Assembly: GCA_001004665.1 (NCBI GenBank)
Contig: LCRO01000003.1
Coordinates: 63,984-127,983 of the forward strand
Direction: 5' to 3'
Source: Candidatus Adlerbacteria bacterium GW2011_GWA1_54_10
GTDB taxonomy: Bacteria > Patescibacteriota > Minisyncoccia > Phycocordibacterales > SBAW01
DNA length: 64,000 bases
In this document: piece by piece, positions 1-64,000 of the stretch
Position numbering within the stretch: the stretch's first letter is position 1
Layout: the number at the start of each line of letters is the position of its first letter
The notes under the pieces: generated by a model
The model's database searches: none
What the model was told of the DNA's origin: nothing
The model's input: the letters and a program-made list of their open reading frames with translations, nothing else
Translations under genes and position numbers: made by a program

Positions 1-385
1 CCATCTACCAAACCAACCACATATTCTGGACTAAGATTTTTCATTGAGTGGGTCCTTTTTCTTTCGAATACTATGACCCAGCTGACTTCTGACGCTGCGT
101 CAGATTCATTATACCCCGATTTTCGGGGTAACAGCGTCAGATCTCCACAGGTTACGAGCACTTCTGTTCCAAACATCCACTGCGGGATTTTCTTAGTTCT
201 TCCCTACCCTCACCGCCCACTGGTAGGTCGAACGCCCTTTAGTTTGCAGAGGCTGCTTTTTGCGTCCGGGCCCTCCGGCACTACCCTCACGGATATATGC
301 TTGCCCTTTTGCTACGCCTCGACGACGAAATCGAGGGTACGGATTTTAACCGCATAGAAGTGCGCGCTGCTGTGCGCGTTTATTG
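1..385 (-). other. Non-canonical segment at 3' end of 16S: probable insertion/intron (3' exon would lie beyond window start)
   Basis: Sequence after the 1390-region block lacks the near-invariant GCCCGTCACACC decoding-centre and GGATCACCTCCTT anti-SD blocks; contains an inverted repeat ctgacgctg...cagcgtcag. Confidence 0.4.
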
Positions 386-1647
386 TGAGTACAAGACTTG
401 AGAACGTATTCACCGCGGTATAGCTGACCCGCGATTACTAGCGATTCCGGCTTCATGAGGGCGAGTTGCAGCCCTCAATCCGAGACATGCTGATCTGGCG
501 TCATCCCCACCTTCCTCCCCCGTGAGGGGGCAGTCTCGCCTGACATTTAAAACAGGCAACAGGGGTTGCGTTCGTTACCCCACTGAAGGGAACAGTTCAA
601 ACCACGAACTGACGACGACCATGCATCACCTGCCAAGCCGCCTTTCGGGGACTCTGGTTTCCCAAAGTTTTCGTCTTGGTTTCAAACCCTGGTGAGGTTC
701 TTCGTTTGTCATCGAATTGAGCCGCATGATCCACCGCTTGTGCAAGTCCCCGTCTATTCCTTTGAGTTTTAATCTTGCGATCGTACTACCCAGGCGCACG
801 ACTTAACGCGTTAGCTTCGCCTCGCAGAGGGTCGATACTCCGCAAAGCCAGTCGTGATCGTTTAGGGCTACGAATACCGGGGTATCTAATCCCGTTCTCT
901 CCCGTAGCTTTCGTGTTTCAGCGTCAGGAGCGCGCCAGCAAAGTGCCTTCGCATTTGGTGTTCCCCATGATATCAACGGATTTCACCCCTACACCATGAG
1001 TTCCCTTTGCCTCTCGCGTCCTCTTAAAGCCGTGCCGTTTCCGCCGCATTCCACGGGTTGAGCCCGCGGGCTTTTACGAACGGACTAACATGGCCGCCTA
1101 CACACCCTTTACGCCCAGTGATTCCGGATAATGCTCGGGGCCTCTGTATTACCGCTCCTGCTGGCACAGAGTTAGGAGCCCCTTATTCATGCGCTAACGT
1201 CAATTACTTCCTCACGCATAAAAGCTGTTTACGTCCCGAAGGACTTCGTCCAGCACGCGGCGTCGCATGGTCAGGCTTTCGCCCATTGCCAAATATTCTC
1301 GACTGCAGCCACCCGTAGGTGTATGGGCCGTGTCTCAGTCCCATCGGTGGGGGTCAGCCTCTCAGCTCCCCTAGGCGTCGTAGCCACGGTAGGCCGTTAC
1401 CCTACCGTCTAGCTGATGCCCCGCAGGCCGCTCAAAGAGCGCGTTGCCGCTTTACCCTTCGACTTGCGTCTCAGGGACTATCGGGAATTACCCAACCTTT
1501 CGGCTGGCTATGCCCGACTCTTCGGTGCGTACCTGCGTATTACTACCTCGTCTGCCGGTTTACTTCGGTCTTGCGACTTCAGCATCCCATGACTTGCATG
1601 CCTTATCCACGCCGCTAGCATTCATCCTGAGCTAGGATCAAACTCTG
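1..1647 (-). rRNA. rrs: 16S rRNA; 5' end AGAGTTTGATCC... at ~1647; canonical alignment traceable down to ~385 (E. coli ~1390), 3' terminal domain not recognisable in 1-385
   Basis: Reverse complement of conserved 16S blocks: ggatcaaactct (1636-1647), ttaccgc..ctgctggcac (~1150-1170, 515 region), ggggtatctaatcc (~875, 806 region), acgtattcaccgcgg..cgattactagcgattcc (~395-440, 1350-1390 region). Confidence 0.85.
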
Positions 1648-2105
1648 AATAATTGCGAAGCAATTATTCACCCTGAGGTTACTCGAAGGGTGAATACACC
1701 TCGCAACCTAACTCGATATGACCCCTCGATACCGCCTTGCGGCGGTCCTCGGGGTGCTCAATTTTGTTACCGCTTACGCGGACAAAATTGGCAACGGAAC
1801 AAGAGAAAGATGCACCAGCCTATGGCTGGCGAAACAACTAGTCTCTTGTTTAACTTACTTACTTTAGATCGGTGTGATCTAGAACTTTTTCCTCTCCCGC
1901 TGCTCGGGATCGGAAATTTTTATTCGCTGTTGTCAAAAAACAAACCGCCGTCGGCGGTGCTCTCAAGACCTTGAGATTTCACCGTTAAGCAGTCATGGGT
2001 TCCAGTATAGCCCCTCTGAAGCGGATGTCAATGAAAAAATAAGGGCCGCTTGCGGTTACAAGCGGCCCAAGTCCAGGGAGGAAACGCCCAGGGTGGGCAC
2101 CTTCA

Positions 2106-2684
2106 CTATACCCCCACTTTCCGGAGCGCAACCTCGACCTGTTGATAAAGGTCCTCCCGCGTGCCGTCGTTCCGGAGCACCGAGTCAGCCATGGCGATAA
2201 CGGCCTTGAGATTCTGTTTGGAGGGATTGGTATTTTCCCATTCTCGTTGCTCATCAGCTTGAAATTTTTCAAACGATATTTTGTCTGTTTCCGACATACG
2301 CTTGGCAATTCTTTCGTATCGTTTTTGGACATCCGCATCAACCGCCCACAAAAGCGCTTGATGTGATTTCAAATATCCAGCCTCTCCGATTGAACGGATT
2401 GATTCTATAACGGTGCCGCTACCGTCTTCGAGCGCTCGACCAAGCAACTGCTCAGTAATATATCCGGAACCATGCATGGCGCGCAGATCGTTGGCGACTT
2501 CGGTCATTGTATCGCGACTTGACTCAAGACCCCGCCTCGCAATTTCTTCGTTCAAAAAATCGCGCACAGAAAAATGCCTGAACCCCTTGGTGTTGACCAG
2601 GTATTCGACTACCGTTCCTTTTCCAGCGCCCAGAGTTCCTGTAATTCCGATAATCATTTCTTTCGATTGGAAAACCGCTCCCAC
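2106..2684 (-). CDS. P-loop nucleotide kinase, adenylate-kinase-like (GITGTLGAGKGT Walker A)
   Basis: 192-aa ORF; Walker A GAGKGT followed by H-x-S-x-R/D segment as in NMP kinases. Confidence 0.5.
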   Translation of the reverse strand: MGAVFQSKEMIIGITGTLGAGKGTVVEYLVNTKGFRHFSVRDFLNEEIARRGLESSRDTMTEVANDLRAMHGSGYITEQLLGRALEDGSGTVIESIRSIGEAGYLKSHQALLWAVDADVQKRYERIAKRMSETDKISFEKFQADEQREWENTNPSKQNLKAVIAMADSVLRNDGTREDLYQQVEVALRKVGV

Positions 2685-3556
2685 ACGACGAGGAGCGGCG
2701 AGGCGAGGAAAATGGAAGAATAGGTGCCGGCAATCATGCCGACGATCAAAGTAAGAGCGAAGTTCCTCGTAGATTCCGGTCCCAAAAAATAAAGAGCGAG
2801 CAAAACGATTATCACGGTTACCGAAGTGTTGATGGAGCGCGTGACGGTCTGCGTAATGCTCCGGCCCACTACCGACTCAAATTCCTCGCGCCGGTGCGCC
2901 TCTTCGTTCTTGCGCAAATTCTCGCGAATGCGGTCGAAGACGACAATGGTGTCGTTAATGGATATGCCGAGTATGGTAAGCAATGCGACGATAAAAAGGG
3001 CGTCTACTTCGGCGCCTGCAGTGCCGCCTAGGAACGCGAAAAGTCCGACAGGTATCAAGATGTCGTGCAATAGAGTAAGTATGGCGACGATGCCGTACTT
3101 CCACGAAGCTACTGGCTTTGAGACATGGCGAAAGGCGAATGCGATAAAGGCGATTATCAGTACGACGACAAGCGTTATTGCTATCCATGCTTTACGCATG
3201 AGCTCCGCGCCGAGCGACGGGCCTATAGAGGAAAACTGCACCTCTTCCATTTCGCCCAAATTGCGCAGCGGCTGTAGCAGCATCTGTCGCTCCTCCTCCG
3301 CAAGATTGCGCTGGCGCAAAATGAAGCCGCTCTCGCCCGTCGGTTGGACCCGCACTTCGCCGAGCCGGAGGACATCCACGCGCTCGCGCACCGCTTCTAC
3401 CGGCGGCCGGCCAGCTGGGTAGCGTACTTCGAGCAGAGAGCCGCCAGCAAGGTCGATACCGGGCTTAAGCCCCCATACACCCAAAGCCGCGATCGCCGCG
3501 ATGCTTAATGCGGCCGGCAATATAAAAAAGTATTTCAGATTTTTTGTGATATGCAT
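2654..3556 (-). CDS. secF: Protein translocase subunit SecF
   Basis: Six-TM SecD/SecF family sequence; start trimmed to MHITKNLKYFF (ORF track start at 3802 runs over secD). Confidence 0.8.
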   Translation of the reverse strand: MHITKNLKYFFILPAALSIAAIAALGVWGLKPGIDLAGGSLLEVRYPAGRPPVEAVRERVDVLRLGEVRVQPTGESGFILRQRNLAEEERQMLLQPLRNLGEMEEVQFSSIGPSLGAELMRKAWIAITLVVVLIIAFIAFAFRHVSKPVASWKYGIVAILTLLHDILIPVGLFAFLGGTAGAEVDALFIVALLTILGISINDTIVVFDRIRENLRKNEEAHRREEFESVVGRSITQTVTRSINTSVTVIIVLLALYFLGPESTRNFALTLIVGMIAGTYSSIFLASPLLVVWERFSNRKK

Positions 3557-3573
3557 AAAACTAGTGGTTTGGG

Positions 3574-4853
3574 TCAGCGACTGGTAAAACCGGATTTCAG
3601 TAAAAATCGTCCGAACGGCTTCTCCGCATTTATGCCGAGTGCGAGAAGAAAAGTTCGCGAGATAGTTATCGCCGACAGCATGGAAACAAGGACACCTATA
3701 CCGAAAACGAGTGCAAATCCCTTGATAAGGGACGTCCCGAACCAAAACAGTATTACAGCGGCAATGATGTGCGCAAAGTTGCTGTCGCGGATAGCGAGCC
3801 ATGCTCGCGCAAATCCCTCGCGAATGGCAGATTCCGCCTTTTTGCCGGCCGCAAGTTCTTCTTTAATGCGCTCGGCAATGAGGATGTTTGCGTCAACCGC
3901 AAGCCCCACAGAAAGTATGAAGGCGGCTATGCCCGCGGCAGTCAGCACCACCGGAATAAGCTTGAAGAGCGCGAGCATAAGCACGACGTATATTACGAGT
4001 GCGAATACAGCTACAAGCCCCGGCAGACGGTACCAAAGGATCATAAAGACCGACAATACGGCAAAGCCGGCAAGTCCGGCAAAGAGGCCGGCGCGCAGCG
4101 CGGTCTCTCCCAATATCGCGCCTATTGTCTGCGTGCTCTGCAATTCTATGGGCACGGGCAGGGCCCCCAGGTTGAGTCCGCGCACGAGCTCGCGCGCGGA
4201 CTCCGCAGTGAAATTGCCGGAGATTACTGCACTACCGCCGTCTATGCGCTCTCTGACGACGGGGGCGGATATTCCCCGCCCGTCAAGGAATATGGCGATG
4301 TATCCTCGCGCGACGAGTATTTGACTAAGGAACTCGCGGATCTTGAGGGGTCAAAAGAGAAACTGGAGGAAATGATGGACGAACTTGAGGGGTCTCCATG
4401 CTCGTCGGAAACATTTTTTTCGAATTCCTTTTTGACCAGCTTAAACTCAAGTAGGGGCGTCCGGCCTATCATCGCTGTCGCCTCCTCGATGTCGGTAACG
4501 CCCGGCAGCTCGACAACGAGCCGGTGCTCGCCCTGTCCAAGCGCCCCGCCCTGCTCCGTCTCTACAACCGGCTCGCCCACTCCGAAGGCGTTCACGCGCC
4601 GCTCGATGACCTCGCGGAGCGTCCCTAGTGAATCCGCGATGTCTTCCGATTTTAGCTTGCTCGTATCCGCGCGATAGACAAGATGAGTGCCTCCGGAGAG
4701 ATCAAGCCCCAATTTAAAATCAAACCGCCCGCCGCCGCCTGTTGTGACCCATACAAAAAAGCCAATGACGGCCGATGCTATAAGGATCAAAATGGCGCTG
4801 TACCGCAACCAAAACATGATAGGCAGGATAACAGAGATTGAATTTTTTGCCAA
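3574..4853 (-). CDS. secD: Protein translocase subunit SecD, interrupted by one frameshift (N-part 4433-4853, C-part 3574-4185+)
   Basis: N-terminal ORF has TM1 + LGLDLSGG motif then an out-of-frame Ser/Pro-rich tail; C-terminal ORF has SecD TM bundle. Frame change coincides with an A7/T7 homopolymer at 4418-4424. Confidence 0.75.
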
Positions 4854-4919
4854 TTACCGTTTTAACAAGAGGCTTACACCTTAACTTACACGACCGTTAC
4901 AACTAAGGTGTAAATTGAT

Positions 4920-5651
4920 TTATTTTTGAGATTTTTTTACCAAAGTCAGTAAGTTTTTGAAAATCATTGCAACCGCGATGGGGCCCACGCCGCCGGGGAC
5001 GGGTGTAAAGACGGATGCGATTTTTGCGCACTGCGGATCCGCGTCGCCCATGAGCCGTCCTCCCTGCTCGGAGGTACCCGCATCTATGAGCACGACCCCC
5101 TCCTTGAGCATCTCGGGCTTGATAAGCCCGGGCTCGCCGGCGCCACAAACCACAATGTCCGCATCCTTAAGCTCTTCGAGTGAGCCGCGGGTTTGCGTAA
5201 CCATATGGACCTCCGCTCCCAAATCGCGCAGAAGCTGTGCCGCGGGCGCACCGACCAATTTCCCAGCGCCGATAACAACCGATAATTTATGCGCGGCCGC
5301 GACTCCGGCGCGCGTGAATATTTCCGAGATAGCCTCCGCTACGGGCGCCCGCACGAGCGGGCGCGGCGAGAGCGCGTCTACATCCTTATCCGGTGGAATC
5401 TCCGCGAGCAATCTTTCGGCGTTCGTTATCGGCAGTTGGACTATAATACCGTCACAGGTATTTGCGAGCTCCTGCAGCTCACCTTTCAAAATTTCGACTC
5501 CGAGCCTCTGCGCTACGCGCGATTTTATTTTTATGAATGACTCCGTCGCCGCGTCGGCGCTCCCTATGACAAGCCCCAGTTTGCGCCCGCGCAAACTTTC
5601 TCCCAAACCGACAATGACTTCCTCTGCTATTTTTTTTCCGTCGATAATCAC
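4920..5651 (-). CDS. folD: Methylenetetrahydrofolate dehydrogenase/cyclohydrolase FolD (short form)
   Basis: 243 aa; IVQLPIT..., GAGEPGLI, VPGGVGPIAVAM motifs typical of FolD. Confidence 0.8.
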   Translation of the reverse strand: MIIDGKKIAEEVIVGLGESLRGRKLGLVIGSADAATESFIKIKSRVAQRLGVEILKGELQELANTCDGIIVQLPITNAERLLAEIPPDKDVDALSPRPLVRAPVAEAISEIFTRAGVAAAHKLSVVIGAGKLVGAPAAQLLRDLGAEVHMVTQTRGSLEELKDADIVVCGAGEPGLIKPEMLKEGVVLIDAGTSEQGGRLMGDADPQCAKIASVFTPVPGGVGPIAVAMIFKNLLTLVKKSQK

Positions 5652-5673
5652 GGTATCAATATATTAAACCGTC

Positions 5674-7017
5674 CTACGCTCCCGCGTGCATTATGAGCTT
5701 TTTAACGGTCTTGAGCACTATCGTGGCATCAAGAAGAAGCGAGCGGTGTTTGAGGTAATAAAGGTCGAAGGAAAATTTTTCGCGCGTAGCTTCGACCTGT
5801 GCCTCGTGATGCGGATGCCTGTCGTGATAAAGCTGGGCCCAGCCCGAGAGCCCCGGCTTAACCAAATGGCGGAAATTATAGTATGGGATCTGCCGGGCGT
5901 ATTCCTCGACCAGTGGAGGAAATTCTGGCCGTGGACCGATGAGCGATATGTCGCCGCGGACAACATTCCAGAGTTGCGGCAATTCGTCCAACCTCGATAT
6001 CCGAAGGAATCTCCCCACCCTTGTCACCTGTAGTTTGGAACTCGCCCCAGGCCCGTACATTCCCCTGTCGTTGCCCGTCATGCTGCGAAATTTGTACAAA
6101 TTGAAAATGGCTCCGCCCTCGCCAGCGCGTGGCATGGAAATAAGAACTTCTCCTCCATCTTCTATTTTTATCGTAAGCGCGATGAATGGATAAAAGACAA
6201 GCGAGAATAGCGCCGCTGGGAGGGCTATAACGATGTCCATCAGCCGCTTGACCGGGTCGTACAGAGTGTGCGCATAGCGACTGACATTGCGGGCTATCCA
6301 TCGGTCGTCTATCTGCGAGAGGAGTATACGGCCGAATACTTCCTCGTAAAGTCCCGCCGCATCAAAGAAACTCACCCCCGCAGTGAGCAAGTTAAAAAGG
6401 CCGGGAAAGGCCCGCGCCACGGAAGGATGATTGAAGTCGGCAATGACGACGCTTATACCATTCTCCGCTATGGCACTGCGCACGCGCTCCGGCACCGCCT
6501 CTTGCGGCTTAAGGACGGCAACTACGCGCGTAGGAGAGCGGTGCGCGGTGTTGAGCGCGCGGGAAAGATCGACAAATCGCGGGCTCTCGCCTATAAGCAA
6601 GGCACGCTCCGGCTCTCCTTGCCCAAGGCGCGGAAAGAGTGCCGCGCGCCACAGCAGTACCAAAAGGAACGAGACTATGAGGTAAATAACGAGAAGCGTT
6701 TTCGGCGCTATGCCGAAGGCAGGAACAAAAAAGAAGAACAACGCCGCAAGGACCAAATTTATTATCTGTGCGACAAGTAGTGTCGCGGAGAGCGCGCGGC
6801 GCGCGAGGATGACCGACCGCTCGTAGAGTCCGGCAATAAAGAAGACCGATATCCACGCGGCGAACAGGAATGCGAACGGGACGAGGTGCGCGAAGAAAAG
6901 CACGCTTGGAGGCGGCATGAGCTCGCGCAAAGCAAGCGAAAACCAGAGAGCAAGCACAAAAAAAATCAAGTCCCCCGCAAAAAGGATAAGCGTGCGGGGA
7001 CGGAATACGGTTGTCAT
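5674..7017 (-). CDS. Polyprenyl-phosphate sugar phosphotransferase (WbaP/bacterial sugar transferase family)
   Basis: 447 aa, N-terminal TM helices, C-terminal PF02397-like block ...FNLYKFRSM...LDELPQLWNVVRGDISLIGPRP... Confidence 0.8.
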   Translation of the reverse strand: MTTVFRPRTLILFAGDLIFFVLALWFSLALRELMPPPSVLFFAHLVPFAFLFAAWISVFFIAGLYERSVILARRALSATLLVAQIINLVLAALFFFFVPAFGIAPKTLLVIYLIVSFLLVLLWRAALFPRLGQGEPERALLIGESPRFVDLSRALNTAHRSPTRVVAVLKPQEAVPERVRSAIAENGISVVIADFNHPSVARAFPGLFNLLTAGVSFFDAAGLYEEVFGRILLSQIDDRWIARNVSRYAHTLYDPVKRLMDIVIALPAALFSLVFYPFIALTIKIEDGGEVLISMPRAGEGGAIFNLYKFRSMTGNDRGMYGPGASSKLQVTRVGRFLRISRLDELPQLWNVVRGDISLIGPRPEFPPLVEEYARQIPYYNFRHLVKPGLSGWAQLYHDRHPHHEAQVEATREKFSFDLYYLKHRSLLLDATIVLKTVKKLIMHAGA

Positions 7018-7041
7018 AGTTTTGGCATATACTACAACAAA

Positions 7042-7978
7042 ATGAGCAAAAAGAAAGTTTTGTACGTAATAACGAAAGGCAATTGGGGCGGCGCACAGCG
7101 CTATGTCTTTGACCTTGCTACAGGTCTGCCAAAAGACGAATTCGAGGTCGCAGTTGCGCTCGGAGAGCCTGCCTTGTCAGCAGGCAAACCGGGTCTGCTG
7201 GCGGATAAGTTAAAATCGGCAAGTGTCATGATATATTATATCAGTTCGCTTGGGCGTGATGTTTCGTTCGGAAAAGATACGACAAGTTTTTTTGAGCTAT
7301 ACCGGTTGTTTAAAAAAGAAAAGCCCGACATAGCGCATTTGAATTCGAGTAAAGCTGGCGGCGTGGGCGCGCTACTGGCCGTTTTGGGAGCAGAGAAATT
7401 TCTTAATGCGCGGCGCGATATGGTTCTTCTCCTGGCTTACGGCGCTCCTCTCGCATACGGTTATCGTCATCTCTGACTACGATCTGCGCGTCGCGCGGCG
7501 GATGCCCTTCGTGAGCAGGAAAACAGTGCGTATATACAATGGTATCGGCCTGGAGACACTTGGTACGGGAAAAATGATCAGAAGCGCGTTTCCGCCGGGA
7601 GCGGTGATAACCGGAACTATAGGCGAGTTAAATAAAAACAAAAACCAACAAGTGCTTATCGAGCAGGCAAAAAACAACTCCAGCATGTTCGTCGCCATAG
7701 TCGGCGAGGGCGAGGAGCGCGGGCATCTTGAAGAAAAAATAAAAAAATATAATTTGAACGATCGGGTGCCTGCAAGCGAGGCACTGCGGGGCTTCGACGT
7801 CTTTGCCCTGCCATCGCTTAAAGAAGGCCTGCCGTACGTATTGTTGGAAGCGAAGCTCGCGGGACTTCCCATATTGGCGAACCACGTCGGTGGTGTCGGG
7901 GAAATATTGGACAACAAAAATCCAGGCGAATTCTCGCTCAAACAAATGCTCCTAAAAACGCTCGCGCTATATCGTTAA
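7042..7978 (+). CDS. GT4-family glycosyltransferase, split by a frameshift near 7400-7480
   Basis: ORF 6886-7476 holds the GT4 N-domain (start trimmed to MSKKKVLYVITKG); ORF 7406-7978 holds the GT1 C-domain (EGLPYVLLEAKLAGLPIL). Confidence 0.65.
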
Positions 7979-9088
7979 TTCCCTGTCCAGTGCGTCGCGA
8001 TGCGCCGCGCGCGCGTAAGAGTTCATTCCAGAGAGAATGCCCAGAGAAAGAAACTCCGCGAGCAGGTGCGAACCGCCGTAGCTCATAAATGGAATAGTAG
8101 TGCCGGTCACGGGCAAAAGACCGAGATTGATGCCCACATGCAGGGCAAAGTGCGCCCCAAAGTAGCACAGCACTCCCACGGCAAAAAGCGTCTCGAAATT
8201 GGACGCTCCGCGCATGGCGCTGTGCAATATCCGCCAAAACAGCACGCCGTACAAAGCAAACAGGAGCACTGTACCGGCAAACCCCCATTCCTCGGCGAAA
8301 GCCGCGAAAATAAAATCCGTCTGATACTCGGGAAGAAAACGCAGTTTACTCTGCGTGCCATACCCTACGCCCTTGCCAACGAGCTCTCCGGAGCCGACCG
8401 CCACCGTAGACTGATAGGCGTTATAGCCCGCGCCGTGGATGTCCGCAAGCGGATTCAAAAAAGTTAGGACGCGCTGTTTTTGATAATCCTCGAAACCGAA
8501 CACCCAAAGCCCTGCAAGCACACTAATGCCGACGGCTATAGTAATGAACAAATGCTTCCTCGAAATCCCGGAAAAGAGCACCATCAAGAGCCAAATGGCG
8601 GCAATGATTATGGCGGAACCGAAGTCAGGCTGGAGCGCTATTAAAACGAACACTATAGCCGCGTATGCACCGGAAACGAGTATGTGTCGGAAATTGGCTA
8701 TCTCTATGTGGCGACGGGAGAAATATTTAGCGAGAGCGATAATCATGATTATTTTTGCGAACTCGGCCGGCTGTACGGCGAGAGCTCCGAGATCGAACCA
8801 GCTACGCGCGCCTTGGAGCGCCGTTCCGAGCAAAAAAAGCCCCGCAAGCGGGACTATGAGCGCGAGATATGCCCCCGCGGCTACGGCGCCGCGGCGCAAA
8901 AAGCGCCAATCTAACGCCGCGGCGCCGAAGAACACAATCACGCTGACAAGGATCCAGAGAGCCTGGCGGAAGAAAAAAGGATCTTGCGCGGTGAAAGAAC
9001 CCATCGTAAGGAGGCCGAATAGTGCAAGCGCAAGAGCGGAGGAAAAAGCCATCCAGTCTATCCGGATTCTTTTTATTATCTGACTCAT
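7967..9088 (-). CDS. SEDS-family peptidoglycan polymerase (FtsW/RodA/SpoVE)
   Basis: 373 aa polytopic membrane protein with conserved FtsW/RodA blocks (PAEFAKI..., TDFIFA..EEWGF, PFMSYGGS). Confidence 0.85.
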   Translation of the reverse strand: MSQIIKRIRIDWMAFSSALALALFGLLTMGSFTAQDPFFFRQALWILVSVIVFFGAAALDWRFLRRGAVAAGAYLALIVPLAGLFLLGTALQGARSWFDLGALAVQPAEFAKIIMIIALAKYFSRRHIEIANFRHILVSGAYAAIVFVLIALQPDFGSAIIIAAIWLLMVLFSGISRKHLFITIAVGISVLAGLWVFGFEDYQKQRVLTFLNPLADIHGAGYNAYQSTVAVGSGELVGKGVGYGTQSKLRFLPEYQTDFIFAAFAEEWGFAGTVLLFALYGVLFWRILHSAMRGASNFETLFAVGVLCYFGAHFALHVGINLGLLPVTGTTIPFMSYGGSHLLAEFLSLGILSGMNSYARAAHRDALDRELTI

Positions 9089-9858
9089 TTAGCTATAGGA
9101 AGAGCAATGACTTCGGCCCTGATTGCTCCCCTGACGCCGTCCGGCCATGTAAAGAAGATGGATTCCTGGGACTTTCGGTCTACGGAGAGAGCAGTGCGCG
9201 ACGCGGCCAGGGCGACTCCTTGCGCGTCAAAAAGTACGGCTCCGACCTCCGCCTCCGCGCCATAAGGCGAATCGTTTACAAGCGTCGCGTTGAGGAGCGT
9301 GCCATCGCCTTCCTTCAGCAAGACACCGGTAGTCCTGAGCGCGGGGAAATCGCCTTCTCGCGCGTGCAGCCAGTACGGCTCTCTTGTGAAGGACAGCATC
9401 GCCCGCGCCACGGTGCGGTTGCCCACGTCGATATTCGGCTCGATAATCGGAATTGTCTGCACCGGCGGCAAAAGGATGGTGCCGGTGCGCTCGGCTACAA
9501 GAAGATTGTTCCCATCAAAAAGCTGAAATGCGTAATGCACGTCGGGAGCATAGGCGCCCGCATTCTGGTTTTGCACGTAAGCGGCGGCTGTATAGGCGCC
9601 CTCGCCCCCGCTCATAGCGCGTACCCAAAGCACGACCGGCGCGCGCGCCTCCGCCTGGCACAGGAGCGCGCAGTCGCCGCCGCAGTCGACGCCCGACTCT
9701 CGACCGTTCTGCGCTCCGTCGCGGCAAGTGGGCACCGCGGTAAAGAAAGTTCTATAGATCCCGAACATTACGGCAAACCCAAAAACTGCCGCCACCGCCG
9801 CGTAAAGCAATTTCCTCCTGCCTCCCCAAGATAGAGCCATGGAGATATTGTATATCAA
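9085..9858 (-). CDS. Hypothetical membrane-anchored Cys-rich extracytoplasmic protein
   Basis: 257 aa; N-terminal TM helix; 4-bp overlap with downstream SEDS gene suggests co-transcription. Confidence 0.45.
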   Translation of the reverse strand: MIYNISMALSWGGRRKLLYAAVAAVFGFAVMFGIYRTFFTAVPTCRDGAQNGRESGVDCGGDCALLCQAEARAPVVLWVRAMSGGEGAYTAAAYVQNQNAGAYAPDVHYAFQLFDGNNLLVAERTGTILLPPVQTIPIIEPNIDVGNRTVARAMLSFTREPYWLHAREGDFPALRTTGVLLKEGDGTLLNATLVNDSPYGAEAEVGAVLFDAQGVALAASRTALSVDRKSQESIFFTWPDGVRGAIRAEVIALPIAK

Positions 9859-9909
9859 AGCAAAAAGAAAAACCGCAGCGCCGGTTGCTTAAAAAATTTA
9901 GATCCTCTG

Positions 9910-10020
9910 TTCTGGCGGCTACCTACTCTCGCTGTCTGTAACAACAACTACCATCGGCGCTAGCGGGCTTAACTTCCGTGTTCGGAATGAGAACGGGTGT
10001 GACCCCGCCGCCAAGCCACC
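9910..10020 (-). rRNA. rrf: 5S rRNA
   Basis: Reverse complement aligns with bacterial 5S: ...CCGAACACGGAAGTTAAGCCCGCTAGCGCCGATGGTAGT...AGCGAGAGTAGG... Confidence 0.85.
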
Positions 10021-10264
10021 AAAACAGAAGGTCCAAACTAACCCTTCGACAAAGCCTCAGGGGTAATTTTATAAAACAAAATCAACAACAGATTATTGCG
10101 ACTCTCAATCCATTTCCCCTCCATAAATTGCGAAGGGTTGCCCAAAAGGGGCCGGAACATCGATCGATTAGTATTCCTCGGCTCAATGCCTTGCGGCACG
10201 TACACCTAGAACCTATCAACGTGGTCATCTCCCACGGATCTTAATGATTCCTCATCTTGAAGTT

Positions 10265-10299
<35 letters not shown>

Positions 10300-10442
10300 T
10301 CCCGACATAGCTACCCAGCGGTCCCCTTGGCAGGAGAGCTGGTAGACCAGCGGTCAGTTCCTTCCGGTCCTCTCGTACTAGGAAGAACTCTTCTCAAGAA
10401 TCGACGCCTGCAGTAGATAGGAGACCAACCTGTCTCACGCAT

Positions 10443-11160
10443 CTATCGACTCGAAACGAATCAAGTCTTCCCACATTACTGTGGGGATTGGACTATACCT
10501 TCATCCCTAAATTAGGGAGACCGACGTGTAGTCTCTACGGGGTCAGCACTCGCTTAAGGCGCTTCTTTGAGTAATTTAACTCACCGAAACGATCTATCAT
10601 TTTCATCAACTTTTTGAACTCTCGTTCAGACTTTATAGTCTGTCGATACTCGAGAATCTCAAGCATTAGCTTTATTTGCTCCCGTTTTAGAACCGAATGT
10701 GGTTCTACAGCAATTAAAAATTCTTTAATTGCATCGGTCTTGCCAATAATGTATTCGATAACTCCGTCACTGCGCTCCCGGATATACCCGGACCCCACAA
10801 GACCACATAATTTTTCGAATAGCTTTTTAGCCTTTTGCGATTGAAAAAATACCACATACGGCGCAACCTGAAATCCATACTTATAGGTAGAATTAGGTTT
10901 GAGCCGCACATAAATACTTCCGTCGCCGTCTAAAAAGCCGGCAAGATATGCTTTGGTTGTTGACGAAAGCGGTTGCATGACTTCCCTCGGTATTATCCTA
11001 CCATACGACAGGTTAGGATTCCACCGATATAGTCGGTTTCTCACTGTGGATTACTCCTCAGTGCCGCCGTGAACATTCTTAACAGTGTGGTTCCAAACGT
11101 CACCACGTTTCCTCGCGGGTTCAGACAGTTCAAATTCCAAATTTCTTTAGGACCTGAACG
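10443..11160 (-). mobile_element. Group I-type intron in 23S rRNA domain V (E. coli ~2570-2595 region) carrying a homing endonuclease ORF
   Basis: 5' exon ends ...GCTGGGTTCAGAC (rc 11161-11173); 3' exon resumes ATGCGTGAGACAGGTTGGTCTCCTATC (rc 10416-10442). Intervening ~718 nt has no 23S homology and contains the LAGLIDADG ORF. Confidence 0.7.
10535..11044 (-). CDS. LAGLIDADG homing endonuclease (single-motif, I-CreI-like)
   Basis: [20 protein letters not shown]... motif; ~150-169 aa; likely start at MQPLSS (10978). Lies inside the 23S intron. Confidence 0.85.
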
Positions 11161-13312
11161 GTCTGAACCCAGCTCGCGTATCTTTTTAAATGGCGAACAG
11201 CCATACCCTTGGGAGCTTCTCCACCCCCGGGATAAGATGAGCCGACATCGAGGTGCTCTAATGCGGATGGTCGGTTCACTATGTCCTGCTTTCGCACCTG
11301 CTCGGCATTTACGCCTTGCAGTCAAGCTCCCTTTTGCCATTACGCTATCGGCACGGTTTCCATTCGCGCCTAGGGAACCTTAATGAACTCCTCCGTTACT
11401 TTTTAGGAGGATAGCGCCCCACTAAAACTGCCCACCAGATAATGTCTCGAACGCGTTTTGCGCGTCCGGTTAGTACATACAATTTTACAGAGTGGTATTT
11501 CACTGACGAGTCCGCGGCGCCCGAAAGCACCGCCTCAACCTCTCCCACCTATGCTACGCAACAAAGCCGCATGCACAATATCAAGCTACAGTAAAGCTTC
11601 TGGGGTCTTTTCGTCTAACTGCAGGTAACCGGCATCTTCACCGGTATTGTATTTTCACCGAGCGGTACTCCGAGACAGTTCCCCAGTCGTTACACTATTC
11701 GTGCGCGTCTGAACTTACCAGACAAGGAATTTCGCTTTTCGCTTCCTGTGGGCGAAGGACCATGTCTTCTTCCGTTCTGGAAGCACGGCGTATGGTCTCT
11801 TATGTGAGCCGCGTGTTTTTTAGGACCTTCTACATATTCCTATGTAGAGAAGTAGCTTTTTGTGTAACTTTTTCGCTATTTACCCGATTCTGTAATAGTC
11901 CTAGTCCTTCCCTGCTCGATTGCTCAAGCAGAGAACCTTAGGACGATTATAGTTATCGCCGACATTCACCAGGGCTTATATAGCTCGGCCCTCCAATCTT
12001 GCGATCAAAGGACGGGCCATATTTGACCTTCTGGCATTGGTCAAGTGTCACCTCCTATACATCCCCTTACGGGTTCGCAGGAAGCTGTGTTTTTGGTAAA
12101 CAGTCGCCAGGGATACTTTCGCTGCGGCCGCGCTCGCGCGCGGCAGGCCTTATTCCGAAGGTACGGCCGATTTTTTGCCGAGTTCCTTGGAGTACTCTCA
12201 CTCGTTCGCCTTGCTCTACTCGAGCTGCACACCTGTGTCGGTTTGCGGTACGGTCGTACGACCCATATAGTTTAGAAGTTTTTCTTGGAAGCCTCTTCGC
12301 AGTGGTCCTCTCAGGCGAACCTGAAAGTGCCCCGATGCTTCGACAGCGCAAAGCGGATTTTCCTGCCTTGCAAGTCTTCGGCTACGGACGCCAATCCAAT
12401 AAGGCGCCACTGTTTATGTGCTCCGTCCCTCCATCACTGAGTCGCCGGTGTGGGAATATTAACCCACTGTCCATTACCTGCGGCTTTCGCCATCGGCTTA
12501 GGACCGACTAACCCTACTCTGATCACCGTTGAGTAGGAAACCTTGTGCTTTCGGCGTGCGGGGATCTCACCCGCATTGCGGTTACTTGTGCCTGCATTCT
12601 CACTTCGCAACGCTCCACTGCGGCTCACGCCTTCAGCTTCATCGCGGATGCGAACGCTCTCTTACCACTCGTCCTTTGATTGCTCTCAGGACGAATCCTC
12701 AGTTTCGGTACTACGTTTTAGCCCCGATTATCTTCGGCGCGAGATCTCTCGATGAGTGAGCTGTTACGCTTTCTTTCAATGATGGCTGCTTCTAAGCCAA
12801 CATCCTCATTGTCTTCGAGACTTCACCTCCTTGTGATGCACTTAACGTAGATTTTGGGACCTTAACTTGAGATCTAGGACTCTTCTCCTTTTGTACGGTG
12901 GAGCTTAGCCCCCACGTACTAACTGCCGCATAACGCAAACGGTATTCGGAGTTTGATAGGATGAGCGAGCTTTCGCCCTGTCTCATCCTTCCAGTGCTCT
13001 ACCCCCGTCTGCCAATCAATGCGACGCCAGCCCAAAAGCTGTTTCAGAGAGAACCAGCTATTACAAGGTTCGATTAGCTTTTCACTCCAACCCACAAGTC
13101 ATCCGAGAGTTTTGAACGGCTCAACGGTTCGGGCCTCCGCGCTATTCACGCTCGCTTTCGCTACACCTCCGCCCTAGCGGGCTTAAGTCTATGCGGCATA
13201 CGGTAACTCGCAGGCTCATTCTTCAATAGGCACGCCGTCGAGGCTTCGATTACTCTCGGCCTCTTCGACTCTTTGTAGACATATGGTTTCAGATCTATTT
13301 CACTCCCCTTCC

Positions 13313-13358
<46 letters not shown>

Positions 13359-14061
13359 TTTGAAAGTATGTAGCCTTACCGGTTAGTTCCGGCAAATTCA
13401 CTCAAGCCATTCGTGTCTTGAGCTACTCAAGGACATTGCAGAAGTTGCTGCAGTTTCGCCTACGGGGCCTTCACCCTCTTGGGCCGCGCTTCCCAGCGCG
13501 TTCGGCTACCGCAGCAATTTGTAACTTCTTGGCCATTCGATTTCTCTCAGGCCTATCAATGCCTTATAACCCTGAAAATTTCCCGAACCCCTCGAACTAC
13601 CAAGGAGTTTGGGAAACTTTGCAGTTTGGGCTCACATTCGCGTTCGCTCGCCGCTACTGACGAAATACCTATTGGTCTCTTTTCCTCTCGGTACTGAGAT
13701 GTTTCACTTCCCGAGGTCTGCTCCCCGCATTACTGCGGGGTACTGGAGATTTCGCTCCAGTGAGTTTCCTCATTCGGACATCTCCGGATCGAAGGTTGCT
13801 TGGCACCTCCCCGGAGCGTATCGCCGCCACGCCGCGTCCTTCATCGCCTTTCAAAGCCAAGGCATCCACCATACGCCCTTATTAGTTCCAACCTCTTTTG
13901 GGAGATTGAGAACCGCAATAATCTGTTGTTTATAAGCAGAAATGCTGCGCATTTCTGCCAATACATTTGTTACCTACCCACCTCCATAGCGCACAAAAAG
14001 ACCCACACGAAGTGCGCCGCGTGGTGGAATTTAGTTGTTAAGGTACAAGATACGCGAGAAC

Positions 14062-14087
14062 AAAAAAGCCGCTTCTCTCGAAGCGGC
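14062..14087 (-). terminator. Intrinsic terminator-like hairpin (gccgcttc-tctc-gaagcggc) with U-run on minus strand
   Basis: 8-bp perfect stem, T6 run on minus strand; lies between membrane-protein gene and 23S upstream region. Confidence 0.5.
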
Positions 14088-14214
14088 GCACGAAAACCCG
14101 CGGGGGCTACCGTTTCCGCTTCGGCGTTTTTTTGATGGTCGACATATCTATGTCTCGCATTATATACGCTACGGTCTGGAAGTCAAATGAATGTGCGAGT
14201 CCAATCGAGAACAC

Positions 14215-14254
14215 AAAAACCCTCCCCGTGCCGACCGGCACAGGGAGGGCTTTT
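14215..14254. terminator. Bidirectional intrinsic terminator (14-bp GC-rich stem flanked by A5 and T4)
   Basis: aaaaaccctccccgtgccg-acc-ggcacagggagggctttt, immediately 3' of the 14279-14965 gene. Confidence 0.65.
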
Positions 14255-14278
14255 GTGTAAGACCTGTGGACAGACCGG

Positions 14279-14965
14279 CTATTCCTTTCCTTTGATGTCG
14301 GAGCGAACGCGATCGATAAAACGCCCGGCCGCATCCTGGCCGCCGAGCCCGAAGGCAAGCCCGAAGGCTATGGACAGCGCGACCACAACGCCGGTAAATA
14401 TCGTCTGAACGAATGGCGTTACACCAAGCGTGTCGAGTGCCGCAAGAATGGCAAAGACCCAAATGGCCCAGCGCGCCATCGTGCCGGCAAATCCGGCCGA
14501 GCGCACGCCGGCCGCGCGCGCCGCGCCCGCGACAACTCCCTGCGCCACCTCTGCCACGACCGCCGCCACAACCACTATAAGCGCCGCGATAATTACGCGC
14601 GCGAGGAACGGAAGAAGCCCGAGCTGGATAAATAGCGTCACCTGCGTGAGGCTGAGCGCCTGCAGAGAAGCAAGCAGGAAGACGATTATCACAAACCACT
14701 TCACCAGCGCGCCAAGAAAGGCACCCGAGTTGAGCGAGTAGCCAGCGCGGTTAACAATTTCCTCCACGCCAGCGCTGCGCAGTGCGGCATCCACTCGGAT
14801 GGCCTTGACGGCCTCCATTACGACACGCCCGAGCAGAGAGGCTACGAACCAGCCTATTACGAATATTATTACCGCGAGAAGCAGGTTCGGGATGAAGTTG
14901 ACGACTCCCCACAGCAAGTTGTTGAAGGACTGCTGAAGGACCGTCGCCCAATTCTGCACTATCAT
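14279..14965 (-). CDS. Membrane protein with repeated hydrophobic helices (MscS-associated TM-helix-repeat type)
   Basis: 228 aa, several TM segments; repeated A/V/L-rich helices. Confidence 0.4.
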   Translation of the reverse strand: MIVQNWATVLQQSFNNLLWGVVNFIPNLLLAVIIFVIGWFVASLLGRVVMEAVKAIRVDAALRSAGVEEIVNRAGYSLNSGAFLGALVKWFVIIVFLLASLQALSLTQVTLFIQLGLLPFLARVIIAALIVVVAAVVAEVAQGVVAGAARAAGVRSAGFAGTMARWAIWVFAILAALDTLGVTPFVQTIFTGVVVALSIAFGLAFGLGGQDAAGRFIDRVRSDIKGKE

Positions 14966-15065
14966 ATGTAAATTCCAATAATTACTAAACTATTAAATAT
15001 CGACTCCCTAATTGTGGGGTTAAATCCACATATTTTCCACAACAATATCCACACCTATGTCCCGA

Positions 15066-15647
15066 CTATTTCAGGCCAATATTCAGGCGGTCGAAGACGA
15101 TCTTGTGCTGGTAATCAAGGATATCGCGCACCAGCTTGTCGTTCATGTTCAGCCGGTAAAAAAAGTCATCGCTGGAGAGGAGCGAGTAGCGCAATTCCTT
15201 GCCCAGTTCGGACTCCAGATTCTTGATGCGCGAGCGCAGCTTTTTTTCCTTGACGCGGTCGCCTACGATAAGAACATCGAGCGCGCTCTCCCACTCGCCG
15301 ACAAAAATGCCGGCGATGATAACGAGCTTGATGCCGCCCGCTTTGCGCACTCGCTCGTAGATGTCCGCGCCGCGCTCGGGAGCGTTCAGCAGCAGGCTCT
15401 GCAGAGCGGCCAAATATCCAAAATCGGAGTTCAGCAGATAGCGCGCGCCGCGGCTCCTTGAACGCGCGCGCTTTATAAGCCGCACGCTGGCGAAAAGATT
15501 TATCTCCTTGCGCGCGGTGCGCTCCGGCACCCGAGCTCTCTCCGCCGCCTCGGGCACCGTAAACTGTCTGCCGGGGTTGAACAAAAACAGGCGCAAAAGC
15601 TTGAGCCGCGCCATGCTCCCGAATAGCTTCTGCAGGGGATCGGTCAT
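15066..15647 (-). CDS. Hypothetical protein, possible N-terminal winged-helix DNA-binding domain
   Basis: 193 aa; N-terminal basic helix-turn-helix-like segment (FTVPEAAERARVPERTARKEINLF). Confidence 0.3.
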   Translation of the reverse strand: MTDPLQKLFGSMARLKLLRLFLFNPGRQFTVPEAAERARVPERTARKEINLFASVRLIKRARSRSRGARYLLNSDFGYLAALQSLLLNAPERGADIYERVRKAGGIKLVIIAGIFVGEWESALDVLIVGDRVKEKKLRSRIKNLESELGKELRYSLLSSDDFFYRLNMNDKLVRDILDYQHKIVFDRLNIGLK

Positions 15648-15765
15648 ATAAACAAGCGCATTCTAACCACAAACCGCCGTATGATGCAATCACAAAGAAA
15701 GCCCCGCTTTTTGCGGGGCCTCCTTACCAACAGTTATCTCTTAAACAGCCGGACTTTGCCAAAAG

Positions 15766-16134
15766 TTACTTAAGCTCCACCTTGCCGCCCGCGGCCTCTA
15801 CGGCCGCTTTAAGCTTGTCGGCGTCCTCTTTCTTCATCCCTTCCTTAAGCACGGACGGGACGGCATCAACCAAATCCTTAGCCTCCTTTAGCCCAAGCCC
15901 AAGTGCGTCCTTGACGGCCTTGATGACCGCGACTTTCTGCGCGCCGGCCTCCATCAAATGCACATTAAAGGCCGACTTTTCCTCCTTCGCTTCGGCACCA
16001 GCGGCCGGCGCGGCCGGCGCGACAGCGGCGGCGGAAACTCCGAACTTCTCTTCAAGAGCCTTCACCAGCTCATGCAACTCTATGACCGAGAGAGACTCCA
16101 CCTTTTCTATAATTTCATTGAGTTTTTCTGCCAT
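15766..16134 (-). CDS. rplL: 50S ribosomal protein L7/L12
   Basis: 122 aa; Ala-rich hinge and conserved C-terminal domain ...[24 protein letters not shown]... Confidence 0.95.
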
Positions 16135-16136
16135 GT

Positions 16137-16649
16137 TTATCTTTTTTTCGCCACCTCATTTAATACGACGGCGAGTTTTTGTATAGGACCGTTAATTGTA
16201 TATACGAACTGCGCCCGCAAGACATCTAGGCCCGGTATCGCGGCAATGGAGATTATGCCATCCTTGCCGACATATTTGCCTTGGAAGACACCGCCGGCGA
16301 AAGCAAGACCGCCGCTGAACTTTTTGACGAATGCCGCAAGCTCGCGCGCGGGAGCAAGCTCGTCGTCCTTGCCTGCCGAAGCTCCGGCGAAAGCCGGGCC
16401 GTATGCAAGAGCTATCTCTCCTTCAAGCGCGGGCGGCTCGCCCTGAAACTTTCCTTCAAGGCCGCGCTTCAGCAAAGATTTTTTGGCCACCGTGTATCCG
16501 ATGCCCTGCGCGCGCAGTGCCCTGCGCATCTCGGACTGCTGCGCGACAGTAAGCCCTTTAAAGTTCGCGAACACGAGCGTTTTTGCCTTGCTCGCGATGT
16601 CGCGCACTTTTTCCACTATTTCGCTTTTTTTCTGCTTTGTTATTGCCAT
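16137..16649 (-). CDS. rplJ: 50S ribosomal protein L10
   Basis: 170 aa; L10 N-domain ([11 protein letters not shown]...[23 protein letters not shown]). Confidence 0.9.
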
Positions 16650-16932
16650 ACGAACAAAAAGAAAAAGCCCATAAGGCCCGTAAGTCGACCAACTGCGCAG
16701 GAGTTCCGATGTATTAACCCCTTCTCCGCCGTCTGGCGGATCAGGGTTCCTGCGGTCTTCGCGGCCTGTACGGGAAATCTACCTTGGCGCGGCGACGTTG
16801 TCAATCGGACCCTGAAAAAGCTGCGAGCCTGCAATGTACATAACGCCGAAGGCAAGCGCGATGATCGCGACAAAGCCCATGAAAAATCTGAAAAATGTTT
16901 TGGTAAAATAACGCTCCATCATGAAAATGATA

Positions 16933-19071
16933 TCACAGCCTCCGAAGTTCATCCCACCATACCGCGTCGCCCAGGTCGGTCCTGGATACGTTGGCGTCAA
17001 GACGTATGGTGTCGATGGGAATTCCGTTTTGGATATTGTCGTTGACTTTGGTGCTAAACCACGAACAGGAAACCGGATCCGTCCGGTCCGTGAGCAGGCA
17101 AAACTCTTTAAGGCCGGCCGGTCCTTCCCTCCAGAATATCGCGTACTGGTGCCACGCGTCGTCATCGGGTATGTCGTCCAATATATGCACATACTCTCCG
17201 TTCTCAGAAGGTCCATAGCTGATGAACATGTCGGGTATCGCCGTTCTAAAACCGATGTGTCTGCGGCCGCGTATGGTAAAACCGCCCTCGAGTACCGGCG
17301 TGCCGGTCTTCGCGATTACATTAAATCCGGTTTGCGCTTTTATACAGGCATTCGAGTAACAATTTTCGGAAGTCGTTGCATATCGCGTGTTTATCTCGCT
17401 CCAGCCAAGCGAATTAAAGTTGTCGAAAGAGTCTTCGAACGGAGCGTCATGGAATTCGGTTGTCAGAGCGGGCGTAGATGTCGCTTGTGATGATGGGTCA
17501 GTCGAAGTTGCGGTCGAGGTAGCGGCGGCATCTGTTTGCGAAGTGCTTGTTGCGGTTGCCGTCTCCTGCGTGCTTGTCGCAACTTCCGGCGTACTGGTGG
17601 CGGTATCAGGAGTGCTTGTAGCCTCCTCCTCGGCAGCCACCGCGGCCTGCTCCTCCTGCGCCGGAGGAGGCGGCACGTGCAATGCGCCGCCGGTGCTGGG
17701 CGAGGATTGCGGAGGAGGTGGGGGCTCCGGCGGAGGCGGGGTCATCTCGGGAAAGGGCGTCGGATTCGGTATTGGCTCGATTGAAGTTTCTTCAACTTCC
17801 GGTGTCGCGGACGCGGGCGACTCTTCAAGAGGCGTCTGCGGCGCTTCGGACTCCTCGCCCGCGACAATGCCGGGTTCTTCGATTTTTTGAGGCGCCGTGT
17901 CTCGCGCGATTTGCGGCGGGACAGTAACAGGCGTAGGTTCCGGTTCGAGCGCGGGAGCAGTTGCGACCGAGGCGCCAAGAAGCTCGTCATATTCTTCCTG
18001 ATTCAGGCTCGAGCCGTAGAGCTTCTTAACAACCTTAAAGCTCTTGCTCGCCGTTTCTTTAAAATCCAGTTCCGCCTGGCTGACGTTCTTCGCCTTCAGT
18101 TTTCCGGCCTGCCTTTCTTTTTCCGCTTCTTTGAAAAACAGATCGATTACCCCAACCCCGCTTTCGATCGCGCGTTTTGATAACACGCGCCAGTAATCAG
18201 ATGCCACAGAGTCATTTTCATCATCAAATTTTATTTCAATTTCTTTAATAAATTCTCCGGCTTTTTTATTAATTCGTACTTCTGCACGAGCAACTTTGTG
18301 TCCGAATCTGGAATATACAAATCCATTTTTTATATCCAAACTATCCAATATAGGAGAAGAGTAATTTTTAAACAGAGTATCTTTACTCAAAAAATTTTTG
18401 TTCGTAAACTCCGCGGTAAAATCAAACGCTTCGGAAAGACCAATAAAGTTTGGGGTTTGTAGATTGTTTGGAACGGCGACTTGGCTAAATTGACCCGTAA
18501 AATTCTCGTAGGGGTCCGCGTCACCGTAGCCATTGTGGTTAAGATGCGGATCGTTGCGCACATGCGCCGGCACCGTCGCGTCCTGCAGTAAATGCAAAAT
18601 ATGCCCCAGCGTTTCTGCGGCGCGCGCTTTGTCGCCATAAACATATTCATATACGGCCCTGTCCCACGAGTAGTCGGTGGGCGAGCTAAACCATTTGTCA
18701 TTATAGCCAACATGCGTGCCAAAGCAGATAATGGTGCCCCAGCAGTTGTAATTCCCCTGCGCCTCGGTATCCCGCGCCCACTGCTTTGACGACTCGAATT
18801 CTCCTCTCCAAACAGTCAATCCACGATTATTTACCGGGTCGTAGAAGTGGTTTGTCGGGCGTGAGCCAAAATCCTCTCCCGAGCTCCCGCGAACAATTTC
18901 CCTATCGAACATCGAGACAAAAGTTCCGCTGTGCAATTGCCCGTATGCCTCAACGGTCGCCCGCGCAAGCGCCTCGTGCGTATTTGTCTCGTATGCCCAT
19001 GCAAAAAACGGGGACATAATCCCCGCTAACAAAATCAAACTTTTCAAAATCAAAGCTCGAGTATTTTCCAT
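16933..19071 (-). CDS. Secreted zinc-dependent phospholipase C-like (S1-P1 nuclease-fold) protein with Pro/Thr/Ser/Glu-rich linker and C-terminal lectin-like domain
   Basis: Signal-peptide-like N-terminus; HFYDP and LGHILHLLQDATVPAH motifs match Zn-PLC (PF00882-like) signatures; ~160-aa low-complexity linker (PPPEPPPPPQSS, TST repeats). Confidence 0.6.
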   Translation of the reverse strand: MENTRALILKSLILLAGIMSPFFAWAYETNTHEALARATVEAYGQLHSGTFVSMFDREIVRGSSGEDFGSRPTNHFYDPVNNRGLTVWRGEFESSKQWARDTEAQGNYNCWGTIICFGTHVGYNDKWFSSPTDYSWDRAVYEYVYGDKARAAETLGHILHLLQDATVPAHVRNDPHLNHNGYGDADPYENFTGQFSQVAVPNNLQTPNFIGLSEAFDFTAEFTNKNFLSKDTLFKNYSSPILDSLDIKNGFVYSRFGHKVARAEVRINKKAGEFIKEIEIKFDDENDSVASDYWRVLSKRAIESGVGVIDLFFKEAEKERQAGKLKAKNVSQAELDFKETASKSFKVVKKLYGSSLNQEEYDELLGASVATAPALEPEPTPVTVPPQIARDTAPQKIEEPGIVAGEESEAPQTPLEESPASATPEVEETSIEPIPNPTPFPEMTPPPPEPPPPPQSSPSTGGALHVPPPPAQEEQAAVAAEEEATSTPDTATSTPEVATSTQETATATSTSQTDAAATSTATSTDPSSQATSTPALTTEFHDAPFEDSFDNFNSLGWSEINTRYATTSENCYSNACIKAQTGFNVIAKTGTPVLEGGFTIRGRRHIGFRTAIPDMFISYGPSENGEYVHILDDIPDDDAWHQYAIFWREGPAGLKEFCLLTDRTDPVSCSWFSTKVNDNIQNGIPIDTIRLDANVSRTDLGDAVWWDELRRL

Positions 19072-19580
19072 TTGTTAGTAAATGGATTTTTGGTCAGGCG
19101 AACTCCAAAGGCTGTATTTTCGTTTTGAGGAAAAACTTCTATTTCATAAATACCGGACGAACCAACTCCAGATGGAGGAACTAATCTCCCATTATGATAG
19201 GCATTAATAAAGAACTGATTTGAACCTAATTTTAATTCTTTTAAATTTTCCTCTTGCTTCTCCACCACAAAATACTTCGACGCCAAAACAAAATCCTCCT
19301 TCTCCAACGCCTCTACAAACAATCGCAAAGTTTCCTCCGGCGTAGCGCCGCCGTAGGCGTCGGCGCGGTAGGCAGCTTCAAGGTTCCCGGACTCGGCTTC
19401 CATCCTCTGCCATTCCTCCCGCGCAAGAATATTTTGCATGCGCACCACGGCTTGGTCGCCAACCCACTCGAGATAATTTCTCGTAAAAATGGTCCCTATG
19501 ATAAGGACAAGAACCCCGATCCAAAACTCCCACCGCTTGAATATCAGCTTCCTCTCCCCTTCCGGCAATGAGTCATTCAT
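19050..19580 (-). CDS. Hypothetical membrane-anchored protein
   Basis: 176 aa; one N-terminal TM helix; no recognisable motifs. Confidence 0.4.
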   Translation of the reverse strand: MNDSLPEGERKLIFKRWEFWIGVLVLIIGTIFTRNYLEWVGDQAVVRMQNILAREEWQRMEAESGNLEAAYRADAYGGATPEETLRLFVEALEKEDFVLASKYFVVEKQEENLKELKLGSNQFFINAYHNGRLVPPSGVGSSGIYEIEVFPQNENTAFGVRLTKNPFTNKWKILEL

Positions 19581-19620
19581 CTACAAATTTTACCATCATA
19601 GACTTATCCACAGTTTTTCT

Positions 19621-19643
19621 TGCGAAGGTCAGACCTTCGCAAA
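19621..19643. repeat. 23-nt perfect palindrome (copy 1, overlaps transposase stop codon)
   Basis: ttgcgaaggtcagaccttcgcaa; 11-bp perfect arms. Confidence 0.9.
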
Positions 19644-20312
19644 CCGTTCTCCTGTATAAGATTTTAACAATTCTTCAAGATCATTTTGAGTCCTAAGGAA
19701 ATCTGGGGCTTGGTCAGAAGAAAGGACTGCGCCTTCCGGTCGATTACCCGAGATGTAGTCATAGAAACTTGAGTAGCGGTAAGAATGCAGGAAATTTCTC
19801 GCCGTATTTCCATCCGTTATACCTATTTTTTCCCAATCTGGAAAAACCAACGAAAGAGGATTGAGATGTACATAAGCAAATATGTAACGGAAATAGGGCT
19901 CGTCGTCTACATGTCTACTTTTAAATGCTCCTTGTGCAATAATACCGCTGTGTTTGTGGAGAATATTGAAATACATCGAGTAGCCGGTGAAAACCTTTCG
20001 GGTAAATTTTGATATCCCACACTCTTTTTTCTCGCGTAAAACTAGATGGAAGTGATTAGGCATTAAACAATATGCGAATATATCCACAAGTGATTTGTCT
20101 GGTTTTTCCTCTTTGAAAATAACCGCGGAATCAAAGCCTTCGTACTTTCTTAATGTCTCACGGACATCTACTCTACAATCGCTGTTTGATAAGTGGAGAA
20201 GCAAAAGAAAACGCTTATAATCCGAATCGGTTGTGAAAATGGATTGTTTATGGGCACCTCTATTATAGAGATGATACATTTCTCCAACTGCAAAGGGAGC
20301 ATCTTTTCTCAT
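19629..20312 (-). CDS. HUH Y1 transposase (IS200-like / REP-associated tyrosine transposase-like)
   Basis: 227 aa; HUH motif CLMPNHFHLV and downstream Tyr-containing helix (RYIFAYVHLNP) typical of Transposase_17 (PF01797-like) proteins. Confidence 0.7.
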   Translation of the reverse strand: MRKDAPFAVGEMYHLYNRGAHKQSIFTTDSDYKRFLLLLHLSNSDCRVDVRETLRKYEGFDSAVIFKEEKPDKSLVDIFAYCLMPNHFHLVLREKKECGISKFTRKVFTGYSMYFNILHKHSGIIAQGAFKSRHVDDEPYFRYIFAYVHLNPLSLVFPDWEKIGITDGNTARNFLHSYRYSSFYDYISGNRPEGAVLSSDQAPDFLRTQNDLEELLKSYTGERFAKV

Positions 20313-20315
20313 AAG

Positions 20316-20338
20316 TTGCGAAGGTCTGACCTTCGCAA
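20316..20338. repeat. 23-nt perfect palindrome (copy 2, 4 nt upstream of transposase start codon)
   Basis: ttgcgaaggtctgaccttcgcaa. Confidence 0.9.
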
Positions 20339-20370
20339 CTCCATCGTAACATTGAAGATGAACGAATCAT

Positions 20371-20393
20371 ATGCGAAGGTCTGACCTTCGCAA
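20371..20393. repeat. 23-nt palindrome (copy 3)
   Basis: atgcgaaggtctgaccttcgcaa. Confidence 0.9.
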
Positions 20394-20442
20394 GAACTGT
20401 GGATAACTTTCGATTCGCGATGTTTAGTCTTGCGATTGCCCT

Positions 20443-21004
20443 CTAGCGGGAGTTGAGGAGGTCGATCTGCTTTTGGATTTGGCCGGCGAGATCGGGGTTG
20501 CCAGCGGAAGTGGCGGCTAGTTTTGCCTTGCCGTACCACTCTACGGCCTGCGTCTTATCGCCCTTTTCCACATAGTAACCCGCGAGCGCGGTCATAAGGT
20601 CGATGCGGCCGTTGTCCGAAACTTTTTCTATACCCTCCTTCAGCACATCCGCCGCCAAAGTGCCGTCCTGCTTGTAGGAATATTTGTAGAGCTCGTGGAG
20701 TCCGGAGTAGTTCAGTGCGAATCCCGGATTCGCTTCTATCGCCTTGCGGTAATAGTTTTCCGATTGCGCATACTGCTTGAGATCGAGATGATAGGTACTG
20801 CCAAGGTTGTAATACGCCACCGGATGGCACGTTTTGCGTGAGTATCTGGCGCGCCTCTTGCGGAAAATCCGCAGGGAAATTCAGCTCCCTGTCGAGCGAC
20901 GGAGCCTTGGCCGGCCCGACGCGGAGCAACCCGCCAAACCACAAGCCCGCGGAGAATAAAACTATAACAGCGACACCGATACCAACCTTAAGTTGCGTAC
21001 TCAT
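20443..21004 (-). CDS. Membrane-anchored TPR-repeat protein, split by a frameshift near 20830-20850
   Basis: ORF 20555-21004 gives TM anchor + linker, then runs out of frame; ORF 20443-20820 (other frame) gives TPR-like repeats (AYYNLGSTYHLDLKQYAQSENYYRKAIEANP...). Confidence 0.5.
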
Positions 21005-21031
21005 GCCGAACAGTATATCGGAAGCGCCGAT

Positions 21032-22141
21032 TTATTGCATCCCGTTTACTATTGTGCGGGTCTTGGGGCCGAAGTAGCCGGCCGCCGGAGAGATATTATT
21101 AGTCTTTTGGAATTTGACGAGCGCGGCGCGAGTCAAGCCGCCGAATCTGCTTGTCTCGTTGCCGGACGAACCAGGGCCGCTCGCCGCCACCTCGTAGCCG
21201 TGAGTATTCAGGAACACCTGCAGGGCCTTGACGTCGTCGCCTGTCATTCCGATTTCCAGATCGCGAGTGAACGCTCCAAATACTACCGTCGCGCTGGGAG
21301 TGGTGGACGGTGCCGCGCTCGCGGCAGGGACCAAAACGTCGCCGTTAAGCGCCGCGCGCGTCTTGGGGCCAACGTAGCCGGTCTGCGATATGCCCATGCT
21401 CTTTTGATACGCCCGAACCGCCACGCGCGTGAGTCCGCCGAAATATCCCTTGGCAATGCCGGACGGTATCGTCAGAAATCCTTTATTCTCAAGAAATGTT
21501 TGCAGAGCCACAACGGCATCATTTTCCGCTCCGATTCCGAAATCCTCCGAAAACGCTATCCCCGCGGTTGCCGGTGCAGAAGTTTGCGTCGAAGTTTGCG
21601 TGCCTGTTTGCGTCGTCGCCGAGGTGGAAGGGGTTGTCTGCGTAGTGCTGGTGGTCGTGGTCGTAGTGCTTGTCGTAGTTTGCGTGGTTGCAATCGGACC
21701 GCCCCCGCCGCCGCCTCCACCGCCGCTGCTGCTACTGCTGCTGCCTCCGCCGCTTGGACCGGCGCTCGGACACGCGGTGGTATTTGGAGTTACGGTAACG
21801 GTTGTTGTGCCATCTACAGAAGAAATCGATGTGAGCGAGGTCCCTCCGCTCTCGCATGTCGTAGCGGCCGAGTAGCCGGAAGTGGTTGCCGTAGAAACGC
21901 CGGTCAGATATCCGTTTGCGCTCCGCGCATCAAACGAGGATGACGGCGCGACCGCGACGTTGAAACTGTTTGTATCAACTAGAAGAGACTCGACGGAAGA
22001 TGAGGCGACGGACGTGAACGAAACGCTGTTCGACGATATCGTAACGTCCGCGCCTATTGTCACGTCGTTATACGTCGCGAGCGCAACCGCCGGCAGAAGA
22101 AGCGCAATGGCTCCCAAGAGTATTCCCAGTATTTTTTTCAT
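21032..22141 (-). CDS. Secreted protein: signal peptide, Ser/Thr/Gly-rich region, two C-terminal peptidoglycan-binding (PG_binding_1-like) repeats
   Basis: MKKILGILLGAIALLLPAVALA signal; poly-Gly/Thr tract; two copies of DVKALQVFLN..GY.....GYFGPKTR.AL..FQ. Confidence 0.7.
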   Translation of the reverse strand: MKKILGILLGAIALLLPAVALATYNDVTIGADVTISSNSVSFTSVASSSVESLLVDTNSFNVAVAPSSSFDARSANGYLTGVSTATTSGYSAATTCESGGTSLTSISSVDGTTTVTVTPNTTACPSAGPSGGGSSSSSSGGGGGGGGGPIATTQTTTSTTTTTTSTTQTTPSTSATTQTGTQTSTQTSAPATAGIAFSEDFGIGAENDAVVALQTFLENKGFLTIPSGIAKGYFGGLTRVAVRAYQKSMGISQTGYVGPKTRAALNGDVLVPAASAAPSTTPSATVVFGAFTRDLEIGMTGDDVKALQVFLNTHGYEVAASGPGSSGNETSRFGGLTRAALVKFQKTNNISPAAGYFGPKTRTIVNGMQ

Positions 22142-22181
22142 ACGGTTGCCATAGTGAGCTTATAAATTAAGGACAAGCTCA

Positions 22182-22904
22182 CTATTTGCAGTCCCCAGCT
22201 TCTATGCGGAGAGTTGTGCCGTTGACGTATATTCTGGTAACTATTCCGGCGTCATTCTCAAGCTGGATACAGCCGCCCTTGGTATCGTGAGAAGACGTTA
22301 TCCAGAGCGTCGTCGTGCCGGGGCCGTCCACGATTGCCTCGGCGTGCGAGTACTGCGGCGTCGTCGAACCTACCGTAAGAAGACTCGCGACAGTTGTAGT
22401 GGCAAGCGTAGACGTTGCGGACGAGACCGAAAGTGTGGAGGTAAGTGCAACTGCCCCGTCAAAGTATGCCGCGCCGTCAACTTCCATAGCGCCCTCGACA
22501 CCGAGTTCGTCGGCGCCAACCGCGCCGATGTTGCCGAAGGTCGTGCCAGTGCCGACGCGCACCTGCGTAAAGTAGCCGGTTGCGGTAATTGAATCTGTAA
22601 CCTCATCGCCCAAAGTCGAGTTGCCGTTAACGGTAAGAGCCCCCTCCGTGGCAATAGCGCCGGTTGCGGCTGTTGTCGTTGCAAAGCCGTTGACCATGAA
22701 GTTGCCTGTCATAGAGGCGATGGTCGAAGAAGCGGTTGTTAGCGACGAGTGGCCTGAAACCGTGAGTGTGCCTGCGGTGTCTATATTAGCGTTAATGGTG
22801 GTTGCGGCGCCTACGATAGTGGCACCAAGAGCGACCGCGCCAAGGACCGAGAGTCCGACCAAAGCGGCGGAACGGGTCTTGCCGCGAATAAACGAGCTTT
22901 TCAT
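22182..22904 (-). CDS. Secreted Thr/Gly/Ala-rich hypothetical protein
   Basis: Start trimmed to MKSSFIRGKTRSAALVGLSVLGAVALGA (signal-like); low-complexity beta-rich body. Confidence 0.5.
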   Translation of the reverse strand: MKSSFIRGKTRSAALVGLSVLGAVALGATIVGAATTINANIDTAGTLTVSGHSSLTTASSTIASMTGNFMVNGFATTTAATGAIATEGALTVNGNSTLGDEVTDSITATGYFTQVRVGTGTTFGNIGAVGADELGVEGAMEVDGAAYFDGAVALTSTLSVSSATSTLATTTVASLLTVGSTTPQYSHAEAIVDGPGTTTLWITSSHDTKGGCIQLENDAGIVTRIYVNGTTLRIEAGDCK

Positions 22905-22992
22905 ATTGACATTAAAATAAAATAATAAGTGCACCAATTGAGCGCACAAAAAACGTCTTTCTATTATAGACCCAAAATAAAGGCATCCTGTG

Positions 22993-23006
22993 GAACTGTG
23001 GATAAC
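22993..23006. repeat. Third copy of the 14-nt gaactgtggataac motif (contains DnaA-box consensus TTATCCACA on minus strand)
   Basis: Identical 14-mer to 20394-20407; located ~89 nt upstream of the 22182-22904 gene start. Confidence 0.8.
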
Positions 23007-23008
23007 GC

Positions 23009-23039
23009 AAAAACCCCTCCGTCTTTCGGAGGGGTTTTT
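23009..23039. terminator. Bidirectional intrinsic terminator (aaaaacccctccg-tcttt-cggaggggttttt)
   Basis: 8-bp GC stem flanked by A5 and T5; 3' of the 23082-26633 gene. Confidence 0.7.
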
Positions 23040-23081
23040 GCTTGTGCGTTAGCCAGGAGTTCCTAGCCAGCTTGTGTTTGG

Positions 23082-26000
23082 TTACTTCGAGAGCGTCTGG
23101 CCCGAGAGACCGGCGGACGGAAGGCCGGATATGCCATAGCCGTTCGTCCAGTCAAGATTGTGAGCCGTGGACGTAGTTGTGGCGTTCGGCGACCAGATGA
23201 AGTCGTCATTCCCGCCGCCGTTGCCGTCCACCGTAGCGGCCTTGGCTGTAAGCGGACCGCCTAGATGCGGATATGCCGCATCGCCGACGAGTTTCGTCGT
23301 AAGCGAGCCACTGAATGTGCCTGTGCCGGCAGTAAGTGCAACATCGAGCACTACCTTGAAGTAGTACGTCGAGCCCGCCGGGACCTGCAGGACCGACGAG
23401 AGAACCGCGCTGTTATCGCCCGCGATTATCTGGCCGTCGGTGCCGTCGAAGACGAGACCGTCGGTGTAGCCCGATACCGCCTGGCTCATCGCCGAGTCGG
23501 TGTAGGCGTAGATGTCGAGGTTCTCTACCGACGTAGTGCCGGTAACTGCGCTGTTGGCGCTGGTAGCCACATTAACGGTGAACTTGTAGAGCCCGATACC
23601 GTTCGGATTGCCAGTGTTGCTTGCAGTGACGCTGAAGCAGTGTACCGCTTGGGCCGTGCCGGTTATGAGCGTGCCAAGGCTAGAACACGCGCCACTGCTG
23701 TACTGAGCGACGGTCGGAACATCGCGGAATATGCGGATGCCCGCGCCGTCGGTGTCAGTGGCCGACCCTTGGTTTATGGTCGTGCCCGACGCCTGGCCGA
23801 TAGAGCGAGTGCCGGTCGTGTCATTGCCGTCGTACTCGACCTCAAGCAGGAGGCCGTTGGTCGTGGTTGCCTGTCCGGTGCCGATGCCCGCAAGATCGCC
23901 TTTGACTGTGATGACCTTGTAGCCGTTGGCCGGAATGGTAACCGTGCCACAACCGGTGCAGGTGCCTATCGTCGAGGTCGCGTAGCGGCTGGTGAAGATC
24001 GCTTCGCCCACCTTTGTTGCGCCGTCCCACAGCGTTACTTTGTTGATGTTGGACGGAGTCGATGTCGAGGCGCCGTTAGCCATCTCGAGGGCCACGCGGT
24101 CGAGTTTCTGGTCCTCGTTGGTGCCGTCGAAACGGATTATGTTGAGCAATGAGTTGCTCACGCCCGCGACAGCTATTGTGTAGGACGGAGCCGATGCGTC
24201 GCGGCTGACCGTGAGCGCGCCGGAACCCGCTATCGTCATCGTGTTGCCTCCGGTCGTGATGGAAGCGGCGATAGAACTGCCGGAGCCAATGCCCGTGCCC
24301 GAGATCGTGTCGCCGTCGGTAACGCCCCATGCGAACGTGTCGGAGGCCGTAGCGCTGCCCGGAATATCACATTTGATGGCGACCGTCTTGGTTGTGCCTT
24401 TTGGCACCACAAGCGCGGTATCGAATGTGAAGGTATGCGCCGCCGTAGAGGACGGGTTGACCGAAGTGTCATTGAGCCGCTGTGAGCCGTCGTAGGCCAC
24501 GCAGTTGCTGACGTCGGTTGTCATACCGTCTGTATAGCGGAACTGCGCGCTGTTGAAGCGCACATCCTCGCCGGACTGACCGGCGTCGAAGATTATGTTC
24601 GCCGCGGTGAAGCCGATTACGCCCGCGACCACGTTTTGCGCGGCCGGAGTGCCGGATACCGATGCCGTCACGCTGCCGGTCTTGACCGTCATCGTGTTCA
24701 TCGAGAAGTTCCCCTGCGTAATGCTGATGGTGTTGCCGGTGATGGCCCCCGTGCGGCCCGACCAGCCGGACGGCGTCGTCGAGGCGCTTACCGTTTGGTT
24801 GTTGGAGACCGTCGAAGGGAGCTTGCCCTTGAGCGAGAATACGTGCCTGCCGGTTGGGAAGGTCACCGAGTCGCTGAAGGTCGCGACTTGGAGTCCGCCC
24901 GAAGCAGAAGCGTCAACCGGGCCCGCAACTATTTTGCCGTTCTCATCGACGATGCTGATGCTCGTCAAGAGCTCGGAAGCGTTGCTGTCGGCGTTCGTTC
25001 CATAAGAGATGTTGAATATCATCTGCGTCATGGTAACGCCCTCGCCCTTGAAGTCTGTCACGAAACCGCCAAGAGGCTGGTTAGCGACCTGCACGGCGAT
25101 GTTCTGCGCCGGAACTTCAGCCGCTTTGCCGATGAGGTTCACCGTCGCGGCGTTGATGGTCGTTACATAGCCAGAAGTCCACGGGGTCGAGGTCGAGTGC
25201 GACATGCCGATGCCGAATCCATAGGTCTGTCCCACGAAGTAGATGTCGGTAGACTTGTCGATGTCGAAGTCGACTGTGCGGCTTGCGGAGTTCGCGCCGA
25301 CGATGTCGCCGCGGACGTGTATGTCTATCGTATTGCCCTTGGGGATCGAGATTCCGCCTGGGAATACGCTCGTGTAGTACTTGCCGGAGCTGTCAACGGT
25401 GGTCGGGTAGACCGTGCCGTCTATGAGCGTCTGAACGTTGGCCAAGTCGGAAGGACCGACCGTGCCTACCTGGCGCCACCTTAGGCTGTGGAGCTTGAGG
25501 TCCTCCGCCGAGCCTGCGGTGAAGCGCTGGCCGGTAAAGCGGACCGCCGTATCGCCGAGGTTTTTGGTCTGGGCCGCCGCCGGGTCGAAGGCGCTCGTGG
25601 TGGTCGAGATCGTGCCTATCGAGAGCGTTTCGTTGACGGTGTGGCTGGCTCCTGTGATTGGGAGAGAGCCGGATACCGCCGCCGAGGTGTTTACTGCCAC
25701 GACCGCGAGGCTTGCGACCTCGCCCGCGTGGCTGTTGGTGTCGGCTCGGTTGCCCGCGACCGTGAAGGTTTTGGACGTGCCCCTCGGGATAACAACCGTG
25801 TCGCCGATAGTGGCTTGATGGTTGCTGTTGAGAGTGCGCGCGATGCCGACTTGCGCCCCTGTCGAGGCGTCAAGCAATACAACACCGGCGAAAATCGCAT
25901 CATTTGCAGCGCCTTGGCGTTCCACCGTGATGCTGTTTATCGTCACGTCGCCGTCATTGCCCGCGGTGAGCGTGAAGTTGGTGAACGGAATGCGGTTCGC

Positions 26001-26633
26001 GTTGTCGGGAGCAAGGCCGTTCATAGGCTGGATTGCCGCCGAGACGGAAACGCCCGTGCCCGGAGTCGGAGTCGGTGTCGGTGTGGGGCTAGGGGTCGTG
26101 CCGCAGACCGCCGCGATAGCCGCGCGAGTGATAGGGCCAACGTAGCCTGCTACAGGCGCAACGTTATTTGCCGCCTGGAACTTCATGGCCGCCGCCTTCG
26201 TAATGGGCCCGAAGTAGATGCTTTCATTTCCAGGGGAACCAGCACCAGTAACGGCGAGCTGGGTCGAAGCACTTCCGTTAAGGAAGACCTGCAAGGCCTT
26301 CACATCGGCACCGCTCGAACCTTGCTGGAGGTCCCGAGAGAGCGCGGGGCATGCGCCGGCAGAGCCGCCGGTGCCCGGAGTCGCCTGGCCTTGGAGAGCC
26401 GCGGTGACGTTAGCTATCGTTGCCGAGTCCGCACCAAACGATGCGAGCAGGGAAACGATCGACTGGATCTGCGCCTGTGTGAGCGCCGCCGCTTGCGCGG
26501 GAGCGATAGCGACCGCGCCCATAAGCGCGAGCGCGACCGCGACGCCGGTCGCGAGCGCAACCAGTCTGGTCGAACTGTTGGTAATAGTCATAACCAATAA
26601 ATAAGTCGAACAAATTAACTTACTGGTAAACAA
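23082..26633 (-). CDS. Giant (~1170 aa) secreted/surface protein: signal/TM, PG_binding_1-like domain, Pro-Thr linker, long array of beta-rich repeat domains
   Basis: N-terminal hydrophobic segment; DVKALQVFLNGS...YFGPITKAAAMKFQ PG-binding motif; TPSPTPTPTPTPG linker; repetitive Thr/Ser/Gly-rich Ig-like segments. Likely start M at ~26591. Confidence 0.65.
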   Translation of the reverse strand: MFTSKLICSTYLLVMTITNSSTRLVALATGVAVALALMGAVAIAPAQAAALTQAQIQSIVSLLASFGADSATIANVTAALQGQATPGTGGSAGACPALSRDLQQGSSGADVKALQVFLNGSASTQLAVTGAGSPGNESIYFGPITKAAAMKFQAANNVAPVAGYVGPITRAAIAAVCGTTPSPTPTPTPTPGTGVSVSAAIQPMNGLAPDNANRIPFTNFTLTAGNDGDVTINSITVERQGAANDAIFAGVVLLDASTGAQVGIARTLNSNHQATIGDTVVIPRGTSKTFTVAGNRADTNSHAGEVASLAVVAVNTSAAVSGSLPITGASHTVNETLSIGTISTTTSAFDPAAAQTKNLGDTAVRFTGQRFTAGSAEDLKLHSLRWRQVGTVGPSDLANVQTLIDGTVYPTTVDSSGKYYTSVFPGGISIPKGNTIDIHVRGDIVGANSASRTVDFDIDKSTDIYFVGQTYGFGIGMSHSTSTPWTSGYVTTINAATVNLIGKAAEVPAQNIAVQVANQPLGGFVTDFKGEGVTMTQMIFNISYGTNADSNASELLTSISIVDENGKIVAGPVDASASGGLQVATFSDSVTFPTGRHVFSLKGKLPSTVSNNQTVSASTTPSGWSGRTGAITGNTISITQGNFSMNTMTVKTGSVTASVSGTPAAQNVVAGVIGFTAANIIFDAGQSGEDVRFNSAQFRYTDGMTTDVSNCVAYDGSQRLNDTSVNPSSTAAHTFTFDTALVVPKGTTKTVAIKCDIPGSATASDTFAWGVTDGDTISGTGIGSGSSIAASITTGGNTMTIAGSGALTVSRDASAPSYTIAVAGVSNSLLNIIRFDGTNEDQKLDRVALEMANGASTSTPSNINKVTLWDGATKVGEAIFTSRYATSTIGTCTGCGTVTIPANGYKVITVKGDLAGIGTGQATTTNGLLLEVEYDGNDTTGTRSIGQASGTTINQGSATDTDGAGIRIFRDVPTVAQYSSGACSSLGTLITGTAQAVHCFSVTASNTGNPNGIGLYKFTVNVATSANSAVTGTTSVENLDIYAYTDSAMSQAVSGYTDGLVFDGTDGQIIAGDNSAVLSSVLQVPAGSTYYFKVVLDVALTAGTGTFSGSLTTKLVGDAAYPHLGGPLTAKAATVDGNGGGNDDFIWSPNATTTSTAHNLDWTNGYGISGLPSAGLSGQTLSK

Positions 26634-27070
26634 TTGTTAATCGCACTTCGCACGGTACGGGAACGTAGAACATGTTCTACCTCAAACCAAGTACTAGCCC
26701 ACTATGGGATTAGCCATTGGTAAGTTTGGTAGCCAAGTAGATGACGGACATACAGCCATTGTCTTTCCATGAAGGGACAAGGAGTTTCAGGGTATGAAAT
26801 TTTCAATGACCAATCAAAACAGACTCTGCGACCGTGCAGGGGCTAGGGGTTATTATAAGCCCCGAAAGATGCCCGCAAAAAAGTCCTGTGGACAACCCTC
26901 CTTCGCCAAAGGCTACGGACGGGCAAGCAAAATAGCCCTATAAATTAGGGGCTCCTTTTGTTAGTTCCACATGAAATGAAGATATACCAAGAGGGGCGAT
27001 GGGTCAATTTGACAAAATATTTAAAAATGCTGAAGTATCATGCCGGCACCGGGCGTTGCCATTTTTGAGC

Positions 27071-27748
27071 CTATGCCGGCTCGTAATGGCTCCAACGGCG
27101 CTCCCCCACTCTTTTTACAAGACCCTGCTCTATAAGTATCCCAAGCTCGCGCTGGATCGTTTTTTCACTGCAGTCTTTTACAATTGACATGATGTCTTTA
27201 ATTGATGGACTTTTTTGTTTTTTTATAAAATCCAGTATTAAGGACATTCTGTCCTTTTGTCCTTTATATTGTCCTTTATGTCCTTTATGAAAAGGCTCGT
27301 CCTTTATAGTATCCGAGAGGGCCGGCAGTCGCTCGGGCTCCCCTGGCAGGGAGATGGCAAACTCCTCGGTTCCGAACGGCGAGGGATGGCTTCCCTCGAC
27401 CAGCTTCTCCGCCAATTGTTCATACTCGCGGCACAACACAGTGGCATTTTCCTGTGACAATGCTTCGTTTGTCGCCGCCAGTCGCGTGCCCGCAAGCAGA
27501 GCAAAAACGTCCGCGAGGGCCGCTTCGGCATCAAGCTCGCCCGCCGCAAGGCGCGCAACGGTACCGGGCAATTGCGCCGCAATATGGGCCAAATCCTCAA
27601 GGACATTGCCGGGGGACGTTCGCGCCAGAAGCATAAATACATGCGCGATGCGCTCTGATTTTAGGAAGCAAAAATACCAGTCGTGCCGTCCTTTAAAAAG
27701 GATTGATTTTAAGGCAAATTCATGAAATTTTTTATGTTTGTCCGGCAT
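27071..27748 (-). CDS. Hypothetical regulator with C-terminal winged-HTH and internal HKG/QYKG tandem repeat
   Basis: C-terminal SIKDIMSIVKDCSEKTIQRELGILIEQGLVKRVGERRW resembles DeoR/HTH_11-type wHTH; HKGHKGQYKGQKD encoded by tandem gtcctttat repeats. Confidence 0.45.
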   Translation of the reverse strand: MPDKHKKFHEFALKSILFKGRHDWYFCFLKSERIAHVFMLLARTSPGNVLEDLAHIAAQLPGTVARLAAGELDAEAALADVFALLAGTRLAATNEALSQENATVLCREYEQLAEKLVEGSHPSPFGTEEFAISLPGEPERLPALSDTIKDEPFHKGHKGQYKGQKDRMSLILDFIKKQKSPSIKDIMSIVKDCSEKTIQRELGILIEQGLVKRVGERRWSHYEPA

Positions 27749-27794
27749 GGATGTCTTTTATCTGTCCTTTAGAATGTCTTTTATATAAAAGACA

Positions 27795-27821
27795 CTTCAA
27801 GGACATTTTGTGTCCTTGAAG
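27795..27821. promoter_or_regulatory. Perfect 11-5-11 inverted repeat cttcaaggaca-ttttg-tgtccttgaag in the divergent promoter region (candidate operator)
   Basis: Lies 54-80 nt upstream of the ftsK start (27875) and 47-73 nt upstream of the 27071-27748 gene start (27748). Confidence 0.5.
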
Positions 27822-27874
27822 TATATACCTATAGGGAAAAGCTGCAAATATTTTTTGCGTGGTATTATTTTTTA

Positions 27875-30064
27875 ATGGCGCGGAAAAACAGGAAGGACAT
27901 CGCGGCGCTAAATCCGTTAAAAAATATTCCCGAACACACAAAGAAGGCGATCGCAGTTGTGATACTCGTCGTGCTGGGGCTTTTTCTTACTCTTGCGTCC
28001 TTCGATGCGGCGGGCATCGCAGGAAGCGACGCGTACACCCTCTTCGCCTCCCTGCTCGGGGTTGGATACTTCCTTTTGCCGGTCCTGTTTTTTGTTCTTG
28101 CCGCTGCGACGCTTAAAGAAGAGAGGCCGGGATTCTCATTTTTAAAATTATTCGCGAGCGCACTCTTTCTGATTGCCGGGCTTGGATTCGTCGAAGCCGT
28201 GAGCAAAAACGGCGGACTCGTCGGCAGGGCCATAGCAGGGCCCGCGATTTTGTACTTTGATATTTATGCGGCGCTGATAGTGCTCGGCGGACTGCTTATA
28301 GTCGCAATCCTGCTCCTTCTTGAAAGTCGGATCACTCTTGAGCCGCTTGCGAGCTTGTGGAATTTTTTGCGAAAAACGTGGAATGTTTTAACGCACCGGG
28401 AGCAGCCCGCGGCCGGACTTGCGCCGGATGATCAATTGCCTGAAGCGGAGATTGAAGTGACCGAGGATGAGGAAATAATAATAGCGGAGCCGCGGGAGAC
28501 GCCGACCCCGAGGCAGAAATCCGCATTCAGCCTCAAGTCCCTGCTAGACACTTACGTCCCGCCGCCCTTATCGCTGCTCGAGAGGGACCGCGGAAGGCCC
28601 GGCGTCGGCGACATTAAGTCCAATGCCAACATAATAAAGCGCACTCTGCAGAACTTCGGCATTCAGATAGAGCTTGATGAAATTTCGATAGGCCCAAGCG
28701 TCACGCGCTACGCCATCAAGCCCGCCGAGGGCGTGCGCCTGCAGAAAATAGTCTCGCTCCAAAACAATCTGGAGCTCGCTCTGGCCGCGCATCCTGTGCG
28801 CATAGAGGCTCCCATACCCGGCAAGTCGCTGGTCGGCATCGAGGTACCTAATTCCGCCAAAGTTACCGTCGGACTCGGCACACTGCTCGAGTCGCCGCAA
28901 TTCGCGCAGTCGCAAAAGCCGCTTCTTGTCGCGCTCGGGCGCGACATCGCGGGAGGGTCGCACTTCGGCAATCTCGCGCGTATGCCGCACCTTCTTATCG
29001 CGGGCGCCACCGGGTCGGGAAAATCCGTGGCGATACACGGGATAATAAACTCGCTGCTTTACCGCTGCGGCCCCGCGCAATTGCGCATTATCATGATAGA
29101 CCCCAAGCGCGTGGAGCTTACGCTTTATCGCTCTCTTCCCCACCTCCTTACTCCCGTAATAACCGACGCCAAGCGCGCCATCATGGCCCTGCGCTGGGCG
29201 GGAAGGGAGATGGAGAGGCGCTATGTAATCTTAGAGGAGACGCGCGTACGCGATGTCGAGTCGTACCACCAAAATATTCTCGCGCCCGCGGTCGCCAAAG
29301 CAAAGGCCGGTAAAGCGGCGAGCGAAGAAGAAATACCGGAGGCCATGCCCTATATCATCATCGCGATCGACGAACTTGCTGATATCATGCAGACTTACCC
29401 GCGAGAACTCGAGGGGGCTGTGGTGCGACTGGCGCAAATGAGCCGCGCGGTCGGGATACACCTGCTTCTCTCGACCCAGCGCCCTTCGGTCAACGTCATC
29501 ACGGGACTCATCAAAGCGAACATTCCGGCGCGCATCGCGCTCCAGGTCGCATCGCAGTTCGACTCGCGCACGATACTCGACCAGGGTGGCGCGGAGAATC
29601 TACTTGGCAGCGGTGACATGCTCTATCTGGGAGCCGAGATGCAGAAACCCGTGCGCTTGCAGAACGCGTTCATCTCGGAAAAAGAAGTGAAGTCGGTCGT
29701 TGATTTTATAGCGAAGAATAACGAGGCCGAGGTGCCCGTAGAAATAGGCGCGCCTGGACAAAGCGGCGAGGCTAGGGCGCCTGCCCTCCACAGTCTCGAC
29801 GAAGGAGGCTTCGAAGAAGAAATAGACGACGAGTTGTACGAGGCCGCGCGCGCGGCCGTCGTGGAGGCCGGCAAGGCCAGCACATCTTATCTCCAGCGCA
29901 AACTTCGCATAGGCTACGCGCGCGCGGCGCGGATCGTAGACCTCCTCGAGGAGCGCGGGATTGTCGGTCCCGGCGAGGGGGCGAAGCCGAGAGAAATATT
30001 GGAGAGATCAACAGGCGCGACCGATACGGAAACCGCGAAGCAAGAGTTCCTCGCGGAGGAGTAG
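27875..30064 (+). CDS. ftsK: DNA translocase FtsK/SpoIIIE
   Basis: 729 aa; N-terminal TM helices, Walker A GATGSGKS, Walker B IIAIDELAD, C-terminal gamma domain (wHTH). Confidence 0.9.
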   Translation: MARKNRKDIAALNPLKNIPEHTKKAIAVVILVVLGLFLTLASFDAAGIAGSDAYTLFASLLGVGYFLLPVLFFVLAAATLKEERPGFSFLKLFASALFLIAGLGFVEAVSKNGGLVGRAIAGPAILYFDIYAALIVLGGLLIVAILLLLESRITLEPLASLWNFLRKTWNVLTHREQPAAGLAPDDQLPEAEIEVTEDEEIIIAEPRETPTPRQKSAFSLKSLLDTYVPPPLSLLERDRGRPGVGDIKSNANIIKRTLQNFGIQIELDEISIGPSVTRYAIKPAEGVRLQKIVSLQNNLELALAAHPVRIEAPIPGKSLVGIEVPNSAKVTVGLGTLLESPQFAQSQKPLLVALGRDIAGGSHFGNLARMPHLLIAGATGSGKSVAIHGIINSLLYRCGPAQLRIIMIDPKRVELTLYRSLPHLLTPVITDAKRAIMALRWAGREMERRYVILEETRVRDVESYHQNILAPAVAKAKAGKAASEEEIPEAMPYIIIAIDELADIMQTYPRELEGAVVRLAQMSRAVGIHLLLSTQRPSVNVITGLIKANIPARIALQVASQFDSRTILDQGGAENLLGSGDMLYLGAEMQKPVRLQNAFISEKEVKSVVDFIAKNNEAEVPVEIGAPGQSGEARAPALHSLDEGGFEEEIDDELYEAARAAVVEAGKASTSYLQRKLRIGYARAARIVDLLEERGIVGPGEGAKPREILERSTGATDTETAKQEFLAEE

Positions 30065-30071
30065 GGGTTGC

Positions 30072-30443
30072 ATGAAAAAAATAATCATTTTAGTTATTGT
30101 CCTAGTCGTACTATCGTACAGTCTGTTTGAAGCGCGAAAATTGATCGCGGGCCCGCGCATAACGATAGAATCTCCATCAAACGGCACAGCCACTTCGACC
30201 GACCTGGTGCTGGTAAAAGGAGTGGCGGAGAATATAGACTTTTTGACTATAAACGATTCGCCAGCCTATACCGACGAGGAGGGCCGATTTACGTACCGCT
30301 ATTCCCCGCCAGCGGGGTATACTGTGATAGTGGTCGCCGCGGCGGACCGCTTTGGCCGCCGCGCTTCGAGATCGGTCGTCATTACCGTCGTTAACTATTG
30401 CCCGGTCAAAGACCTGACTTTGGCCAAGCAAAAAAATGTTTAA
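30072..30443 (+). CDS. Small membrane-anchored hypothetical protein (Ig-like extracytoplasmic domain)
   Basis: Start trimmed to [16 protein letters not shown] (TM); overlaps recA start by 8 nt. Confidence 0.45.
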
Positions 30444-31515
30444 AGCAAAAGAGAAGAAGCCCGCAAAAACCATGGCGGCCGCAAAAGACAGCACGGCAAT
30501 AGACGCGGCCATACGCGAGATAAAAACGAAATTCGGCGACGAGGCCATAATGAAGTTGGGCGATGCGCCGAAAGTCGGCGTCGACGCCATTCCCTCCGGC
30601 TCCGTGGGCCTTGACTGGGCGCTTGGTATCGGCGGCTATCCGCGCGGGCGCATCATCGAGATATTCGGTCCCGAGTCATCCGGCAAGACAACTCTCTCGC
30701 TCCACGCCATTGCCGAGGCACAAAAGAAAGGCGGCGTATGCGCTTTTATAGACGCGGAACACGCGCTCGACCCCATGTACGCCGGGAAAATAGGGGTAAA
30801 GCTCGATGAGCTTTTGGTAAGCCAGCCGGACACCGGCGAGCAGGCGCTCGAGATTGTGGAGTCGCTCGTGCGCTCGGGCAAGGTGGACATTATCGTCGTG
30901 GACTCCGTCGCGGCACTGACCCCCAAGGACGAGATAGAGGGCGACATGGGGCAGAGCCATGTCGGCAAGCAGGCGCGCCTAATGTCCCAGGCTCTGCGCA
31001 AGCTGACAGCCATTGTGGCCAAGTCAAAAACGGTCGTCGTATTCATTAACCAGATCCGCATGCAGATAGGCGTGATGTTCGGCAATCCGGAGACAACGCC
31101 GGGCGGAAAGGCTTTGAAGTTTTATACCAGCGTCCGACTCGACATCCGCCGCATCGCGCAGATAAAGAAGGGCGAGGAAGTCGTTGGAGGCAGACACCGC
31201 GTCAAGGTGGTCAAGAACAAGGTGGCGGCCCCATTCCGCAGCGTGGAATTCGACCTTATGTACAACGAGGGCGTCTCGCGCGAGGGCGAGCTTATAGCAC
31301 TCGGCGAAAAACTCGGTGTCATCCAAAAAAGCGGTACGAGCTATTTACTCGGCGAGGAAAAACTTGGCCGCGGCTACGACGCGACCCGCACATTTTTGCG
31401 CGAAAACAAAAAAACGGCGAACGAAATTTTGAAGGAGATCCGCCACGCTCTCGCGGCGAACGCCTCAAGCAAAGGCGCGGCGGGAGGGAGCAGTCCAGAT
31501 GATGTCGAGGAGTAG
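30436..31515 (+). CDS. recA: Recombinase RecA
   Basis: 359 aa; GPESSGKTT Walker A, conserved L1/L2 loop regions. Confidence 0.95.
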
Positions 31516-31782
31516 CGATGCCCCGGCCACAACAAGTGCGAGCAGTGTAACCTGCACAAGCGTGTCCGTGTTAAGCACGGCCGAAAAGACGAACCGGAGA
31601 GAGTTGCGCAACCCCGCCGCCTCCAAATTTTCGAATACCCGCGCCACCCACACCAGCCGCCCCAGCCCCCAGAACGAGAGCATGCATATATAGAGTTTAA
31701 GTGCAAACGGGCTAACAAGCCGGCGCGCGGCGTAGATAACCGCGACCGACGCCATAACCTGCCGTTCTATCTTGCTCGCCAT
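31465..31782 (-). CDS. Small membrane protein, candidate anti-sigma factor (by position downstream of ECF sigma gene)
   Basis: 105 aa, 2-3 TM helices; start 2 nt after sigma gene stop; no zf-HC2 motif seen. Confidence 0.35.
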
Positions 31783-31783
31783 A

Positions 31784-32401
31784 CTATATATTAGTGGTTA
31801 CCTGCTGATAAATTTTCCTGAATTCTTTTTTCGCGCGGTGCACTCGGGTTTTTATAGCGCCCACTGACAATCCCTCCTCGCACGCTATCTCTTCCTGCGA
31901 TTTTCCTTCCATAAAAAACGCGTTGAGCACACGGGCGAACGGCGACGGCATCCGCGACAGCACCGACGCCGCCATGTCCTCCAGCTCTTTCTTCTCGAAC
32001 TGCCGGAGGTTGCGGTCCGGAATGAGCGCCCATATCTCCTCGTCCAGCTCCGCCGTATGGGCTCTCTCGCGCTTTATCTTGGCGTAATGCGTCAGCGCGG
32101 TATTGATGAGAATGCGGTACCCCCACGAAGAGAAGCTCGCCCCATCCTGCTTTTTGAACTTACCCGCATTGAGGTAAATTTTGGTAAAGGCCTCCTGGAC
32201 GACGTCCTCCGCGGCATCGCGCCGCCGCACGATGGAGAGAGCTTTCCGCAAAAATGGCCCCTCATATTTGCGGACAATCTGCGCAAAAAGCGACGGATGC
32301 GAAACGGAAAGTGCCAAAATCTCTTCGTCCGACTCGCTCTTGCGAGAAGGGTCGGAACGTACTTCCTCATCCGTAAGATATTCCATGGCCACAGGATACA
32401 C
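31784..32401 (-). CDS. RNA polymerase sigma-70 family, ECF subfamily
   Basis: 205 aa; region 2 (DVVQEAFTKIY) and region 4 HTH (EGLSVGAIKTRVHRAKKEFRK). Confidence 0.85.
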   Translation of the reverse strand: MYPVAMEYLTDEEVRSDPSRKSESDEEILALSVSHPSLFAQIVRKYEGPFLRKALSIVRRRDAAEDVVQEAFTKIYLNAGKFKKQDGASFSSWGYRILINTALTHYAKIKRERAHTAELDEEIWALIPDRNLRQFEKKELEDMAASVLSRMPSPFARVLNAFFMEGKSQEEIACEEGLSVGAIKTRVHRAKKEFRKIYQQVTTNI

Positions 32402-32450
32402 CGTCAGACCCGGCCTTTACAACTGCCGGAGAAAACCGGAGGTTTCCGGA

Positions 32451-32906
32451 TTATTTCTCTTCAATATTCACCTCAACCGAAATTCCGTTTATGGTGAGTC
32501 CATCGAATACAGGCGCATTATCCGATTTTGAATCGGCAAACGACACGGAAAACGTTCTTCCAATTTCGCCGGAGTTATTGCAGCCCGACTTAGGCAAAAA
32601 TACTAGTCGTACTTGAACGCGCGCCGGTTCGGAGCCTACGGTGCGAAGGCCTGCGCTTAGGTCATTGCATGCCGGAGTGTTCACGACTCCGGAATACTTA
32701 TGTACTCCATTTGAAACCGAGTGTTCGATGAAAATAGGCGTCTGCTGGAGTTTCAGCATCGGATCTTCCGTTTCTGTCCCGGGCTGCGGCCGCAAGAAAG
32801 AGAAGTATGGCCCTGGAAAACCGATTAACGCAGAAGCCGCTCCCCATGCGACGTATACGGCAAGAGCGATAAAAATACCTGCGGCTATTTTTCCGGCTCT
32901 GCTCAT
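32451..32906 (-). CDS. Hypothetical membrane-anchored extracytoplasmic protein (first gene of the ECF sigma operon)
   Basis: Start trimmed to MSRAGKIAAGIFIALAVYVAWG (TM). ORF track start 33113 overlaps divergent gene. Confidence 0.4.
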   Translation of the reverse strand: MSRAGKIAAGIFIALAVYVAWGAASALIGFPGPYFSFLRPQPGTETEDPMLKLQQTPIFIEHSVSNGVHKYSGVVNTPACNDLSAGLRTVGSEPARVQVRLVFLPKSGCNNSGEIGRTFSVSFADSKSDNAPVFDGLTINGISVEVNIEEK

Positions 32907-33009
32907 TGCGGTAAGTGTACACCTTTCTAAAATGCGGGACACATCCCTATCAACAATGCTTGCGCCGCCGCCCGATTCCGAGTGTATACTTAAAACCGCA
33001 GACAGTTTT

Positions 33010-35100
33010 ATGAACTTATCTCCAGAGAGCTTGCGAACACTTTCGGGCTTGTGTGCCTCTGCCGCGGTGCTTGTGGGAATTACCGTACTTATAAGCGGAG
33101 ACCGGCCATTCACGATGGTACCGCCGGTTATGCCTCCCGCTATGCAGAATTCGGCAAATGCTTTCGCACCCGCGCAGTTGGTAGCTTCTCAAACCCAAAC
33201 CGCCGGCTGGTTTTCTGATTTTTTTGGCGGTAATAATCTTACCGTCTATGTCTGGCCTTCGGCGACATCGCCGGTTGTGCAAGGGCAGAACACGACCCTT
33301 ACATGGCAAGCCCTTAATGCCGATTACTGCACCTACTACGGGGCTCCGCCGGGGGGAACGTACTACACGCCGAACTATACGCCAATATCAGTAAGCGTCG
33401 GGCCTATCGACCAGGACGTTACTCTACTCGTATACTGCGTCAATACCGGGCCATGGAATACCGGCTATGGATCCGGCAGTGCGAGTGTGCATATCGTGTG
33501 CCCCGATGGATATACCTCCTCATATGAAACGATACCGACAGACGATTGGGGAGGCGGGGAGTGGGGTCCGTCTCAAATATTGACCTGTACGCCCCCCGCA
33601 GAACCTTCACTGCAATTATGGCCGGACAACAGCAATCTCCCGTACAACGGCTCGACGGGCGTCCACTGGCGCACACAGAATGCCGGCAATTGCCACGTCG
33701 CCGGTCCGGGAACGGATTGGGGTGGCGCGAACGGCGACCAGTCTACGCCGGCGCTCGCGCAGTACACGACCTATACCCTTTCGTGCGACAACGGTTCGCA
33801 ATCTATAGGTATCAATGTCGCGCCGCCACCGGGCGCGCCGAACGCGACTATTGGCGCGGATTCGACGAATATTTACGTTGGCCAGTCTGTCGGTATCCAT
33901 GCGGACTTTGCGGCAGGTTCCGGAGATTCGATGAACGGAAGCGCCATAAACCAGCCCGCAAATATCAGTGTTACCAATACCAATCCCGATTCGCATAAGG
34001 ATTACACTTTCACACCGGCCTCGCCCGGCGCATATGTCTTTACCGCGTGGGTGCTGACTCCTCTATACGCCTGGAACTCGTACGCTTCAATTGTGGTCAA
34101 TGTGAGCGAAGTGCCGTCATGCGGTAACGGCCTCGATATAAATGTATATCCAAGCTGTTCCTGCCCAAGCGGGCAAGTGCAGAATGGGAGCTTCTGCGAG
34201 CCGCCGCCATCCTGCCAGAACGGCCTCGATATCAACTCCTACCCAAGCTGTACATGTCCTAGCGGGCAATATCAAAACGGGAATTCCTGCTCAGCGATAA
34301 CGGCGCCGACCGCGATAATTTCCTCCGACTCGCCGACCATCCACGTCGGTGAGTCGACGACTATACATGCGAATTTTCAGATAGGACAAGGCGACTCGTT
34401 CACCGGCACGAATATAGACCAGCCGGAGGGACACGGTGTCGGCACAGGCGGAACGGCAACACAGCAGACATATACATTCGCACCAACCGCTGGCGGAGAC
34501 TATACTTTTTACGCGCGCGCAGCGACGGCGAATTACGGATGGCAGAGCTACGCAAACGCGACAGTGCATGTCATAAGCGTGCCGCCCGTCTGCACCGGCA
34601 ACTATTGCGATATCATTGTCGACCCGGTTGAGCCAGTTCTACCGGGTACGCCTGTCACCGTGCAGTGGACATGCAACCCGTTATCTTATTCTTCGTCTGA
34701 AGGGGGCGGCTTCTCGACTGGGGGCGCTCTGCAAGGCTCGACATTCGCAAATCCAATCGCCAACACAACCTATGTACTTAACTGCGTTGCCCCGGGCGGC
34801 TCGCGCACTCTGGCAAGCGCCGTCGTTACAGTGTTGCAACCCAACTTAAATATCTCCGCGGACCCGCCGCGAGTTCAGAGCGGCAATTCGAGCACTATTA
34901 CGTGGTCCGCAACGAACGTAAACGCAAATTCCTGCGCTGTAACGTCAAACCCGGCCGGCTTCTCCCGCAGTGGCTTGTCGGACAGCGGCATCGCGAGTAT
35001 AACTTCACAAACTGTTTTTACACTGCGTTGTATGGTGCCGGCGGGCCCGGTCAGTAAGACGACAACCGTAACTCTGGTCCCGTCGTACGAGGAAATATAG
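33010..35100 (+). CDS. Large secreted/surface protein with repeated Ig-like modules and tandem Cys-rich (CxCPSGQxQNGxxC) motifs
   Basis: Start trimmed to MNLSPESLRTLSGLCASAAVLVGITVLI (TM/signal). Repeated ...IHADF..G.GDS..G..I.QP... modules; two tandem 6-Cys repeats at aa ~495-560. Confidence 0.55.
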   Translation: MNLSPESLRTLSGLCASAAVLVGITVLISGDRPFTMVPPVMPPAMQNSANAFAPAQLVASQTQTAGWFSDFFGGNNLTVYVWPSATSPVVQGQNTTLTWQALNADYCTYYGAPPGGTYYTPNYTPISVSVGPIDQDVTLLVYCVNTGPWNTGYGSGSASVHIVCPDGYTSSYETIPTDDWGGGEWGPSQILTCTPPAEPSLQLWPDNSNLPYNGSTGVHWRTQNAGNCHVAGPGTDWGGANGDQSTPALAQYTTYTLSCDNGSQSIGINVAPPPGAPNATIGADSTNIYVGQSVGIHADFAAGSGDSMNGSAINQPANISVTNTNPDSHKDYTFTPASPGAYVFTAWVLTPLYAWNSYASIVVNVSEVPSCGNGLDINVYPSCSCPSGQVQNGSFCEPPPSCQNGLDINSYPSCTCPSGQYQNGNSCSAITAPTAIISSDSPTIHVGESTTIHANFQIGQGDSFTGTNIDQPEGHGVGTGGTATQQTYTFAPTAGGDYTFYARAATANYGWQSYANATVHVISVPPVCTGNYCDIIVDPVEPVLPGTPVTVQWTCNPLSYSSSEGGGFSTGGALQGSTFANPIANTTYVLNCVAPGGSRTLASAVVTVLQPNLNISADPPRVQSGNSSTITWSATNVNANSCAVTSNPAGFSRSGLSDSGIASITSQTVFTLRCMVPAGPVSKTTTVTLVPSYEEI

Positions 35101-35178
35101 ACATCTTCGTTTTGTGAAGGTAAACTGCCTTTGCGCCCCGGCACCGGGCCAAATTTTTTACCATTGCCAAGCGAAGAT

Positions 35179-35748
35179 ATGCTCGAGTACAACGAAATAC
35201 TTCCCAAAAAAATAATTCTGCAAAGCGGCGAGCCGTACGAAGTGCTCGACGCGCACGTGTTCCGCAAACAACAGCGCAAGCCCGTCAATCAAACTAAGCT
35301 ACGTCACCTTATAACCGGCAAGGTCACCGAGCAGGCTTTTCATGTGTCAGATAAAGTCGAGGAGGCGGATCTTTCGACCAAGTCGGTTAAATTCCTATAC
35401 GCCAATCGGGGCGAGTTTTGGTTCTGCGCGCCGGATAAACCCGCAGACCGCTTTTCACTGCCGGAAGAAATCGCGGGATCGGCTGGAAAGTTTTTGAAGG
35501 CGGGCTCAACCGTAGACGCGCTCGTGTTCGACGAGCGCGTTATCTCCCTGCGCGTGCCCATAAAGGTCGAACTGCTCGTCAAAGATGCGCCGCCCGCGGT
35601 TAAAGGCGATACGCGTCAAGGCGGCAGCAAACAAATTATTCTGGAGACAGGCGCAACGGTCCAAGCCCCGCTCTTTATAAACGAAGGCGATCTTGTTCGC
35701 GTCAACACGCAAACCGGCGAGTACGTCGAGAGGGTGGATAAAAAGTAA
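35179..35748 (+). CDS. efp: Elongation factor P
   Basis: 189 aa from MLEYNEILPKK; KPGKGQAF-like region replaced by KPVNQTKLRHL; three OB-domain architecture. Confidence 0.85.
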   Translation: MLEYNEILPKKIILQSGEPYEVLDAHVFRKQQRKPVNQTKLRHLITGKVTEQAFHVSDKVEEADLSTKSVKFLYANRGEFWFCAPDKPADRFSLPEEIAGSAGKFLKAGSTVDALVFDERVISLRVPIKVELLVKDAPPAVKGDTRQGGSKQIILETGATVQAPLFINEGDLVRVNTQTGEYVERVDKK

Positions 35749-35802
35749 GGCGGAGTAAAACAAGCCGAGACGAGCATTGCGAGACTTGGTTTTACGAAGT
35801 CT

Positions 35803-36024
35803 TTACCGAACAATGTACGGCAACAGTGCCATGAAGCGGGCGCGCTTTACGGCCTGCGCGAGGGCGCGCTGGTTCAAAGCCGTGAGTCCCGTGCGGCGGC
35901 GCGGCATTATCTTGCCGTGCGGGTTTAAAAACTTTTTCAGCGTCTCAACGTCTTTGTAATCTATTCTCTGAAACTGGGCCACGTATTCTTTCATGTTTGG
36001 TATCTGGAATTTGTTATTTGACAC
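35803..36024 (-). CDS. rpsR: 30S ribosomal protein S18
   Basis: 73 aa; [21 protein letters not shown] conserved. Confidence 0.9.
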
Positions 36025-36034
36025 TTTCTTTCGC

Positions 36035-36466
36035 CTAGAAAGGTATATCGTCAGGATTAATATCTTCTTCCGGATACTCGATTGTCTCCTCTTTCGGCGC
36101 TTTCTGCGGAGCCTCTTCCACCGTGCGCGGGCCGGACCCTCCTGGGCGCGGGCCGAACTGCACTCGCTCGGCTATTATCTCGGTTTTGTACTGCTTGCCC
36201 TTTTCCCCCTCCCATGTGCGTGTCTGGAGGCGGCCCTCCACGTAGGCGGAGCTGCCTTTTTTAAGGTATTGGGCGCAGGTTTCCGCCTGCCGGCCGAAGA
36301 CGACTATATTGTGAAATTCCGTCTGCTCCGCCTTGGTGCCGTCGGCCTTTTTATAGACGCGATTGGTCGCAAGCCCGAAAGAGCAGACCTGCCCGCCGCT
36401 CGGGAGAGCGCGCGCTTCCGGATCGCGAGTCAGGTTCCCAAACACCATTGCCTTATTGAGATACAT
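36035..36466 (-). CDS. ssb: Single-stranded DNA-binding protein
   Basis: 143 aa; OB fold ([14 protein letters not shown]...), acidic C-terminal tail DDIPF. Confidence 0.9.
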
Positions 36467-36567
36467 GGTAATTAAAGTATCAAATTACAAATAACAAATG
36501 TCAAACAAGTTATTAAGCGGCAAAGTCATAAGTATTTTATCGATATTTGATGGCTGATACTTGTTAC

Positions 36568-37134
36568 TTACTCAGTAAGAGCTTCCAAACTCTTATCAAG
36601 TTCCTCCTCGGACACTTCTCCGCCCTTCTCCGCCTCGCGCTTGGGAGCCTCGATGGTCTGCCCTTCCAGCCTATCGGAGGCGAAGACAGCGCGGCGCGGT
36701 GCCTGCGCGACATCGGTGCGCTCTGTTTTAACGATTATGAAGCGGAAAATTTCTTTCATGCTACCGAGCTTCTCTTTGAGCGAAGCCGCGCTCTCGCGCT
36801 CCATGGCGAATTTTATCCAGCCGAAATAACTTTCGGAAAACTTCTCGCGCTTGCCTTGGCCGGAGCGCTCCACCGTGTACGCCAACCGCATTTTCCGAGG
36901 AGAACCCTCGGAAATAAATTCCGCATCGCCGATCGCCGCGCGAACTTTTTCCACCACCACCGCAGTGGCGTTGTCGTCTCCGACCTGTGGCACTATATGA
37001 AACCCGACCTCGTACACGGGTCGTTTTTCTGCATTGTCCTCCACATCCTTGACGACGGGTGACAATTCCGCTTGGGTAAGTCCCTCCTCGGGACGCGGCT
37101 CTTCTGCCATGCACGGCACTTTATCATGGTGCAC
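36568..37134 (-). CDS. rpsF: 30S ribosomal protein S6 with N- and acidic C-terminal extensions
   Basis: S6 core RPVYEVGFHIVPQ...; classic rpsF-ssb-rpsR order; start uncertain. Confidence 0.75.
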   Translation of the reverse strand: MHHDKVPCMAEEPRPEEGLTQAELSPVVKDVEDNAEKRPVYEVGFHIVPQVGDDNATAVVVEKVRAAIGDAEFISEGSPRKMRLAYTVERSGQGKREKFSESYFGWIKFAMERESAASLKEKLGSMKEIFRFIIVKTERTDVAQAPRRAVFASDRLEGQTIEAPKREAEKGGEVSEEELDKSLEALTE

Positions 37135-37137
37135 TTC

Positions 37138-37881
37138 TTACTGCAACCCGAAGACCTCTTGGGTATTTTCAACGATTCTGGAGGACATTTCTTTCAGAGG
37201 TATTCCTCTTGTTTCGGCGATTTTTTTGACTACCTCCTCAACATATATGGGTTCGTTGCGCACTCCGCGGTGCGGCACCGGCGCGGCGAAAGGAGCGTCG
37301 GTTTCGGCAAGGATTTTATCCATCGGTGTCACGCGGATACTTTCGTCGTACATGTCGGTAAAAGTAATAGGCCCGGGAAAGGAAATGTGACATCCTAATT
37401 CCAGATATTTTTGCGCCAATTCCGCAGTGCCGGTAAAAAAATGCATCACCACCGGCACGCTTATTCTAGTTTTTTGCAAAATACTAGAACAATCCTCGTG
37501 CGCGTTCCTACAGTGTACAATCAGTGGCTTACGCAATTTTTCTGCGAGTTTGATCTGCGCTTCAAATTTTGAATTTTGATCTTTGTCTTTTGATCTAAAG
37601 TAGTCCAACCCGCATTCCCCTATCGCGACCACTTTTGGGTCCTGTGCGAGCTCCTCATATTTTGATACGTCATAACTTTCTTCGTCATTAGGGTGCAGAC
37701 CGACCGAAGCCCAAATAAAATCATGCCGCCGCGCAAGCTCGAGGCCCGTCTTGCTCGTCTCATAGTTTGTTCCTACGACTATAGCGCCCATATCAAGATC
37801 CCGCATCCGCGTGAGCACCTTCTCCCTGTCCGCATCGTATTGCTGGAACTGCAAATGGCAATGCGCGTCAAAAAATTTCAT
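37138..37881 (-). CDS. tatD: TatD-family metal-dependent DNase/hydrolase
   Basis: 247 aa; FDAHCHL, ...AIGECGLDY..., HCR..., ETDAP motifs. Confidence 0.85.
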   Translation of the reverse strand: MKFFDAHCHLQFQQYDADREKVLTRMRDLDMGAIVVGTNYETSKTGLELARRHDFIWASVGLHPNDEESYDVSKYEELAQDPKVVAIGECGLDYFRSKDKDQNSKFEAQIKLAEKLRKPLIVHCRNAHEDCSSILQKTRISVPVVMHFFTGTAELAQKYLELGCHISFPGPITFTDMYDESIRVTPMDKILAETDAPFAAPVPHRGVRNEPIYVEEVVKKIAETRGIPLKEMSSRIVENTQEVFGLQ

Positions 37882-39326
37882 TATTCTTTGCGCGGGAAAA
37901 GGTTTTCGGGTTTTTTGTTGGCGATAATCGCTTCTGTTATCTTTTTGCTTGTATCAGGCATAAATGGTTCTAGTAAGACCGCAATTTCCGCAAGTTGCTC
38001 AAGAAGATATTTTAATTGTTTTTTACCAGCAATTCTATTAGTTTTTACAACTTCAAAAGTTCTCTGCTCTTGAATTAGCCCATCTAAATATTTCATCCTG
38101 AACCACAAATGAACCATAGCTTGACTAAATTCGAAAGTAGTAACGAACTTTTGAATTTCGTTTAAATCTTTCAAATCTGGAATCTTCGGCGTGGTAGTAA
38201 GATACCGACTCGACATCTGCAAAATACGAGCGACCAAGTTGCCGAGGCCGTTTGCGAGGTCGGAGTTATACGCCTCTTTAAATCGCTCCATGGTGAAGTC
38301 GCTGTCCTCGAATGGACTGACGTGGCGCGCCAAAAAATAACGCAAGGCGTCCGTTCCGTATTCCTCGATAATAACAACCGGGTCGATAACATTCCCGAGC
38401 GATTTGCTCATCTTTTGCCCGCCGCTTGTAATAAAACCGTGTATAAGAATCTGTTTTGTCGGCGGAAGACCTGCAGACATAAGCATTGCCTGCCACATGG
38501 CGGCCTGTTGGCGTAAATTATCCTTGCCGGCCATTTGTAATGCATTCGGATTTTCCACTGTACCCCAAAACTGCTCAAATTTCGGCCTGTCTTCCGGCCA
38601 GCCCAATGTAGATACGTAATTTATCAATGCATCGAACCAGACGAACATGATGTGGTCTTCGTCCCCCGGTACCGGGATGCCCCACGGCATCTTTTCTTTA
38701 AGCCTCGAGATGCTGAAGTCCTCCAATCCAGCCCCTACAAATTTTTTGATTTCGTTAAAACGAAAATCTGGAATAACAAAGTCAGGCCGGTTGGCATATA
38801 ATTCGAGTAACGGTTTTTGATACTTCGAAAATTTAAAAAAATAATTTTCTTCTTCGCGAAATTCTATTTCCAAATTCGGGTGTATGGGACATCGGCTATC
38901 TATCAATTCTGAATCGGTCTTTTCAAGCTCGCAGCCGATACAGTATTTCGTTTTATATATTTTTTTCTCAATATCGCCAGCCTCCGCGCAACGCTTCCAA
39001 AATTCTTGCGCGGCTACTCTATGGTGCGGGTCCGTCGTGCGAATGAAATACAGGTCGGGATAAAGACCGAGAAGTTGCTTCAGCCGTCGGAACTTAGCTG
39101 CATATTCATTAACATAGATTTGTGGGTCTTTGTCTTCATCCAGCGCCTTTCGATATATTTTTACTCCGTGCTCGTCCGTGCCGGTATTGAAAAAAACATC
39201 GTCGCCCATGAGCCTCCTGTACCGGGCGACAATGTCTGCCTGCACGATCTCGAGCGCAAAACCGATGTGCGGATCGGCGTTTACGTAAGGAAGCGTAGTC
39301 GTCAGGTAGAAATTTTTTCCGGCCAT
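37881..39326 (-). CDS. metG: Methionyl-tRNA synthetase (short form, no C-terminal tRNA-binding domain)
   Basis: 481 aa; HIGH-like ADPHIGF, KMSKS (QKMSKSLGNVI). Confidence 0.9.
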   Translation of the reverse strand: MAGKNFYLTTTLPYVNADPHIGFALEIVQADIVARYRRLMGDDVFFNTGTDEHGVKIYRKALDEDKDPQIYVNEYAAKFRRLKQLLGLYPDLYFIRTTDPHHRVAAQEFWKRCAEAGDIEKKIYKTKYCIGCELEKTDSELIDSRCPIHPNLEIEFREEENYFFKFSKYQKPLLELYANRPDFVIPDFRFNEIKKFVGAGLEDFSISRLKEKMPWGIPVPGDEDHIMFVWFDALINYVSTLGWPEDRPKFEQFWGTVENPNALQMAGKDNLRQQAAMWQAMLMSAGLPPTKQILIHGFITSGGQKMSKSLGNVIDPVVIIEEYGTDALRYFLARHVSPFEDSDFTMERFKEAYNSDLANGLGNLVARILQMSSRYLTTTPKIPDLKDLNEIQKFVTTFEFSQAMVHLWFRMKYLDGLIQEQRTFEVVKTNRIAGKKQLKYLLEQLAEIAVLLEPFMPDTSKKITEAIIANKKPENLFPRKE

Positions 39327-39336
39327 TGTGTAAACC

Positions 39337-40413
39337 CTACTTCGCCTCCCCCTCCGGAGTCAAACCCTTTTTTGCAAGCGCTCGCGTTTTTTCCTTGTCT
39401 ATGTCGGCCACAAACTCCTGCACTGCGGCGGCAATGGGCACGGAAAGCAAAATGCCGAGAAATCCGGCGAGTTTGGCTCCCACGATAAGCGCTAGGATGA
39501 CAAGCAGGGGAGGAACGCCAACGACCTTTTTGACGACTACCGGATAAATAAGGTGCGCTTCGAACTGCTGTACGATGACATAAAGCCCTCCGACAAGCAG
39601 AAGCGCCGTGAATCCGCCATCGGCGAAGGCGATCGCAAGCGCCGGTATCGCCGCGAGGAACTGCCCGAATACCGGAATCAACTCAAACACCGCAGCCAGC
39701 ACAGCAAGCAGGAGGGCGTTCGGTATACCGAGTATCATGAGCCCCATGTAAAGTAGTATGCCGACAATTATTCCGAGTATCAGCTGTCCCTGCATCCATT
39801 TCCCTATCTTTCCCTGCGAGCGTTTCCAGAGATTGAGCACATAGGCCTGATGCGCCGTCGGCGTAACCACGCGCAAAAAATCGTCTACACCCGTCTCTTG
39901 CACGGAAAAGTAAAAGGAAAAAACTACGATGAGTACAAACGAGGTGAGTCCGCCGAAGAACGCCGAGAGCGTCGTGAAGACGCCGCCAGTCGTCTCGGCT
40001 AGGGTCGCGGAAACATTGCGCAGGAGCTCGGCGGAAGAAATGTTCTGCCCGATATTGCCCCACGGCAAAAGCCCGCCGGTCACATCGGTGATGTTGAGCG
40101 ACTGTATGGTTTCGGGGAGCTTCGCCACAAAATTGGCGGCATCGTCTAAGACCGGCGGCACAAAGAATATAAGCGTGCCGAAGAAGACTGAGGCCACGAA
40201 CGCGTATATGACTATCACCGAAAGTACCCTGTGCAAGCCCCTCCGCATAAAAAACCGGACCGCAGGCTCCATTGCCGAGGCTATGACAACCGCCGTGATG
40301 ACAATAAGCACCACGTCCATAAGGTACCAAAGTATCGCGGCAAGTAGAATAAAAAGCAGAGCGGTAAAGATGCTCCCGCCCGTTATGTGGACGTTAATAT
40401 CCCGCGAGACCAT
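39337..40413 (-). CDS. AI-2E family transporter (PerM/YhhT-like)
   Basis: 358 aa, 8 TM helices; PF01594-like conserved core. Confidence 0.7.
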   Translation of the reverse strand: MVSRDINVHITGGSIFTALLFILLAAILWYLMDVVLIVITAVVIASAMEPAVRFFMRRGLHRVLSVIVIYAFVASVFFGTLIFFVPPVLDDAANFVAKLPETIQSLNITDVTGGLLPWGNIGQNISSAELLRNVSATLAETTGGVFTTLSAFFGGLTSFVLIVVFSFYFSVQETGVDDFLRVVTPTAHQAYVLNLWKRSQGKIGKWMQGQLILGIIVGILLYMGLMILGIPNALLLAVLAAVFELIPVFGQFLAAIPALAIAFADGGFTALLLVGGLYVIVQQFEAHLIYPVVVKKVVGVPPLLVILALIVGAKLAGFLGILLSVPIAAAVQEFVADIDKEKTRALAKKGLTPEGEAK

Positions 40414-41650
40414 GCTGCAATATTAGCACAAGCTCCTCCGCTTCCACTCTTTTTTGTCCGCCGGAGTCCCTGTCGCGGACGGTGACGGTATTGTTTTCCA
40501 AAGTCTCGAAATCGACGGTGATGCACCACGGAGTGCCTATCTCGTCCTGCCTGCGATACCTCTTGCCTATATTGCCGTTATCGTCCCACATTGTATTTGG
40601 GATTTGCGATTTGAGATTTGAATATATTTCACGGGCCTTAGTGACCAACTCCGGTTTGTTTTTAAGCAGAGGAAACACCGCGGCCTTTACTGGGGCGATT
40701 GAGGGATTAAACTTCAGCAGAATCCGTTTTTCTCCCTTGCCCTCCGAAGCCTCGGCGGAGGAGCGGCCGAGATCATCCTCCGCATATGCGCTCAAAAGCA
40801 CCGCGAGCACGGTGCGGTCAACACCAAAGGAGGGCTCAATCACATGTGGTACAATTTTTTCGCCGGTTTCCTGATCGACATAGCGCAATTCCACTCCGGA
40901 ACCGCGCTCGTGCGCCGAAAGATCAAAGCTGGTTCGATACGCAAGTCCGCAAAGCTCCTTCGTGCCGAAGGGGAAGTCAAACTCAAAATCGATCGTCCGC
41001 TTGGAGTAATGCGCACGTTCCGCGTCGGGGACATCGAGTTCGTGAACCTTGTCCATATCTATCCCAACAGCCGCAAGGTATCCCGGCACTTTCTTTCTCC
41101 ACTCTTCAAAATACCGCTCCCATTCGCTCGGACGTACAAAATACTCCACCTCCATCTGCTCAAGTTCGCGCACGCGGAAAATGAAATCGCGCGGCGCGAT
41201 CTCGTTGCGGAACACCTTCCCTATCTGCGCAATGCCGAAAGGAAGCACAGGGTGGAAAGAATCTACGACGTTCTTGAAATTTACGAAGATGCCTCCGGCG
41301 GTTTCCGGCCGAAGATACGCCGTCATGGCCTCTTCGCCCGCGCCTACGGAAGTTTTGAACATGGTGTTGAACATCTTGTCGCCAAGCGGATCCGCAAAGC
41401 TCGAAATGTGTCCACTCGACTCCCACGCCTTTGGGTTCATGATGACGGCCGTGTCTATACCGTACATATCATCGCGAGAGTCGACAAAAGTGTGCCACCA
41501 GAGCTGTTTTATGTTGTTTTTGAGCGCCAGCCCGTAGTGCGCGTAATCCCACATGCCGGCTAGACCGCCGTATATCTCGGAGCCTTGATAAACGAAGCCG
41601 CGCCGCTTGCAAAGCGACACTACTTTTTCCATAAGATCGTCTCGCGCCAT
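40394..41650 (-). CDS. glyQS: Glycyl-tRNA synthetase, alpha2 (eukaryote/archaeal-like dimeric) type
   Basis: 418 aa; class II motifs (FRNEIAPR, GVDRTVLAVL), anticodon-binding C-terminal domain. Confidence 0.9.
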   Translation of the reverse strand: MARDDLMEKVVSLCKRRGFVYQGSEIYGGLAGMWDYAHYGLALKNNIKQLWWHTFVDSRDDMYGIDTAVIMNPKAWESSGHISSFADPLGDKMFNTMFKTSVGAGEEAMTAYLRPETAGGIFVNFKNVVDSFHPVLPFGIAQIGKVFRNEIAPRDFIFRVRELEQMEVEYFVRPSEWERYFEEWRKKVPGYLAAVGIDMDKVHELDVPDAERAHYSKRTIDFEFDFPFGTKELCGLAYRTSFDLSAHERGSGVELRYVDQETGEKIVPHVIEPSFGVDRTVLAVLLSAYAEDDLGRSSAEASEGKGEKRILLKFNPSIAPVKAAVFPLLKNKPELVTKAREIYSNLKSQIPNTMWDDNGNIGKRYRRQDEIGTPWCITVDFETLENNTVTVRDRDSGGQKRVEAEELVLILQHGLAGY

Positions 41651-41675
41651 TTGTGCGACTATAGCATTTTGCCGG

Positions 41676-43397
41676 TTATTTTGGGAGCACGGCGGCGCCT
41701 GTCGTGGGAGCTTCCGCGGTCGCAGATACTTGCACTTGCGCGAAGCGGTCGGTGCCTGTCAGCGCCGCGGCGCCCGTTATTTGCGGTGCCTGTCCGACCT
41801 GCGACTGCGACGGCGACATGGAAATTTGGAACGAGACTTCCCGCGCCGCGGATGTATATCCGACACCGGCCTTAACATCGCCCACGCTCCAGCGTACCGT
41901 CCGACTGCTCTGGTCGTAGGTAATGCCCTCCCCGCCGGAAATGAACTGCACATACGGCGGCAGGACGGCCGAGACCGCTGTTCCTCCTACGGTATTCGAG
42001 GAATTTTTTATGGACCATACGATGTTGTAGGTCGTCGCGCTCTCGGCGCGCGGTGGCGCGACGCCGCCCGATACGGAAGCCCGCACCAAGAGAGACACCG
42101 CGGATGCGAGCACGACCTGCGACTGCGCCGCGCCCGTTATCTCCTGCGGCTCGCCGCCGCTGGGCGCGCGCGAAGCGCGCACGGAGAGGGAAAGATCTAT
42201 TGTCGGATTGCTGTATAGAGTGCCGGAGGTTCCGGGAGGGAGAGTGGCGAAGGAAAACTGGAGACTTCCACCACCGCCAGGCTCGGCGCGCGCGAGCGAC
42301 GGGTCCTGCGTCTTGGTCCAGATAATGGAGTTGTCAACGGATTGGAAGAATCCTGCCGTGGATTCGATGGAGCCGCGCTCGAGCATCGGACCCTTTAGCG
42401 CAAGGGAAACTTCGATGTCCTGCACCGCCTCCGCGGAGTTGTTGCGCCAGGAGACGAAGCCCTGTAATTTTCTCCCCGCCTGCGCCGCTATTGTCTTGCC
42501 GCTTTGGCCATCCACGGAGATGCTCCCCGCGACCATCGGCCGCGCGACCGAGAGCGTAACGGGCATGGATAGAAAAGGTACGCGGACCCTGGAGCTGGTC
42601 TCGTCGCTCTCCTGCCCCGCTAAAAAACGGAATACTTTATTGTCGCCGTCCTGACCCTCCAGGATGCCTCGCAGGATAATGGTCTCCGAAGCGCCGGGCT
42701 CTAGCGTACCGAGCCGCCAAAGCCCTCCCGCTCCCGCGCGCGGCGACGAGTTCTGTAATGAAAACCCGGCGGGATATTGAACTTCTATAGCGACACTCTC
42801 CGTCGGAGACTGCGCATTACTGCGGACCTCCATCTCTATCGCGAACGGCGCTCCTGAAACGACCTCGCTCGGTGCATCAATGGCGACGGAAACCGGCGAT
42901 GAGCCGATGGTGAACGAGGCTTCCGACTCTTTGGTAAATATGGCGGTCGAGCCCTTGACGCTGTACTCGAGGGTCGCGCGCACTTTTTGTACGCTCCCTT
43001 CCTGCCCGTAGAACACGGCGCTTGCGGTGCGCTTTAATTGCCGTCCAGGTTCTATAGTGCCAAGTGACTGCCTCTCGCGCGGATACTCTTTGGTCGGGTC
43101 CTTCGGGTCCCTCGTTCCGGCCGGATATTCGATGACAAGGTCGACAAGCCGGAGCTCCGAGGCGTTGCGGTTTTGGACAATGAACTGCAACTGCGCTTCC
43201 GAACCGCCGTCAATGAGCGAAGGTGCGACTATCTGTAGGTCGATGTTGCGCGAGGAAATAAAGTTAGCGCCGCCGAAGAAGAAATACGCGGCGGCGCCGA
43301 GAGCTACGATAAAAAAGCCCGCGGAGGCGATGAAAAATTTTTTGGCAAGCGAAAAAGACGCTTTTTTATCTGCAAAAGGGCCGGATCGATTCCTCAT
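41676..43397 (-). CDS. Hypothetical membrane-anchored protein with repeated beta-rich extracytoplasmic domains
   Basis: 573 aa; N-terminal TM helix; repeated ~100-aa S/T/G-rich modules. Confidence 0.45.
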   Translation of the reverse strand: MRNRSGPFADKKASFSLAKKFFIASAGFFIVALGAAAYFFFGGANFISSRNIDLQIVAPSLIDGGSEAQLQFIVQNRNASELRLVDLVIEYPAGTRDPKDPTKEYPRERQSLGTIEPGRQLKRTASAVFYGQEGSVQKVRATLEYSVKGSTAIFTKESEASFTIGSSPVSVAIDAPSEVVSGAPFAIEMEVRSNAQSPTESVAIEVQYPAGFSLQNSSPRAGAGGLWRLGTLEPGASETIILRGILEGQDGDNKVFRFLAGQESDETSSRVRVPFLSMPVTLSVARPMVAGSISVDGQSGKTIAAQAGRKLQGFVSWRNNSAEAVQDIEVSLALKGPMLERGSIESTAGFFQSVDNSIIWTKTQDPSLARAEPGGGGSLQFSFATLPPGTSGTLYSNPTIDLSLSVRASRAPSGGEPQEITGAAQSQVVLASAVSLLVRASVSGGVAPPRAESATTYNIVWSIKNSSNTVGGTAVSAVLPPYVQFISGGEGITYDQSSRTVRWSVGDVKAGVGYTSAAREVSFQISMSPSQSQVGQAPQITGAAALTGTDRFAQVQVSATAEAPTTGAAVLPK

Positions 43398-43482
43398 CTG
43401 CGCTTGCGGTGTTTGCCCGTCCGAATCTTCCCATAGAGCCCGTGCCCCGCTCTCGCCCGGTTCTCGAGTACAGCTTGTCTTT

Positions 43483-43506
43483 AAGCTCCTCCACGGAGCT
43501 TTTTTC
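43483..43506 (+). terminator. Plus-strand intrinsic terminator-like hairpin (aagctcc-tccac-ggagctt + T5) between two minus-strand genes
   Basis: 7-bp stem followed by ttttt on the plus strand only. Confidence 0.4.
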
Positions 43507-43530
43507 TTGTCCCACGGAGAAATTATAGCA

Positions 43531-44088
43531 TTACAGCCCCGTCATTTGCAGGGACTCGTTGATGGTGCGCACCAGGAGCGAGCGGGACTCAATCGCTTTG
43601 GCGGAGAGCTCGATGGAAAAGCCTCCTTCTATAAAAGGCGCGAGCGCCTGCGTATGGGGCAGATAGCCCAGAGCAAATAGTATGCGCAATACCAAAACGC
43701 ACTCGATCGCCTCGGCATGGGGCTCTTTCGTCGCTGCGAGGGCGCGCAGGCCTTCGGAAACCTCGTCGAATAACTGCGGGTTTTTTTCTTCCCCGTGCAC
43801 GAGGCGCAATAAAAGTTGTGCAATCCGGCCCGACTGCGCCGAGAGTCCGAGCGGTCGGATGCCATGCGCCTCCGTGACGCGCCACTCGTGCCTTCCGCGT
43901 ATCAGGCAAAATCGCGCAGAAGTCAGAGGCTCGAGCCCATAGCGCAGTTTTGATGCTTCCGCGCGCGCGGCGCGCGCACTCGCTACCACAAGCCCGAACT
44001 CGCGTGTCAATATCGCAACGCGCAAGTTCGCCTCTCCTACGCCGCGCTTGCGCAGGACAATTCCGTCAGTTGCCGTTTTTTCGTACAT
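43531..44088 (-). CDS. recO: DNA repair protein RecO (short)
   Basis: 185 aa; N-terminal OB-fold region (TDGIVLRKRGVGEANLRVAILTREFG), overlaps ileS 3' end by 23 nt. Confidence 0.65.
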   Translation of the reverse strand: MYEKTATDGIVLRKRGVGEANLRVAILTREFGLVVASARAARAEASKLRYGLEPLTSARFCLIRGRHEWRVTEAHGIRPLGLSAQSGRIAQLLLRLVHGEEKNPQLFDEVSEGLRALAATKEPHAEAIECVLVLRILFALGYLPHTQALAPFIEGGFSIELSAKAIESRSLLVRTINESLQMTGL

Positions 44089-47000
44089 ACTTCAAATCTT
44101 TGAGGCCGGTAAGTAGCATGATTTTATCTCGGTACTTATTCGCCACTACCATCTCTTCTTCGGTAACTGCAAGCGTGCATTCTGGCTTGTCGGCGATTTT
44201 ATATCCTTTTTCCTTGCGCCACTCCTGCACGCGGCGGACAAGCTCGCGCACGACGCCCTCCTCGCGCAACTGCGGCGTGATGAACGTATCGAGCACCGCC
44301 TCCCCATCGACTCGAGCGACTTCTTTCACGTTAAGCTCGTCGGCAAGAATCGCCCGCAGTTGCGGATTTTCCGGCAACACAGGAGCGGTAAATTTCGCGA
44401 GCGGCTGCCTGACCTTGATGCCCGCCCTCTCACGCAGCTGAAGACCCTCCGACGCCGCTTTGTGTATCTGCTCCATTTCCCTCAAAATATTCTCGTCGAT
44501 CTGCAGGGGTTCCGGCCAATCAGAAAGATGCACGCTTTCCGGATCGTTCTTGCTCTTTACGCTCCGATATAAATCCTCGGCGAAGAACGGCATAACGGGA
44601 GCCATAACGTGCGCCGCAGTATAGAGGACAAAGCGCAATGTAGAGACGGCCCGCGCATCGCCATTTTTGAACCGCTCGCGCGAGCGGCGCACGTACCACG
44701 CCGAAAGGTCGTCAATGAATTTTCCGAGTGGCCGCACCGCCGCATCCAATTCGTACTTTTCGAATCCTTCGGTCGCATCGCGCACCAGCTCGCCTAGGCG
44801 CGAGAGAATCCATTTGTCGAGTATATGCAAAGGAGAAACTTCCTGAAGAAAATGCTCTGGTTGAGGCGAAGCCGACCCGAGGACATTTTCGGAAGGAAGC
44901 TTCTCCGAAGCATACAACTTGTAAAAACTTCGGACATTGTCGATGCGCATGAGCAATTTCTTCGACACCTCGTCCACACCGCGCTCGTTAAAACGCAAGT
45001 CCTCCGCGCGCACGACGCCGGAGGAAAGAAGATAGTATCGCAGGGCGTCCGCGCCGTACTTGGCCACGACCTCCATGGGGTCGGGATAATTTTTGAGCCG
45101 CTTACTCATCTTTTGGCCGTCCGAGGCAAGCACGAGGCCATTGACTATCACTTTTTTATACGGACTCCGTCCGAAGAGCGCGACGCCGAGCACTATCAGT
45201 GAGTAAAACCACCCGCGCGTCTGGTCGAGCCCCTCGGCGATAAAGTCCGCCGGATAGCCCTTAGCCCCAAAGCGAAGAAAGCGTTCCGGGTCAAAATTCT
45301 TTTTCTCGAACGGGTAGTGATTGCTCGCGAAAGGCATCGAGCCCGACTCAAACCAGCAGTCAAACACCTCCGGCACGCGCTGCCACTGACCGTGTATGCC
45401 GTTGCCCATCGGCACCTCGTCTATGTACGGACGGTGCAGGTCGAGCTCATAGTTTTGATTATGAGGAAAGGGGACAAATGGAATTTCCTGCAACTCGGCG
45501 GTCTTAAGCATAACTTCTTCATCAAAATCAAAACTGCCGGACAACTTTCGGGCCGCGACTTTCTGAAGGATCCAGATCGGCAAGCCGTGTGAAATAATAA
45601 GAATGTTTTTGTTCGTGTAGCGCCGCTCCGCCTCAAACAAAAACTCACCCATACGCCTGCGCACTGCCAAAATATCGGATTCATTGAGCTCGTGCAGGCG
45701 CTTGTCAATCATCACCGCAGAATCCGGAAGCCCCAGCTCCTTTTGCACTACCGCCGCCGTCTCGCGCGTGCGCAAAAACGGAGAGACGATAATAAGATCG
45801 ACATTCTCGTGCTTGAGTTCCGAAGCAGCCCGCACAGATTCTGCTTTCCCAGTTTCGGTCAAATGATTTTCCGGGTCGCCGCGCGGGTCGGGTACGTTGT
45901 TCGCATTGTTCACTGCCTCCCCGTGCCGCATCACAAAGTAGCGGTTGCCGGAGCGGCGGACCATAGAAAGCAGTTCCTCTATCGAGCCGATGATCTTTAT
46001 CTCTTTAGTTTTGGAGTGTCGCCATACGGGAAGCGGCGCGCCCCAATAGCGGCTGCGCGATATAGCCCAGTCCGGCGCGCTCTCTATTCCCTTGTGGAAG
46101 CGACCCTTGCCGACATTCTCCGGCACCCATGCGATTTTCGCGTTCTCCTTGAGTAGCTTGTTTTTTAAAGCCGACACTTTTACGAACCACGAGCTGGCCG
46201 CAGAGTTGAGTAGCGGCGTGTCGCATCGCCAGCAGTGCGGGTAGGAGTGCGTTGTTTTTTCTTTCTTGAAGAGCAATCCTTTTTGTTCGAGGAGCGCCGC
46301 GACCTTCTCGTCCGTTTCGCGCGGACTCCCCTTCGGCTTTACGGGCAGGCCCGCAAGATCTTTTACCGCAAGCACGAATTTTCCCTCCTCGGTTATATGC
46401 CTTATAAGCGGAACCTTCTCCCTTTGCCCGAGTGCAAGGTCATCCGCGCCGAATGCCGGAGCGATGTGCACGATGCCCGTACCCTCGCCGAGCGACACAA
46501 AGTCGGCGCCATACACGCGCCATATTTTATTATTTTTGGAGAATTCGCCTGCGAAATAGTCGAACGGCGGCAAATATTTTTTGCCGATAAGCTCTTTACC
46601 TTTATATTCCGCAACAACTGATTTTTCCGGAGCAAGTTCTCTTGCAACAATAATGAACTCGTTTCCAGTTTTTACTTTCACATATATAGCGCTCGGATTG
46701 ACTGCCACAGCGGCATTGCCCGGAAGCGTCCATGCGGTCGTGGTCCAGATCAACAAAGAGGTACTGGGATCGTCCGCCAATTGGAATTTTACCGTAACGG
46801 CCAAATCCTCGATATCTTTGTATCCCTGCGCGACCTCGAAGTTGGACAGCGTCGTGCCGCAACGCGGACAATAGTGCATCGCCTTGAAGCCCTCGTAAAT
46901 TAATCCGCGGCCGTGAAGATATTTGAATGCCCACCATACCGACTCGGTGTAGGAGGTGTCCATTGTCTTGTAGGAGTTCTCCATGTCGGCAAAGCGGCCC

Positions 47001-47392
47001 ACGCGCGGAATGGCCCCGCGCCACTCCATTTCGTCCTTCATGATATGGGCACGCGCCGCCTCGTTGAACGAGGCCAGGCCGTACTCCTCAATGTCGCGCT
47101 TCTGCCTGAACCCGAGCTCTTTTTCCACCAAATTCTCGACCGGAAGCCCGTGGCAGTCCCATCCCCACCGCCTTTGTACGCGCCAGCCGCGCATCGTGCG
47201 ATAGCGCGGAATGGCGTCTTTTATGGTCGATGCCAAAATGTGCCCGTAGTGCGGGGATCCACTGGCGAAGGGCGGCCCGTCATAGAACACATACTCGCCG
47301 CGCGGCGACTTTTTATCCAGCGACTTCTCGAAAATCTTTTCCTTGTTCCAAAATTCGAGTATTTCCTCCTCCCGCTTCGGCAGATCCGACAT
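44066..47392 (-). CDS. ileS: Isoleucyl-tRNA synthetase with an embedded histidine-phosphatase-like domain
   Basis: 1108 aa; PHYGH (HIGH), CP1 editing domain, KMSKR. Residues ~483-640 carry RHGE...SHG histidine-phosphatase motifs. Confidence 0.9.
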   Translation of the reverse strand: MSDLPKREEEILEFWNKEKIFEKSLDKKSPRGEYVFYDGPPFASGSPHYGHILASTIKDAIPRYRTMRGWRVQRRWGWDCHGLPVENLVEKELGFRQKRDIEEYGLASFNEAARAHIMKDEMEWRGAIPRVGRFADMENSYKTMDTSYTESVWWAFKYLHGRGLIYEGFKAMHYCPRCGTTLSNFEVAQGYKDIEDLAVTVKFQLADDPSTSLLIWTTTAWTLPGNAAVAVNPSAIYVKVKTGNEFIIVARELAPEKSVVAEYKGKELIGKKYLPPFDYFAGEFSKNNKIWRVYGADFVSLGEGTGIVHIAPAFGADDLALGQREKVPLIRHITEEGKFVLAVKDLAGLPVKPKGSPRETDEKVAALLEQKGLLFKKEKTTHSYPHCWRCDTPLLNSAASSWFVKVSALKNKLLKENAKIAWVPENVGKGRFHKGIESAPDWAISRSRYWGAPLPVWRHSKTKEIKIIGSIEELLSMVRRSGNRYFVMRHGEAVNNANNVPDPRGDPENHLTETGKAESVRAASELKHENVDLIIVSPFLRTRETAAVVQKELGLPDSAVMIDKRLHELNESDILAVRRRMGEFLFEAERRYTNKNILIISHGLPIWILQKVAARKLSGSFDFDEEVMLKTAELQEIPFVPFPHNQNYELDLHRPYIDEVPMGNGIHGQWQRVPEVFDCWFESGSMPFASNHYPFEKKNFDPERFLRFGAKGYPADFIAEGLDQTRGWFYSLIVLGVALFGRSPYKKVIVNGLVLASDGQKMSKRLKNYPDPMEVVAKYGADALRYYLLSSGVVRAEDLRFNERGVDEVSKKLLMRIDNVRSFYKLYASEKLPSENVLGSASPQPEHFLQEVSPLHILDKWILSRLGELVRDATEGFEKYELDAAVRPLGKFIDDLSAWYVRRSRERFKNGDARAVSTLRFVLYTAAHVMAPVMPFFAEDLYRSVKSKNDPESVHLSDWPEPLQIDENILREMEQIHKAASEGLQLRERAGIKVRQPLAKFTAPVLPENPQLRAILADELNVKEVARVDGEAVLDTFITPQLREEGVVRELVRRVQEWRKEKGYKIADKPECTLAVTEEEMVVANKYRDKIMLLTGLKDLKYVRKNGN

Positions 47393-47416
47393 TACTAAAA
47401 TATAGCACTTAGCACC

Positions 47417-48994
47417 TTACATTTCTTCCGGCACGGGGATGCCGAGGGCATCGAGCCCCTCGTGTAAGGCGCGCTCGGCGGCTGTCGCAAGGAACACGCC
47501 CATTTGCGGATTCTCGCCGCCGATGACGCGCTCGCGCGCGTACCAACTATTAAAAACCCCCGCCAACTCCGTTAAATAAGTAGTAAGGTAATGCGGCTCC
47601 ATCTCGCGCGCCGCGCGCGCGAGCGCGTCGGGGTAGTGCACTAAAAGGCGCTCGAGTGGGCCGATAGGGGTCGGTTGGACTTGACCTAGCGGCCTGGAGC
47701 GCCATCTATCTTCGGCCTCCGTCCCGAAAGCAGCAATTCCGTGCTTAGCCGCTTCACGCAAAAGCGAGGCGGCGCGGACGCGCGCGTACTGCAGGTAGGG
47801 ACCCGAGTCGCCCTCGAGCGAGAGCGATTTTTCCGGATCAAAAATAATGTCCCTCCCACTGCCCTGTCGCAGAACTGCATATTTTATAGCGCCAACGGCT
47901 ACGTCCATTCTTCCGCGCGCGCGCTCCTTAAGCTCTTCGAGCAACGACTCACCCGTTATTACGTTGCCTTTGCGCGAGGACATCTTACCTTCCGCAAACC
48001 TCATCATCCCGTGCGAAACATGTCTGAATTGGCCCTTCCATTCCGGATGCACGCGCTCGAGCGCCTCGAGCACGACGCGGAAGTACGCATCCTGCTCGTT
48101 TGCCGTAACTGTTATAGACTGATCGAATTTCGCCTTTTCTTTTTTCATCTCCGCCAGCCCCAGATCCTTCGCTTCATACGTCGGGAGTCCCCATTTGGTC
48201 ACGAACACGCGCGTGTGCTCGCCGCGAAATACAACGGCTCCTTCGCTCTCCTCAAAAATCTCCGGATGTCTTTTAACAATCTCCAACCCGCGCCGACCCG
48301 TCTCGCTCTCGAAAAAGTAGTAATCAAATTTCGTTCCGAGTTTTTTATAAATCTCCTCAAAATGCTCGAGTGACTCCTTGCGCCCCGCGTCATACAGCGC
48401 ACTTATCTGCGGATCGCCTACCTCCGCAGGCGGGCTTATTTTGTAAATTTTTTTGTTAAGCTCGTCTATTTCGTCTTTATGTACTTCGTATTCCCGTGCA
48501 CCGTAGGCATAAGCCTCGCCCCAACCAAGATCCGGCTTTTGCAGTTTGCCCCAAATGGCTTTGGCCACATGGGGACCCACGTCGCCCTGATAGTTGGCGC
48601 GTATCACCCGAGCCCCGGACCTTTCGAGCAGTCGCGCTATTGCCTCGCCTATCGCATTACTCATCAAGTGCCCGATGTGAAACTCCTTGAAGGGATTGGG
48701 GTCGGTATACTCGACCATTATTTTTTTGCCGGTATGGAACGGCTCGATTTGCGTATCCTGGATTTTCTTTAAAATAGCCTCGCGCGAAAGAAAAAAGTTG
48801 ATGAACTTTCCTGCGGCTTCTATCCGCTCGACACCTTCTACCTTGAGTTTGTCCGCAAGCTTTCGAGCATCAGTTTTGGCAATCAGTGCGGCATTGGTCG
48901 AATAATCACCATGCGCCATCCGCGCGGGCCTCTCGACGGAAAACGGCATCTCAATTCCTGCCGCTTTAACAGCCTCCTCTATCCTTTTCCTCAT
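47417..48994 (-). CDS. argS: Arginyl-tRNA synthetase
   Basis: Start trimmed to MRKRIEEAVKAAG (526 aa); HIGH-like EFHIGH, MSSRKG (KMSKS-like), DALR anticodon-binding domain. Confidence 0.85.
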   Translation of the reverse strand: MRKRIEEAVKAAGIEMPFSVERPARMAHGDYSTNAALIAKTDARKLADKLKVEGVERIEAAGKFINFFLSREAILKKIQDTQIEPFHTGKKIMVEYTDPNPFKEFHIGHLMSNAIGEAIARLLERSGARVIRANYQGDVGPHVAKAIWGKLQKPDLGWGEAYAYGAREYEVHKDEIDELNKKIYKISPPAEVGDPQISALYDAGRKESLEHFEEIYKKLGTKFDYYFFESETGRRGLEIVKRHPEIFEESEGAVVFRGEHTRVFVTKWGLPTYEAKDLGLAEMKKEKAKFDQSITVTANEQDAYFRVVLEALERVHPEWKGQFRHVSHGMMRFAEGKMSSRKGNVITGESLLEELKERARGRMDVAVGAIKYAVLRQGSGRDIIFDPEKSLSLEGDSGPYLQYARVRAASLLREAAKHGIAAFGTEAEDRWRSRPLGQVQPTPIGPLERLLVHYPDALARAAREMEPHYLTTYLTELAGVFNSWYARERVIGGENPQMGVFLATAAERALHEGLDALGIPVPEEM

Positions 48995-49011
48995 TCCCAA
49001 AAGAGTAGCAT

Positions 49012-50088
49012 TTACAGTACTGTTTGAGAAAGCTCGGGCGCCACGTTTTCGACAACGGTAAAACCGGCGCGGCCGATGAGAGCGCCCTGCGCCGTCTCTA
49101 CATTGCAGCGCCACCGGCCGGGCTCGAGATTCGATTTGACCGAAAAACCGCGATATCCTTCCGCGCGGCCACCCGATATAGGGAAAGAGACCAGCGAGCG
49201 AGTATCCCATTTTGACCCCGTCATGTATTCCCAACGATGATAGATGGGGGTCATGAGGTCCGCTGGAGCGAACACGGACGAATAGCAAAAAGCGCTTTTC
49301 CCCTCCGCGAGAGTGTAAAAACCGCTCGTAGAGCGCCAAAATTCGGACCAGCGCGGCGCCTCATAAAGCGCCACATAGGCGCCGTCGGCGCGCCGCAGGA
49401 GCGAGTGATATATTCCGCTCTCCCTCAAAGACAGCGGGACCGGCGGAATGATATTGAGAAAATACAGCAGATTGAAGACGACAAAAACGGTCCCGACCAC
49501 GTACGCCGCCGAGGCGGAGCGCGTACTATTGCGGCGGAAAACGAAAAAGTGCATCAGCGCCAAAAATAATCCTATTATAGCCAGGCTCGCGAGTCCGGAG
49601 AGCAAAAAAGTTCCGATGCCTACGGTGTGCGTAAAGAATGTCGGAACCGCTATGATGCAATAGCTAAGGAGCAGGAAATAAAACACGGCGACATTGAAGC
49701 GTAGCTGCGCGTAACGCGTCTTGAGGAACTCGTTGCCGACGAGCATCGCCGCGAGCGCACCAAGGAAAAGCGCGCTCCCGGCGAGTGTGCCCGAGCGGCC
49801 GTAGAGCACAAGCAAATTCGACGCCAAACCGCCGAAGAACACCTGTAGTGCAAAAAGCAGGAAGAGCGGCTCCGCGGAGTGCTGCGCCTCCAGCCGCCGC
49901 ATTTCGCGGCGGTTAAGGATAATTATAAGAAACCCGGCGGCAAGGAGATAAAAAAGAAGGAGCAGGTTATTGGGGATCGAGTCGGGCCTGTCGGCGATGA
50001 CGATGTCGAGCAAAAAGCCGACGAGCAAGCCGGCCGCCGAAATATGCCGCTCGTATCTCCCCCACAGCGCTACCCACACATTGACCAT
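49012..50088 (-). CDS. Polytopic membrane protein with C-terminal soluble domain, unknown function
   Basis: 358 aa; 7-8 TM helices. Confidence 0.4.
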   Translation of the reverse strand: MVNVWVALWGRYERHISAAGLLVGFLLDIVIADRPDSIPNNLLLLFYLLAAGFLIIILNRREMRRLEAQHSAEPLFLLFALQVFFGGLASNLLVLYGRSGTLAGSALFLGALAAMLVGNEFLKTRYAQLRFNVAVFYFLLLSYCIIAVPTFFTHTVGIGTFLLSGLASLAIIGLFLALMHFFVFRRNSTRSASAAYVVGTVFVVFNLLYFLNIIPPVPLSLRESGIYHSLLRRADGAYVALYEAPRWSEFWRSTSGFYTLAEGKSAFCYSSVFAPADLMTPIYHRWEYMTGSKWDTRSLVSFPISGGRAEGYRGFSVKSNLEPGRWRCNVETAQGALIGRAGFTVVENVAPELSQTVL

Positions 50089-50142
50089 GCATGCATTGTA
50101 ACTAAAAAGAGTGAGGCCGCGCTACGCGCGGGCCGTTTACTT

Positions 50143-51405
50143 CTAAACAAACGAGTCGGGGATGGGGAATCGCGCACAGAGGTCTCTTATTTCCTGCCGC
50201 ACTGCCGCGAGCTTGTTCTGGTCGGCGCGATTCCGGAGCGCCTCGAGCATAAGCTCCGCGACCCTTCCCGATTCCTTCTCCATAAATCCGCGCGTCGTGA
50301 TGGCCGGCGTGCCAAAGCGAATACCCGAAGGGTCCATGGGTTTGCGCGTGTCGTCAGCTATCGCATTTTTGTTAAGCGTAATCCCGACCGAATCCAAAAT
50401 CTCCTCCGCTTCCCTGCCGGTAATGCCGAGGCTCCCGTAAACGTCGGCAAGTATCAGGTGATTGGAAGTGCCGCCGCCGAGCATGCGCACACCCGCATTC
50501 CGGAACACCTCTTCCATTGCCTTTGCATTCTTTAGGATCTGCAGGGCGTAAATTTCAAAAGACGGATGCAGAGCTTCGCCGAAGGAAACCGCCTTGGCGG
50601 CGATGACGTGCATGAGCGGCCCGCCCTGAAATCCGGGGAAAACGGCCTTGTCTATCTTTTTTGCCAACTCTTCGCTCTCTCGCGCAAGTATCATTCCTCC
50701 ACGCGGACCGCGCAGGGTCTTGTGAGTGGTTGTTGTCATGACGTCGAATCCAGAGTCGAACGGGTTCTTTGACGCCTTGCCCGCGATTAGTCCCGCGATG
50801 TGCGCTATATCTATCACGCTGTACGCACCCACTTCTTTTGCAATGGAGACGAACTTATCATAATCAAGCTCGCGACTGTATGCGGAGAATCCCGCCAGCA
50901 CGATCTTCGGCCTGTGCTCTTTGGCGACCGCGAGCATCTCATCGTAATCTATCTCGCCCGTATCGGGGTCCTTCATCTTATATCGCACGAAGTTGAAGAA
51001 TTTCGTGATGTATGTGACCGGATGCCCGTGAGTCAAGTGCCCTCCATGCGAGAGATCCATCCCGAGCACCGTATCGCCGGGCTCAAGGAGCGCGAAGTAC
51101 AGCGCGATGTTGGCGTTCGCCCCGCTGTGCGGTTGAACATTGGCAAAACGCGCGCCAAAAAGCCTTTTGGCGCGCTCGATCGCAAGAGATTCCGCCTCGT
51201 CGGTATAGGCCTGTCCCCCGTAATAGCGTCTACCGGGATAGCCCTCGGAATATTTGTTGGTCAAAATCGAGCTCTGCGCCTCGCGCACGGCTTTGCTTAC
51301 GTAATTCTCGGATGGTATCAATTCAAGCCCTTCCGCCTGTCGCCGCTCCTCGCCCGCGAGCGCAGCGAGCACCTCCTTGTCCTGTTTCCCGATAAAATCG
51401 TACAT
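50143..51405 (-). CDS. glyA: Serine hydroxymethyltransferase
   Basis: 420 aa; PLP-Lys motif TTTTHKTLRGPRGG. Confidence 0.95.
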   Translation of the reverse strand: MYDFIGKQDKEVLAALAGEERRQAEGLELIPSENYVSKAVREAQSSILTNKYSEGYPGRRYYGGQAYTDEAESLAIERAKRLFGARFANVQPHSGANANIALYFALLEPGDTVLGMDLSHGGHLTHGHPVTYITKFFNFVRYKMKDPDTGEIDYDEMLAVAKEHRPKIVLAGFSAYSRELDYDKFVSIAKEVGAYSVIDIAHIAGLIAGKASKNPFDSGFDVMTTTTHKTLRGPRGGMILARESEELAKKIDKAVFPGFQGGPLMHVIAAKAVSFGEALHPSFEIYALQILKNAKAMEEVFRNAGVRMLGGGTSNHLILADVYGSLGITGREAEEILDSVGITLNKNAIADDTRKPMDPSGIRFGTPAITTRGFMEKESGRVAELMLEALRNRADQNKLAAVRQEIRDLCARFPIPDSFV

Positions 51406-51574
51406 TGTTTATTATTATACTCCGGTCGTACCACACCAGACAGTCCATTGCCACCGCCCCATGGGTCTTGTACATAGGCGGTAGTAGGCCTTTGTCTATG
51501 CGCTTGATGGATACTTGCATCCCGTAATTCTACCCTAGAGGGACAAATTGGACACCCCGCAAGGAACCCGTATT

Positions 51575-52477
51575 ATGACAGAAACGATGAAACCATATAA
51601 AGAACGAACACCCGACTATCAGTACCACGATCTCCTGAAATACATCATGGAGAAAGGTCGCGACATGATGCCTATCCATGGCATCGGCGCACGCTCTATA
51701 GTAGGACACCAGATCCGCTACAAGTTGGAGAATGGCTTTCCGCTCATCACCGAGCGCGACTTGGCCAGGACCATGCCCGGTGCATTGGGGGAGCATGTCG
51801 GTTTTCTCAACGGAGCTCGCACGCTCGATGAACTCAAAAAATACGGCATGCCCGCAATTTTTTGGGACCGTTGGGTGACTAAGGAAAAATGCGCGGACTT
51901 TGGTCTGCCCGAGGGAGATCTAGGTCCAGGCTCGTATGGTGCGGCGTGGGGGTCTTTCCCCACTGCCGAAGGCCAGCCTTTCAACCAGATCGCGCATGTG
52001 GTGCGGCAGATCAAAGAGCGTCCGTTTTTGCGTACGCACTTTGTTTCGCCGTGGATCCCGCAGTATGCGATCCAGCACGAGGGATTAATCCGCAAAGTGG
52101 TCGTGGCTCCCTGCCACGGATGGATGCATATCTTCACCTATCCGGACACCAAGGAGGTGGTCATACATCACTTCCAGCGTTCTGCCGACGTACCAATCGG
52201 TGTGGTTTCGAACATCGTGCAGTATGCAGCCTTTGGTATGATGCTCGCACAGGTTATAGGCTACACCATGAAGGAGTTGGTGCATACATTTTCCGACGCG
52301 CATATTTACCACAACCAATTCGACTCGGTTAAGGAGCTGCTATCGCGCGAGCCGAGAGCCTTCCCCACCGTGACGCTTGATCCCTCGATAACCGACATAT
52401 TCGCGTTCCGGCCGCAACACTTCACTTTAGGCGACTACGAGCCGCACCCGAAGATGGCCATACCAACGGCTATCTAA
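51575..52477 (+). CDS. thyA: Thymidylate synthase ThyA
   Basis: Active-site APCHGWMHIF Cys motif, DAHIYHNQ; start could be 51548. Confidence 0.85.
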   Translation: MTETMKPYKERTPDYQYHDLLKYIMEKGRDMMPIHGIGARSIVGHQIRYKLENGFPLITERDLARTMPGALGEHVGFLNGARTLDELKKYGMPAIFWDRWVTKEKCADFGLPEGDLGPGSYGAAWGSFPTAEGQPFNQIAHVVRQIKERPFLRTHFVSPWIPQYAIQHEGLIRKVVVAPCHGWMHIFTYPDTKEVVIHHFQRSADVPIGVVSNIVQYAAFGMMLAQVIGYTMKELVHTFSDAHIYHNQFDSVKELLSREPRAFPTVTLDPSITDIFAFRPQHFTLGDYEPHPKMAIPTAI

Positions 52478-52478
52478 C

Positions 52479-52943
52479 ATGGCGCATATGGTAAATCTCT
52501 CTCACGCACGCACCCCATTCCAGCGGAATGTAATGAAACGCATTCAGCGGGATGGGGTGTGTCCTTTTTGCATAAGATATTTTTTGAAATATCATACTAA
52601 GCCAATCATAAAAAATGGAAAGTACTGGGTTATTACCGAAAATTTTCAACCCTATGCCGGCTCAAGATTGCATTTACTTGCCGTTTCAAAAAAACATGTT
52701 CAACGCCTTGAGGAACTGCCTTCTGCCGCACAAAACGAACTTTTTGCTCTTTTTTTTAGTGAATCAAAAAAGAAAAAGATCAAAGGAGGTGCTTTTTTTA
52801 TGCGTTTCGGCGATACCGATTATACAGGCGGCACGGTTGAGCATTTACATGCACAACTCGTCTCTGGTTCAAAACGAGCTAAAAACAAAGAACCGATTAT
52901 TACGTATCTGGGTTACGGAACTATGCGTCGGCGACGAAAATAA
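52479..52943 (+). CDS. HIT-superfamily-like protein (HxHxQ, GalT/Ap4A-phosphorylase branch)
   Basis: 154 aa; CPFC near N-terminus and EHLHAQLV near C-terminus. Confidence 0.4.
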   Translation: MAHMVNLSHARTPFQRNVMKRIQRDGVCPFCIRYFLKYHTKPIIKNGKYWVITENFQPYAGSRLHLLAVSKKHVQRLEELPSAAQNELFALFFSESKKKKIKGGAFFMRFGDTDYTGGTVEHLHAQLVSGSKRAKNKEPIITYLGYGTMRRRRK

Positions 52944-53769
52944 TCTCGACGTCGGCACTTTTTAATACGCCTTCGGAATCGAGATTCGAATATCCTTCCT
53001 TGTAAAAAACTTTTCTGATACCCGCGCGCGCGATAAGAAACGCGCAATTCATGCAGGGGAAGGTGCTAGTGTAAAGTAACGCGCCTGCCGTAGAAACACC
53101 TTCGCGCGCCGCCTGTGCAACAACTCCCGCCTCGGAATGCATTGCGATATATACGTCGGGCCGCTGTCCCCAATCGTAATTACTTCGAGGAGTGCCGAAA
53201 ATATCGAGTGCGTGGTCCGACGGAAAATGTTGCGTGTGAGCCGAAAGAAATATTTTGCCGTCTTTAACCAATACTGCACCAATCTGGCGCCACCAATCAG
53301 GACTTTTTTGACTTTCAACTACTGCCTTCCGCATGAATTCGCGGTCAAGCTCTTCTGTGGAAGTTACCCTGTCGGGCGAGACATCTTTTTGTACGTCGGG
53401 TCTGCGCCCGTCCCAACGCAAAAAAATATTTTCAAAAACAATGTCTTTACCAGTCAAATACTTCTCCGCAAAGTCGCGTGACACGTCCTCGTCCGGAAGT
53501 ATGACGGTCTCAAATTGAGGGGCGATTTCTGCGTCAGAAATTTCAAGCACCGTCGCAGTGAAGCCAAGCGAGGCGAGCGCCTGCACAATTTCTATAGGCG
53601 CAAGCGCGCGAAGATCGCGGTTAAGGCGCGGAAAAGCGTCAATAAAGCTTTTACCGAGCACAAAAATAGGTACCCTGGGGTGTTTATTGAAAAAAGCAAG
53701 ATAGCCGGCATGGAGCGCCGGCACGTAGGCAACCAGCGCCTTATTTACTGCGGAATTTGTCGAGGGCAT
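52921..53769 (-). CDS. dCMP/CMP deaminase-domain protein with ~150-aa N-terminal extension
   Basis: C-terminal HSEAG...PCMNCA zinc-binding deaminase motifs. Confidence 0.7.
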   Translation of the reverse strand: MPSTNSAVNKALVAYVPALHAGYLAFFNKHPRVPIFVLGKSFIDAFPRLNRDLRALAPIEIVQALASLGFTATVLEISDAEIAPQFETVILPDEDVSRDFAEKYLTGKDIVFENIFLRWDGRRPDVQKDVSPDRVTSTEELDREFMRKAVVESQKSPDWWRQIGAVLVKDGKIFLSAHTQHFPSDHALDIFGTPRSNYDWGQRPDVYIAMHSEAGVVAQAAREGVSTAGALLYTSTFPCMNCAFLIARAGIRKVFYKEGYSNLDSEGVLKSADVEIIFVADA

Positions 53770-54355
53770 TTTTTACGAGCTGCGGCACACCCTGTATGAT
53801 CTCCTTAGCCAACTGGTCTGCGCCGCTTATAGTCAAAAGGCGCACTCGTGCCGTGGTCGAGGTGACGGCTTGCGGCGGAAGCAATACTATTTTTTCACAA
53901 TACGGGCGGTACGGGGCCGCCTCTTTTTTGCCAAAATCTTTAGTCGATTCGGAAATTATAAGTACATGTGGACGCACGGTTTGTATGAGCGTCCCCATCC
54001 CGTGTTTTACTTCTCGCAAGGCGAGGATGCTTACCGAGCGCAAGTGCGCTAGCATCTGCAGACGCTCCGACTGCGGAACCACCGGGCGATTAGGGCCCTT
54101 GCGCATTCGAGTAAGCTCATCAGAGTCGACGCCAACTATCAAAATATCGCCATAGGATAGCGCACTCTCAAGATACCGCGCGTGGCCTTCGTGGAGCATG
54201 TCCCAAACGCCCTGAGTGAGCACGATGCGATAGCCTATGCGCTTAAGGTCACCGACCACACGTTTGAGCTCTTTGAGGTCGGGGATAAAACGATCCTGGA
54301 GATTGGAACCCTGGGCAAGAATGTTTTTGACGGCCACCTTTCTCCCCTTTTTCAT
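53741..54355 (-). CDS. Cytidylyltransferase-like nucleotidyltransferase (TagD/HldE-domain-II family)
   Basis: 204 aa; HxGH motif (WDMLHEGH), ...GDILIVGVDSDE..., RPVVPQSERL. Confidence 0.65.
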   Translation of the reverse strand: MKKGRKVAVKNILAQGSNLQDRFIPDLKELKRVVGDLKRIGYRIVLTQGVWDMLHEGHARYLESALSYGDILIVGVDSDELTRMRKGPNRPVVPQSERLQMLAHLRSVSILALREVKHGMGTLIQTVRPHVLIISESTKDFGKKEAAPYRPYCEKIVLLPPQAVTSTTARVRLLTISGADQLAKEIIQGVPQLVKNALDKFRSK

Positions 54356-54369
54356 GCTGGTATGAAATC

Positions 54370-54897
54370 ATGCATACTAACCATATGCAACCCCGTATAA
54401 GCGTCGTGGCCGCTCTCGGCAAGGACCGCGCCATCGGCAAGCAAAATCAACTGTTGTGGAATATCCCCGACGACCTCAAGCGCTTCAAGCATCTTACCTC
54501 GGGGCACCCCGTCATCATGGGTCGGCGAACGTACGAGTCAATTTTCGCGCTCCTCGGCAAGCCGCTTCCCGGCCGCACCAGTATCGTGCTGTGTTACCCG
54601 GACGAAGCCGGCGATATGAAATTCCGGTTCGAAAACGTGTTCCTGGTGCATTCTATAGAAAAAGCTCTCGCAAAAGCACGTTCTCTCGACGGCGAAGAAG
54701 TGTTTGTTGGCGGCGGAGCAATGCTATACGAGCAGATGCTCCCATATGCCGACCGCCTGTATTTGACGCTTATAGAAGACGAAAAGGATGGAGATGTATT
54801 TTTTCCGCCGTATGAAGACATATTCACAAAAACGGTGGCCGATGAACCGCACGAATTCAACGGCCTAAAATACCGTTTTGTTACGTTGGAGAAATAG
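54370..54897 (+). CDS. folA: Dihydrofolate reductase
   Basis: ISVVAALGKDRAIGK, LLW..P.D...F...T.G.PVIMGRRT; start may be 54385. Confidence 0.85.
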   Translation: MHTNHMQPRISVVAALGKDRAIGKQNQLLWNIPDDLKRFKHLTSGHPVIMGRRTYESIFALLGKPLPGRTSIVLCYPDEAGDMKFRFENVFLVHSIEKALAKARSLDGEEVFVGGGAMLYEQMLPYADRLYLTLIEDEKDGDVFFPPYEDIFTKTVADEPHEFNGLKYRFVTLEK

Positions 54898-55320
54898 TTA
54901 CTTAATATCCACGCCCATTGAGCGGGCGGAGCCCGCGACTATTTTTACAGCCTCTTCCATATTGTCGGTATTCAAATCTGGTATTTTCTTTTCTGCGATT
55001 TCCTTCACTTGCGCCTTGGTAAGCACGCCTATTTTAGAGAGGTTCGGCTTGCCGCTGCCCTTTTCCTTGCCGAGCGCCTTCAAAATAAGCGAGGACACGG
55101 GTGGAGTCTTAAGCATAAAATCATACGAGCGGTCCTCGTAAACCGATATGACCGCCGGAACGAGGTCCCCGCGCATGTCCTTGGACGCGTCATTGAATTT
55201 CTTCAGGAACTCGCCGATGTTGATGCCAGCCGGGCCAAGCACCTGCCCCATTGCGGGAGTCATCGTAGCCGCGCCGCCCTGCGCGATAATTTTTATCTTT
55301 TTGACTACTTTTTTTACCAT
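54898..55320 (-). CDS. rplK: 50S ribosomal protein L11
   Basis: 140 aa; PPVGPALG-like GQVLGPAGINIGEF. Confidence 0.95.
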   Translation of the reverse strand: MVKKVVKKIKIIAQGGAATMTPAMGQVLGPAGINIGEFLKKFNDASKDMRGDLVPAVISVYEDRSYDFMLKTPPVSSLILKALGKEKGSGKPNLSKIGVLTKAQVKEIAEKKIPDLNTDNMEEAVKIVAGSARSMGVDIK

Positions 55321-55417
55321 GTAATGTTATGGAGCAGAAACTTCTTGAGAAAATGTCTGGTTGAGTCCGAAGGACGACCCGAGGACTTTTCGAAGTAAGT
55401 TTCCGCGGAATGTTACC

Positions 55418-55969
55418 TTAAATTCTCTTGACCTGCAAGAAGTCCAGCTCTACGGGAGTCTCGCGACCGAACATGGGAACCAGGACTTTGACCTTTCCGC
55501 GGGCCTCGTCTACCTCGCCGACTTTGCCGTCGAGCTCCTTGAACGGGCCGTCGACAATAACGACCGCATCTCCCGGCGAAAGGTCTATGGCATGCTTGAC
55601 GGTGCCCTCGACGGCCTGCATGCGCCCGAGCAGGGTATCCACTTCCTCTTTTTTAAGAGGCACGGGATTAACTCCCGACCCCACGAATCCGGTCACTCGC
55701 GGCGTGTTGCGCACAACGTACCACGACTGATCGTCCACTATCATGTCCACGAGCACATAGCCGGGATATACCTTTTCCTCCTCCTCGACTCGCCTGCCGC
55801 CTTTTATCTTTATGGTCTTTTCCGTCGGGACTACGACCTGAAAGATCTTATCGGAGAGGCCCAGCGACTCGATGCGCTGGCGCAAATTGCGCGCCACGGC
55901 GTTCTCGTATCCGGCATAGGTGTGTATCGCATACCATGCCCTGCCCACTGATGTGTCTTGTTTTGCCAT
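55418..55969 (-). CDS. nusG: Transcription termination/antitermination factor NusG
   Basis: 183 aa; NGN domain (WYAIHTYAGYEN) + KOW (GDAVVIVDGPFKELDGKV). Confidence 0.9.
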   Translation of the reverse strand: MAKQDTSVGRAWYAIHTYAGYENAVARNLRQRIESLGLSDKIFQVVVPTEKTIKIKGGRRVEEEEKVYPGYVLVDMIVDDQSWYVVRNTPRVTGFVGSGVNPVPLKKEEVDTLLGRMQAVEGTVKHAIDLSPGDAVVIVDGPFKELDGKVGEVDEARGKVKVLVPMFGRETPVELDFLQVKRI

Positions 55970-55970
55970 G

Positions 55971-56141
55971 TTAGATAATTCTCTGCACTATCGCAGTAAA
56001 CAAGTAATCAAGAAGCCCTAAATAGAATGCGGTGATGAGCGATATGCCTATGACGACTACCGTGTAGGCTACCACCTGCCGGCGCGTAGGCCACGACACG
56101 TGCTTCATCTCAACTCGTACCTCTTTTAGATAATTAAACAT
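55971..56141 (-). CDS. secE: Preprotein translocase subunit SecE (56 aa)
   Basis: Hand-translated: MFNYLKEVRVEMKHVSWPTRRQVVAYTVVVIGISLITAFYLGLLDYLFTAIVQRII; single TM helix; stop 2 nt before nusG start. Confidence 0.7.
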   Translation of the reverse strand: MFNYLKEVRVEMKHVSWPTRRQVVAYTVVVIGISLITAFYLGLLDYLFTAIVQRII

Positions 56142-56151
56142 ATTTCTTAAG

Positions 56152-56172
56152 AAAAAAGGCCTGCGCGGCCTT
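56152..56172 (-). terminator. Intrinsic terminator (aaggcc-tgcgc-ggcctt + T6 on minus strand)
   Basis: Immediately 3' of the SIMPL-domain gene. Confidence 0.55.
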
Positions 56173-56211
56173 AATTCCTGGTATATTACAGCACCGGGTT
56201 TTTTTGGTCAA

Positions 56212-57012
56212 CTACTTTATCTCGTACGTGATAGAGACGTTGCTTGTTATCTTGTTCTCCCCTACGGAGATATCGGGCGCGGGCGTCACGGACGATTCCG
56301 CGCCGCCGCGGCCGTAAGCATCTTGCAATTTATATACAGGCTGACTGCCGCTCTCGCTGAAGGAGACCACTCGCACCAGCCGAACTCCGAGCTGTTTTGA
56401 CAGGACCTCGGCCTGCGCTTTGGCGTCGGCTATCGCTTTTTCCCGCGCCTGCGTTTGCCCCGCGTGCGGGTCGTCAAATGTAAACTGCAGACCCGACACT
56501 TCCGTGGCGCCCCGCGAGCCTGCGCCAGTCAAAAGGTCGCCAGCTTTCGCGGTGTCGCGAATTTTTACCGTAGTGCTTTGGCGCACTTCGTAGCCCTTGA
56601 GAACTTGCCTGCCGCCGGGGCACGGGTACGAGAGGCATTGAACTTGGCTGTACTCGTATTGCGGATACACCGAGTAATTGCTCGTTTGGATGTCCTTCTC
56701 TGCGATGCCCGAGTCCCTCAAATATTTAACTATCGCGTTTGATTTTTCTGCCGCGTCCTCCTGTGCCGCGGCAACGGTAAGTTTTAGGGCGACGACCGAA
56801 TAGGTAAATGTGGCGATGTCGGGCGTGGCAAATGTTTCTCCGTACCCTGTAACGTCTATGGTGTTCGCCGGCGGAAGCCCCGCGCCTATGTAGCGCAGTC
56901 CCTGGAGCTCCGCCAAGGCCTTAAGACCGACGAACACCGCCAATAAAACGACGGTAACCACAACGCCCCTGCGAAACCAATCGCCCCACACGCCCTCGAA
57001 AAGTTTGTCCAT
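56212..57012 (-). CDS. SIMPL-domain (DUF541, 26 kDa periplasmic immunogenic protein family) protein
   Basis: 266 aa; N-terminal TM helix; conserved SIMPL-like core. Confidence 0.65.
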   Translation of the reverse strand: MDKLFEGVWGDWFRRGVVVTVVLLAVFVGLKALAELQGLRYIGAGLPPANTIDVTGYGETFATPDIATFTYSVVALKLTVAAAQEDAAEKSNAIVKYLRDSGIAEKDIQTSNYSVYPQYEYSQVQCLSYPCPGGRQVLKGYEVRQSTTVKIRDTAKAGDLLTGAGSRGATEVSGLQFTFDDPHAGQTQAREKAIADAKAQAEVLSKQLGVRLVRVVSFSESGSQPVYKLQDAYGRGGAESSVTPAPDISVGENKITSNVSITYEIK

Positions 57013-57041
57013 ATAAAAAAATTATTAACTTCTTAACTTGG

Positions 57042-57716
57042 CTAATGACGGGCCTTGAGCGAACTTATTACCAACTCGAACTGCGCTTGCGGCATGGCGC
57101 CTGAAACCGGCACTTGCTCCCCATAGCCGTAAACGACGGTAAAGGGCGTGCCCGAGGCTCCATTTGCGTAGGCCTCTTGCGTGTCGGCGTCCACTCTGGA
57201 AGCGTATTTTTCTGACGCCGTACAGGTGTCGTATTGTGCAATGTCAGCGCCAAGCGCGTGTGCATATTCTTTGTACTTAGCTGTGCTCATCACGCTTTGG
57301 TCCGCAAAGACGCGCTCGGAAAATTCAAAAAATCCGTCATTCCCCAACTGCTCGGCTATACACTCGCCCGCGAGCGCCGCCCCGCGCGCCTCCGCATGAA
57401 TGCTCTGAAGTGGGAGGTGGCGATAGATCCATGCGACACTCCCGCCTGACTTGTCTACAAGCGTCTTAAGCGTCGGGTGCACGCGCGCGCAGTATGGGCA
57501 TTCAAAATCGGAATATTCTATAAGAGTTACGGCGGCGCTTGGAGAGCCGTAGAGGTGGTCGTCGGCGCGCGGCGCTCGCACGTTTGCGGTTGCTGACTGT
57601 CGGTCATTGGCTGCTTCCTGCGGCGGATTGTATTTTGTATAAAGGACCGCGCCTGCAATGATTATACCGGCAGTAACGATGGCCACGGAGGGACTGATGT
57701 TGAGTTTTTCGGACAT
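57042..57716 (-). CDS. DsbA-like thioredoxin-fold thiol:disulfide oxidoreductase
   Basis: 224 aa; N-terminal TM helix; CPYC active site. Confidence 0.8.
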   Translation of the reverse strand: MSEKLNISPSVAIVTAGIIIAGAVLYTKYNPPQEAANDRQSATANVRAPRADDHLYGSPSAAVTLIEYSDFECPYCARVHPTLKTLVDKSGGSVAWIYRHLPLQSIHAEARGAALAGECIAEQLGNDGFFEFSERVFADQSVMSTAKYKEYAHALGADIAQYDTCTASEKYASRVDADTQEAYANGASGTPFTVVYGYGEQVPVSGAMPQAQFELVISSLKARH

Positions 57717-57742
57717 ATATCAATCATTATAACGCCCTATCT

Positions 57743-58171
57743 TTACTGCTTCTTCTGCAGGCGCTCAACATCCTGCATTAATTTTTTAAGGCCGTCGTGT
57801 ATCTGCTCGAGAGTTTGTTTTTGCTGCTGTTTGCGTATCTCATCCTCTTTCTCCTCCTCGCTCATCTCCTCTACGTCCTCTTGGAGCTCGTCAATATCTT
57901 CCTGTATCTCGTCTATGTCCTGCTCGACTTCCTCTATCGCGTGGCCTTGGGCGTTCACGGTCATTTGGATAAATATGGCGAGATAAATCGCCTCGAGCGA
58001 CACCGCAGTCGTCAATACGAGCAGCATTCTGTCGAAGGGGAGTAGGCGCGCATACACCGCGCCGAAGCTCGCGATGAACACTATCGTGTGGACGATTATG
58101 GACGCGGGCGAGCCCACCGCGCGCGTCACCGCGAGCGCCGAGCGCTCCAACCGCTGTTTGGTTTCCTTCAT
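57743..58171 (-). CDS. Small membrane protein with acidic coiled-coil C-terminus
   Basis: Start trimmed to MKETKQRL (ORF track start overlaps tRNA-His); 2 TM helices then EEVEQDIDEIQEDIDELQEDVEEM. Confidence 0.4.
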   Translation of the reverse strand: MKETKQRLERSALAVTRAVGSPASIIVHTIVFIASFGAVYARLLPFDRMLLVLTTAVSLEAIYLAIFIQMTVNAQGHAIEEVEQDIDEIQEDIDELQEDVEEMSEEEKEDEIRKQQQKQTLEQIHDGLKKLMQDVERLQKKQ

Positions 58172-58172
58172 G

Positions 58173-58245
58173 GGCGATCGCCGGGAATCGAACCCGGATT
58201 GAGAGCTCCACAAGCTCCAGTGTTGACCGTTACACCACGATCGCC
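58173..58245 (-). tRNA. tRNA-His (anticodon GTG), genome-encoded G-1
   Basis: rc: G|GCGATCG..GGAGC-TTGTGGA-GCTCT..CCGGG-TTCGATT-CCCGG-CGATCGC-C; G-1 pairs with discriminator C73. Confidence 0.8.
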
Positions 58246-58267
58246 ATACAAATATTCTACTACCAAG

Positions 58268-58351
58268 TGCCCAGGGGGAGATTCGAACTCCCATGCCCTT
58301 GCGGGCGCTACCACCTCAAGGTAGTACGTCTACCAATTTCGCCACCTGGGC
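58268..58351 (-). tRNA. tRNA-Leu (anticodon GAG), long variable arm
   Basis: rc: GCCCAGG-TG-GCGAAATTGGTAGACGT-A-CTACC-TTGAGGT-GGTAG-(15-nt arm)-GGGAG-TTCGAAT-CTCCC-CCTGGGC-A. Confidence 0.8.
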
Positions 58352-58363
58352 ATTGAAACGAAA

Positions 58364-58834
58364 TTATTCTACCGCAATCTCTACTTTTTGTGGAGCCTCG
58401 GGCTCCGAAGATTTTTCTTCCGCAGTTTCCGCACTGCCGATCTGCATCTGCCGGCGCATGGCGTGCTTAATCTCGCTCGCGGCTTTGCGGCGGATAAAGT
58501 AAAGTTTGGCGCGCCGCACCCGCGCGCGGCGCAATATTTCTATGGAATCTACTATCGGCGAATAGAGAGGAAATATTTTCTCAACCCCCACCCCGCTCGC
58601 GACCCGCCGCACGGTAAAAGTCGCTCCGGCTTCCGTGCCGTGTTTGACCGCAAGCACCATACCTTCGAAAGCCTGTCTGCGCACGTTGCGGGTAGTGACC
58701 TCTTTTTTGTTGGCCGCCTTGCCTATCTTCAGCTCCTCTATCTTTTGCCATACGCGCACGGTGTTTCCTGCGCGAATGCCGAGCTTCCTGCGCGCATCCA
58801 TATCAACAGGCGAAATTTTGACTGCGGATTTCAT
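58364..58834 (-). CDS. rplS: 50S ribosomal protein L19 with C-terminal extension
   Basis: Start trimmed to MKSAVKISPV; RRQAFEGMVLAVKHG...FTVRRVASGVGVEKIFPLYSPIVDSIEI.RRARVRRAKLYFIR. Confidence 0.85.
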   Translation of the reverse strand: MKSAVKISPVDMDARRKLGIRAGNTVRVWQKIEELKIGKAANKKEVTTRNVRRQAFEGMVLAVKHGTEAGATFTVRRVASGVGVEKIFPLYSPIVDSIEILRRARVRRAKLYFIRRKAASEIKHAMRRQMQIGSAETAEEKSSEPEAPQKVEIAVE

Positions 58835-58901
58835 GCCGGCGCAGTTTAACACAATCGATAAAGCGAAGCAAAAGTTCTTTGTGGAGGAGTTGGGGTCGTG
58901 T

Positions 58902-59570
58902 TTATCTCTCCGGAGCAAAGAACTTTTGCGAAGCGCTTAAAAAATCCTGCGGGAGCTGGGCTTCGAAATACATCCCCTTGCCGTTTGGGTGTTTGAGGCG
59001 CAGCGAGAGCGCGTGGAGGGCGAGCCGATTAAACCCGAGGAGCATCGGTCGGCCCGGCGCGTAAAGTTTGTCGCACAAAATAGGGTGCTGAATCGCGGCA
59101 AAATGCACGCGTATTTGGTGCGTCCGGCCGGTCTTTGGGAAAATCTCCACATACGCCGCGCCCTCCGTGTTTTTAATAAGCCTATACATAGTAACCGCAT
59201 CGCGGACAGTGCCGTACGGCGTACGCGCGCTACGCGGCCCGAGGCCGCCGCGCGCAGACCCTATGGGCTTGTCTATTATGCCGCGCTCGTCTTTAAGATT
59301 GCCGTATACAAAGGCGCGATAAACTTTCTGCACTTCCCTGTTCTTGAATTGTTTTTTTAAAAACTCGAATGCATTTTGCGTGCGCGCGACCGCCAAGACG
59401 CCGCTCGTCTCCCTGTCGATGCGGTGCACGATATGGAATTCCGGATATTTTTTGCGCAACCAATCAGTCAGGGTTTCGCGCTCGGCGTGCCTGTCCTCGA
59501 TCACCTGCAACCCAGAGGGCTTGTCGACGACGATTAATTCGCTATCCTCGTATAAGATTTTCGGTTCCAT
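58902..59570 (-). CDS. RluA-family pseudouridine synthase (no S4 domain)
   Basis: 222 aa; HRIDRETSGVLAVAR catalytic Asp motif, TGRTHQIRVH. Confidence 0.85.
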   Translation of the reverse strand: MEPKILYEDSELIVVDKPSGLQVIEDRHAERETLTDWLRKKYPEFHIVHRIDRETSGVLAVARTQNAFEFLKKQFKNREVQKVYRAFVYGNLKDERGIIDKPIGSARGGLGPRSARTPYGTVRDAVTMYRLIKNTEGAAYVEIFPKTGRTHQIRVHFAAIQHPILCDKLYAPGRPMLLGFNRLALHALSLRLKHPNGKGMYFEAQLPQDFLSASQKFFAPER

Positions 59571-59594
59571 GTTTACATTGAGCTCTTCGAAGTG

Positions 59595-59667
59595 TGCACC
59601 CTCCAGGATTCGGACCTGGGACCTTCGCAGTGTAAATGCGCTGCTCTACCAACTGAGCTAAGGGTGC
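59595..59667 (-). tRNA. tRNA-Val (anticodon TAC); T-loop reads TCCGAAT (C at position 55)
   Basis: rc: GCACCCT-TA-GCTCAGTTGGTAGAGC-A-GCGCA-TTTACAC-TGCGA-AGGTC-CCAGG-TCCGAAT-CCTGG-AGGGTGC-A. Confidence 0.7.
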
Positions 59668-59670
59668 ATG

Positions 59671-59742
59671 CGCCCTCGGGAGGATTCGAACCTCCAAGAT
59701 CGGGATAGAAGCCCGACAGTTTGTCCATTAGCTTACGAGGGC
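59671..59742 (-). tRNA. tRNA-Arg (anticodon TCT)
   Basis: rc: GCCCTCG-TA-AGCTAATGGACAAACT-G-TCGGG-CTTCTAT-CCCGA-TCTT-GGAGG-TTCGAAT-CCTCC-CGAGGGC-G. Confidence 0.7.
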
Positions 59743-59765
59743 AATTGCGCACTACGATACCATAT

Positions 59766-60089
59766 TTATTTCACTCTTGCGCCGGGCGAGGCGCCCGGCG
59801 CTTCGAGCAAGGCAAAAGGCTCCTCTCCCCCGCCGACAGCCAAAATCATCCCTTGGCTCTCGAGGGAGCGTATGACCCGCGGTTCAAGATTGTAGGCGAA
59901 CGCGACTTTTTTTCCGACCAATACCCCCGGTTCCGGAAAGTATTCCGAGATGCCGGAGATTATCTGCCGCCGCTCGACTCCAAAATTGACCTCAAGCCGT
60001 AAAAGCTTGTCGGTGTCGGGAACCTTCTCGGCGGAAAGTATCTCGCCTATGCGTATCTCCAATTTTTTAAATTCGTCTATCGTAATCAT
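59766..60089 (-). CDS. Stand-alone tRNA-binding domain protein (CsaA/Trbp111/MetRS-C-terminal-like, OB fold)
   Basis: 107 aa; ...KIRIGEILSAEKVPDTDKLLRLEVNFG...VGKKVAFAYNLEPR.I. Confidence 0.75.
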   Translation of the reverse strand: MITIDEFKKLEIRIGEILSAEKVPDTDKLLRLEVNFGVERRQIISGISEYFPEPGVLVGKKVAFAYNLEPRVIRSLESQGMILAVGGGEEPFALLEAPGASPGARVK

Positions 60090-60100
60090 TTACCTACAAC

Positions 60101-60514
60101 CTACTCCCCATTCCCTTGCCTATCAAGATAACCTTGTAAAATTAAAGCGGCGGCGGCGGCATCAAGTTTTTCTTGCGAGGGGCTCTCTTTGCGCGATCCG
60201 TCGGGCGCGTACTGACGCGCGGCTTGAGCGCTGGTAAAAAACTCCCGCTCATATTCGATTGGCAAATGCGAGAGCTCCTCCAAATCTTTTTTAAACCGCT
60301 CGATGTCCTCCATCACCGCATTCGGCTCGTTCTTGAAGTTGCGCGACTCGCCAATTATTATTTTTTCTGCGCCGTTTTTCTTAACAAGCTCCGCAATTTC
60401 CGAGAGCGCCGAGCGTCCGGACTCGACAGCCGCAAGCGGAAAAGCCACGCGGCCACCCTCGTCGGAAACCGCAATCCCTATCCTCTTCGTGCCGTAATCA
60501 ATGCCTAGATATTT
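60101..60514 (-). CDS. ruvX: Putative pre-16S rRNA nuclease / Holliday-junction-resolvase-like YqgF (RuvX)
   Basis: MKYLGIDYGTKRIGIAVSD...IIIGESRN; RNase H-like fold. Confidence 0.8.
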   Translation of the reverse strand, partial: KYLGIDYGTKRIGIAVSDEGGRVAFPLAAVESGRSALSEIAELVKKNGAEKIIIGESRNFKNEPNAVMEDIERFKKDLEELSHLPIEYEREFFTSAQAARQYAPDGSRKESPSQEKLDAAAAALILQGYLDRQGNGE

Positions 60515-60784
60515 CATGGTAAGGCTGGCCACTCGGGATTCAAACTCTGTGAGCCGATCCCTATAAGGGTATTCTAGCGCGTCCGAGAGCGCTTTGCCGA
60601 AGCCTTCGGGTCTGGGCTACTTTTTCCGAAATCCGACAAATCCGACACACACACATCGCTACGCCGGATGGTTTTTACTTTGATGCGTGTACCGACATTG
60701 CTGAGAGGGGGCGATTGACCCCTCTGACTCACGAATTCGTGGAGAAGGAACTGCAAGAAAAATACCTTTCTTTGTTAAAGGATT

Positions 60785-62086
60785 TTATACGGCAGTAACG
60801 GATGGTTTAATTTCCGTACCGTTCGCGGCGGTCTTTCTATCTCTCCTAAGATTTTGGTACAAGGATAAGAGCTGGCTAGAAATATGGGAGCTCTTAAATT
60901 GACTCGCGCTCGCCTTAGCTGCCTCTGCCATGACAAGGCGTTTCTGATCATCCGCCAGAAGCTCTCGCGCTCGGGCGCAGGCCTCTTCCATAGTCGAAAC
61001 GATATAGCCGTTTTCTCCGTTCTTAATAACTTCCGGCACGACGCCGACCGAGTATGCAATTGGCACCAATCCCTGCGACATACCCTCCACTAGACTAAGA
61101 GAAAACCCTTCGTAGCGGGAAGAAACAAAGAGTAGACTGCCGTAGAGTGGTGCTAAGGCTCCCGGGATAAGGTCTTTGCGTAGGTTGGTATACATGTAGT
61201 GCTTGGGGAACGCTATGTGCAGCCACTCTTTGAGCTTGCGGTTGGTAGTCATGCAGACCGTAGTCTTTGGCGTATTTGGAAAAGCGCGGTAGAAGTTTAC
61301 GAGACGCGAGAACCCTTTGAGTTTGAGGGTAAATACATCGCCTCCGAGCCTGCCAAGAAAGACCAAGTGAGGCGGCTGAGTTACCGTAGGGCGTTGCGGC
61401 TCAAACCAGTAGTCCTCAATGGCATTGTGTATGACCGTTATGCGCTCCTCTGGTATCTGCATTTCCATAAGCTCGTTTTTTACCTTTTTCGAGGTAACGA
61501 TACATGCAGCTGCGCGAGTGGCCGCGACCGCTTCGATATCGGCGACATCTTCCATGGGACGGAAAGTCTTAAGGTCGAGTTCAGGGATGATATCTAGCTT
61601 TGCCAATTCCTTGAACACACCTTGCTCTTCCTTGGGAAGACGGCGTGTTGCCGGTACGGCGTCAAGGTAGCCGCGAATGGTAGAACCAAAATGGCACACC
61701 ACCGGCACATTGAATGAAAGGAACGGGAGCGGTGTGTAGGTGGTGCCTTGGATGATATGATTTTTAAGAATTTCCTCCTTGTGTTCGAGGAGCGAATGAA
61801 AAAAGAGTATGTTGGCGATACCTTTTAGGTGGACCGGGGTATCAGTCAACTGGTGACGAGGGAAGAAGTTACGTACCCGCGCACCGCGCTCGGCAAGGGC
61901 GTTGCTCATAAGCTCGTTGATGTGGTGCGCTCCAGTCGCGATTTTCTTATCGTTATGAATGAAGGCGACTTTCAAGCCGTTCCCTTTGGGAATAGGGGCA
62001 GTCCGCTTAGGCCCGTTCCAATACCGCAAAAAAGAACGGGTAGCCGTATACGCCTTGCGGGTAAAATACTGGGTTGTGTTTTCCAT
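60785..62086 (-). CDS. GT4-family glycosyltransferase
   Basis: 433 aa; C-terminal EGFSLSLVEGMSQGLVPIA...NGENGYIV motif. Confidence 0.7.
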   Translation of the reverse strand: MENTTQYFTRKAYTATRSFLRYWNGPKRTAPIPKGNGLKVAFIHNDKKIATGAHHINELMSNALAERGARVRNFFPRHQLTDTPVHLKGIANILFFHSLLEHKEEILKNHIIQGTTYTPLPFLSFNVPVVCHFGSTIRGYLDAVPATRRLPKEEQGVFKELAKLDIIPELDLKTFRPMEDVADIEAVAATRAAACIVTSKKVKNELMEMQIPEERITVIHNAIEDYWFEPQRPTVTQPPHLVFLGRLGGDVFTLKLKGFSRLVNFYRAFPNTPKTTVCMTTNRKLKEWLHIAFPKHYMYTNLRKDLIPGALAPLYGSLLFVSSRYEGFSLSLVEGMSQGLVPIAYSVGVVPEVIKNGENGYIVSTMEEACARARELLADDQKRLVMAEAAKASASQFKSSHISSQLLSLYQNLRRDRKTAANGTEIKPSVTAV

Positions 62087-62091
62087 AGAGA

Positions 62092-64000
62092 TTACGAAGC
62101 ATATGCTTCGACCGGTCGCTCAGCCGTACGGCTGAGCTTTTTACGATACAGGTATTTCCGCGCCTCTTCCACCACCACTATTGACGCCGCGACCGAAATA
62201 ATCATCAGCCATTCAGAGAGGGAGAGCGGCACGGTGCGCAGGATTCCTTGCAGGAAGGGCGTATACACTGCGAGTATCTGAAGAAATATCACGAGCGTCG
62301 TAGCACCGAGCAGGAATTTGTTGGAGAAGAAATCCATCTGAAATATTGATTTGCTGTCGGAGCGGCAGTTCCATGCGTTGAACCATTGGAATACCGCGAG
62401 CGTCGTGAGCGAAACAGTCCATGCTTTCGCCAAGTCAGCTTCAAAGTATCCTTGGAAGAGAAATAGGGTGCCCAACGCCATCGGGAGCGCCATAAGCACC
62501 ATGCGCCGCGCCATGAGCCCGTCAACAATATATTTATTGGGCTTCTTGAACGCGCTGGAGAGAAGTCCCTCCTCTTTCGGTTCCATAGCGAGCGCAACGT
62601 CAAGAAACCCGTCGGTAACAAAGTTGAGCCAAATAATCTGTGCTGCGAGGACGGGCAGGGGGTATCCGAGCAACAATGCGCCGGTTATCACGAATACTTC
62701 TCCGAGACTTGTGGAGAACAGATATAAAATAACTTTCTTTATGGTCTTGTAAATACTCCGGCCCTCCTCCACTGCATAAACAATGCTACCGAAGTTGTCA
62801 TCAAGAAGGATGATGTCGGCCGCCTCTTTAGCAACCTCCGTACCTATTTTGCCCATAGCAACGCCGAGGTCGGCAGCCACCAGCGGCGGTGCGTCGTTGA
62901 CCCCGTCGCCGGTCATGGCGATTATTTCGCCACGTTTCTTGTAGGCGTTGACGATACGGAGCTTGTGCTCCGGCGTTACCCGCGCAAAGACCGATACTCC
63001 CTCGAGTTTTGCCGCAAGCTCCGCGTCGGACATCTCGTCAATTTCTGTCCCCGTGTACACCTTGTCGCCCTCCTTCCAGATACCCGCGTCTTTGGCTGTC
63101 GCGCGAGCGGTCAGCTTATGATCGCCGGTAATCATGACGACCTTTATTCCTGCCGCGGTAGCCCGCTCCATGGCTTCGGCCACCTCGGGCCGCAGGGCAT
63201 CCTGCATGCCAAAAAAACTTACGAACGTAAGGCCGCGCACCGCATCCGGAGTAAGTGCGGACGGCACTTGTTCGCGCACCGCTCCGGCCACTACGCGCAA
63301 TCCGCGCCCGGACATCTGCGTAAGGACTGCCTCGAGCTCCTCCTTGTCCTGCTTTCGCATTGGCTTGTTCTCGCCGTCGCGGCGGATTTGCGTACAGAGC
63401 GCGAGTACGGCTTCGGGAGCGCCTTCGACCGTGAGAAAATTCTTACTTTCTACTTTGTAGACCGTGGCATGATATTTGAGCTTGTAGTCAAACGGTAACT
63501 CCGCCACAAACGGCGACTCGCGCAAGAGGTCGTCTTTCATAAAACCTACTTTCTCACCAAACACGCGTATAGCGGCTTCGGTAGGGTCGCCCGACACGCG
63601 CCAGCGGCCCTCGGCCTCCGAGTAGGTTACTCGTGCATTGGCGCAGAACGCCGCCATTTTGCCCGTAAAGAGAAGTTCAGGATGGTTGGGGGCATCGACC
63701 ACCTTACCGTTAAGTTCAACAGATCCTTTCGGTTCGTACCCCACGCCGCCGATTTTAAATGTCTTGCTGTCGGTATATACCTCGCGGATCACCAACTCAT
63801 TTTTAGTAATGGTGCCGGTCTTGTCTACCGCGATGACTCGGGCCTGCCCCAAGGCTTCCACCGCCTGCAGCTTCTTTATAAGCGCGTTGCGCTTGGACAT
63901 GCGCCACACGCCGGTCGCCAAGACCAGCGTGATGACGATGGGCAGACCCTCGGGGATGATAGACACCGCGAGCGATACAACGGTCGTAAAAATAGTGACT
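62092..64000 (-). CDS. P-type cation-transporting ATPase (P2/Ca-Mg type), C-terminal ~630 aa; N-terminus beyond window end
   Basis: PEGLP (TM4), DKTGTITKN phosphorylation site, MTGDGVNDAPPL hinge, C-terminal TM helices. Confidence 0.85.
   Translation of the reverse strand, partial: VTIFTTVVSLAVSIIPEGLPIVITLVLATGVWRMSKRNALIKKLQAVEALGQARVIAVDKTGTITKNELVIREVYTDSKTFKIGGVGYEPKGSVELNGKVVDAPNHPELLFTGKMAAFCANARVTYSEAEGRWRVSGDPTEAAIRVFGEKVGFMKDDLLRESPFVAELPFDYKLKYHATVYKVESKNFLTVEGAPEAVLALCTQIRRDGENKPMRKQDKEELEAVLTQMSGRGLRVVAGAVREQVPSALTPDAVRGLTFVSFFGMQDALRPEVAEAMERATAAGIKVVMITGDHKLTARATAKDAGIWKEGDKVYTGTEIDEMSDAELAAKLEGVSVFARVTPEHKLRIVNAYKKRGEIIAMTGDGVNDAPPLVAADLGVAMGKIGTEVAKEAADIILLDDNFGSIVYAVEEGRSIYKTIKKVILYLFSTSLGEVFVITGALLLGYPLPVLAAQIIWLNFVTDGFLDVALAMEPKEEGLLSSAFKKPNKYIVDGLMARRMVLMALPMALGTLFLFQGYFEADLAKAWTVSLTTLAVFQWFNAWNCRSDSKSIFQMDFFSNKFLLGATTLVIFLQILAVYTPFLQGILRTVPLSLSEWLMIISVAASIVVVEEARKYLYRKKLSRTAERPVEAYAS

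Follow-up and report, generated by a model that had tools for sequence, protein, structure and literature searches.

Three open reading frames for secreted proteins, here called A, B and C, lie head-to-tail in a 64-kb window (the whole 64,000-nt stretch of DNA analysed) from Candidatus Adlerbacteria bacterium, an ultra-small organism of groundwater, raising the question of which structure of the cell envelope they serve. Candidate Phyla Radiation (CPR) bacteria account for a large share of bacterial diversity and their S-layer is visible by cryo-tomography; to our knowledge, no S-layer protein from this group has been proven experimentally. An earlier, sequence-only reading had located the three ORFs correctly and proposed, with reservations, an envelope module of S-layer-like or adhesin/fibre proteins. 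Our analysis supports that proposal: the genes are transcribed from the minus strand in the order A, B, C, their PG_binding_1 domains are real, and A fits a family of S-layer proteins predicted in the available text of a preprint (10.1101/2024.05.28.596244). We conclude, with moderate confidence, that the product of gene A is most likely the S-layer protein of this bacterium. Coordinates are collected in Table 1.

Table 1. Positions of genes, protein domains and expression signals at the A locus, in the direction of transcription
Feature	Position	Strand	Description
Winged-helix gene	27071..27748	(-)	225 aa; C-terminal winged-helix (DeoR-like) motif; conserved upstream neighbour of A
A leader / intergenic region	26592..27070	(-)	479 nt, non-coding
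Candidate P1, distal promoter-like site	26979..27007	(-)	TTGACC-17-TATCTT; consensus scan, putative function
DnaA-box-like 9-mer	26887..26895	(-)	TTGTCCACA; in A leader, upstream of proximal promoter
Proximal sigma-70-like promoter	26852..26880	(-)	TTTTGC 26880..26875, 17 nt, TATAAT 26857..26852
Conserved 5'UTR hairpin of A	26674..26736	(-)	Invariant GCUACC...GGUAG closing, variable interior
Gene A	23082..26591	(-)	1169-aa candidate S-layer protein; mature form ~114 kDa, pI 4.8
A signal peptide, residues 1-34	26490..26591	(-)	Sec-type; predicted cleavage after AQA; read from sequence
A PG_binding_1 domain, residues 81-163	26103..26351	(-)	Cys81 and Cys163 at its two ends
A Pro/Thr linker, residues 164-179	26055..26102	(-)	TTPSPTPTPTPTPG; pLDDT <50 at 165-177
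A six Ig-like beta-sandwich domains, residues 180-1169	23085..26054	(-)	
Intrinsic terminator of A	23009..23034	(-)	8-bp GC stem + TTTTT; flanking A/U pairs lengthen predicted fold
Promoter of B	22963..23005	(-)	TTATCCACA 23005..22997, 28 nt, TATAAT 22968..22963
Gene B	22182..22904	(-)	240 aa, secreted, acidic pI 4.1, T/A/G-rich
Gene C	21032..22141	(-)	369 aa, secreted; N-terminal beta domain, Gly/Ser/Thr linker, two PG_binding_1 domains
Disrupted TM-TPR gene	20443..21004	(-)	Two reading frames; usual conserved downstream partner of A

The giant ORF had been drawn from 23082 to a TTG at 26633; the frame itself stands, but the ATG at 26591 is the better supported start, being favoured by the alignment of homologues and by GenBank record OGC87258.1 (1169 aa). 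Reading of the N-termini bore out the secretion signals claimed for all three proteins, each of which has a basic start, a hydrophobic stretch and a small-x-small site (in A, APAQA followed by A), and residues 1-36 of A are modelled at pLDDT <50. The described composition, with abundant T, G, A and S, was likewise confirmed. The motif DVKALQVFLN...FG...FQ is indeed common to A and C, the two proteins to which PG_binding_1 domains had been assigned. Protein C matches PF01471 at 92.5 bits (E 1.9e-26; threshold 23) over two stretches, at about residues 207-265 and 297-365, and NCBIfam SleB-type models match the same region. Protein A scores 22.2 bits (E 1.6e-4), slightly under the Pfam gathering threshold of 23; its helical PG-binding fold is present, and the majority of its homologues have a precomputed PF01471 match. 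For the single domain of A, the HMM evidence is borderline and the fold is clear.

The remainder of A had been described as a long beta-repeat array, a description that is right about the beta domains and wrong about sequence repeats. The AF2 model shows six Ig-like domains in series behind the signal peptide (the latter read from sequence), with bounds at about residues 180-325, 326-476, 477-628, 629-782, 783-948 and 949-1169, whereas a BLASTP self-comparison of A found no internal repeats at BLAST level. The six domains are mutually related by profile-profile comparison (hhalign). The 'repeats' are six diverged, ancient Ig-like domains, which come to light solely when structures are predicted or profiles compared with profiles. 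Conservation along the protein is highest in the PG-binding domain and the first Ig-like domain (0.68-0.70) and drops to 0.56 at the sixth and at the C-terminus, where there is a conserved Trp-rich motif, DFIWSPN...DWTNGY. The C-terminus itself (...GQTLSK) lacks both LPXTG and a TM segment, Pfam gave no SLH or CWB2 match in A, B or C, and sequence comparison found no solved structure matching A or B.

The family of A is large and uniform. There are more than 1230 full-length homologues of about 1106-1256 aa, at 46-55% identity, and 759 cluster representatives at E<=1e-30. Among species-representative genomes, 491 contain relatives, and these genomes come from Adler-, Kaiser-, Yonath-, Nomura-, Taylor- and Zambryskiibacteria. 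Length is almost constant across this taxon, the Paceibacteria, and identity is 43-55% across class-level diversity, similar to that of FtsK from the same loci. Each genome examined has one conserved A locus, a count that refers to this chromosomal site. The order of genes is fixed, running recA, ftsK, winged-helix gene, long leader, A and membrane TPR gene, with rplJ/rplL adjoining. By tblastn, the winged-helix gene lies immediately upstream of A in 76/80 loci; its product matches HTH_DeoR (Pfam) weakly, and the proteins share the C-terminal motif CSEKT(I/L)QREL...GERRWS.Y across loci. The TPR gene lies immediately downstream of A in 68 of 72 loci. In the window this gene lacks 134 nt at the junction 20827/20826, while in a sibling assembly, 99.98-100% identical across 17.6 kb, it is intact and encodes 231 aa. 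The conserved unit is the winged-helix gene, the leader, A and the TM-TPR gene; A, B and C together are not one. An ECF-type sigma factor is also encoded close to the A locus.

An S-layer role for proteins of this kind has been proposed before, so that the kind is known, if still unproven. The available text of the preprint (10.1101/2024.05.28.596244) predicts that patescibacterial proteins carrying six Ig-like domains build p6 S-layers of a 'hexagonal spiral pyramid' type, with examples from Kaiserbacteria (A0A0G1WWP5, 1173 aa), Nealsonbacteria (A0A1G2EN61, 1131 aa) and Parcubacteria (GMX59286.1, 1185 aa). It describes the homologues as numerous and, in two Paceibacteria, ranks them in the top five secreted genes by expression; PG-binding-domain proteins with a similar predicted structure are among those top-expressed genes in PMC10936435. 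Protein A resembles the proteins in that text in phylum, class, length (1169 vs 1131-1185 aa) and in having a signal and six Ig-like domains, as well as in its very numerous homologues and its link to the highly expressed proteins of PMC10936435. It would therefore belong to the same family, an assignment made by taxon, length and architecture. For the six-Ig proteins, the available preprint text mentions neither the box in the promoter, nor the hairpin in the leader, nor the synteny with winged-helix and TPR genes that are reported here.

Our reading of A as an S-layer protein draws on family size and length constancy, synteny, architecture, acidic pI, expression signals and this literature. 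Large size, acidity (114 kDa, pI 4.8) and a conserved wall anchor are typical S-layer properties, with the caveat that A has eight cysteines, which counts against the reading, as many S-layer proteins have none. A further point against it is that the only measured patescibacterial lattice cited in the available preprint text (10.1101/2024.05.28.596244) has a spacing of 13 nm, compared with 18.5 nm predicted for the six-Ig lattice, and thus suits a shorter three-Ig protein better. Strings of Ig-like domains are, moreover, equally typical of adhesins, and A might instead be a host-attachment adhesin of an episymbiont, with a projecting Ig-like stalk and with either the PG-binding domain or the distal domains binding the host. 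Among the best Foldseek matches of the beta-sandwich array are two Gram-positive adhesins, PrgB and antigen I/II, through their Ig-like regions, and the stalk of BspA, and PMC10936435 reads the highly expressed PG-binding-domain proteins as possible host-attachment factors. We nevertheless consider this explanation unlikely. Protein A has neither the LPXTG, the near-identical tandem repeats nor the recognizable adhesive tip of fibrillar adhesins, its length and domain number are constant at FtsK-like identity, and its gene occupies a single conserved chromosomal position amid housekeeping genes. The PG-binding domain is N-terminal and cell-proximal, next to the signal peptide, which is the position of a self-anchor. 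Archaea lack peptidoglycan. The hosts in PMC10936435 are archaea, which also argues against host binding by this domain; and since an S-layer may mediate adhesion too, the two readings are not exclusive.

Like A, the csg S-layer glycoprotein of Haloferax volcanii has six Ig-like domains in series, forming a hexagonal lattice, although it is archaeal and no sequence similarity to A was detected. It is held by a C-terminal lipid or membrane anchor, whereas the anchor of A is the N-terminal PG_binding_1 domain. The available text of 10.1101/2024.05.28.596244 notes a 'striking resemblance' of csg to its models in basic architecture and left-handed spiral geometry, with the difference that the C-terminal, not the N-terminal, domain lies at the pyramid tip. 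Bacillus anthracis Sap, Geobacillus SbsB/SbsC and C. difficile SlpA share the logic proposed for A, with a Sec signal, a non-covalent wall module and Ig-like assembly domains; these Gram-positive proteins use SLH or CWB2 on a secondary wall polymer, in place of the PG_binding_1 (PF01471) of A.

On the S-layer reading, A would be exported by Sec and its signal peptide removed, after which the disulfide-bracketed PG_binding_1 domain, whose fold is evident, would hold the protein non-covalently on the cell's own peptidoglycan and the Pro/Thr linker would set it off from the wall. Self-assembly of the six Ig-like domains may then give a hexagonal lattice that leaves the faster-evolving C-terminal end exposed, as suggested by the AlphaFold-multimer models of proteins of the same architecture in the available preprint text. 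The winged-helix gene is a candidate regulator of A, and the membrane TPR gene a candidate assembly or anchoring factor. The locus thus offers a clean, complete example of the leading CPR S-layer candidate, in which PG anchor, gene partners and expression signals are explicit, and its features show what to clone, label or look for in omics data.

High expression, strong promoters and long 5' leaders are known from slpA/sbs genes. The roughly 430-nt non-coding leader noted earlier is confirmed: it measures 437 nt if A starts at the TTG and 479 nt if it starts at the ATG, and its coding strand contains no ATG ORF of at least 20 aa; the equivalent spacer measures 289-1063 nt (median 678) in 79 loci. 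Rfam yielded no credible family in the leader, the best match being an SAH riboswitch on the wrong strand (18.7 bits vs 37). The TATAAT of the proximal promoter is perfect in 65 of 76 A leaders, and TTGAC and TATAT blocks at candidate P1 are kept in an alignment of 12 leaders. The minimum-energy folds of 12 close relatives all pair CUACC with GGUAG, around inserts of 33-113 nt that differ in sequence yet form a stem every time; the 254-nt 5'UTR of A in this window is overall no more stable than shuffles (z -1.1). The terminator reported between A and B is real (hairpin 23034..23014 plus T-run, dG -28.2 kcal/mol, z -8.3). A near-consensus promoter, a DnaA-box-like site, a ~250-nt 5'UTR with a hairpin and a very strong terminator make up the layout expected of a very abundant structural protein.

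The DnaA-box-like element is new here, being undescribed in those parts of the literature searched that were available. A perfect TT(A/G)TCCACA occurs in 78 of 79 A leaders, as TTATCCACA or TTGTCCACA, both of which match the DnaA-box consensus. The box is single in each leader, without clusters, and its distance to the -10 is bimodal, at 29-32 nt (60 loci) or 39-44 nt (16 loci). In the 64-kb window there are four perfect copies, compared with 0.43 expected. Several roles were considered and set aside. The leader is not a replication origin, as it has one box, the window has no dnaA, and GC skew stays negative from one side of the locus to the other. With 29-44 nt to the -10, the box does not serve the nearby ECF-type sigma factor as a -35. 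It is also unlikely to be a general promoter element, as it is absent from the window's rRNA, tRNA and ribosomal-protein regions.

At DnaA-regulated genes such as dnaA, nrdAB and sda, too, the exact consensus 9-mer precedes a sigma-70-type promoter, and the helical-phase-dependent spacing of the box is a further resemblance; the putative DnaA site of A differs in being single, at an envelope-protein gene and conserved across a whole class. Lying some one to two helical turns upstream from the -35 of A, the element could serve as an activator site. We tentatively suggest, as a possibility that we ourselves regard as doubtful, that Paceibacteria DnaA, or a paralogue of its domain IV, directly activates the S-layer gene along with a small set of envelope genes, namely the B-C fibre pair, a gene for an MscS-like channel and one resembling a Y1 transposase. 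It would do so from a single consensus box that sits upstream of the -35 on one face of the helix, and in the Adlerbacteria clade the 5'UTR hairpin would add a second level of control, after transcription. Were this true, organisms that have very few transcription factors would be coupling synthesis of the outer coat to their growth state or to the initiation of replication. Alternatively, TT(A/G)TCCACA may serve as operator not for DnaA but for the winged-helix protein encoded next to it, or for a DnaA-domain-IV paralogue; a dedicated regulator would then control the S-layer gene together with a few envelope genes. We consider this a reasonable possibility, albeit below an even chance. The synteny of the winged-helix gene with A and the single, unclustered box agree with it, as does an ORF 5 kb downstream of A in one locus (L068), which has a DnaA-domain-IV-like segment (GGRDHTT) and a sigma region-4-like helix-turn-helix and lacks an AAA+ module in the part present, the ORF running past the end of the locus. 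However, the 9-mer with its flanks, (A)G-TTATCCACA-(G), fits a canonical high-affinity DnaA box, the flanks being presumably like those of E. coli oriC R4, and TTGTCCACA is used by high-GC genomes, as what we take to be a variant of their DnaA boxes. Whether read by DnaA or by a dedicated regulator, the near-universal box is a concrete, testable lead on regulation of what is presumably the most abundant envelope protein in these genome-reduced bacteria.

B and C form an accessory pair that lies beside A in few genomes only. A gap of 40 nt separates C from B. The same two genes stand together in five further loci, and they are found next to A in about six genomes. It might be argued that A, B and C are unrelated wall-binding proteins, such as wall-remodelling accessories, that are neighbours by chance, given that PG_binding_1 is most frequent on cell-wall hydrolases and that most A loci lack B and C. 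This seems very improbable, because Pfam, NCBIfam and the fold search revealed no catalytic domain in A, B or C, because the promoter type common to A and B is rare, with four occurrences in 64 kb, and because the B-C pair appears beside A again and again, in six genomes. The 35 homologues found for B are all patescibacterial where the source is named. Its AF2 model is of low confidence (pLDDT 71), with residues 36-210 devoid of regular secondary structure; a fold search returned nothing at E<=0.001, and Bactofilin (PF04519) matches 3 of 28 relatives (best E 5.7e-6) and not B itself. B is probably a fibre whose C-terminus forms a small beta domain held by disulfide bonding. We suggest that B and C constitute a separate accessory operon with the promoter type of A, in which C, with its two PG-binding domains, would be a peptidoglycan-anchored base and B, at low confidence, a secreted fibre retained by it at the wall. 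The composite of box and TATAAT promoter before A precedes B as well, and the same arrangement is found before B-like genes in three other loci (L007, L079 and L080).

All three open reading frames claimed by the sequence-only reading (genes A, B and C) are present and, as they lie on the minus strand, are transcribed in the order A, B, C. The start of A was placed at the ATG at 26591 rather than at an upstream TTG because the alignment with homologues starts at MxIT...; the protein is 100% identical to OGC87258.1/A0A1F4Y075. In each product a basic N-terminus and a hydrophobic core precede a small-x-small cleavage site; Thr, Ala, Gly and Ser are abundant, and the mature pI is acidic (A 4.8, B 4.1, C 5.2). 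The secreted-type N-termini and compositional bias proposed earlier were thus borne out, as was the terminator between A and B, which is very strong (dG -28.2 kcal/mol, z -8.3). A profile search for PG_binding_1 (PF01471), proposed for both A and C, upheld C (two domains, 92.5 bits, with NCBIfam SleB-type wall-binding regions matching the same segment) and left A, at 22.2 bits, slightly below the Pfam cut-off of 23. The beta-repeat array described for A corresponds to six beta-sandwich domains (D1-D6) in an AlphaFold2 model built with 52 homologues as input (mean pLDDT 83.8), preceded by a disordered signal peptide (residues 1-36), two short helices and a low-confidence Pro/Thr linker. Cysteine positions suggest four pairs (81/163, 697/741, 878/881 and 969/985), of which 697/741 is invariant among homologues. 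Invariant Trp, Asp and Asn residues mark the C-terminus (DFIWSPN...DWTNGY), where neither a sortase motif nor a membrane anchor was found.

A is most likely a patescibacterial six-Ig S-layer protein. A 2024 preprint using AlphaFold-multimer with planar symmetry (10.1101/2024.05.28.596244) describes, in the supplement, a patescibacterial protein whose six Ig-like assembly domains wind into a left-handed spiral, gives examples including a 1173-aa Kaiserbacteria and a 1185-aa Parcubacteria protein, and places homologues in the top five of signal-peptide genes by expression in two Paceibacteria. In the metatranscriptomic study (PMC10936435), those top-expressed genes encode peptidoglycan-binding-domain proteins with similar predicted structures. 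We infer that A belongs to this predicted family from a comparison of taxon, length, number of domains and presence of an N-terminal anchor, in all of which the two agree; this supports the hedged S-layer-like envelope role suggested earlier. A would then add a member to an S-layer protein family that is predicted computationally and still unproven by experiment. Independent features, namely constant length and core-genome synteny, point the same way, as do the anchor-linker-assembly layout, the acidic pI, expression signals typical of very abundant proteins, and a fall in conservation from the wall-proximal to the distal end (PG-binding domain 0.68, D1 0.70, D6 and C-terminus 0.56). That A is instead an adhesin is less likely, as the protein lacks length or repeat variation and its anchor is N-terminal.

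Clustered at 50% identity, the A family yields 759 representatives at E<=1e-30; it has more than 1230 full-length homologues (46-55% identity, ~1106-1256 aa) and relatives in 491 species-representative genomes of Adler-, Kaiser-, Yonath-, Nomura-, Taylor- and Zambryskiibacteria. Comparison of synteny, a check put forward with the sequence-only reading, revealed a near-fixed neighbourhood over 80 loci: recA and ftsK on one strand and, divergently, a winged-helix gene (76/80 loci), a long spacer, A and a membrane TPR gene, which immediately follows A in 68 of the 72 loci with enough sequence; rplJ/rplL and an MscS-like gene lie a few kilobases beyond. Since B-like genes are rare beside A, conservation extends over the winged-helix gene, the leader, A itself and the TPR gene; B and C form an accessory module of two genes, which in the window is inserted after A and ahead of the TPR gene. 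Only 35 relatives of B were detectable. B-like genes adjoin A in the window, in its sibling assembly and in five further loci (L007, L014, L080, L079 and L052); each is followed within ~30-40 nt by a C-like gene, which shares the N-terminal domain of C and encodes a PG-binding domain at the C-terminus. From this strict adjacency, C may retain B at the wall through its two PG-binding domains. In the model of B (pLDDT 71), an N-terminal helix (signal peptide) is followed by ~175 residues that form no regular secondary structure and, at the C-terminus, by a small beta domain in which two cysteines are conserved; a fold search with it returned no match, and Bactofilin matches occurred in 3/28 relatives. 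Such a model is what one would expect for a single subunit of a multimeric fibre.

In the window, a frameshifting deletion of 134 nt (junction 20827|20826) breaks the TPR gene. The sibling assembly, 99.98-100% identical over 17.6 kb, has an intact 231-aa gene (missing segment, L086 13137-13270), and the break reflects either variation in the population or an error of assembly. A small Glucodextran_B/CarboxypepD_reg-like secreted or TM protein (~112-160 aa) is conserved between ftsK and recA. Downstream of the A locus in 7-8/80 genomes (L009, L012, L021, L045, L065, L080, L083), another gene pair recurs; it encodes a TM protein of 176 aa and a secreted protein of 712 aa whose middle region is rich in Pro, Thr and Ser, both without family assignment in the domain search.

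The spacer upstream of A measures 289-1063 nt (median 678, 79 loci; 479 nt in the window, with no Rfam match and no ATG ORF). Its coding strand carries a perfect TT(A/G)TCCACA, usually (A)GTTATCCACA, in 78/79 loci; this 9-mer reads as the canonical DnaA-box sequence. Downstream follow a -35-like TTTGCA or TTTTGC, ~17 nt and TATAAT (perfect in 65/76 loci). The distance from box to -10 is bimodal, 29-32 nt (60 loci) or 39-44 nt (16 loci); the modes differ by one helical turn, which fits a protein site obliged to face RNA polymerase. Perfect boxes number 4 in the 64-kb window (0.43 expected), where the composite of box plus -10 occurs only at the four sites tabulated, and 128 in the 80 loci (~17 by naive expectation). 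Of the latter, 76 lie upstream of A and most others on A's strand downstream of it, before B-like, MscS-like, Y1-like and p176-like genes. A replication origin in the leader was rejected because boxes occur singly in the leaders and GC skew stays negative across the locus, to its left as to its right. The box may be bound by DnaA, by the winged-helix protein encoded next to A or by a DnaA-domain-IV protein like that of locus L068. There, an ORF at 14691-15534 (+), ~5 kb downstream of the A homologue and continuing past the locus end, encodes a DnaA-domain-IV-like segment (…GELLGGRDHTTIIYAYNKI…) and a sigma-70 region-4-like helix-turn-helix, with no AAA+ module in the available part; its product might read DnaA boxes instead.

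In the 12 closest relatives, the 5'UTR of A (~200-350 nt) has conserved blocks and a hairpin whose closing stem, GCUACC...GGUAG, is invariant; the interior (33-113 nt) differs wholly in sequence and length, yet always pairs. Overall stability of the window UTR is not unusual (z -1.1). A literature search found no paper on DnaA boxes in connection with either S-layer genes or Patescibacteria. What appears new is the box in the promoter with its helical phasing, the small regulon and the hairpin of the leader. A second, distal promoter-like site (TTGACC-17-TATCTT) precedes a small hairpin and T-run, both site and hairpin being kept in the same 12 relatives; the hairpin is weak in the window (z -1.0), and the arrangement before the S-layer gene could represent tandem promoters or an attenuator.

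Positions of the features discussed, in window coordinates
Feature	Position	Strand	Remark
Gene A	26591..23082	minus	1169 aa
Gene B	22904..22182	minus	240 aa
Gene C	22141..21032	minus	369 aa
Box of A	26895..26887	minus	
TATAAT of A	26857..26852	minus	
5'UTR hairpin of A	26736..26674	minus	
Distal promoter-like site, hairpin, T-run	26925-27007	minus	
Composite site 1		minus	before A
Composite site 2		minus	before B, directly after A terminator
Composite site 3			before Y1-transposase-like gene at 20312
Composite site 4			one mismatch; before suhB/mmgR-like RNA
TPR gene (broken)	20443-21004		
Glucodextran_B/CarboxypepD_reg-like gene	29961-30443	plus	also loci L002, L004, L086
176-aa/712-aa pair	16933-19580	minus	
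Y1-transposase-like gene	19629-20312		
TTATCCACAGTT plus palindrome, copies	19604-19640; 20366-20406	plus; minus	at Y1-transposase-like gene
suhB/mmgR-like RNA (Rfam)	2105..2028	minus	
Its promoter-like site	2105-2148	minus	
16S rRNA	338-1653	minus	
5S rRNA	9910-10023	minus	
23S rRNA	11117-13892	minus	

Inverted copies of TTATCCACAGTT, together with the palindrome TTGCGAAGGTCAGACCTTCGCAA, lie on both sides of the Y1-transposase-like gene, and the palindrome occurs a third time just upstream of the gene's start. Judged by sequence, gene and repeats appear REP/RAYT-like, the DnaA-box-like 9-mer forming the hairpin 'foot'; L013, L019 and L020 have comparable units of box plus hairpin in which the hairpin sequence differs. 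The suhB/mmgR RNA family was described from alphaproteobacteria. Its match (RF00519) in this CPR genome scores 62 bits (gathering score 41), has a promoter-like site upstream (TTATCAACA-29 nt-TATAGT) and a terminator downstream, and sits immediately ahead of the promoter of 16S rRNA. The 16S gene is not linked to 23S-5S: ~9.5 kb with protein genes for SecD/F, a sugar transferase and FtsW/RodA lies between them, and the 16S match, only 1316 nt long, covers the full 1533-position model.

Follow-up and report, generated by a model that had tools for sequence, protein, structure and literature searches.

A putative self-repressor of Paceibacteria with iteron-like site arrays over its promoter and within its coding sequence

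The locus examined here raises the question of why the gene for a putative DNA-binding regulator should carry, within its own coding sequence, the same short repeats that crowd its promoter. It lies in a 64-kb window of Candidatus Adlerbacteria DNA, the window being the whole stretch that was analysed (64,000 nucleotides). The gene calls of the original prediction, which was made from the letters of this DNA, were confirmed: the regulator gene is an open reading frame of 225 amino acids at 27071..27748 on the minus strand, and divergent from it lie ftsK (27875..30064, plus strand), a small open reading frame and recA (30436..31515, plus strand). All of the repeat units named in that prediction are present, with positions off by 1 nt at most, and its remark that repeats within a regulator's own coding sequence are unusual was correct and became the main point of this analysis.

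The repeats share a 9-base site, TAAARGACA, which forms arrays over the regulator promoter and within the regulator coding sequence. For the heptamer TGTCCTT, 5.35 copies are expected in the window and 18 are present, a count reached by none of the shuffles, and ten of these 18 copies fall within 27240-27899. With at most one mismatch allowed, 29 copies of GTCCTTTAT were counted in the window (10.65 expected), and 13 of the window's 29 TAAARGACA-type sites are confined to about 630 bp (27193-27819). Taken together, these counts and the clustering of the sites exclude chance.

A consensus promoter scan placed the regulator promoter on the minus strand as TTTGCA-17-TATACT, with the -35 hexamer TTTGCA at 27843..27848 and the -10 hexamer TATACT at 27820..27825. 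The perfect palindrome reported in the original prediction is present, but its arms are 12-5-12 rather than 11-5-11. This first putative operator palindrome, ACTTCAAGGACA-TTTTG-TGTCCTTGAAGT at 27794..27822, reaches into the end of the -10 hexamer and covers the point where transcription of the regulator is predicted to start. It is separated by 46 nt from the ATG of the regulator and by 53 nt from that of ftsK. Inverted-repeat finding also returned a second perfect palindrome that had been missed at first reading, TGTCTTTTAT-ATAAAAGACA at 27775..27794, which consists of two abutting sites. Two direct sites follow in the leader at 27752..27771 on the minus strand, which is the sense strand: TAAAGGACA (27763-27771) and TAAAAGACA (27752-27760) are 11 bp apart and the last ends 3 nt before the regulator ATG. 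Read on the plus strand, the upstream units are TGTCTTTTAT at 27752 and 27775 and TGTCCTTTAG at 27763. A scan flagged the first palindrome as a hairpin with a T-run; however, the predicted transcription start lies inside it and the orthologue arms are only 5-7 bp, and the terminator or attenuator reading was therefore rejected as a conserved feature.

The locus was then compared with its counterparts in 80 loci from GTDB species representatives, divided into close (40-58% identity) and distant (25-35% identity) orthologues. The original prediction had named orthologous loci without the repeats as evidence against it; the repeats of both promoter and coding sequence were found to be kept in about 80 species. 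The general layout is a site or inverted repeat 1-5 nt past the regulator -10, followed by 2-4 direct repeats at 10-11 bp up to the ATG. The -10 itself (TATACT or TACACT) is kept 65-90 nt before the regulator ATG (164 nt in one locus). A site abuts it in 24 of 42 close orthologues under the strict pattern TATACT-N1-5-AARGACA, most of the remaining close orthologues having near-variants by eye, and in 18 of 39 distant orthologues under the strict pattern TATAAT-[GA]GACA. The core GACA-N3-9-TGTC is present past the -10 in orthologues, and the inverted repeat keeps a distance of 50-88 bp, mostly 60-74 bp, from the regulator ATG. Of 95 pairs of neighbouring upstream sites in the close group, 43 are spaced 10-11 bp apart; the spacings peak again at 21-22 bp, a pattern that points to binding on one face of duplex DNA. 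In the distant group some copies lie between the -35 and the -10, which is untranscribed DNA.

Some 500 bp downstream of the promoter array comes a second one, made up of 2-6 sites. In the window it spans 27238..27307 on the minus strand. It comprises the unit ATAAAGGAC at 27299-27307, which encodes IKD (plus-strand unit GTCCTTTAT at 27299), three units TAAAGGACA at 27279, 27270 and 27258, which encode H-K-G-H, K-G-Q and Y-K-G-Q respectively (plus-strand TGTCCTTTAT), and the unit AAAAGGACA at 27250, which encodes Q-K-D (plus-strand TGTCCTT). An inverted copy, TTAAGGACA, encodes M-S-L at 27238-27246; the inverted arrangement previously given as 27241-27257 was found as AAGGACA-N3-TGTCCTT at 27240-27256. 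Overall the repeat units of the coding sequence translate to ...TIKDEPFHKGHKGQYKGQKDRMSLIL.... Directly 3' of the array, a 30-bp segment (27209..27238) has a GC content of 17% in a locus of 57% GC, and this dip is conserved: measured against the mean of the locus, it amounts to -0.17 in the close group and -0.12 in the distant one. Outside the array, the site TTAAAGACA (27193..27201, minus strand; plus-strand variant ATGTCTTTAAT at 27192) encodes the conserved S-I-K-D-I of the winged helix, and the site-like TTAAAGGAC(G) (27688..27696, minus strand) encodes the invariant L-F-K-G-R near the N-terminus. A lone site of opposite orientation, TCAAGGACA at 27597..27605 on the plus strand, falls in codons of the N-terminal domain; neither the site nor the peptide NVLE at its position is conserved.

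The position of the second array in the protein was established from an AlphaFold2 model of the regulator (mean pLDDT of 86), which consists of an N-terminal four-helix bundle (residues ~22-120), a disordered linker (residues ~121-161, with pLDDT below 50 at residues 138-160) and a C-terminal winged helix (residues 162-224). The array codons coincide with the linker stretch of pLDDT below 50, between the bundle and the winged helix. Conservation along the protein is highest in this C-terminal domain, where SEKTIQRE...GERRWS is invariant. No curated family in Pfam or NCBIfam matched the regulator above its cut-off. The "DeoR-like winged helix" of the original prediction thus stands as regards the modelled C-terminal winged helix, while the DeoR assignment does not, as the HTH_DeoR (PF08220) match at residues 167-214, in the C-terminus, reached 18.9 bits (E 1.3e-3) where the cut-off is 21. 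The last 60 residues bear a weak sequence or fold likeness to the N-terminal winged helices of DeoR, BlaI/MecI and LexA, but all of these matches are below the curated thresholds and the DNA-binding domain of the regulator is C-terminal. Neither Pfam/NCBIfam searches nor the AlphaFold2 model revealed a DeoRC, BlaR-cleavage or S24 peptidase domain. Some database records label homologues of the regulator "DeoR family". The N-terminal domain matches the fold of the Avd/"S23 ribosomal protein" family PF05635 (4dwl, 8ub7, 2rld, 2gsc), but no match to PF05635 was obtained at E<=1 and the N-domain profile finds none of these four structures at E<=10. Four-helix bundles converge easily. The bundle probably mediates oligomerisation, and its fold, in a single-chain prediction, suggests a ring-like oligomer. 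A winged-helix-only isoform from an internal start at M168 (RMSLIL) was also considered; the methionine occurs only in a subset of close orthologues and such a start is therefore not a feature of the family.

Is it the peptide or the DNA that is maintained in the linker? The family-consensus peptide IKDxxxKGQxKGQ is exactly what the site spells in its two open frames, xTA-AAG-GAC giving I/V/L-K-D and xxT-AAA-GGA-CAx giving x-K-G-Q/H; the third frame opens with the stop codon TAA. Within the coding sequences, AAGGAC was found 118 times in frame 0 and 143 times in frame 1. Across 79 loci, 374 full sites were seen in the coding sequences against 152.9 under permutation of synonymous codons; the count exceeded the synonymous expectation in 79 of 79 loci, and in 55 of 79 individually at the 5% level or below. 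Some of these sites are imposed by conserved residues (LFKGR, SIKDI). Use of two frames and the excess over synonymous shuffles together indicate selection on the DNA and not on the peptide. The linker holds a median of 3 sites per orthologue (at least one in 74 of 79), and both site copy number and linker length differ between species. Coding and non-coding copies share their flanks: a T stands at position -2 in 84 of the 98 upstream copies and in 147 of the 174 within the coding sequence. When the density of AAGGAC/GTCCTT was plotted along the locus, it peaked at -100..+100 and at +400..+600 in close and distant orthologues alike, with 0.93 per locus in the +0..100 bin for the close group.

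Based on these observations, we propose that the regulator controls its own gene as a self-repressor with iteron-like operator arrays, and that it represents an uncharacterised transcription factor found lineage-wide in Paceibacteria/Parcubacteria. We give this explanation as a whole a probability of roughly 0.6. The autoregulation anticipated in the original prediction is supported by the sites that abut the regulator -10 in close and distant orthologues, which is the classical position of a repressor. That the binder would be the gene's own product we infer from the co-occurrence of gene and site, and repression as the effect, with looping or a roadblock by the arrays, is likewise put forward as a proposal. 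In this mechanism the winged helix would recognise the 9-bp TAAARGACA, and the protein would bind the site or inverted repeat 1-5 nt past the -10, covering the transcription start. It would also fill the 2-4 head-to-tail leader sites, one helical turn apart, and promoter and leader binding would shut off transcription of the regulator (negative autoregulation). The disordered linker would tolerate almost any hydrophilic sequence, and I/V/L-K-D and x-K-G-Q/H would fit. The linker array most likely serves as an auxiliary operator. It could act by increasing the concentration of repressor nearby, by forming a loop to the promoter array held together by the oligomeric protein, by blocking elongation, or by several of these. 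No 10-11 bp signal was detected in the helical phasing between promoter and linker arrays, so looping has no specific support.

Auxiliary operators of this sort are familiar from lac O2 in lacZ, gal OI in galE and purR O2 in its own coding sequence, which reinforce repression by looping or roadblock, and purR is autoregulated through that site. The regulator resembles these intragenic-operator repressors in having a site at its own core promoter or start and more copies, kept by selection, in the transcribed region. In contrast to the single intragenic operators of lac, gal and purR, the regulator gene contains several phased copies (median of 3-5 sites), and this array is read in two frames, lies in a disordered linker and is conserved over thousands of family members. 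OmpR and PhoB (pho box) offer a second likeness, being winged-helix activators that bind head-to-tail repeats of ~11-bp period over a -35, as in the site pair at the composite promoter described below, but the regulator has no receiver domain.

The site is also found away from the regulator gene. A metagenome pattern scan returned at least 120 loci, a set that is not a census of a regulon; among the matches listed, 12-bp microsatellites (L085, L149) and 12 integrase-associated loci of unrelated elements are chance or unrelated hits. In at least 22 Paceibacteria-type metagenome contigs, a composite promoter between the gene for the CCA-adding enzyme and xer-xth carries two sites over its -35 and spacer, in untranscribed DNA, and in at least two contigs a site lies directly before tRNA-Pro. 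A good -35 (TTTACA) is formed at the composite promoter by the site junction itself, which makes occlusion as likely as activation there. For the candidate RNA of ~200-360 nt in this gap, an assignment to tmRNA, RNase P or any Rfam family was rejected; no conserved small open reading frame was found in the gap, and the transcript bodies are too divergent to align reliably. The regulator probably acts at a few further promoters with the site, of which at least this one has been found.

These outlying sites could instead mean that the site is recognised by a different Paceibacteria protein that binds DNA more globally, with the regulator gene merely among its most heavily controlled targets. Nor does co-variation tie TAAARGACA to the winged helix, since the recognition helix and the site are both invariant across the 80 loci. 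That parallel invariance can equally be set against a separate binder, and the distribution of the sites is harder to reconcile with one: from -150 to the regulator stop codon the 80 loci carry 8.4 sites/kb, against 0.23/kb in 800 kb of flanks, where just one other cluster of three or more sites was found, and this 36-fold contrast marks out the regulator gene in all species examined. Autoregulators typically have arrays directed at their own gene, and sites in the gene's own linker are most easily explained by gene and site being inherited as a unit. We therefore regard a separate global binder as unlikely.

In the original prediction the palindrome was a shared divergent operator, through which a LexA-independent repressor would control ftsK, the small gene and recA as well as itself in a DNA-damage or cell-cycle regulon. 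Several observations favour such an operator. Nearly all loci whose flank is long enough retain the divergent synteny with ftsK, the small gene and recA, the intergenic region between regulator and ftsK is short (119-252 bp), and pure autoregulation leaves this pairing unexplained. The winged helix is weakly similar to the LexA N-terminal domain (Pfam E 0.028; TIGR00498, with a cut-off of 110.95 bits, scores 15.7, its match being confined to the winged helix). A lone site-like AAGGACA/AAAGACA falls in the N-terminal codons of recA in about 11 of 42 close loci, and a promoter at a distance of 45-180 bp could still be affected by a large complex assembled on that of the regulator. However, ftsK has a promoter element of its own. 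In the window this is the extended -10 TGGTATTAT at 27860..27868 on the plus strand, 6 nt before the ftsK ATG at 27875, a neighbour of the putative operator and not part of it. An extended -10 of the form TGnTAnnWT occurs 6-12 nt before the ATG in 34 of 34 ftsK genes with an aligned N-terminus, and none carries sites on or beside it. The ftsK transcript is predicted to be leaderless. The distance from the inverted repeat to the ftsK ATG varies from 61 to 165 bp, far more than the distance to the regulator ATG. In the 80 loci, neither arrays nor palindromes of the site were found upstream of recA, ftsK or the small gene, and the regulator has no S24 peptidase or other damage-sensing domain. An operator shared with a damage regulon is thus unsupported, and we hold it to be quite improbable; a functional link between the regulator and ftsK-recA is possible.

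A further suggestion of the original prediction was that the repeats are iteron-like sites of an integrated replicon. This was rejected: the locus is chromosomal and syntenic over a whole class, it shows no GC-skew switch, no mobile genes adjoin the regulator, and searches of 2.9 M viral contigs, 72,556 plasmids and 50,697 phages returned no relatives. Another reading is a resident replication or segregation nucleoprotein core, in which the protein would coat the repeats within and ahead of its gene in the manner of λ O at ori-λ, plasmid Rep proteins at iterons or ParR at parC, and would organise an origin-, centromere- or terminus-like site with FtsK. RepA of pPS10, RepE of F and π of R6K are winged helices that bind helically spaced direct repeats and an inverted repeat at their own promoter, and they autorepress. 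The regulator locus shares this layout of direct-repeat arrays at helical spacing plus an own-promoter inverted repeat, but the protein has no match to Rep_3 or another Rep family in Pfam, contains one winged helix and a four-helix bundle rather than tandem WH1-WH2 domains, and has no plasmid relatives. In λ, the iterons of ~19 bp fall in the interdomain linker of the initiator O. Extra ori-λ iterons add 13 amino acids to O (PMC7466680). The two systems have in common that the binder's sites are in the middle of its own gene, that extra copies lengthen the protein and that an AT-rich stretch follows the array. They differ in that the regulator sites are 9 bp at 10-12 bp spacing, that a second array lies on the regulator's own promoter, and that the gene is chromosomal and conserved over a bacterial class, not phage-borne; no sequence relationship between the regulator and λ O was found.

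Four other observations fit such a core: the copy number of the mid-gene array is variable, as in ori-λ, genes diverge from the locus with ftsK as the invariant neighbour, the N-domain fold suggests a ring-like oligomer, and a DnaA-box 9-mer lies 30-400 nt past the stop codon in 44 of 80 loci. The DnaA-box-like element, however, sits at a fixed 4-6 nt from the -35 of the next gene and is also found at other promoters, and so belongs to promoters and not to the array. The AT-rich dip, a stretch of 30-60 bp, may simply reflect the K/I-rich codons of the first helix. GC skew is negative on both sides of the locus within the 64-kb window, with only a local bump over a gene of 1183 amino acids, and differences were small and inconsistent over 54 regulator loci and 6 composite loci; an origin or terminus at the locus is therefore unsupported by GC skew. 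No homology to Rep, O, ParB or ParR was detected, the match to PHROG 270 "replication initiation protein" (E 0.007) covering the winged helix only, and the same site pairs stand on ordinary promoters elsewhere. We consider a nucleoprotein core of this kind doubtful. The same low weight is given to its fullest form, a chromosomal "iteron machine" in which an oligomeric, possibly ring-shaped, protein on two phased arrays would serve replication, segregation or the terminus with FtsK, sites at stable-RNA promoters coupling it to growth. If true, the minimal cells of the Candidate Phyla Radiation (CPR), a group of ultra-small bacteria, would possess a new system of chromosome maintenance found in them alone.

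The sites could also act in the mRNA, AUAAARGACA being bound by a protein or the ribosome, or a leader hairpin controlling translation or stability. The strong sense-strand bias of the sites (sense:antisense ratios of 152:22 and 159:27 in the coding sequences) and the hairpin predicted from the inverted copies of the leader (-19.8 kcal/mol, z -4.5) leave room for a role at the RNA level, and the copies extend up to the start codon with no obvious Shine-Dalgarno sequence. The 10-11 bp periodicity, by contrast, suits a face of DNA and not RNA, the distant-group copies between -35 and -10 are untranscribed, and those of the composite promoter lie upstream of its -10 in the opposite orientation. 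The bias in the coding sequence is explained by coding, the antisense frames (C-P-L, S-F, V-L) being unsuitable for a disordered linker, and Rfam gave no meaningful match at 26500-28500. Such a mechanism appears very unlikely. Neutral replication slippage in a low-complexity linker, which would leave only the promoter sites functional, accords with the tandem copies of the window (steps of 9 and 12 nt) and with the varying linker length and copy number, but is hardly credible given that the same 9-mer with its flanking T recurs, in two frames and above the synonymous expectation in every locus, in otherwise unalignable linkers of orthologues 25-35% identical: slippage may make copy-number variation but cannot maintain sequence.

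The self-repressor proposed here belongs to a family of 2731 representatives at 50% identity (E<=1e-10), with at least 579 matching loci in GTDB species-representative genomes. To our knowledge, almost nothing is known of gene regulation in the CPR because these bacteria are largely uncultured. The analysis yields a candidate regulator-site pair for this very large family: the 9-bp site and the layout of the promoter are defined, and at least one other promoter is a candidate target. The locus also provides what would be a clean natural case of overlapping codes, in which a putative protein-binding DNA array is kept within a coding sequence by means of two stop-free frames. As the linker is spelled by these two frames of the site, its "peptide repeat" is the shadow of a DNA element, a warning that low-complexity linkers should not be taken as purely protein features.

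The repeats listed in the original prediction were all found in the window, at the gene of the regulator, a 225-aa predicted winged-helix protein (27071..27748, minus strand) transcribed divergently from ftsK (27875..30064), a small ORF and recA (30436..31515), all three on the plus strand. Two perfect palindromes are present, ACTTCAAGGACA-TTTTG-TGTCCTTGAAGT at 27794-27822 (palindrome 1, 12-5-12) and TGTCTTTTAT-ATAAAAGACA at 27775-27794 (palindrome 2). TGTCCTT occurred in 18 copies in the window against 5.35 expected, 10 of them within 27240-27899. A scan of the 64 kb for TAAARGACA, with GACA held invariant and up to one mismatch allowed, yielded 29 sites, of which 13 fell in 27193-27819. These counts are far above chance, and the repeat observation proved much stronger than the sequence alone could tell.

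We compared 80 orthologous loci, all oriented on the regulator. Practically every locus with sufficient flank retained the divergent ftsK-small gene-recA arrangement and a large surface-protein gene downstream of the regulator. The seed hexamer AAGGAC/GTCCTT has a background of ~0.03 per 100 bp. In close orthologues (40-58% identity) it reached 1.12 per 100 bp just upstream of the regulator ATG, 0.93 over the 100 bp that follow and 1.3-1.5 between +400 and +600, and the same two peaks were found in distant ones (25-35% identity). Coding and non-coding copies share the same seed-flanking positions, with T at -2 in 147/174 and 84/98 copies, respectively, which gave the consensus TAAARGACA. The density of full sites was 8.4/kb from -150 to the regulator stop codon versus 0.23/kb in the remaining 800 kb, where a single further cluster of at least three sites turned up.

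Upstream of the regulator, a promoter scan identified a sigma-70-type promoter, TTTGCA-17-TATACT (27848..27820, minus strand), and palindrome 1 starts within the last bases of its -10 hexamer. In 24 of 42 close orthologues TATACT or TACACT, lying 65-90 nt before the ATG (164 nt at one locus), was followed by AARGACA within 1-5 nt; in 18 of the 39 distant ones [GA]GACA came directly after TATAAT, often with more copies in the -35/-10 spacer. Where the strict pattern detected a partner TGTC half-site, it lay 3-9 nt after the first, and downstream of this 2-4 sense-strand copies reached as far as the start codon. The centre of the inverted repeat was mostly 60-74 bp (range 50-88) from the regulator ATG in close orthologues. 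In this group, 43 of the 95 pairs of neighbouring upstream copies were spaced at 10 or 11 bp and a lesser peak lay at 21-22 bp, a spacing that places the sites on one face of the DNA duplex. A repressor that acts on the promoter of its own gene would classically bind sites placed, as here, over or just after the -10. With a transcription start within palindrome 1, the leader would be 65-70 nt long (27746-27815, minus strand) and is predicted to fold into a nested hairpin made of inverted copies of the site (-19.8 kcal/mol, z -4.5). The operator layout probably produces this hairpin as a side effect, but translation could be affected by it, as no Shine-Dalgarno sequence is evident.

The codons for the regulator's disordered linker, a segment of variable length that is unalignable between distant orthologues, hold the second cluster of sites. 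Read as xTA-AAG-GAC-A the site encodes I/V/L-K-D, and read as xxT-AAA-GGA-CAx it encodes (H/Y/N...)-K-G-Q/H; a full site in the third frame would open with the stop codon TAA. AAGGAC occurred 118, 143 and 7 times in frames 0, 1 and 2 of the coding sequences. The family-consensus linker peptide IKDxxxKGQxKGQ is thus a translation shadow of the DNA element. When synonymous codons were permuted within each gene, preserving protein and codon usage, 152.9 full sites were expected and 374 were observed; the excess was seen at 79 of 79 loci, and individually at the 5% level or below in 55. A simpler hexamer test gave 447 copies against 220 expected, or 189 with the codon usage of flanking genes. The array within the coding sequence is selected as DNA. 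Its bias to the sense strand is explained by the antisense frames, which give C-P-L, S-F and V-L, poor linker residues.

Curated-family profile searches with the protein gave no match above threshold: HTH_DeoR matched weakly (18.9 bits, cut-off 21), the LexA and BlaI DNA-binding domains were likewise sub-threshold, and weak PHROGs matches were confined to the last 60 residues. An AlphaFold2 model built with 118 homologues (mean pLDDT 86) comprised a four-helix bundle (helices 22-44, 51-68, 74-93 and 99-120), a disordered linker (aa 121-161; pLDDT <50 at 138-160) and a winged helix (aa 162-224). The family counts 1516 matches in a 90%-clustered collection, 2731 representatives at 50% identity (E<=1e-10) and at least 579 confirmed matches in GTDB species-representative genomes. 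All named sources are Paceibacteria/Parcubacteria (Adlerbacteria, Nomurabacteria, Zambryskibacteria, Taylorbacteria and others), and existing annotations read only hypothetical or generic 'DeoR family'. It is an uncharacterised, very large CPR protein family.

The best-supported mechanism, to which we assign a probability of roughly 60%, is that of a winged-helix factor that represses its own gene through iteron-like operator arrays, one of them written in two reading frames of its own linker codons. The product of the gene would bind the sites and repress its own promoter, and the intragenic array may act by looping or as a roadblock. Autorepressors with intragenic auxiliary operators and iteron-type layouts are both known; this locus would be a new version of each, in a CPR family.

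An inverted repeat at the gene's own promoter combined with direct repeats also recalls iteron systems, and an AT-rich dip of 30-60 bp directly follows the linker array. An origin-, terminus- or replicon-type complex is nevertheless improbable, as no GC-skew switch was found in the window or at the orthologous loci, and the regulator showed no homology to Rep, O or Par proteins. The integrated replicon that had been offered as an alternative fares no better, with no family relatives in viral contigs, plasmids or phages. A local positive GC-skew bump at 20-30 kb is due to the composition of two PG_binding_1-type proteins: a secreted, Thr/Ala/Gly-rich protein of 1183 aa (23082-26633, minus strand; marginal match of 22.2 bits, below the cut-off of 23), which is encoded immediately after the regulator and is syntenic in most loci, and a second one encoded after it (21032-22141, minus strand).

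Shared-operator or SOS-like control of ftsK-recA, as originally proposed, is unsupported, because ftsK has its own conserved promoter, its distance from the inverted-repeat centre varies (61-165 bp to the ATG), and no site arrays precede the small gene or recA at the orthologous loci. In each of the 34 ftsK genes whose N-terminus was aligned, the ATG is preceded at 6-12 nt by the end of an extended -10 (TGnTAnnWT; 27860-27877 in the window, start codon included, plus strand). None of the 34 carries a site on it, and the mRNA appears to be leaderless. The invariant ftsK-small gene-recA neighbourhood still needs explaining. A single site-like AAGGACA/AAAGACA lies in N-terminal K-D codons of recA in ~11 of 42 close loci (among them L002, L006, L007, L018, L020, L021, L024, L028 and L039); it is on the recA sense strand, in a variable N-terminal extension that contains K-D-(S/N/T)-x-A-I-D, and in the window it falls at 30478-30490 (codons ~15-18). 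Just after recA lie an ECF-type sigma-70 factor gene (31784..32401, minus strand) and an adjoining gene without family match (32451..33113, minus strand).

A different element was found beyond the regulator. The DnaA-box 9-mer TTATCCACA/TGTGGATAA occurred in 79 perfect copies against 6.7 expected in the 875 kb of the 80 orthologous loci (L001-L080), 44 of them just after the regulator stop codon (+730..+1130 from its ATG). There the context is GTTATCCACA-N4-6-TTTTTTGCA, and the -35 of the next gene, that of the 1183-aa surface-protein homologue, follows at once. The window copy is GTTGTCCACA, then TTTTTTGCG (26887-26896, minus strand). It looks like a common promoter-upstream element of these bacteria, at which DnaA or another factor possibly acts as activator. 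Perfect 9-mers at 19604 and 20398 belong to units of a hairpin, GCGAAGGTCTGACCTTCGC, plus CTGTGGATAAC, on both sides of an IS200/Y1-transposase-like ORF (19629..20312, minus strand; PF01797, 23.6 bits); the whole (19590-20420) looks like a REP/RayT-type arrangement, and comparable units of hairpin and box are present in L035 and L040. In the region 22985-23040, the third perfect TGTGGATAA of the window, at 22997, lies beside a bidirectional terminator-like hairpin, AAAAACCCCTCCGTCTTTCGGAGGGGTTTTT, ~28 nt upstream of the TATAAT preceding an ORF at 22182..22949 (minus strand).

A metagenome scan for two adjacent sites returned at least 120 loci; among the matches listed, 10 were regulator genes and 22 shared a composite promoter (L082, L093, L094, L101, L108, L111, L112, L114, L116, L117, L118, L130, L133, around 2290-2370, L135, L137, L146, L152, around 3750-3850, L154, L161, L167, L182 and L183), with a 23rd, L088, carrying a variant box. 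On one strand it reads GTTATCCACAG, N3-4 or N13-14, TGTCCTTTAcaaTGTCYTTTA, N, a TATAAT-like hexamer and often ATAAAGGACA. The junction of the first site makes the -35, TTTACA, 16-17 bp before the -10, and the longer spacer adds one helical turn, which suggests face-specific contacts. The promoter is directed into a gap of 300-540 bp that separates the CCA-adding-enzyme gene from xer-xth, which converge on it with their 3' ends. In most loci this gap ends with a correctly oriented hairpin and U-run. Neither a conserved ORF nor an Rfam, tmRNA or RNase P signature was found there, and the gap could encode an undescribed ~200-360-nt RNA controlled by the same 9-mer. Homologues 70-80% identical to the adjacent Xer protein are named Paceibacterota, Minisyncoccia or Taylorbacteria, which places these contigs in the lineage of the regulator.

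In unrelated gut-type contigs (39-61% GC), ATAAAGGACA-N2-3-TAAAGGACA was found just after a tyrosine-integrase gene (L083, L102, L103, L115, L123, L158, L166, L171 and others of a 12-member group), at several loci next to what we take, by eye, to be a tRNA 3' fragment. This pair may represent an arm-type or att-region sequence of some integrative element, and its likeness to the Paceibacteria site is probably coincidental.

In two CPR-type contigs a site pair, TAAARGACA-N2-3-TAAAGGACA (L105, 1999-2018; L116, 4480-4500), precedes tRNA-Pro at 1-2 nt from the mature 5' end. The composite and tRNA-Pro sites point to a function at the DNA level, since they lie in untranscribed promoter DNA and are oppositely oriented. 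The regulator is a candidate for binding them, though the sites do not prove it, and together they suggest a small regulon beyond self-regulation.

What the first reader, a model, noticed from the sequence alone, without database searches (positions are those of the whole stretch)
45473..45946. Isoleucyl-tRNA synthetase with an internal ~160-residue histidine-phosphatase (PGAM-like) domain
Seen in sequence: between the conserved ...ISRSRYWGAPLPVW block and the ...DLHRPYIDEV block, canonical IleRS has only a short (~60-80 aa) zinc-knuckle region. Here a ~210-aa insert contains RYFVMRHGEAVNN (RHG catalytic-His motif), a central ...SPFLRTRETA... and NILIISHGLPIWIL (SHG-like second His motif). These are the hallmark motifs of branch-1 histidine phosphatases (established family knowledge). 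The rest of IleRS (HIGH, CP1 editing domain, KMSKR, anticodon-binding) is intact, so this is a genuine in-frame insertion, not a fusion artefact at a gene boundary. A phosphatase embedded in an aaRS is not a standard architecture. It could act on aminoacyl-adenylate/tRNA 2',3'-cyclic-phosphate-type substrates or be a regulatory moonlighting domain.
Basis: partly seen in the sequence, partly recalled or inferred. Interest (0 to 1): 0.65.

Follow-up and report, generated by a model that had tools for sequence, protein, structure and literature searches.

The report
Isoleucyl-tRNA synthetase with built-in phosphatase
In a large group of tiny uncultured (Parcubacteria/CPR) bacteria, the enzyme that loads isoleucine onto tRNA carries a complete, apparently active histidine phosphatase spliced into its middle; in sister lineages the same phosphatase is a separate gene right next to the synthetase gene, which points to an unrecognised partner activity whose substrate is unknown.

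Summary

It is not an assembly artefact. All 120 best homologues carry the domain, and so do the 80 best genome loci out of 410 species genomes with a relative.

New here: in sister lineages the closest HP is a separate ~190-aa gene between argS and an insert-free ileS (41 of 46 informative loci), with the same neighbours as in the window. The insertion lies in the variable CP3 subdomain, inside the second zinc knuckle, whose cysteines were lost later. Other variants have 2-4 HP copies, further insertion sites, an ArgRS-HP fusion and a Sua5-HP fusion. The catalytic residues are complete in 413 of 418 unique domains, including every complete extra copy.

Best reading: an active phosphatase that works physically coupled to IleRS. 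The substrate is unknown. My guess is a macromolecule held by the synthetase, such as a blocking terminal phosphate on tRNA. I found no description in the searchable literature. It is a new variant of a known kind; interest is about 0.68.

The parts
44066..47392 (-). ileS: complete type-2 isoleucyl-tRNA synthetase ORF (1108 aa plus stop) carrying the inserted phosphatase domain
   Evidence: ORF list. TIGR00392 scores 847.9 bits against a cutoff of 621.4. PF00133, PF08264 and PF19302 all match. The sequence is identical to KKW35816.1 of Candidatus Adlerbacteria.
46022..47392 (-). IleRS aa 1-457: first Rossmann half (HYGH 48-51), CP core with the first zinc knuckle (C175/C178/C387/C390), the CP1 editing domain, CP2 and the CP2-3 linker ISRSRYWGAPLPVW
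   Evidence: Motif positions. Invariant columns include H48, G50, H51, C175, C178, C387, C390, W216-T218 and G304-T305-G306..H309. Domain naming follows PMC7191050 and PMC7955072.
45944..46021 (-). aa 458-483: N-terminal remnant of CP3 and the linker into the phosphatase (RHSKTKEIKIIGSIEELLSMVRRSGN). The former CxxC of the second zinc knuckle is replaced by R-H-S-K-T-K.
   Evidence: Alignment with insert-free IleRSs that read 'PIWVCDKCGNKKIVSSIKEL' at this place. R458, K461, T462 and K463 are nearly invariant among insert-bearing homologues.
45473..45943 (-). aa 484-640: inserted branch-1 histidine phosphatase domain. It is the short-cap form, with 26 aa between E568 and K595.
45920..45928 (-). 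R489-H490-G491: the RHG motif, with the nucleophilic histidine
   Evidence: R is present in 418/418 and H in 417/418 unique domains, and in 121/121 of the closest homologues.
45770..45772 (-). R541: second phosphate-binding arginine (in SPFLRTRETA)
   Evidence: Present in 418/418 unique domains.
45689..45691 (-). E568: putative general acid (in RLHE)
   Evidence: 374 E plus 43 D out of 418. The role is assigned by analogy with dPGM/PhoE (family knowledge).
45587..45589 (-). H602: second catalytic histidine (in IISHG)
   Evidence: Present in 415/418 unique domains.
45443..45472 (-). aa 641-650: C-terminal linker PFPHNQNYEL, leading back into CP3
   Evidence: P643, H644, N645 and L650 are (nearly) invariant. 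A related motif occurs in most of the embedded examples inspected.
44813..45442 (-). aa 651-860: rest of CP3 (DLHRPYIDEV..., second CxxC lost), second Rossmann half, KMSKR 761-765 and the stem-contact fold
44069..44812 (-). aa 861-1108: anticodon-binding domain and the type-2 C-terminal domain (DUF5915)
   Evidence: PF08264 at aa 859-999 and PF19302 at aa 1033-1095.
47417..49339 (-). argS (ArgRS), immediately upstream, 24 nt from ileS. In sister lineages the standalone phosphatase gene sits exactly in this gap. The real start is probably about 110 codons inside the listed ORF.
   Evidence: PF03485, PF00750 and PF05746, with the N-domain starting at aa 117. Synteny is shown.
43531..44088 (-). 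recO-like gene, overlapping the ileS 3' end by 23 nt. It is part of the conserved argS-(HP)-ileS-recO-DUF11/CLIPPER cluster.
   Evidence: PF11967 and PF02565. The same order is seen in L001, L003, L004 and in 22+ metagenome loci.

Best explanation
The gene encodes a bifunctional enzyme. It is a complete type-2 isoleucyl-tRNA synthetase (aminoacylation plus CP1 editing) with a whole branch-1 histidine phosphatase (HP) inserted into its peripheral CP3 subdomain.

Shown here:
- The HP domain is a full, confidently folded member of the superfamily with all catalytic residues.
- The insertion is fixed across a large part of the Parcubacteria group.
- Its closest standalone relatives are ~190-aa genes wedged between argS and an insert-free ileS, 1-8 nt from the ileS start or overlapping it in the four loci inspected, in the same gene cluster.
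- The two states (neighbour gene or internal domain) were never found together within the flanks examined.
- The same HP subfamily has been tethered to IleRS repeatedly: 2-4 copies, at least three other insertion sites, and once to ArgRS and once to Sua5. Catalytic residues are kept in every complete copy.

Inferred:
- The HP is an active phosphomonoesterase that works as a physical partner of IleRS, first as a separate subunit-like protein and later covalently tethered at CP3.
- Tethering helps most with large, slowly diffusing substrates. The tether geometry is loose. The window's subclade has also trimmed the substrate-shaping cap to SixA size. For these reasons I think the substrate is a macromolecule held by the synthetase.
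- My best single guess (about 0.25-0.3) is a terminal 3'(2')-phosphate or pyrophosphate on tRNA that blocks charging, so the HP would 'heal' the acceptor end before aminoacylation.

The general statement (active phosphatase functionally coupled to IleRS) carries the confidence given. The substrate assignment is speculative.
For: Identity of the two parts.

Clade-wide occurrence: all 120 best homologues (57-100% identity) carry PF00300. 410 species-representative genomes encode a relative, and all 80 loci examined have the HP in frame inside IleRS.

Catalytic conservation: R489 and H490 121/121, R541 121/121, E568 116 E plus 5 D, H602 120/121. The full pentad is present in 413 of 418 unique domains, and every complete copy in multi-copy or odd architectures is intact.

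Genomic coupling: standalone HP genes P0026, P0034, P0027 and P0038 lie directly between argS and an insert-free ileS in 4 of 4 look-ups. In a metagenome scan, 41 of 46 informative standalone copies are directly followed by ileS, and 48 of 54 are directly preceded by argS. The window has the same neighbours: argS, recO and a DUF11 protein. No second HP ORF was found in the 81 insert-bearing loci.

Repeated tethering: the architecture table shows HP-HP arrays, sites between CP1 and CP2, inside and after the second catalytic half, ArgRS-HP and Sua5-HP, and no simple N-terminal HP-IleRS fusion. At least 3 state changes occur on the IleRS core tree in all 200 bootstraps.

Site: CP3 is an exposed, structurally variable subdomain next to the CP2-3 linker that lines the tRNA A76 pocket, and it is a protein-docking surface in human IARS1.

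Cap trimming in the window's subclade: 25-29 aa against 52-57 aa in the other homologues; the standalone forms also carry the extra segment.
Against: There is no biochemical data, and no substrate can be read from the sequence.

The nearest solved structures are all small-molecule phosphatases (HFP, PhoE, PspA, CobC, GpgP), and the ancestral and standalone forms keep a full cap. That fits a small substrate.

The HP domain evolves faster than the synthetase core (53% against 73-75% identity to the window protein).

No process is known that would constitutively produce phosphate-blocked tRNA(Ile) in these organisms. A tRNA-end function would also not obviously be isoleucine-specific.

About 10% of standalone copies are not next to ileS.

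The multiple-event inference rests on NJ trees only.
Confidence: 0.55

Rival explanations
1. Small-molecule phosphatase. The HP hydrolyses a diffusible phosphorylated metabolite or nucleotide, for example a by-product or relative of the adenylation reaction such as PPi, NDPs or p4A, or an unrelated housekeeping substrate. It is linked to ileS for co-expression and stoichiometry, and the fusion adds nothing mechanistically.
Against: Tethering gives little kinetic benefit for fast-diffusing small molecules. Yet the domain was captured internally several times, in up to four copies, and never by the easiest route of stop-codon loss giving an N-terminal fusion. The window's subclade deleted the cap that normally shapes small-substrate pockets but kept the catalytic residues.
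Confidence: 0.25
2. Protein phosphatase acting on the synthetase itself, or on another translation protein. A SixA/PGAM5-like activity would reverse an inhibitory phosphorylation, for example by a HipA-type kinase toxin or a regulatory kinase acting on the KMSKS-loop serine, as a built-in antidote or regulator.
Against: No kinase partner was seen in the conserved cluster. No aaRS-targeting kinase is known for IleRS. The SixA equivalog cutoff is not met (44.9 against 74.5 bits). There is no match to defence-system models. Universal conservation across hundreds of species is more than an antidote to a sporadic toxin would predict.
Confidence: 0.12
3. Neutral passenger or structural filler. The neighbouring gene was copied into permissive loops of a large, insertion-tolerant protein by local rearrangement. 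The domain now merely replaces the lost zinc knuckle as a scaffold, or does nothing for IleRS.
For: CP3 is structurally plastic. IleRSs related to this one tolerate other in-frame insertions, such as the Y1 transposase and GNAT in P0309. The zinc-knuckle cysteines are lost in the window's type. The source gene lies only about 1.4 kb away from the insertion site.
Against: The catalytic pentad is intact in 413 of 418 domains and in every complete redundant copy, so there is no sign of decay. Some hosts keep the zinc knuckle together with the insert, so the insert did not arise as its replacement. The standalone and embedded states are mutually exclusive, which indicates that one functional copy is needed.
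Confidence: 0.07
4. Assembly or annotation artefact: a chimeric contig or a frameshift joining two genes.
For: None found. Many database entries for relatives are fragments.
Against: An identical 1108-aa protein is present on 13 contigs from several sources. The same in-frame architecture occurs in all 120 best homologues and in 80 of 80 genome loci. There is no composition break that sets the insert apart from the rest of the gene.
Confidence: 0.01

Closest known systems
Type-2 (eukaryote-like) bacterial isoleucyl-tRNA synthetase (TIGR00392; PF00133 + PF08264 + DUF5915)
   Same: It has the full set of IleRS hallmarks: HIGH (HYGH), KMSKR, CP core zinc knuckle, CP1 editing motifs, anticodon-binding domain and type-2 C-terminal domain. 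It scores above the equivalog cutoff.
   Different: It carries a net ~167-aa enzymatic domain inside CP3 and has lost the second (CP3) zinc knuckle that its insert-free relatives keep.
Branch-1 histidine phosphatases of ~160-210 aa: SixA, PhoE, PspA, CobC, HFP, GpgP (PF00300)
   Different: Identity to any characterised member is only 18-26%. It is below the cutoffs of all NCBIfam equivalogs (SixA 44.9 against 74.5; dPGM_arch 42.9 against 225; PspA 36 against 350). It is embedded in, or encoded next to, an aaRS. The substrate is unknown.
IleRS with an extra GNAT domain (NCBIfam NF040702, ileS_w_GNAT)
   Same: This is a precedent for an IleRS that carries an additional catalytic domain. One relative (P0309) combines the HP insert with a GNAT domain.
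   Different: The window protein has no GNAT domain and scores 307 bits against a cutoff of 1999. The accessory chemistry is different.
Other bifunctional proteins with a histidine-phosphatase domain joined to a nucleic-acid or nucleotide enzyme: Rv2228c RNase H/acid phosphatase (NF005567), MutT1/Rv2985 Nudix-HP, TFIIIC tau55
   Same: They join an HP domain to an enzyme or factor that handles nucleotides, RNA or tRNA genes (hits).
   Different: In those proteins the domains are joined end to end (own knowledge, not checked here), whereas here the HP sits inside a catalytic domain. None of them involves an aaRS.
Free-standing or appended aaRS partner modules (trans-editing factors AlaX/YbaK, Trbp111/EMAPII tRNA-binding domains)
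   Same: The evolutionary pattern is the same: one module is found either as a separate gene or fused to the synthetase (family knowledge). A tRNA_bind gene follows ileS in L168.
   Different: Those modules bind tRNA or deacylate it. None is a phosphatase, and as far as I know they are joined at the termini rather than inserted in CP3.

Membership tests
Isoleucyl-tRNA synthetase (class Ia, TIGR00392) | Whole-protein score above the curated equivalog cutoff | tested here: met
   847.9 bits against a cutoff of 621.4.
Isoleucyl-tRNA synthetase (class Ia, TIGR00392) | HIGH and KMSKS signature motifs | tested here: met
   HYGH at 48-51 and KMSKR at 761-765. H48, G50, H51, K761, M762, S763 and K764 are invariant in 55 homologues.
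Isoleucyl-tRNA synthetase (class Ia, TIGR00392) | CP1 editing domain with the threonine-rich and GTG-VH motifs | tested here: met
   WTTTAWTLPGN (216-226) and GEGTGIVHIAPAFGADD are present and invariant.
Isoleucyl-tRNA synthetase (class Ia, TIGR00392) | Anticodon-binding domain and type-2 C-terminal domain | tested here: met
   PF08264 at 5.7e-30 and PF19302 at 5.5e-14.
Isoleucyl-tRNA synthetase (class Ia, TIGR00392) | Isoleucine-specific aminoacylation of tRNA(Ile) | not testable with these tools
   This needs an enzyme assay.
Histidine phosphatase superfamily, branch 1 (PF00300) | Profile score above the Pfam gathering threshold | tested here: met
   69 bits against 21.7, E=5.5e-19.
Histidine phosphatase superfamily, branch 1 (PF00300) | RHG motif with the nucleophilic His, plus two Arg, a second His and an acidic residue | tested here: met
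   R489, H490, R541, E568 and H602 are all present. The set is complete in 413 of 418 unique domains.
Histidine phosphatase superfamily, branch 1 (PF00300) | Alpha/beta PGAM-like fold | tested here: met
Histidine phosphatase superfamily, branch 1 (PF00300) | Phosphomonoesterase or mutase activity through a phosphohistidine intermediate | not testable with these tools
   This needs biochemistry.
SixA phosphohistidine phosphatase (TIGR00249) | Score above the equivalog cutoff | tested here: not met
Cofactor-dependent phosphoglycerate mutase (NF038349, NF002339 and related) | Score above the equivalog cutoff; full cap and C-terminal tail | tested here: not met
   42.9 bits against 225 and 22.3 against 316. 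The cap region is reduced to 26 aa.
Mupirocin-resistance IleRS MupA/MupB (NF000257/NF000258) | Score above the exception-model cutoff | tested here: not met
   645-675 bits against a cutoff of 1900. This is only the general type-2 IleRS similarity.
ileS_w_GNAT (NF040702) | Score above the cutoff; a GNAT domain is present | tested here: not met
   307 bits against 1999, and no acetyltransferase Pfam hit.
Known anti-phage defence systems (PADLOC) | Any model match for the HP domain or its standalone relatives | tested here: not met
   No hits for the window domain or P0026. There is one marginal, unrelated hit for P0164.

The most novel reading that the evidence does not exclude
The phosphatase is a third catalytic site of the synthetase that acts on the tRNA itself. 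It would remove a blocking 3'(2')-terminal phosphate or pyrophosphate (from nuclease damage or from tRNA-pyrophosphorylating toxins) so that the same enzyme can then charge the tRNA. This would be a built-in tRNA repair step, captured by IleRS several independent times in CPR bacteria, and the first aaRS known to carry a phosphatase activity.
Probability: 0.22. Interest if true: 0.88.

Novelty: new variant of a known kind. Interest (0 to 1): 0.68.

Why it matters
Aminoacyl-tRNA synthetases are among the best-studied enzymes, and I know of none with a phosphatase module.

Here one phosphatase subfamily is tied to IleRS in hundreds of uncultured Parcubacteria species. It occurs either as an abutting upstream gene or as one to four internal domains, and its catalytic residues are kept throughout. 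That pattern is the classic signature of a functional partnership, and it implies a step in tRNA charging, or in its protection or regulation, that is not part of the textbook scheme.

It also gives a rare natural series of neighbour gene, internal domain insertion and multi-copy arrays for studying how enzymes acquire inserted domains. It marks CP3 of class Ia synthetases as a docking and insertion hotspot.

The protein has been deposited publicly and is annotated only as 'isoleucine-tRNA ligase' or 'class I tRNA ligase family protein'. The hypothesis is directly testable with recombinant protein.

Tried and rejected
1. Chimeric assembly or frameshift artefact: rejected, because the architecture recurs in all homologues and loci examined and the identical protein is on 13 contigs.

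2. Split ileS (an N-half gene plus an HP-C-half gene) as an evolutionary intermediate: the 13 'HP-IleMid-IleC' representatives start at arbitrary positions. The two with plausible N-termini are artefacts: L167 has a run of N that shifts the frame, and L168 is cut by the contig end with the frame open upstream.

3. N-terminal HP-IleRS fusion, the easiest fusion from the neighbour arrangement: none among 150 representatives or 160 loci.

4. True phosphoglycerate mutase, SixA, PspA or CobC orthology: all are below the curated cutoffs.

5. Defence-system membership: no PADLOC match.

6. Literature: seven searches found no description. They combined IleRS, tRNA synthetase or tRNA with histidine phosphatase, phosphoglycerate mutase, His_Phos_1, CPR or Parcubacteria; the CP3 search served a different purpose.

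7. Single insertion event: not supported by NJ trees with parsimony. At least 3 changes occur in all 200 bootstraps. I do not regard this as settled, because the method is distance-based, composition bias is possible, and a shared C-linker motif hints at common ancestry.

8. Using the full-length AF2 model to place the HP relative to the active sites: the model is too poor in the core (pTM 0.53), and coordinates were not retrievable.

9. The first insert-only database search returned only fragments of 376 aa or less. That looked at first like split genes, but it turned out to be partial or frameshifted gene calls.
Full report
**What is in the window.** The finding lies inside a single long ORF on the minus strand, 44066-47392, encoding 1108 aa. 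The whole protein is an isoleucyl-tRNA synthetase by curated criteria: TIGR00392 scores 847.9 bits against a cutoff of 621.4, and PF00133, PF08264 and the type-2 C-terminal DUF5915 all match. HYGH, KMSKR, the CP-core zinc knuckle and the CP1 editing motifs are present and invariant among homologues. Embedded in it is a significant His_Phos_1 match (PF00300, 69 bits against 21.7, E=5.5e-19). The exact protein is in public databases as KKW35816.1 and others, from Candidatus Adlerbacteria bacterium GW2011_GWA1_54_10 (Parcubacteria group of the Patescibacteria/CPR). It is annotated only as isoleucine-tRNA ligase.

**Not an artefact, and not rare.** All 120 best full-length homologues (57-100% identity, 969-1240 aa) carry PF00300 together with the IleRS domains. 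Their names are Adlerbacteria, Nomurabacteria, Kaiserbacteria, Paceibacterota and Minisyncoccia. A scan of one genome per GTDB species with a single peptide pattern found 410 genomes encoding a relative. In all 80 loci fetched, the phosphatase is in frame inside IleRS. An exhaustive profile search of 1.84 billion cluster representatives gave 359 representatives at E<=1e-30. GC content varies gradually along the gene, with no break that sets the insert apart.

**Where exactly it sits.** Insert-free relatives have, between ...PIW and DLH..., a 26-residue stretch flanked by CxxC...CxxC, the second zinc knuckle. The window protein has 193 residues there, a net insertion of about 167 aa, and all four cysteines are gone. 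Published IleRS structures name this region the CP3 subdomain. It follows the CP2-3 linker (...SRNRYWG) that lines the tRNA-A76/reveromycin pocket. It has a different topology in each solved IleRS, with a zinc motif only in Thermus, and in human IARS1 it is the docking surface for LARS1 (PMC7191050, PMC7955072, PMC13439101). Some insert-bearing IleRSs still keep the zinc knuckle (L096, L100, L129, L148, L034). So the cysteine loss came after the insertion and did not cause it.

**The key new observation: the same phosphatase is the upstream neighbour of ileS in sister lineages.**
- The closest standalone relatives of the insert (186-198 aa, 33-36% identical to it) were looked up on their contigs. 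In 4 of 4 cases the gene lies directly between argS and an insert-free ileS of 934-988 aa. It is 1-8 nt from the ileS start, or overlaps it by 4 nt. It is followed by recO and a CLIPPER/DUF11 protein.
- The window has the same cluster, argS-ileS-recO-DUF11 protein, with only 24 nt between argS and ileS.
- A metagenome scan led by a standalone member gave 54 standalone and 26 embedded copies among the best 80 loci. Of 46 standalone copies with enough downstream sequence, 41 are directly followed by ileS on the same strand, and 48 of 54 are directly preceded by argS.
- None of the 81 insert-bearing loci has a second HP ORF within the flanks held. The two states therefore look like alternatives.

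**Repeated and varied tethering.** Among the top 150 representatives, classified with local HMMs and Pfam, I found the following.
- IleRSs with two tandem HP domains at the CP3 site (P0250, P0263, P0305).
- One protein with four HP stretches, one of them between CP1 and CP2 (P0163).
- A second HP just before the anticodon-binding domain (P0194, P0256, P0311) or inside the second catalytic half (P0236).
- An ArgRS-HP C-terminal fusion in a cluster from which ileS is absent (P0177, L085).
- A Sua5/YrdC-HP fusion (P0198).
- An IleRS combining a Y1-transposase-like insert, an HP and a GNAT domain (P0309).
- No N-terminal HP-IleRS fusion, although that would be the simplest product of the neighbour arrangement.
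- Every complete HP copy in these proteins keeps the catalytic residues.

On NJ trees of 95 loci, the standalone or embedded state is strongly clustered (4 changes on the IleRS core tree, against about 26 for shuffled labels) but is not a single transition: at least 3 changes in all 200 bootstraps. I treat 'several independent captures' as likely but unproven. The method is distance-based, and most of the embedded examples inspected share a C-terminal linker motif.

**Interpretation.**
- Shown: the identity of both parts, their conservation, the genomic alternation, and the multiplicity of tethering.
- Inferred: the HP is an active phosphatase whose function depends on being with IleRS.

The reasons for that inference are these. 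Conserved abutting gene order, followed by repeated covalent capture, is the usual signature of physically interacting partners. Redundant copies do not decay. The easy but possibly disruptive N-terminal fusion is avoided in favour of surface subdomains.

What it dephosphorylates cannot be read from sequence. Covalent tethering mainly helps with large, slowly diffusing substrates. The tether geometry is loose. The window's subclade has deleted about 30 aa of the substrate-shaping cap (25-29 against 52-57 aa) while keeping catalysis. For these reasons I favour a macromolecular substrate bound by the synthetase. Because the partners seen (IleRS, ArgRS, Sua5) share tRNA as well as ATP/PPi chemistry, my best single guess is a terminal phosphate or pyrophosphate on tRNA that blocks charging (probability about 0.25).

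The main rival (about 0.25) is a small-molecule phosphatase. It is supported by the nearest folds all being small-molecule enzymes and by the full cap in the ancestral forms. A cis-acting protein phosphatase (about 0.12) and a neutral or structural passenger (about 0.07) are less likely. An artefact is excluded.

**Comparison with what is known.** The host is an ordinary type-2 IleRS, and the guest is an ordinary-looking branch-1 histidine phosphatase. The combination is what is unusual. Seven full-text searches found no description of it. NCBI's rule set recognises an IleRS-with-GNAT family (NF040702) but nothing for this architecture. Database names for relatives are 'class I tRNA ligase family protein' or 'histidine phosphatase family protein, partial'. 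I therefore class it as a new variant of a known kind: an aaRS with an accessory domain, here a catalytic phosphatase inserted in CP3. It is visible in precomputed domain tables but is apparently undescribed and of unknown function.

**Limits.** There is no biochemistry. The trees are NJ only. Genome-wide co-occurrence (with ppa, kinases or RNA-repair genes, for example) could not be examined, because only flanks of the loci were available.

Noticed in passing
window 338-1653(-), 9910-10023(-), 11117-13892(-): The rRNA genes are unlinked and in an unusual order on the minus strand: 23S, 5S, then about 8 kb of ordinary genes (FtsW/RodA, a sugar transferase, FolD, SecF, an AAA-type kinase-like ORF), then 16S. 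The 16S match spans the whole model in only 1316 nt.
   Followed up: partly
window 10535-11044(-): A LAGLIDADG homing-endonuclease ORF (PF00961, 3e-11) lies between the 3' end of the 23S match and the 5S gene. It may be the remnant of an rRNA intron or insertion, as is common in CPR.
   Followed up: no
window 2028-2105(-): An Rfam suhB/mmgR sRNA match (62 bits against a gathering score of 41) lies upstream of the 16S gene on its strand. This is unexpected outside Alphaproteobacteria. It may be a conserved rRNA-leader element or a false family assignment.
   Followed up: no
P0309 (1066 aa; no window coordinates): An IleRS relative carries an IS200-like Y1 transposase domain in frame inside CP1 (aa 340-461), plus the HP insert (680-854) and a GNAT domain (935-1063). 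IleRS related to this one seems unusually tolerant of whole-domain insertions.
   Followed up: no
P0163, P0250, P0194, P0256, P0236, P0311 (no window coordinates): These IleRSs have 2-4 HP domains and additional insertion sites: between CP1 and CP2, inside the second catalytic half, and just before the anticodon-binding domain. All complete copies are catalytically intact.
   Followed up: partly
L085 6001-8070; L086 977-2140: There is an ArgRS-HP C-terminal fusion in a cluster where ileS is missing and recO follows directly. There is also a Sua5/YrdC-HP fusion on a short contig.
   Followed up: partly
L002 5001-6179: Two tandem standalone HP genes (197 and 193 aa) precede an insert-free ileS. 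An Mrr-type restriction endonuclease gene and small ORFs are inserted between argS and the HP pair.
   Followed up: no
L168 2102-2422: A free-standing tRNA_bind (PF01588, Trbp111-like) gene overlaps the end of an HP-bearing ileS. It is another possible IleRS accessory protein.
   Followed up: no
window 47417-49339(-): The mechanically listed ArgRS ORF starts at a TTG about 110 codons upstream of the first Pfam domain, and the extension is Arg/Gly/Ser-rich. The real start is probably the Met just before residue 117 (MRKRIEEAVK...).
   Followed up: no
L026, L057 and many 'uncultured Candidatus Saccharibacteria' loci (L007-L010 and others): Some record titles ('Candidatus Nitrosotenuis', 'Flavobacteriaceae', and many 'uncultured Candidatus Saccharibacteria') sit oddly beside the Parcubacteria-group names of most other loci carrying this IleRS. 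This suggests bin contamination or generic labelling.
   Followed up: no
window 58172-59742(-): There are two tRNA pairs, His(GTG)-Leu(GAG) and Val(TAC)-Arg(TCT). No tRNA-Ile gene is in the window.
   Followed up: no
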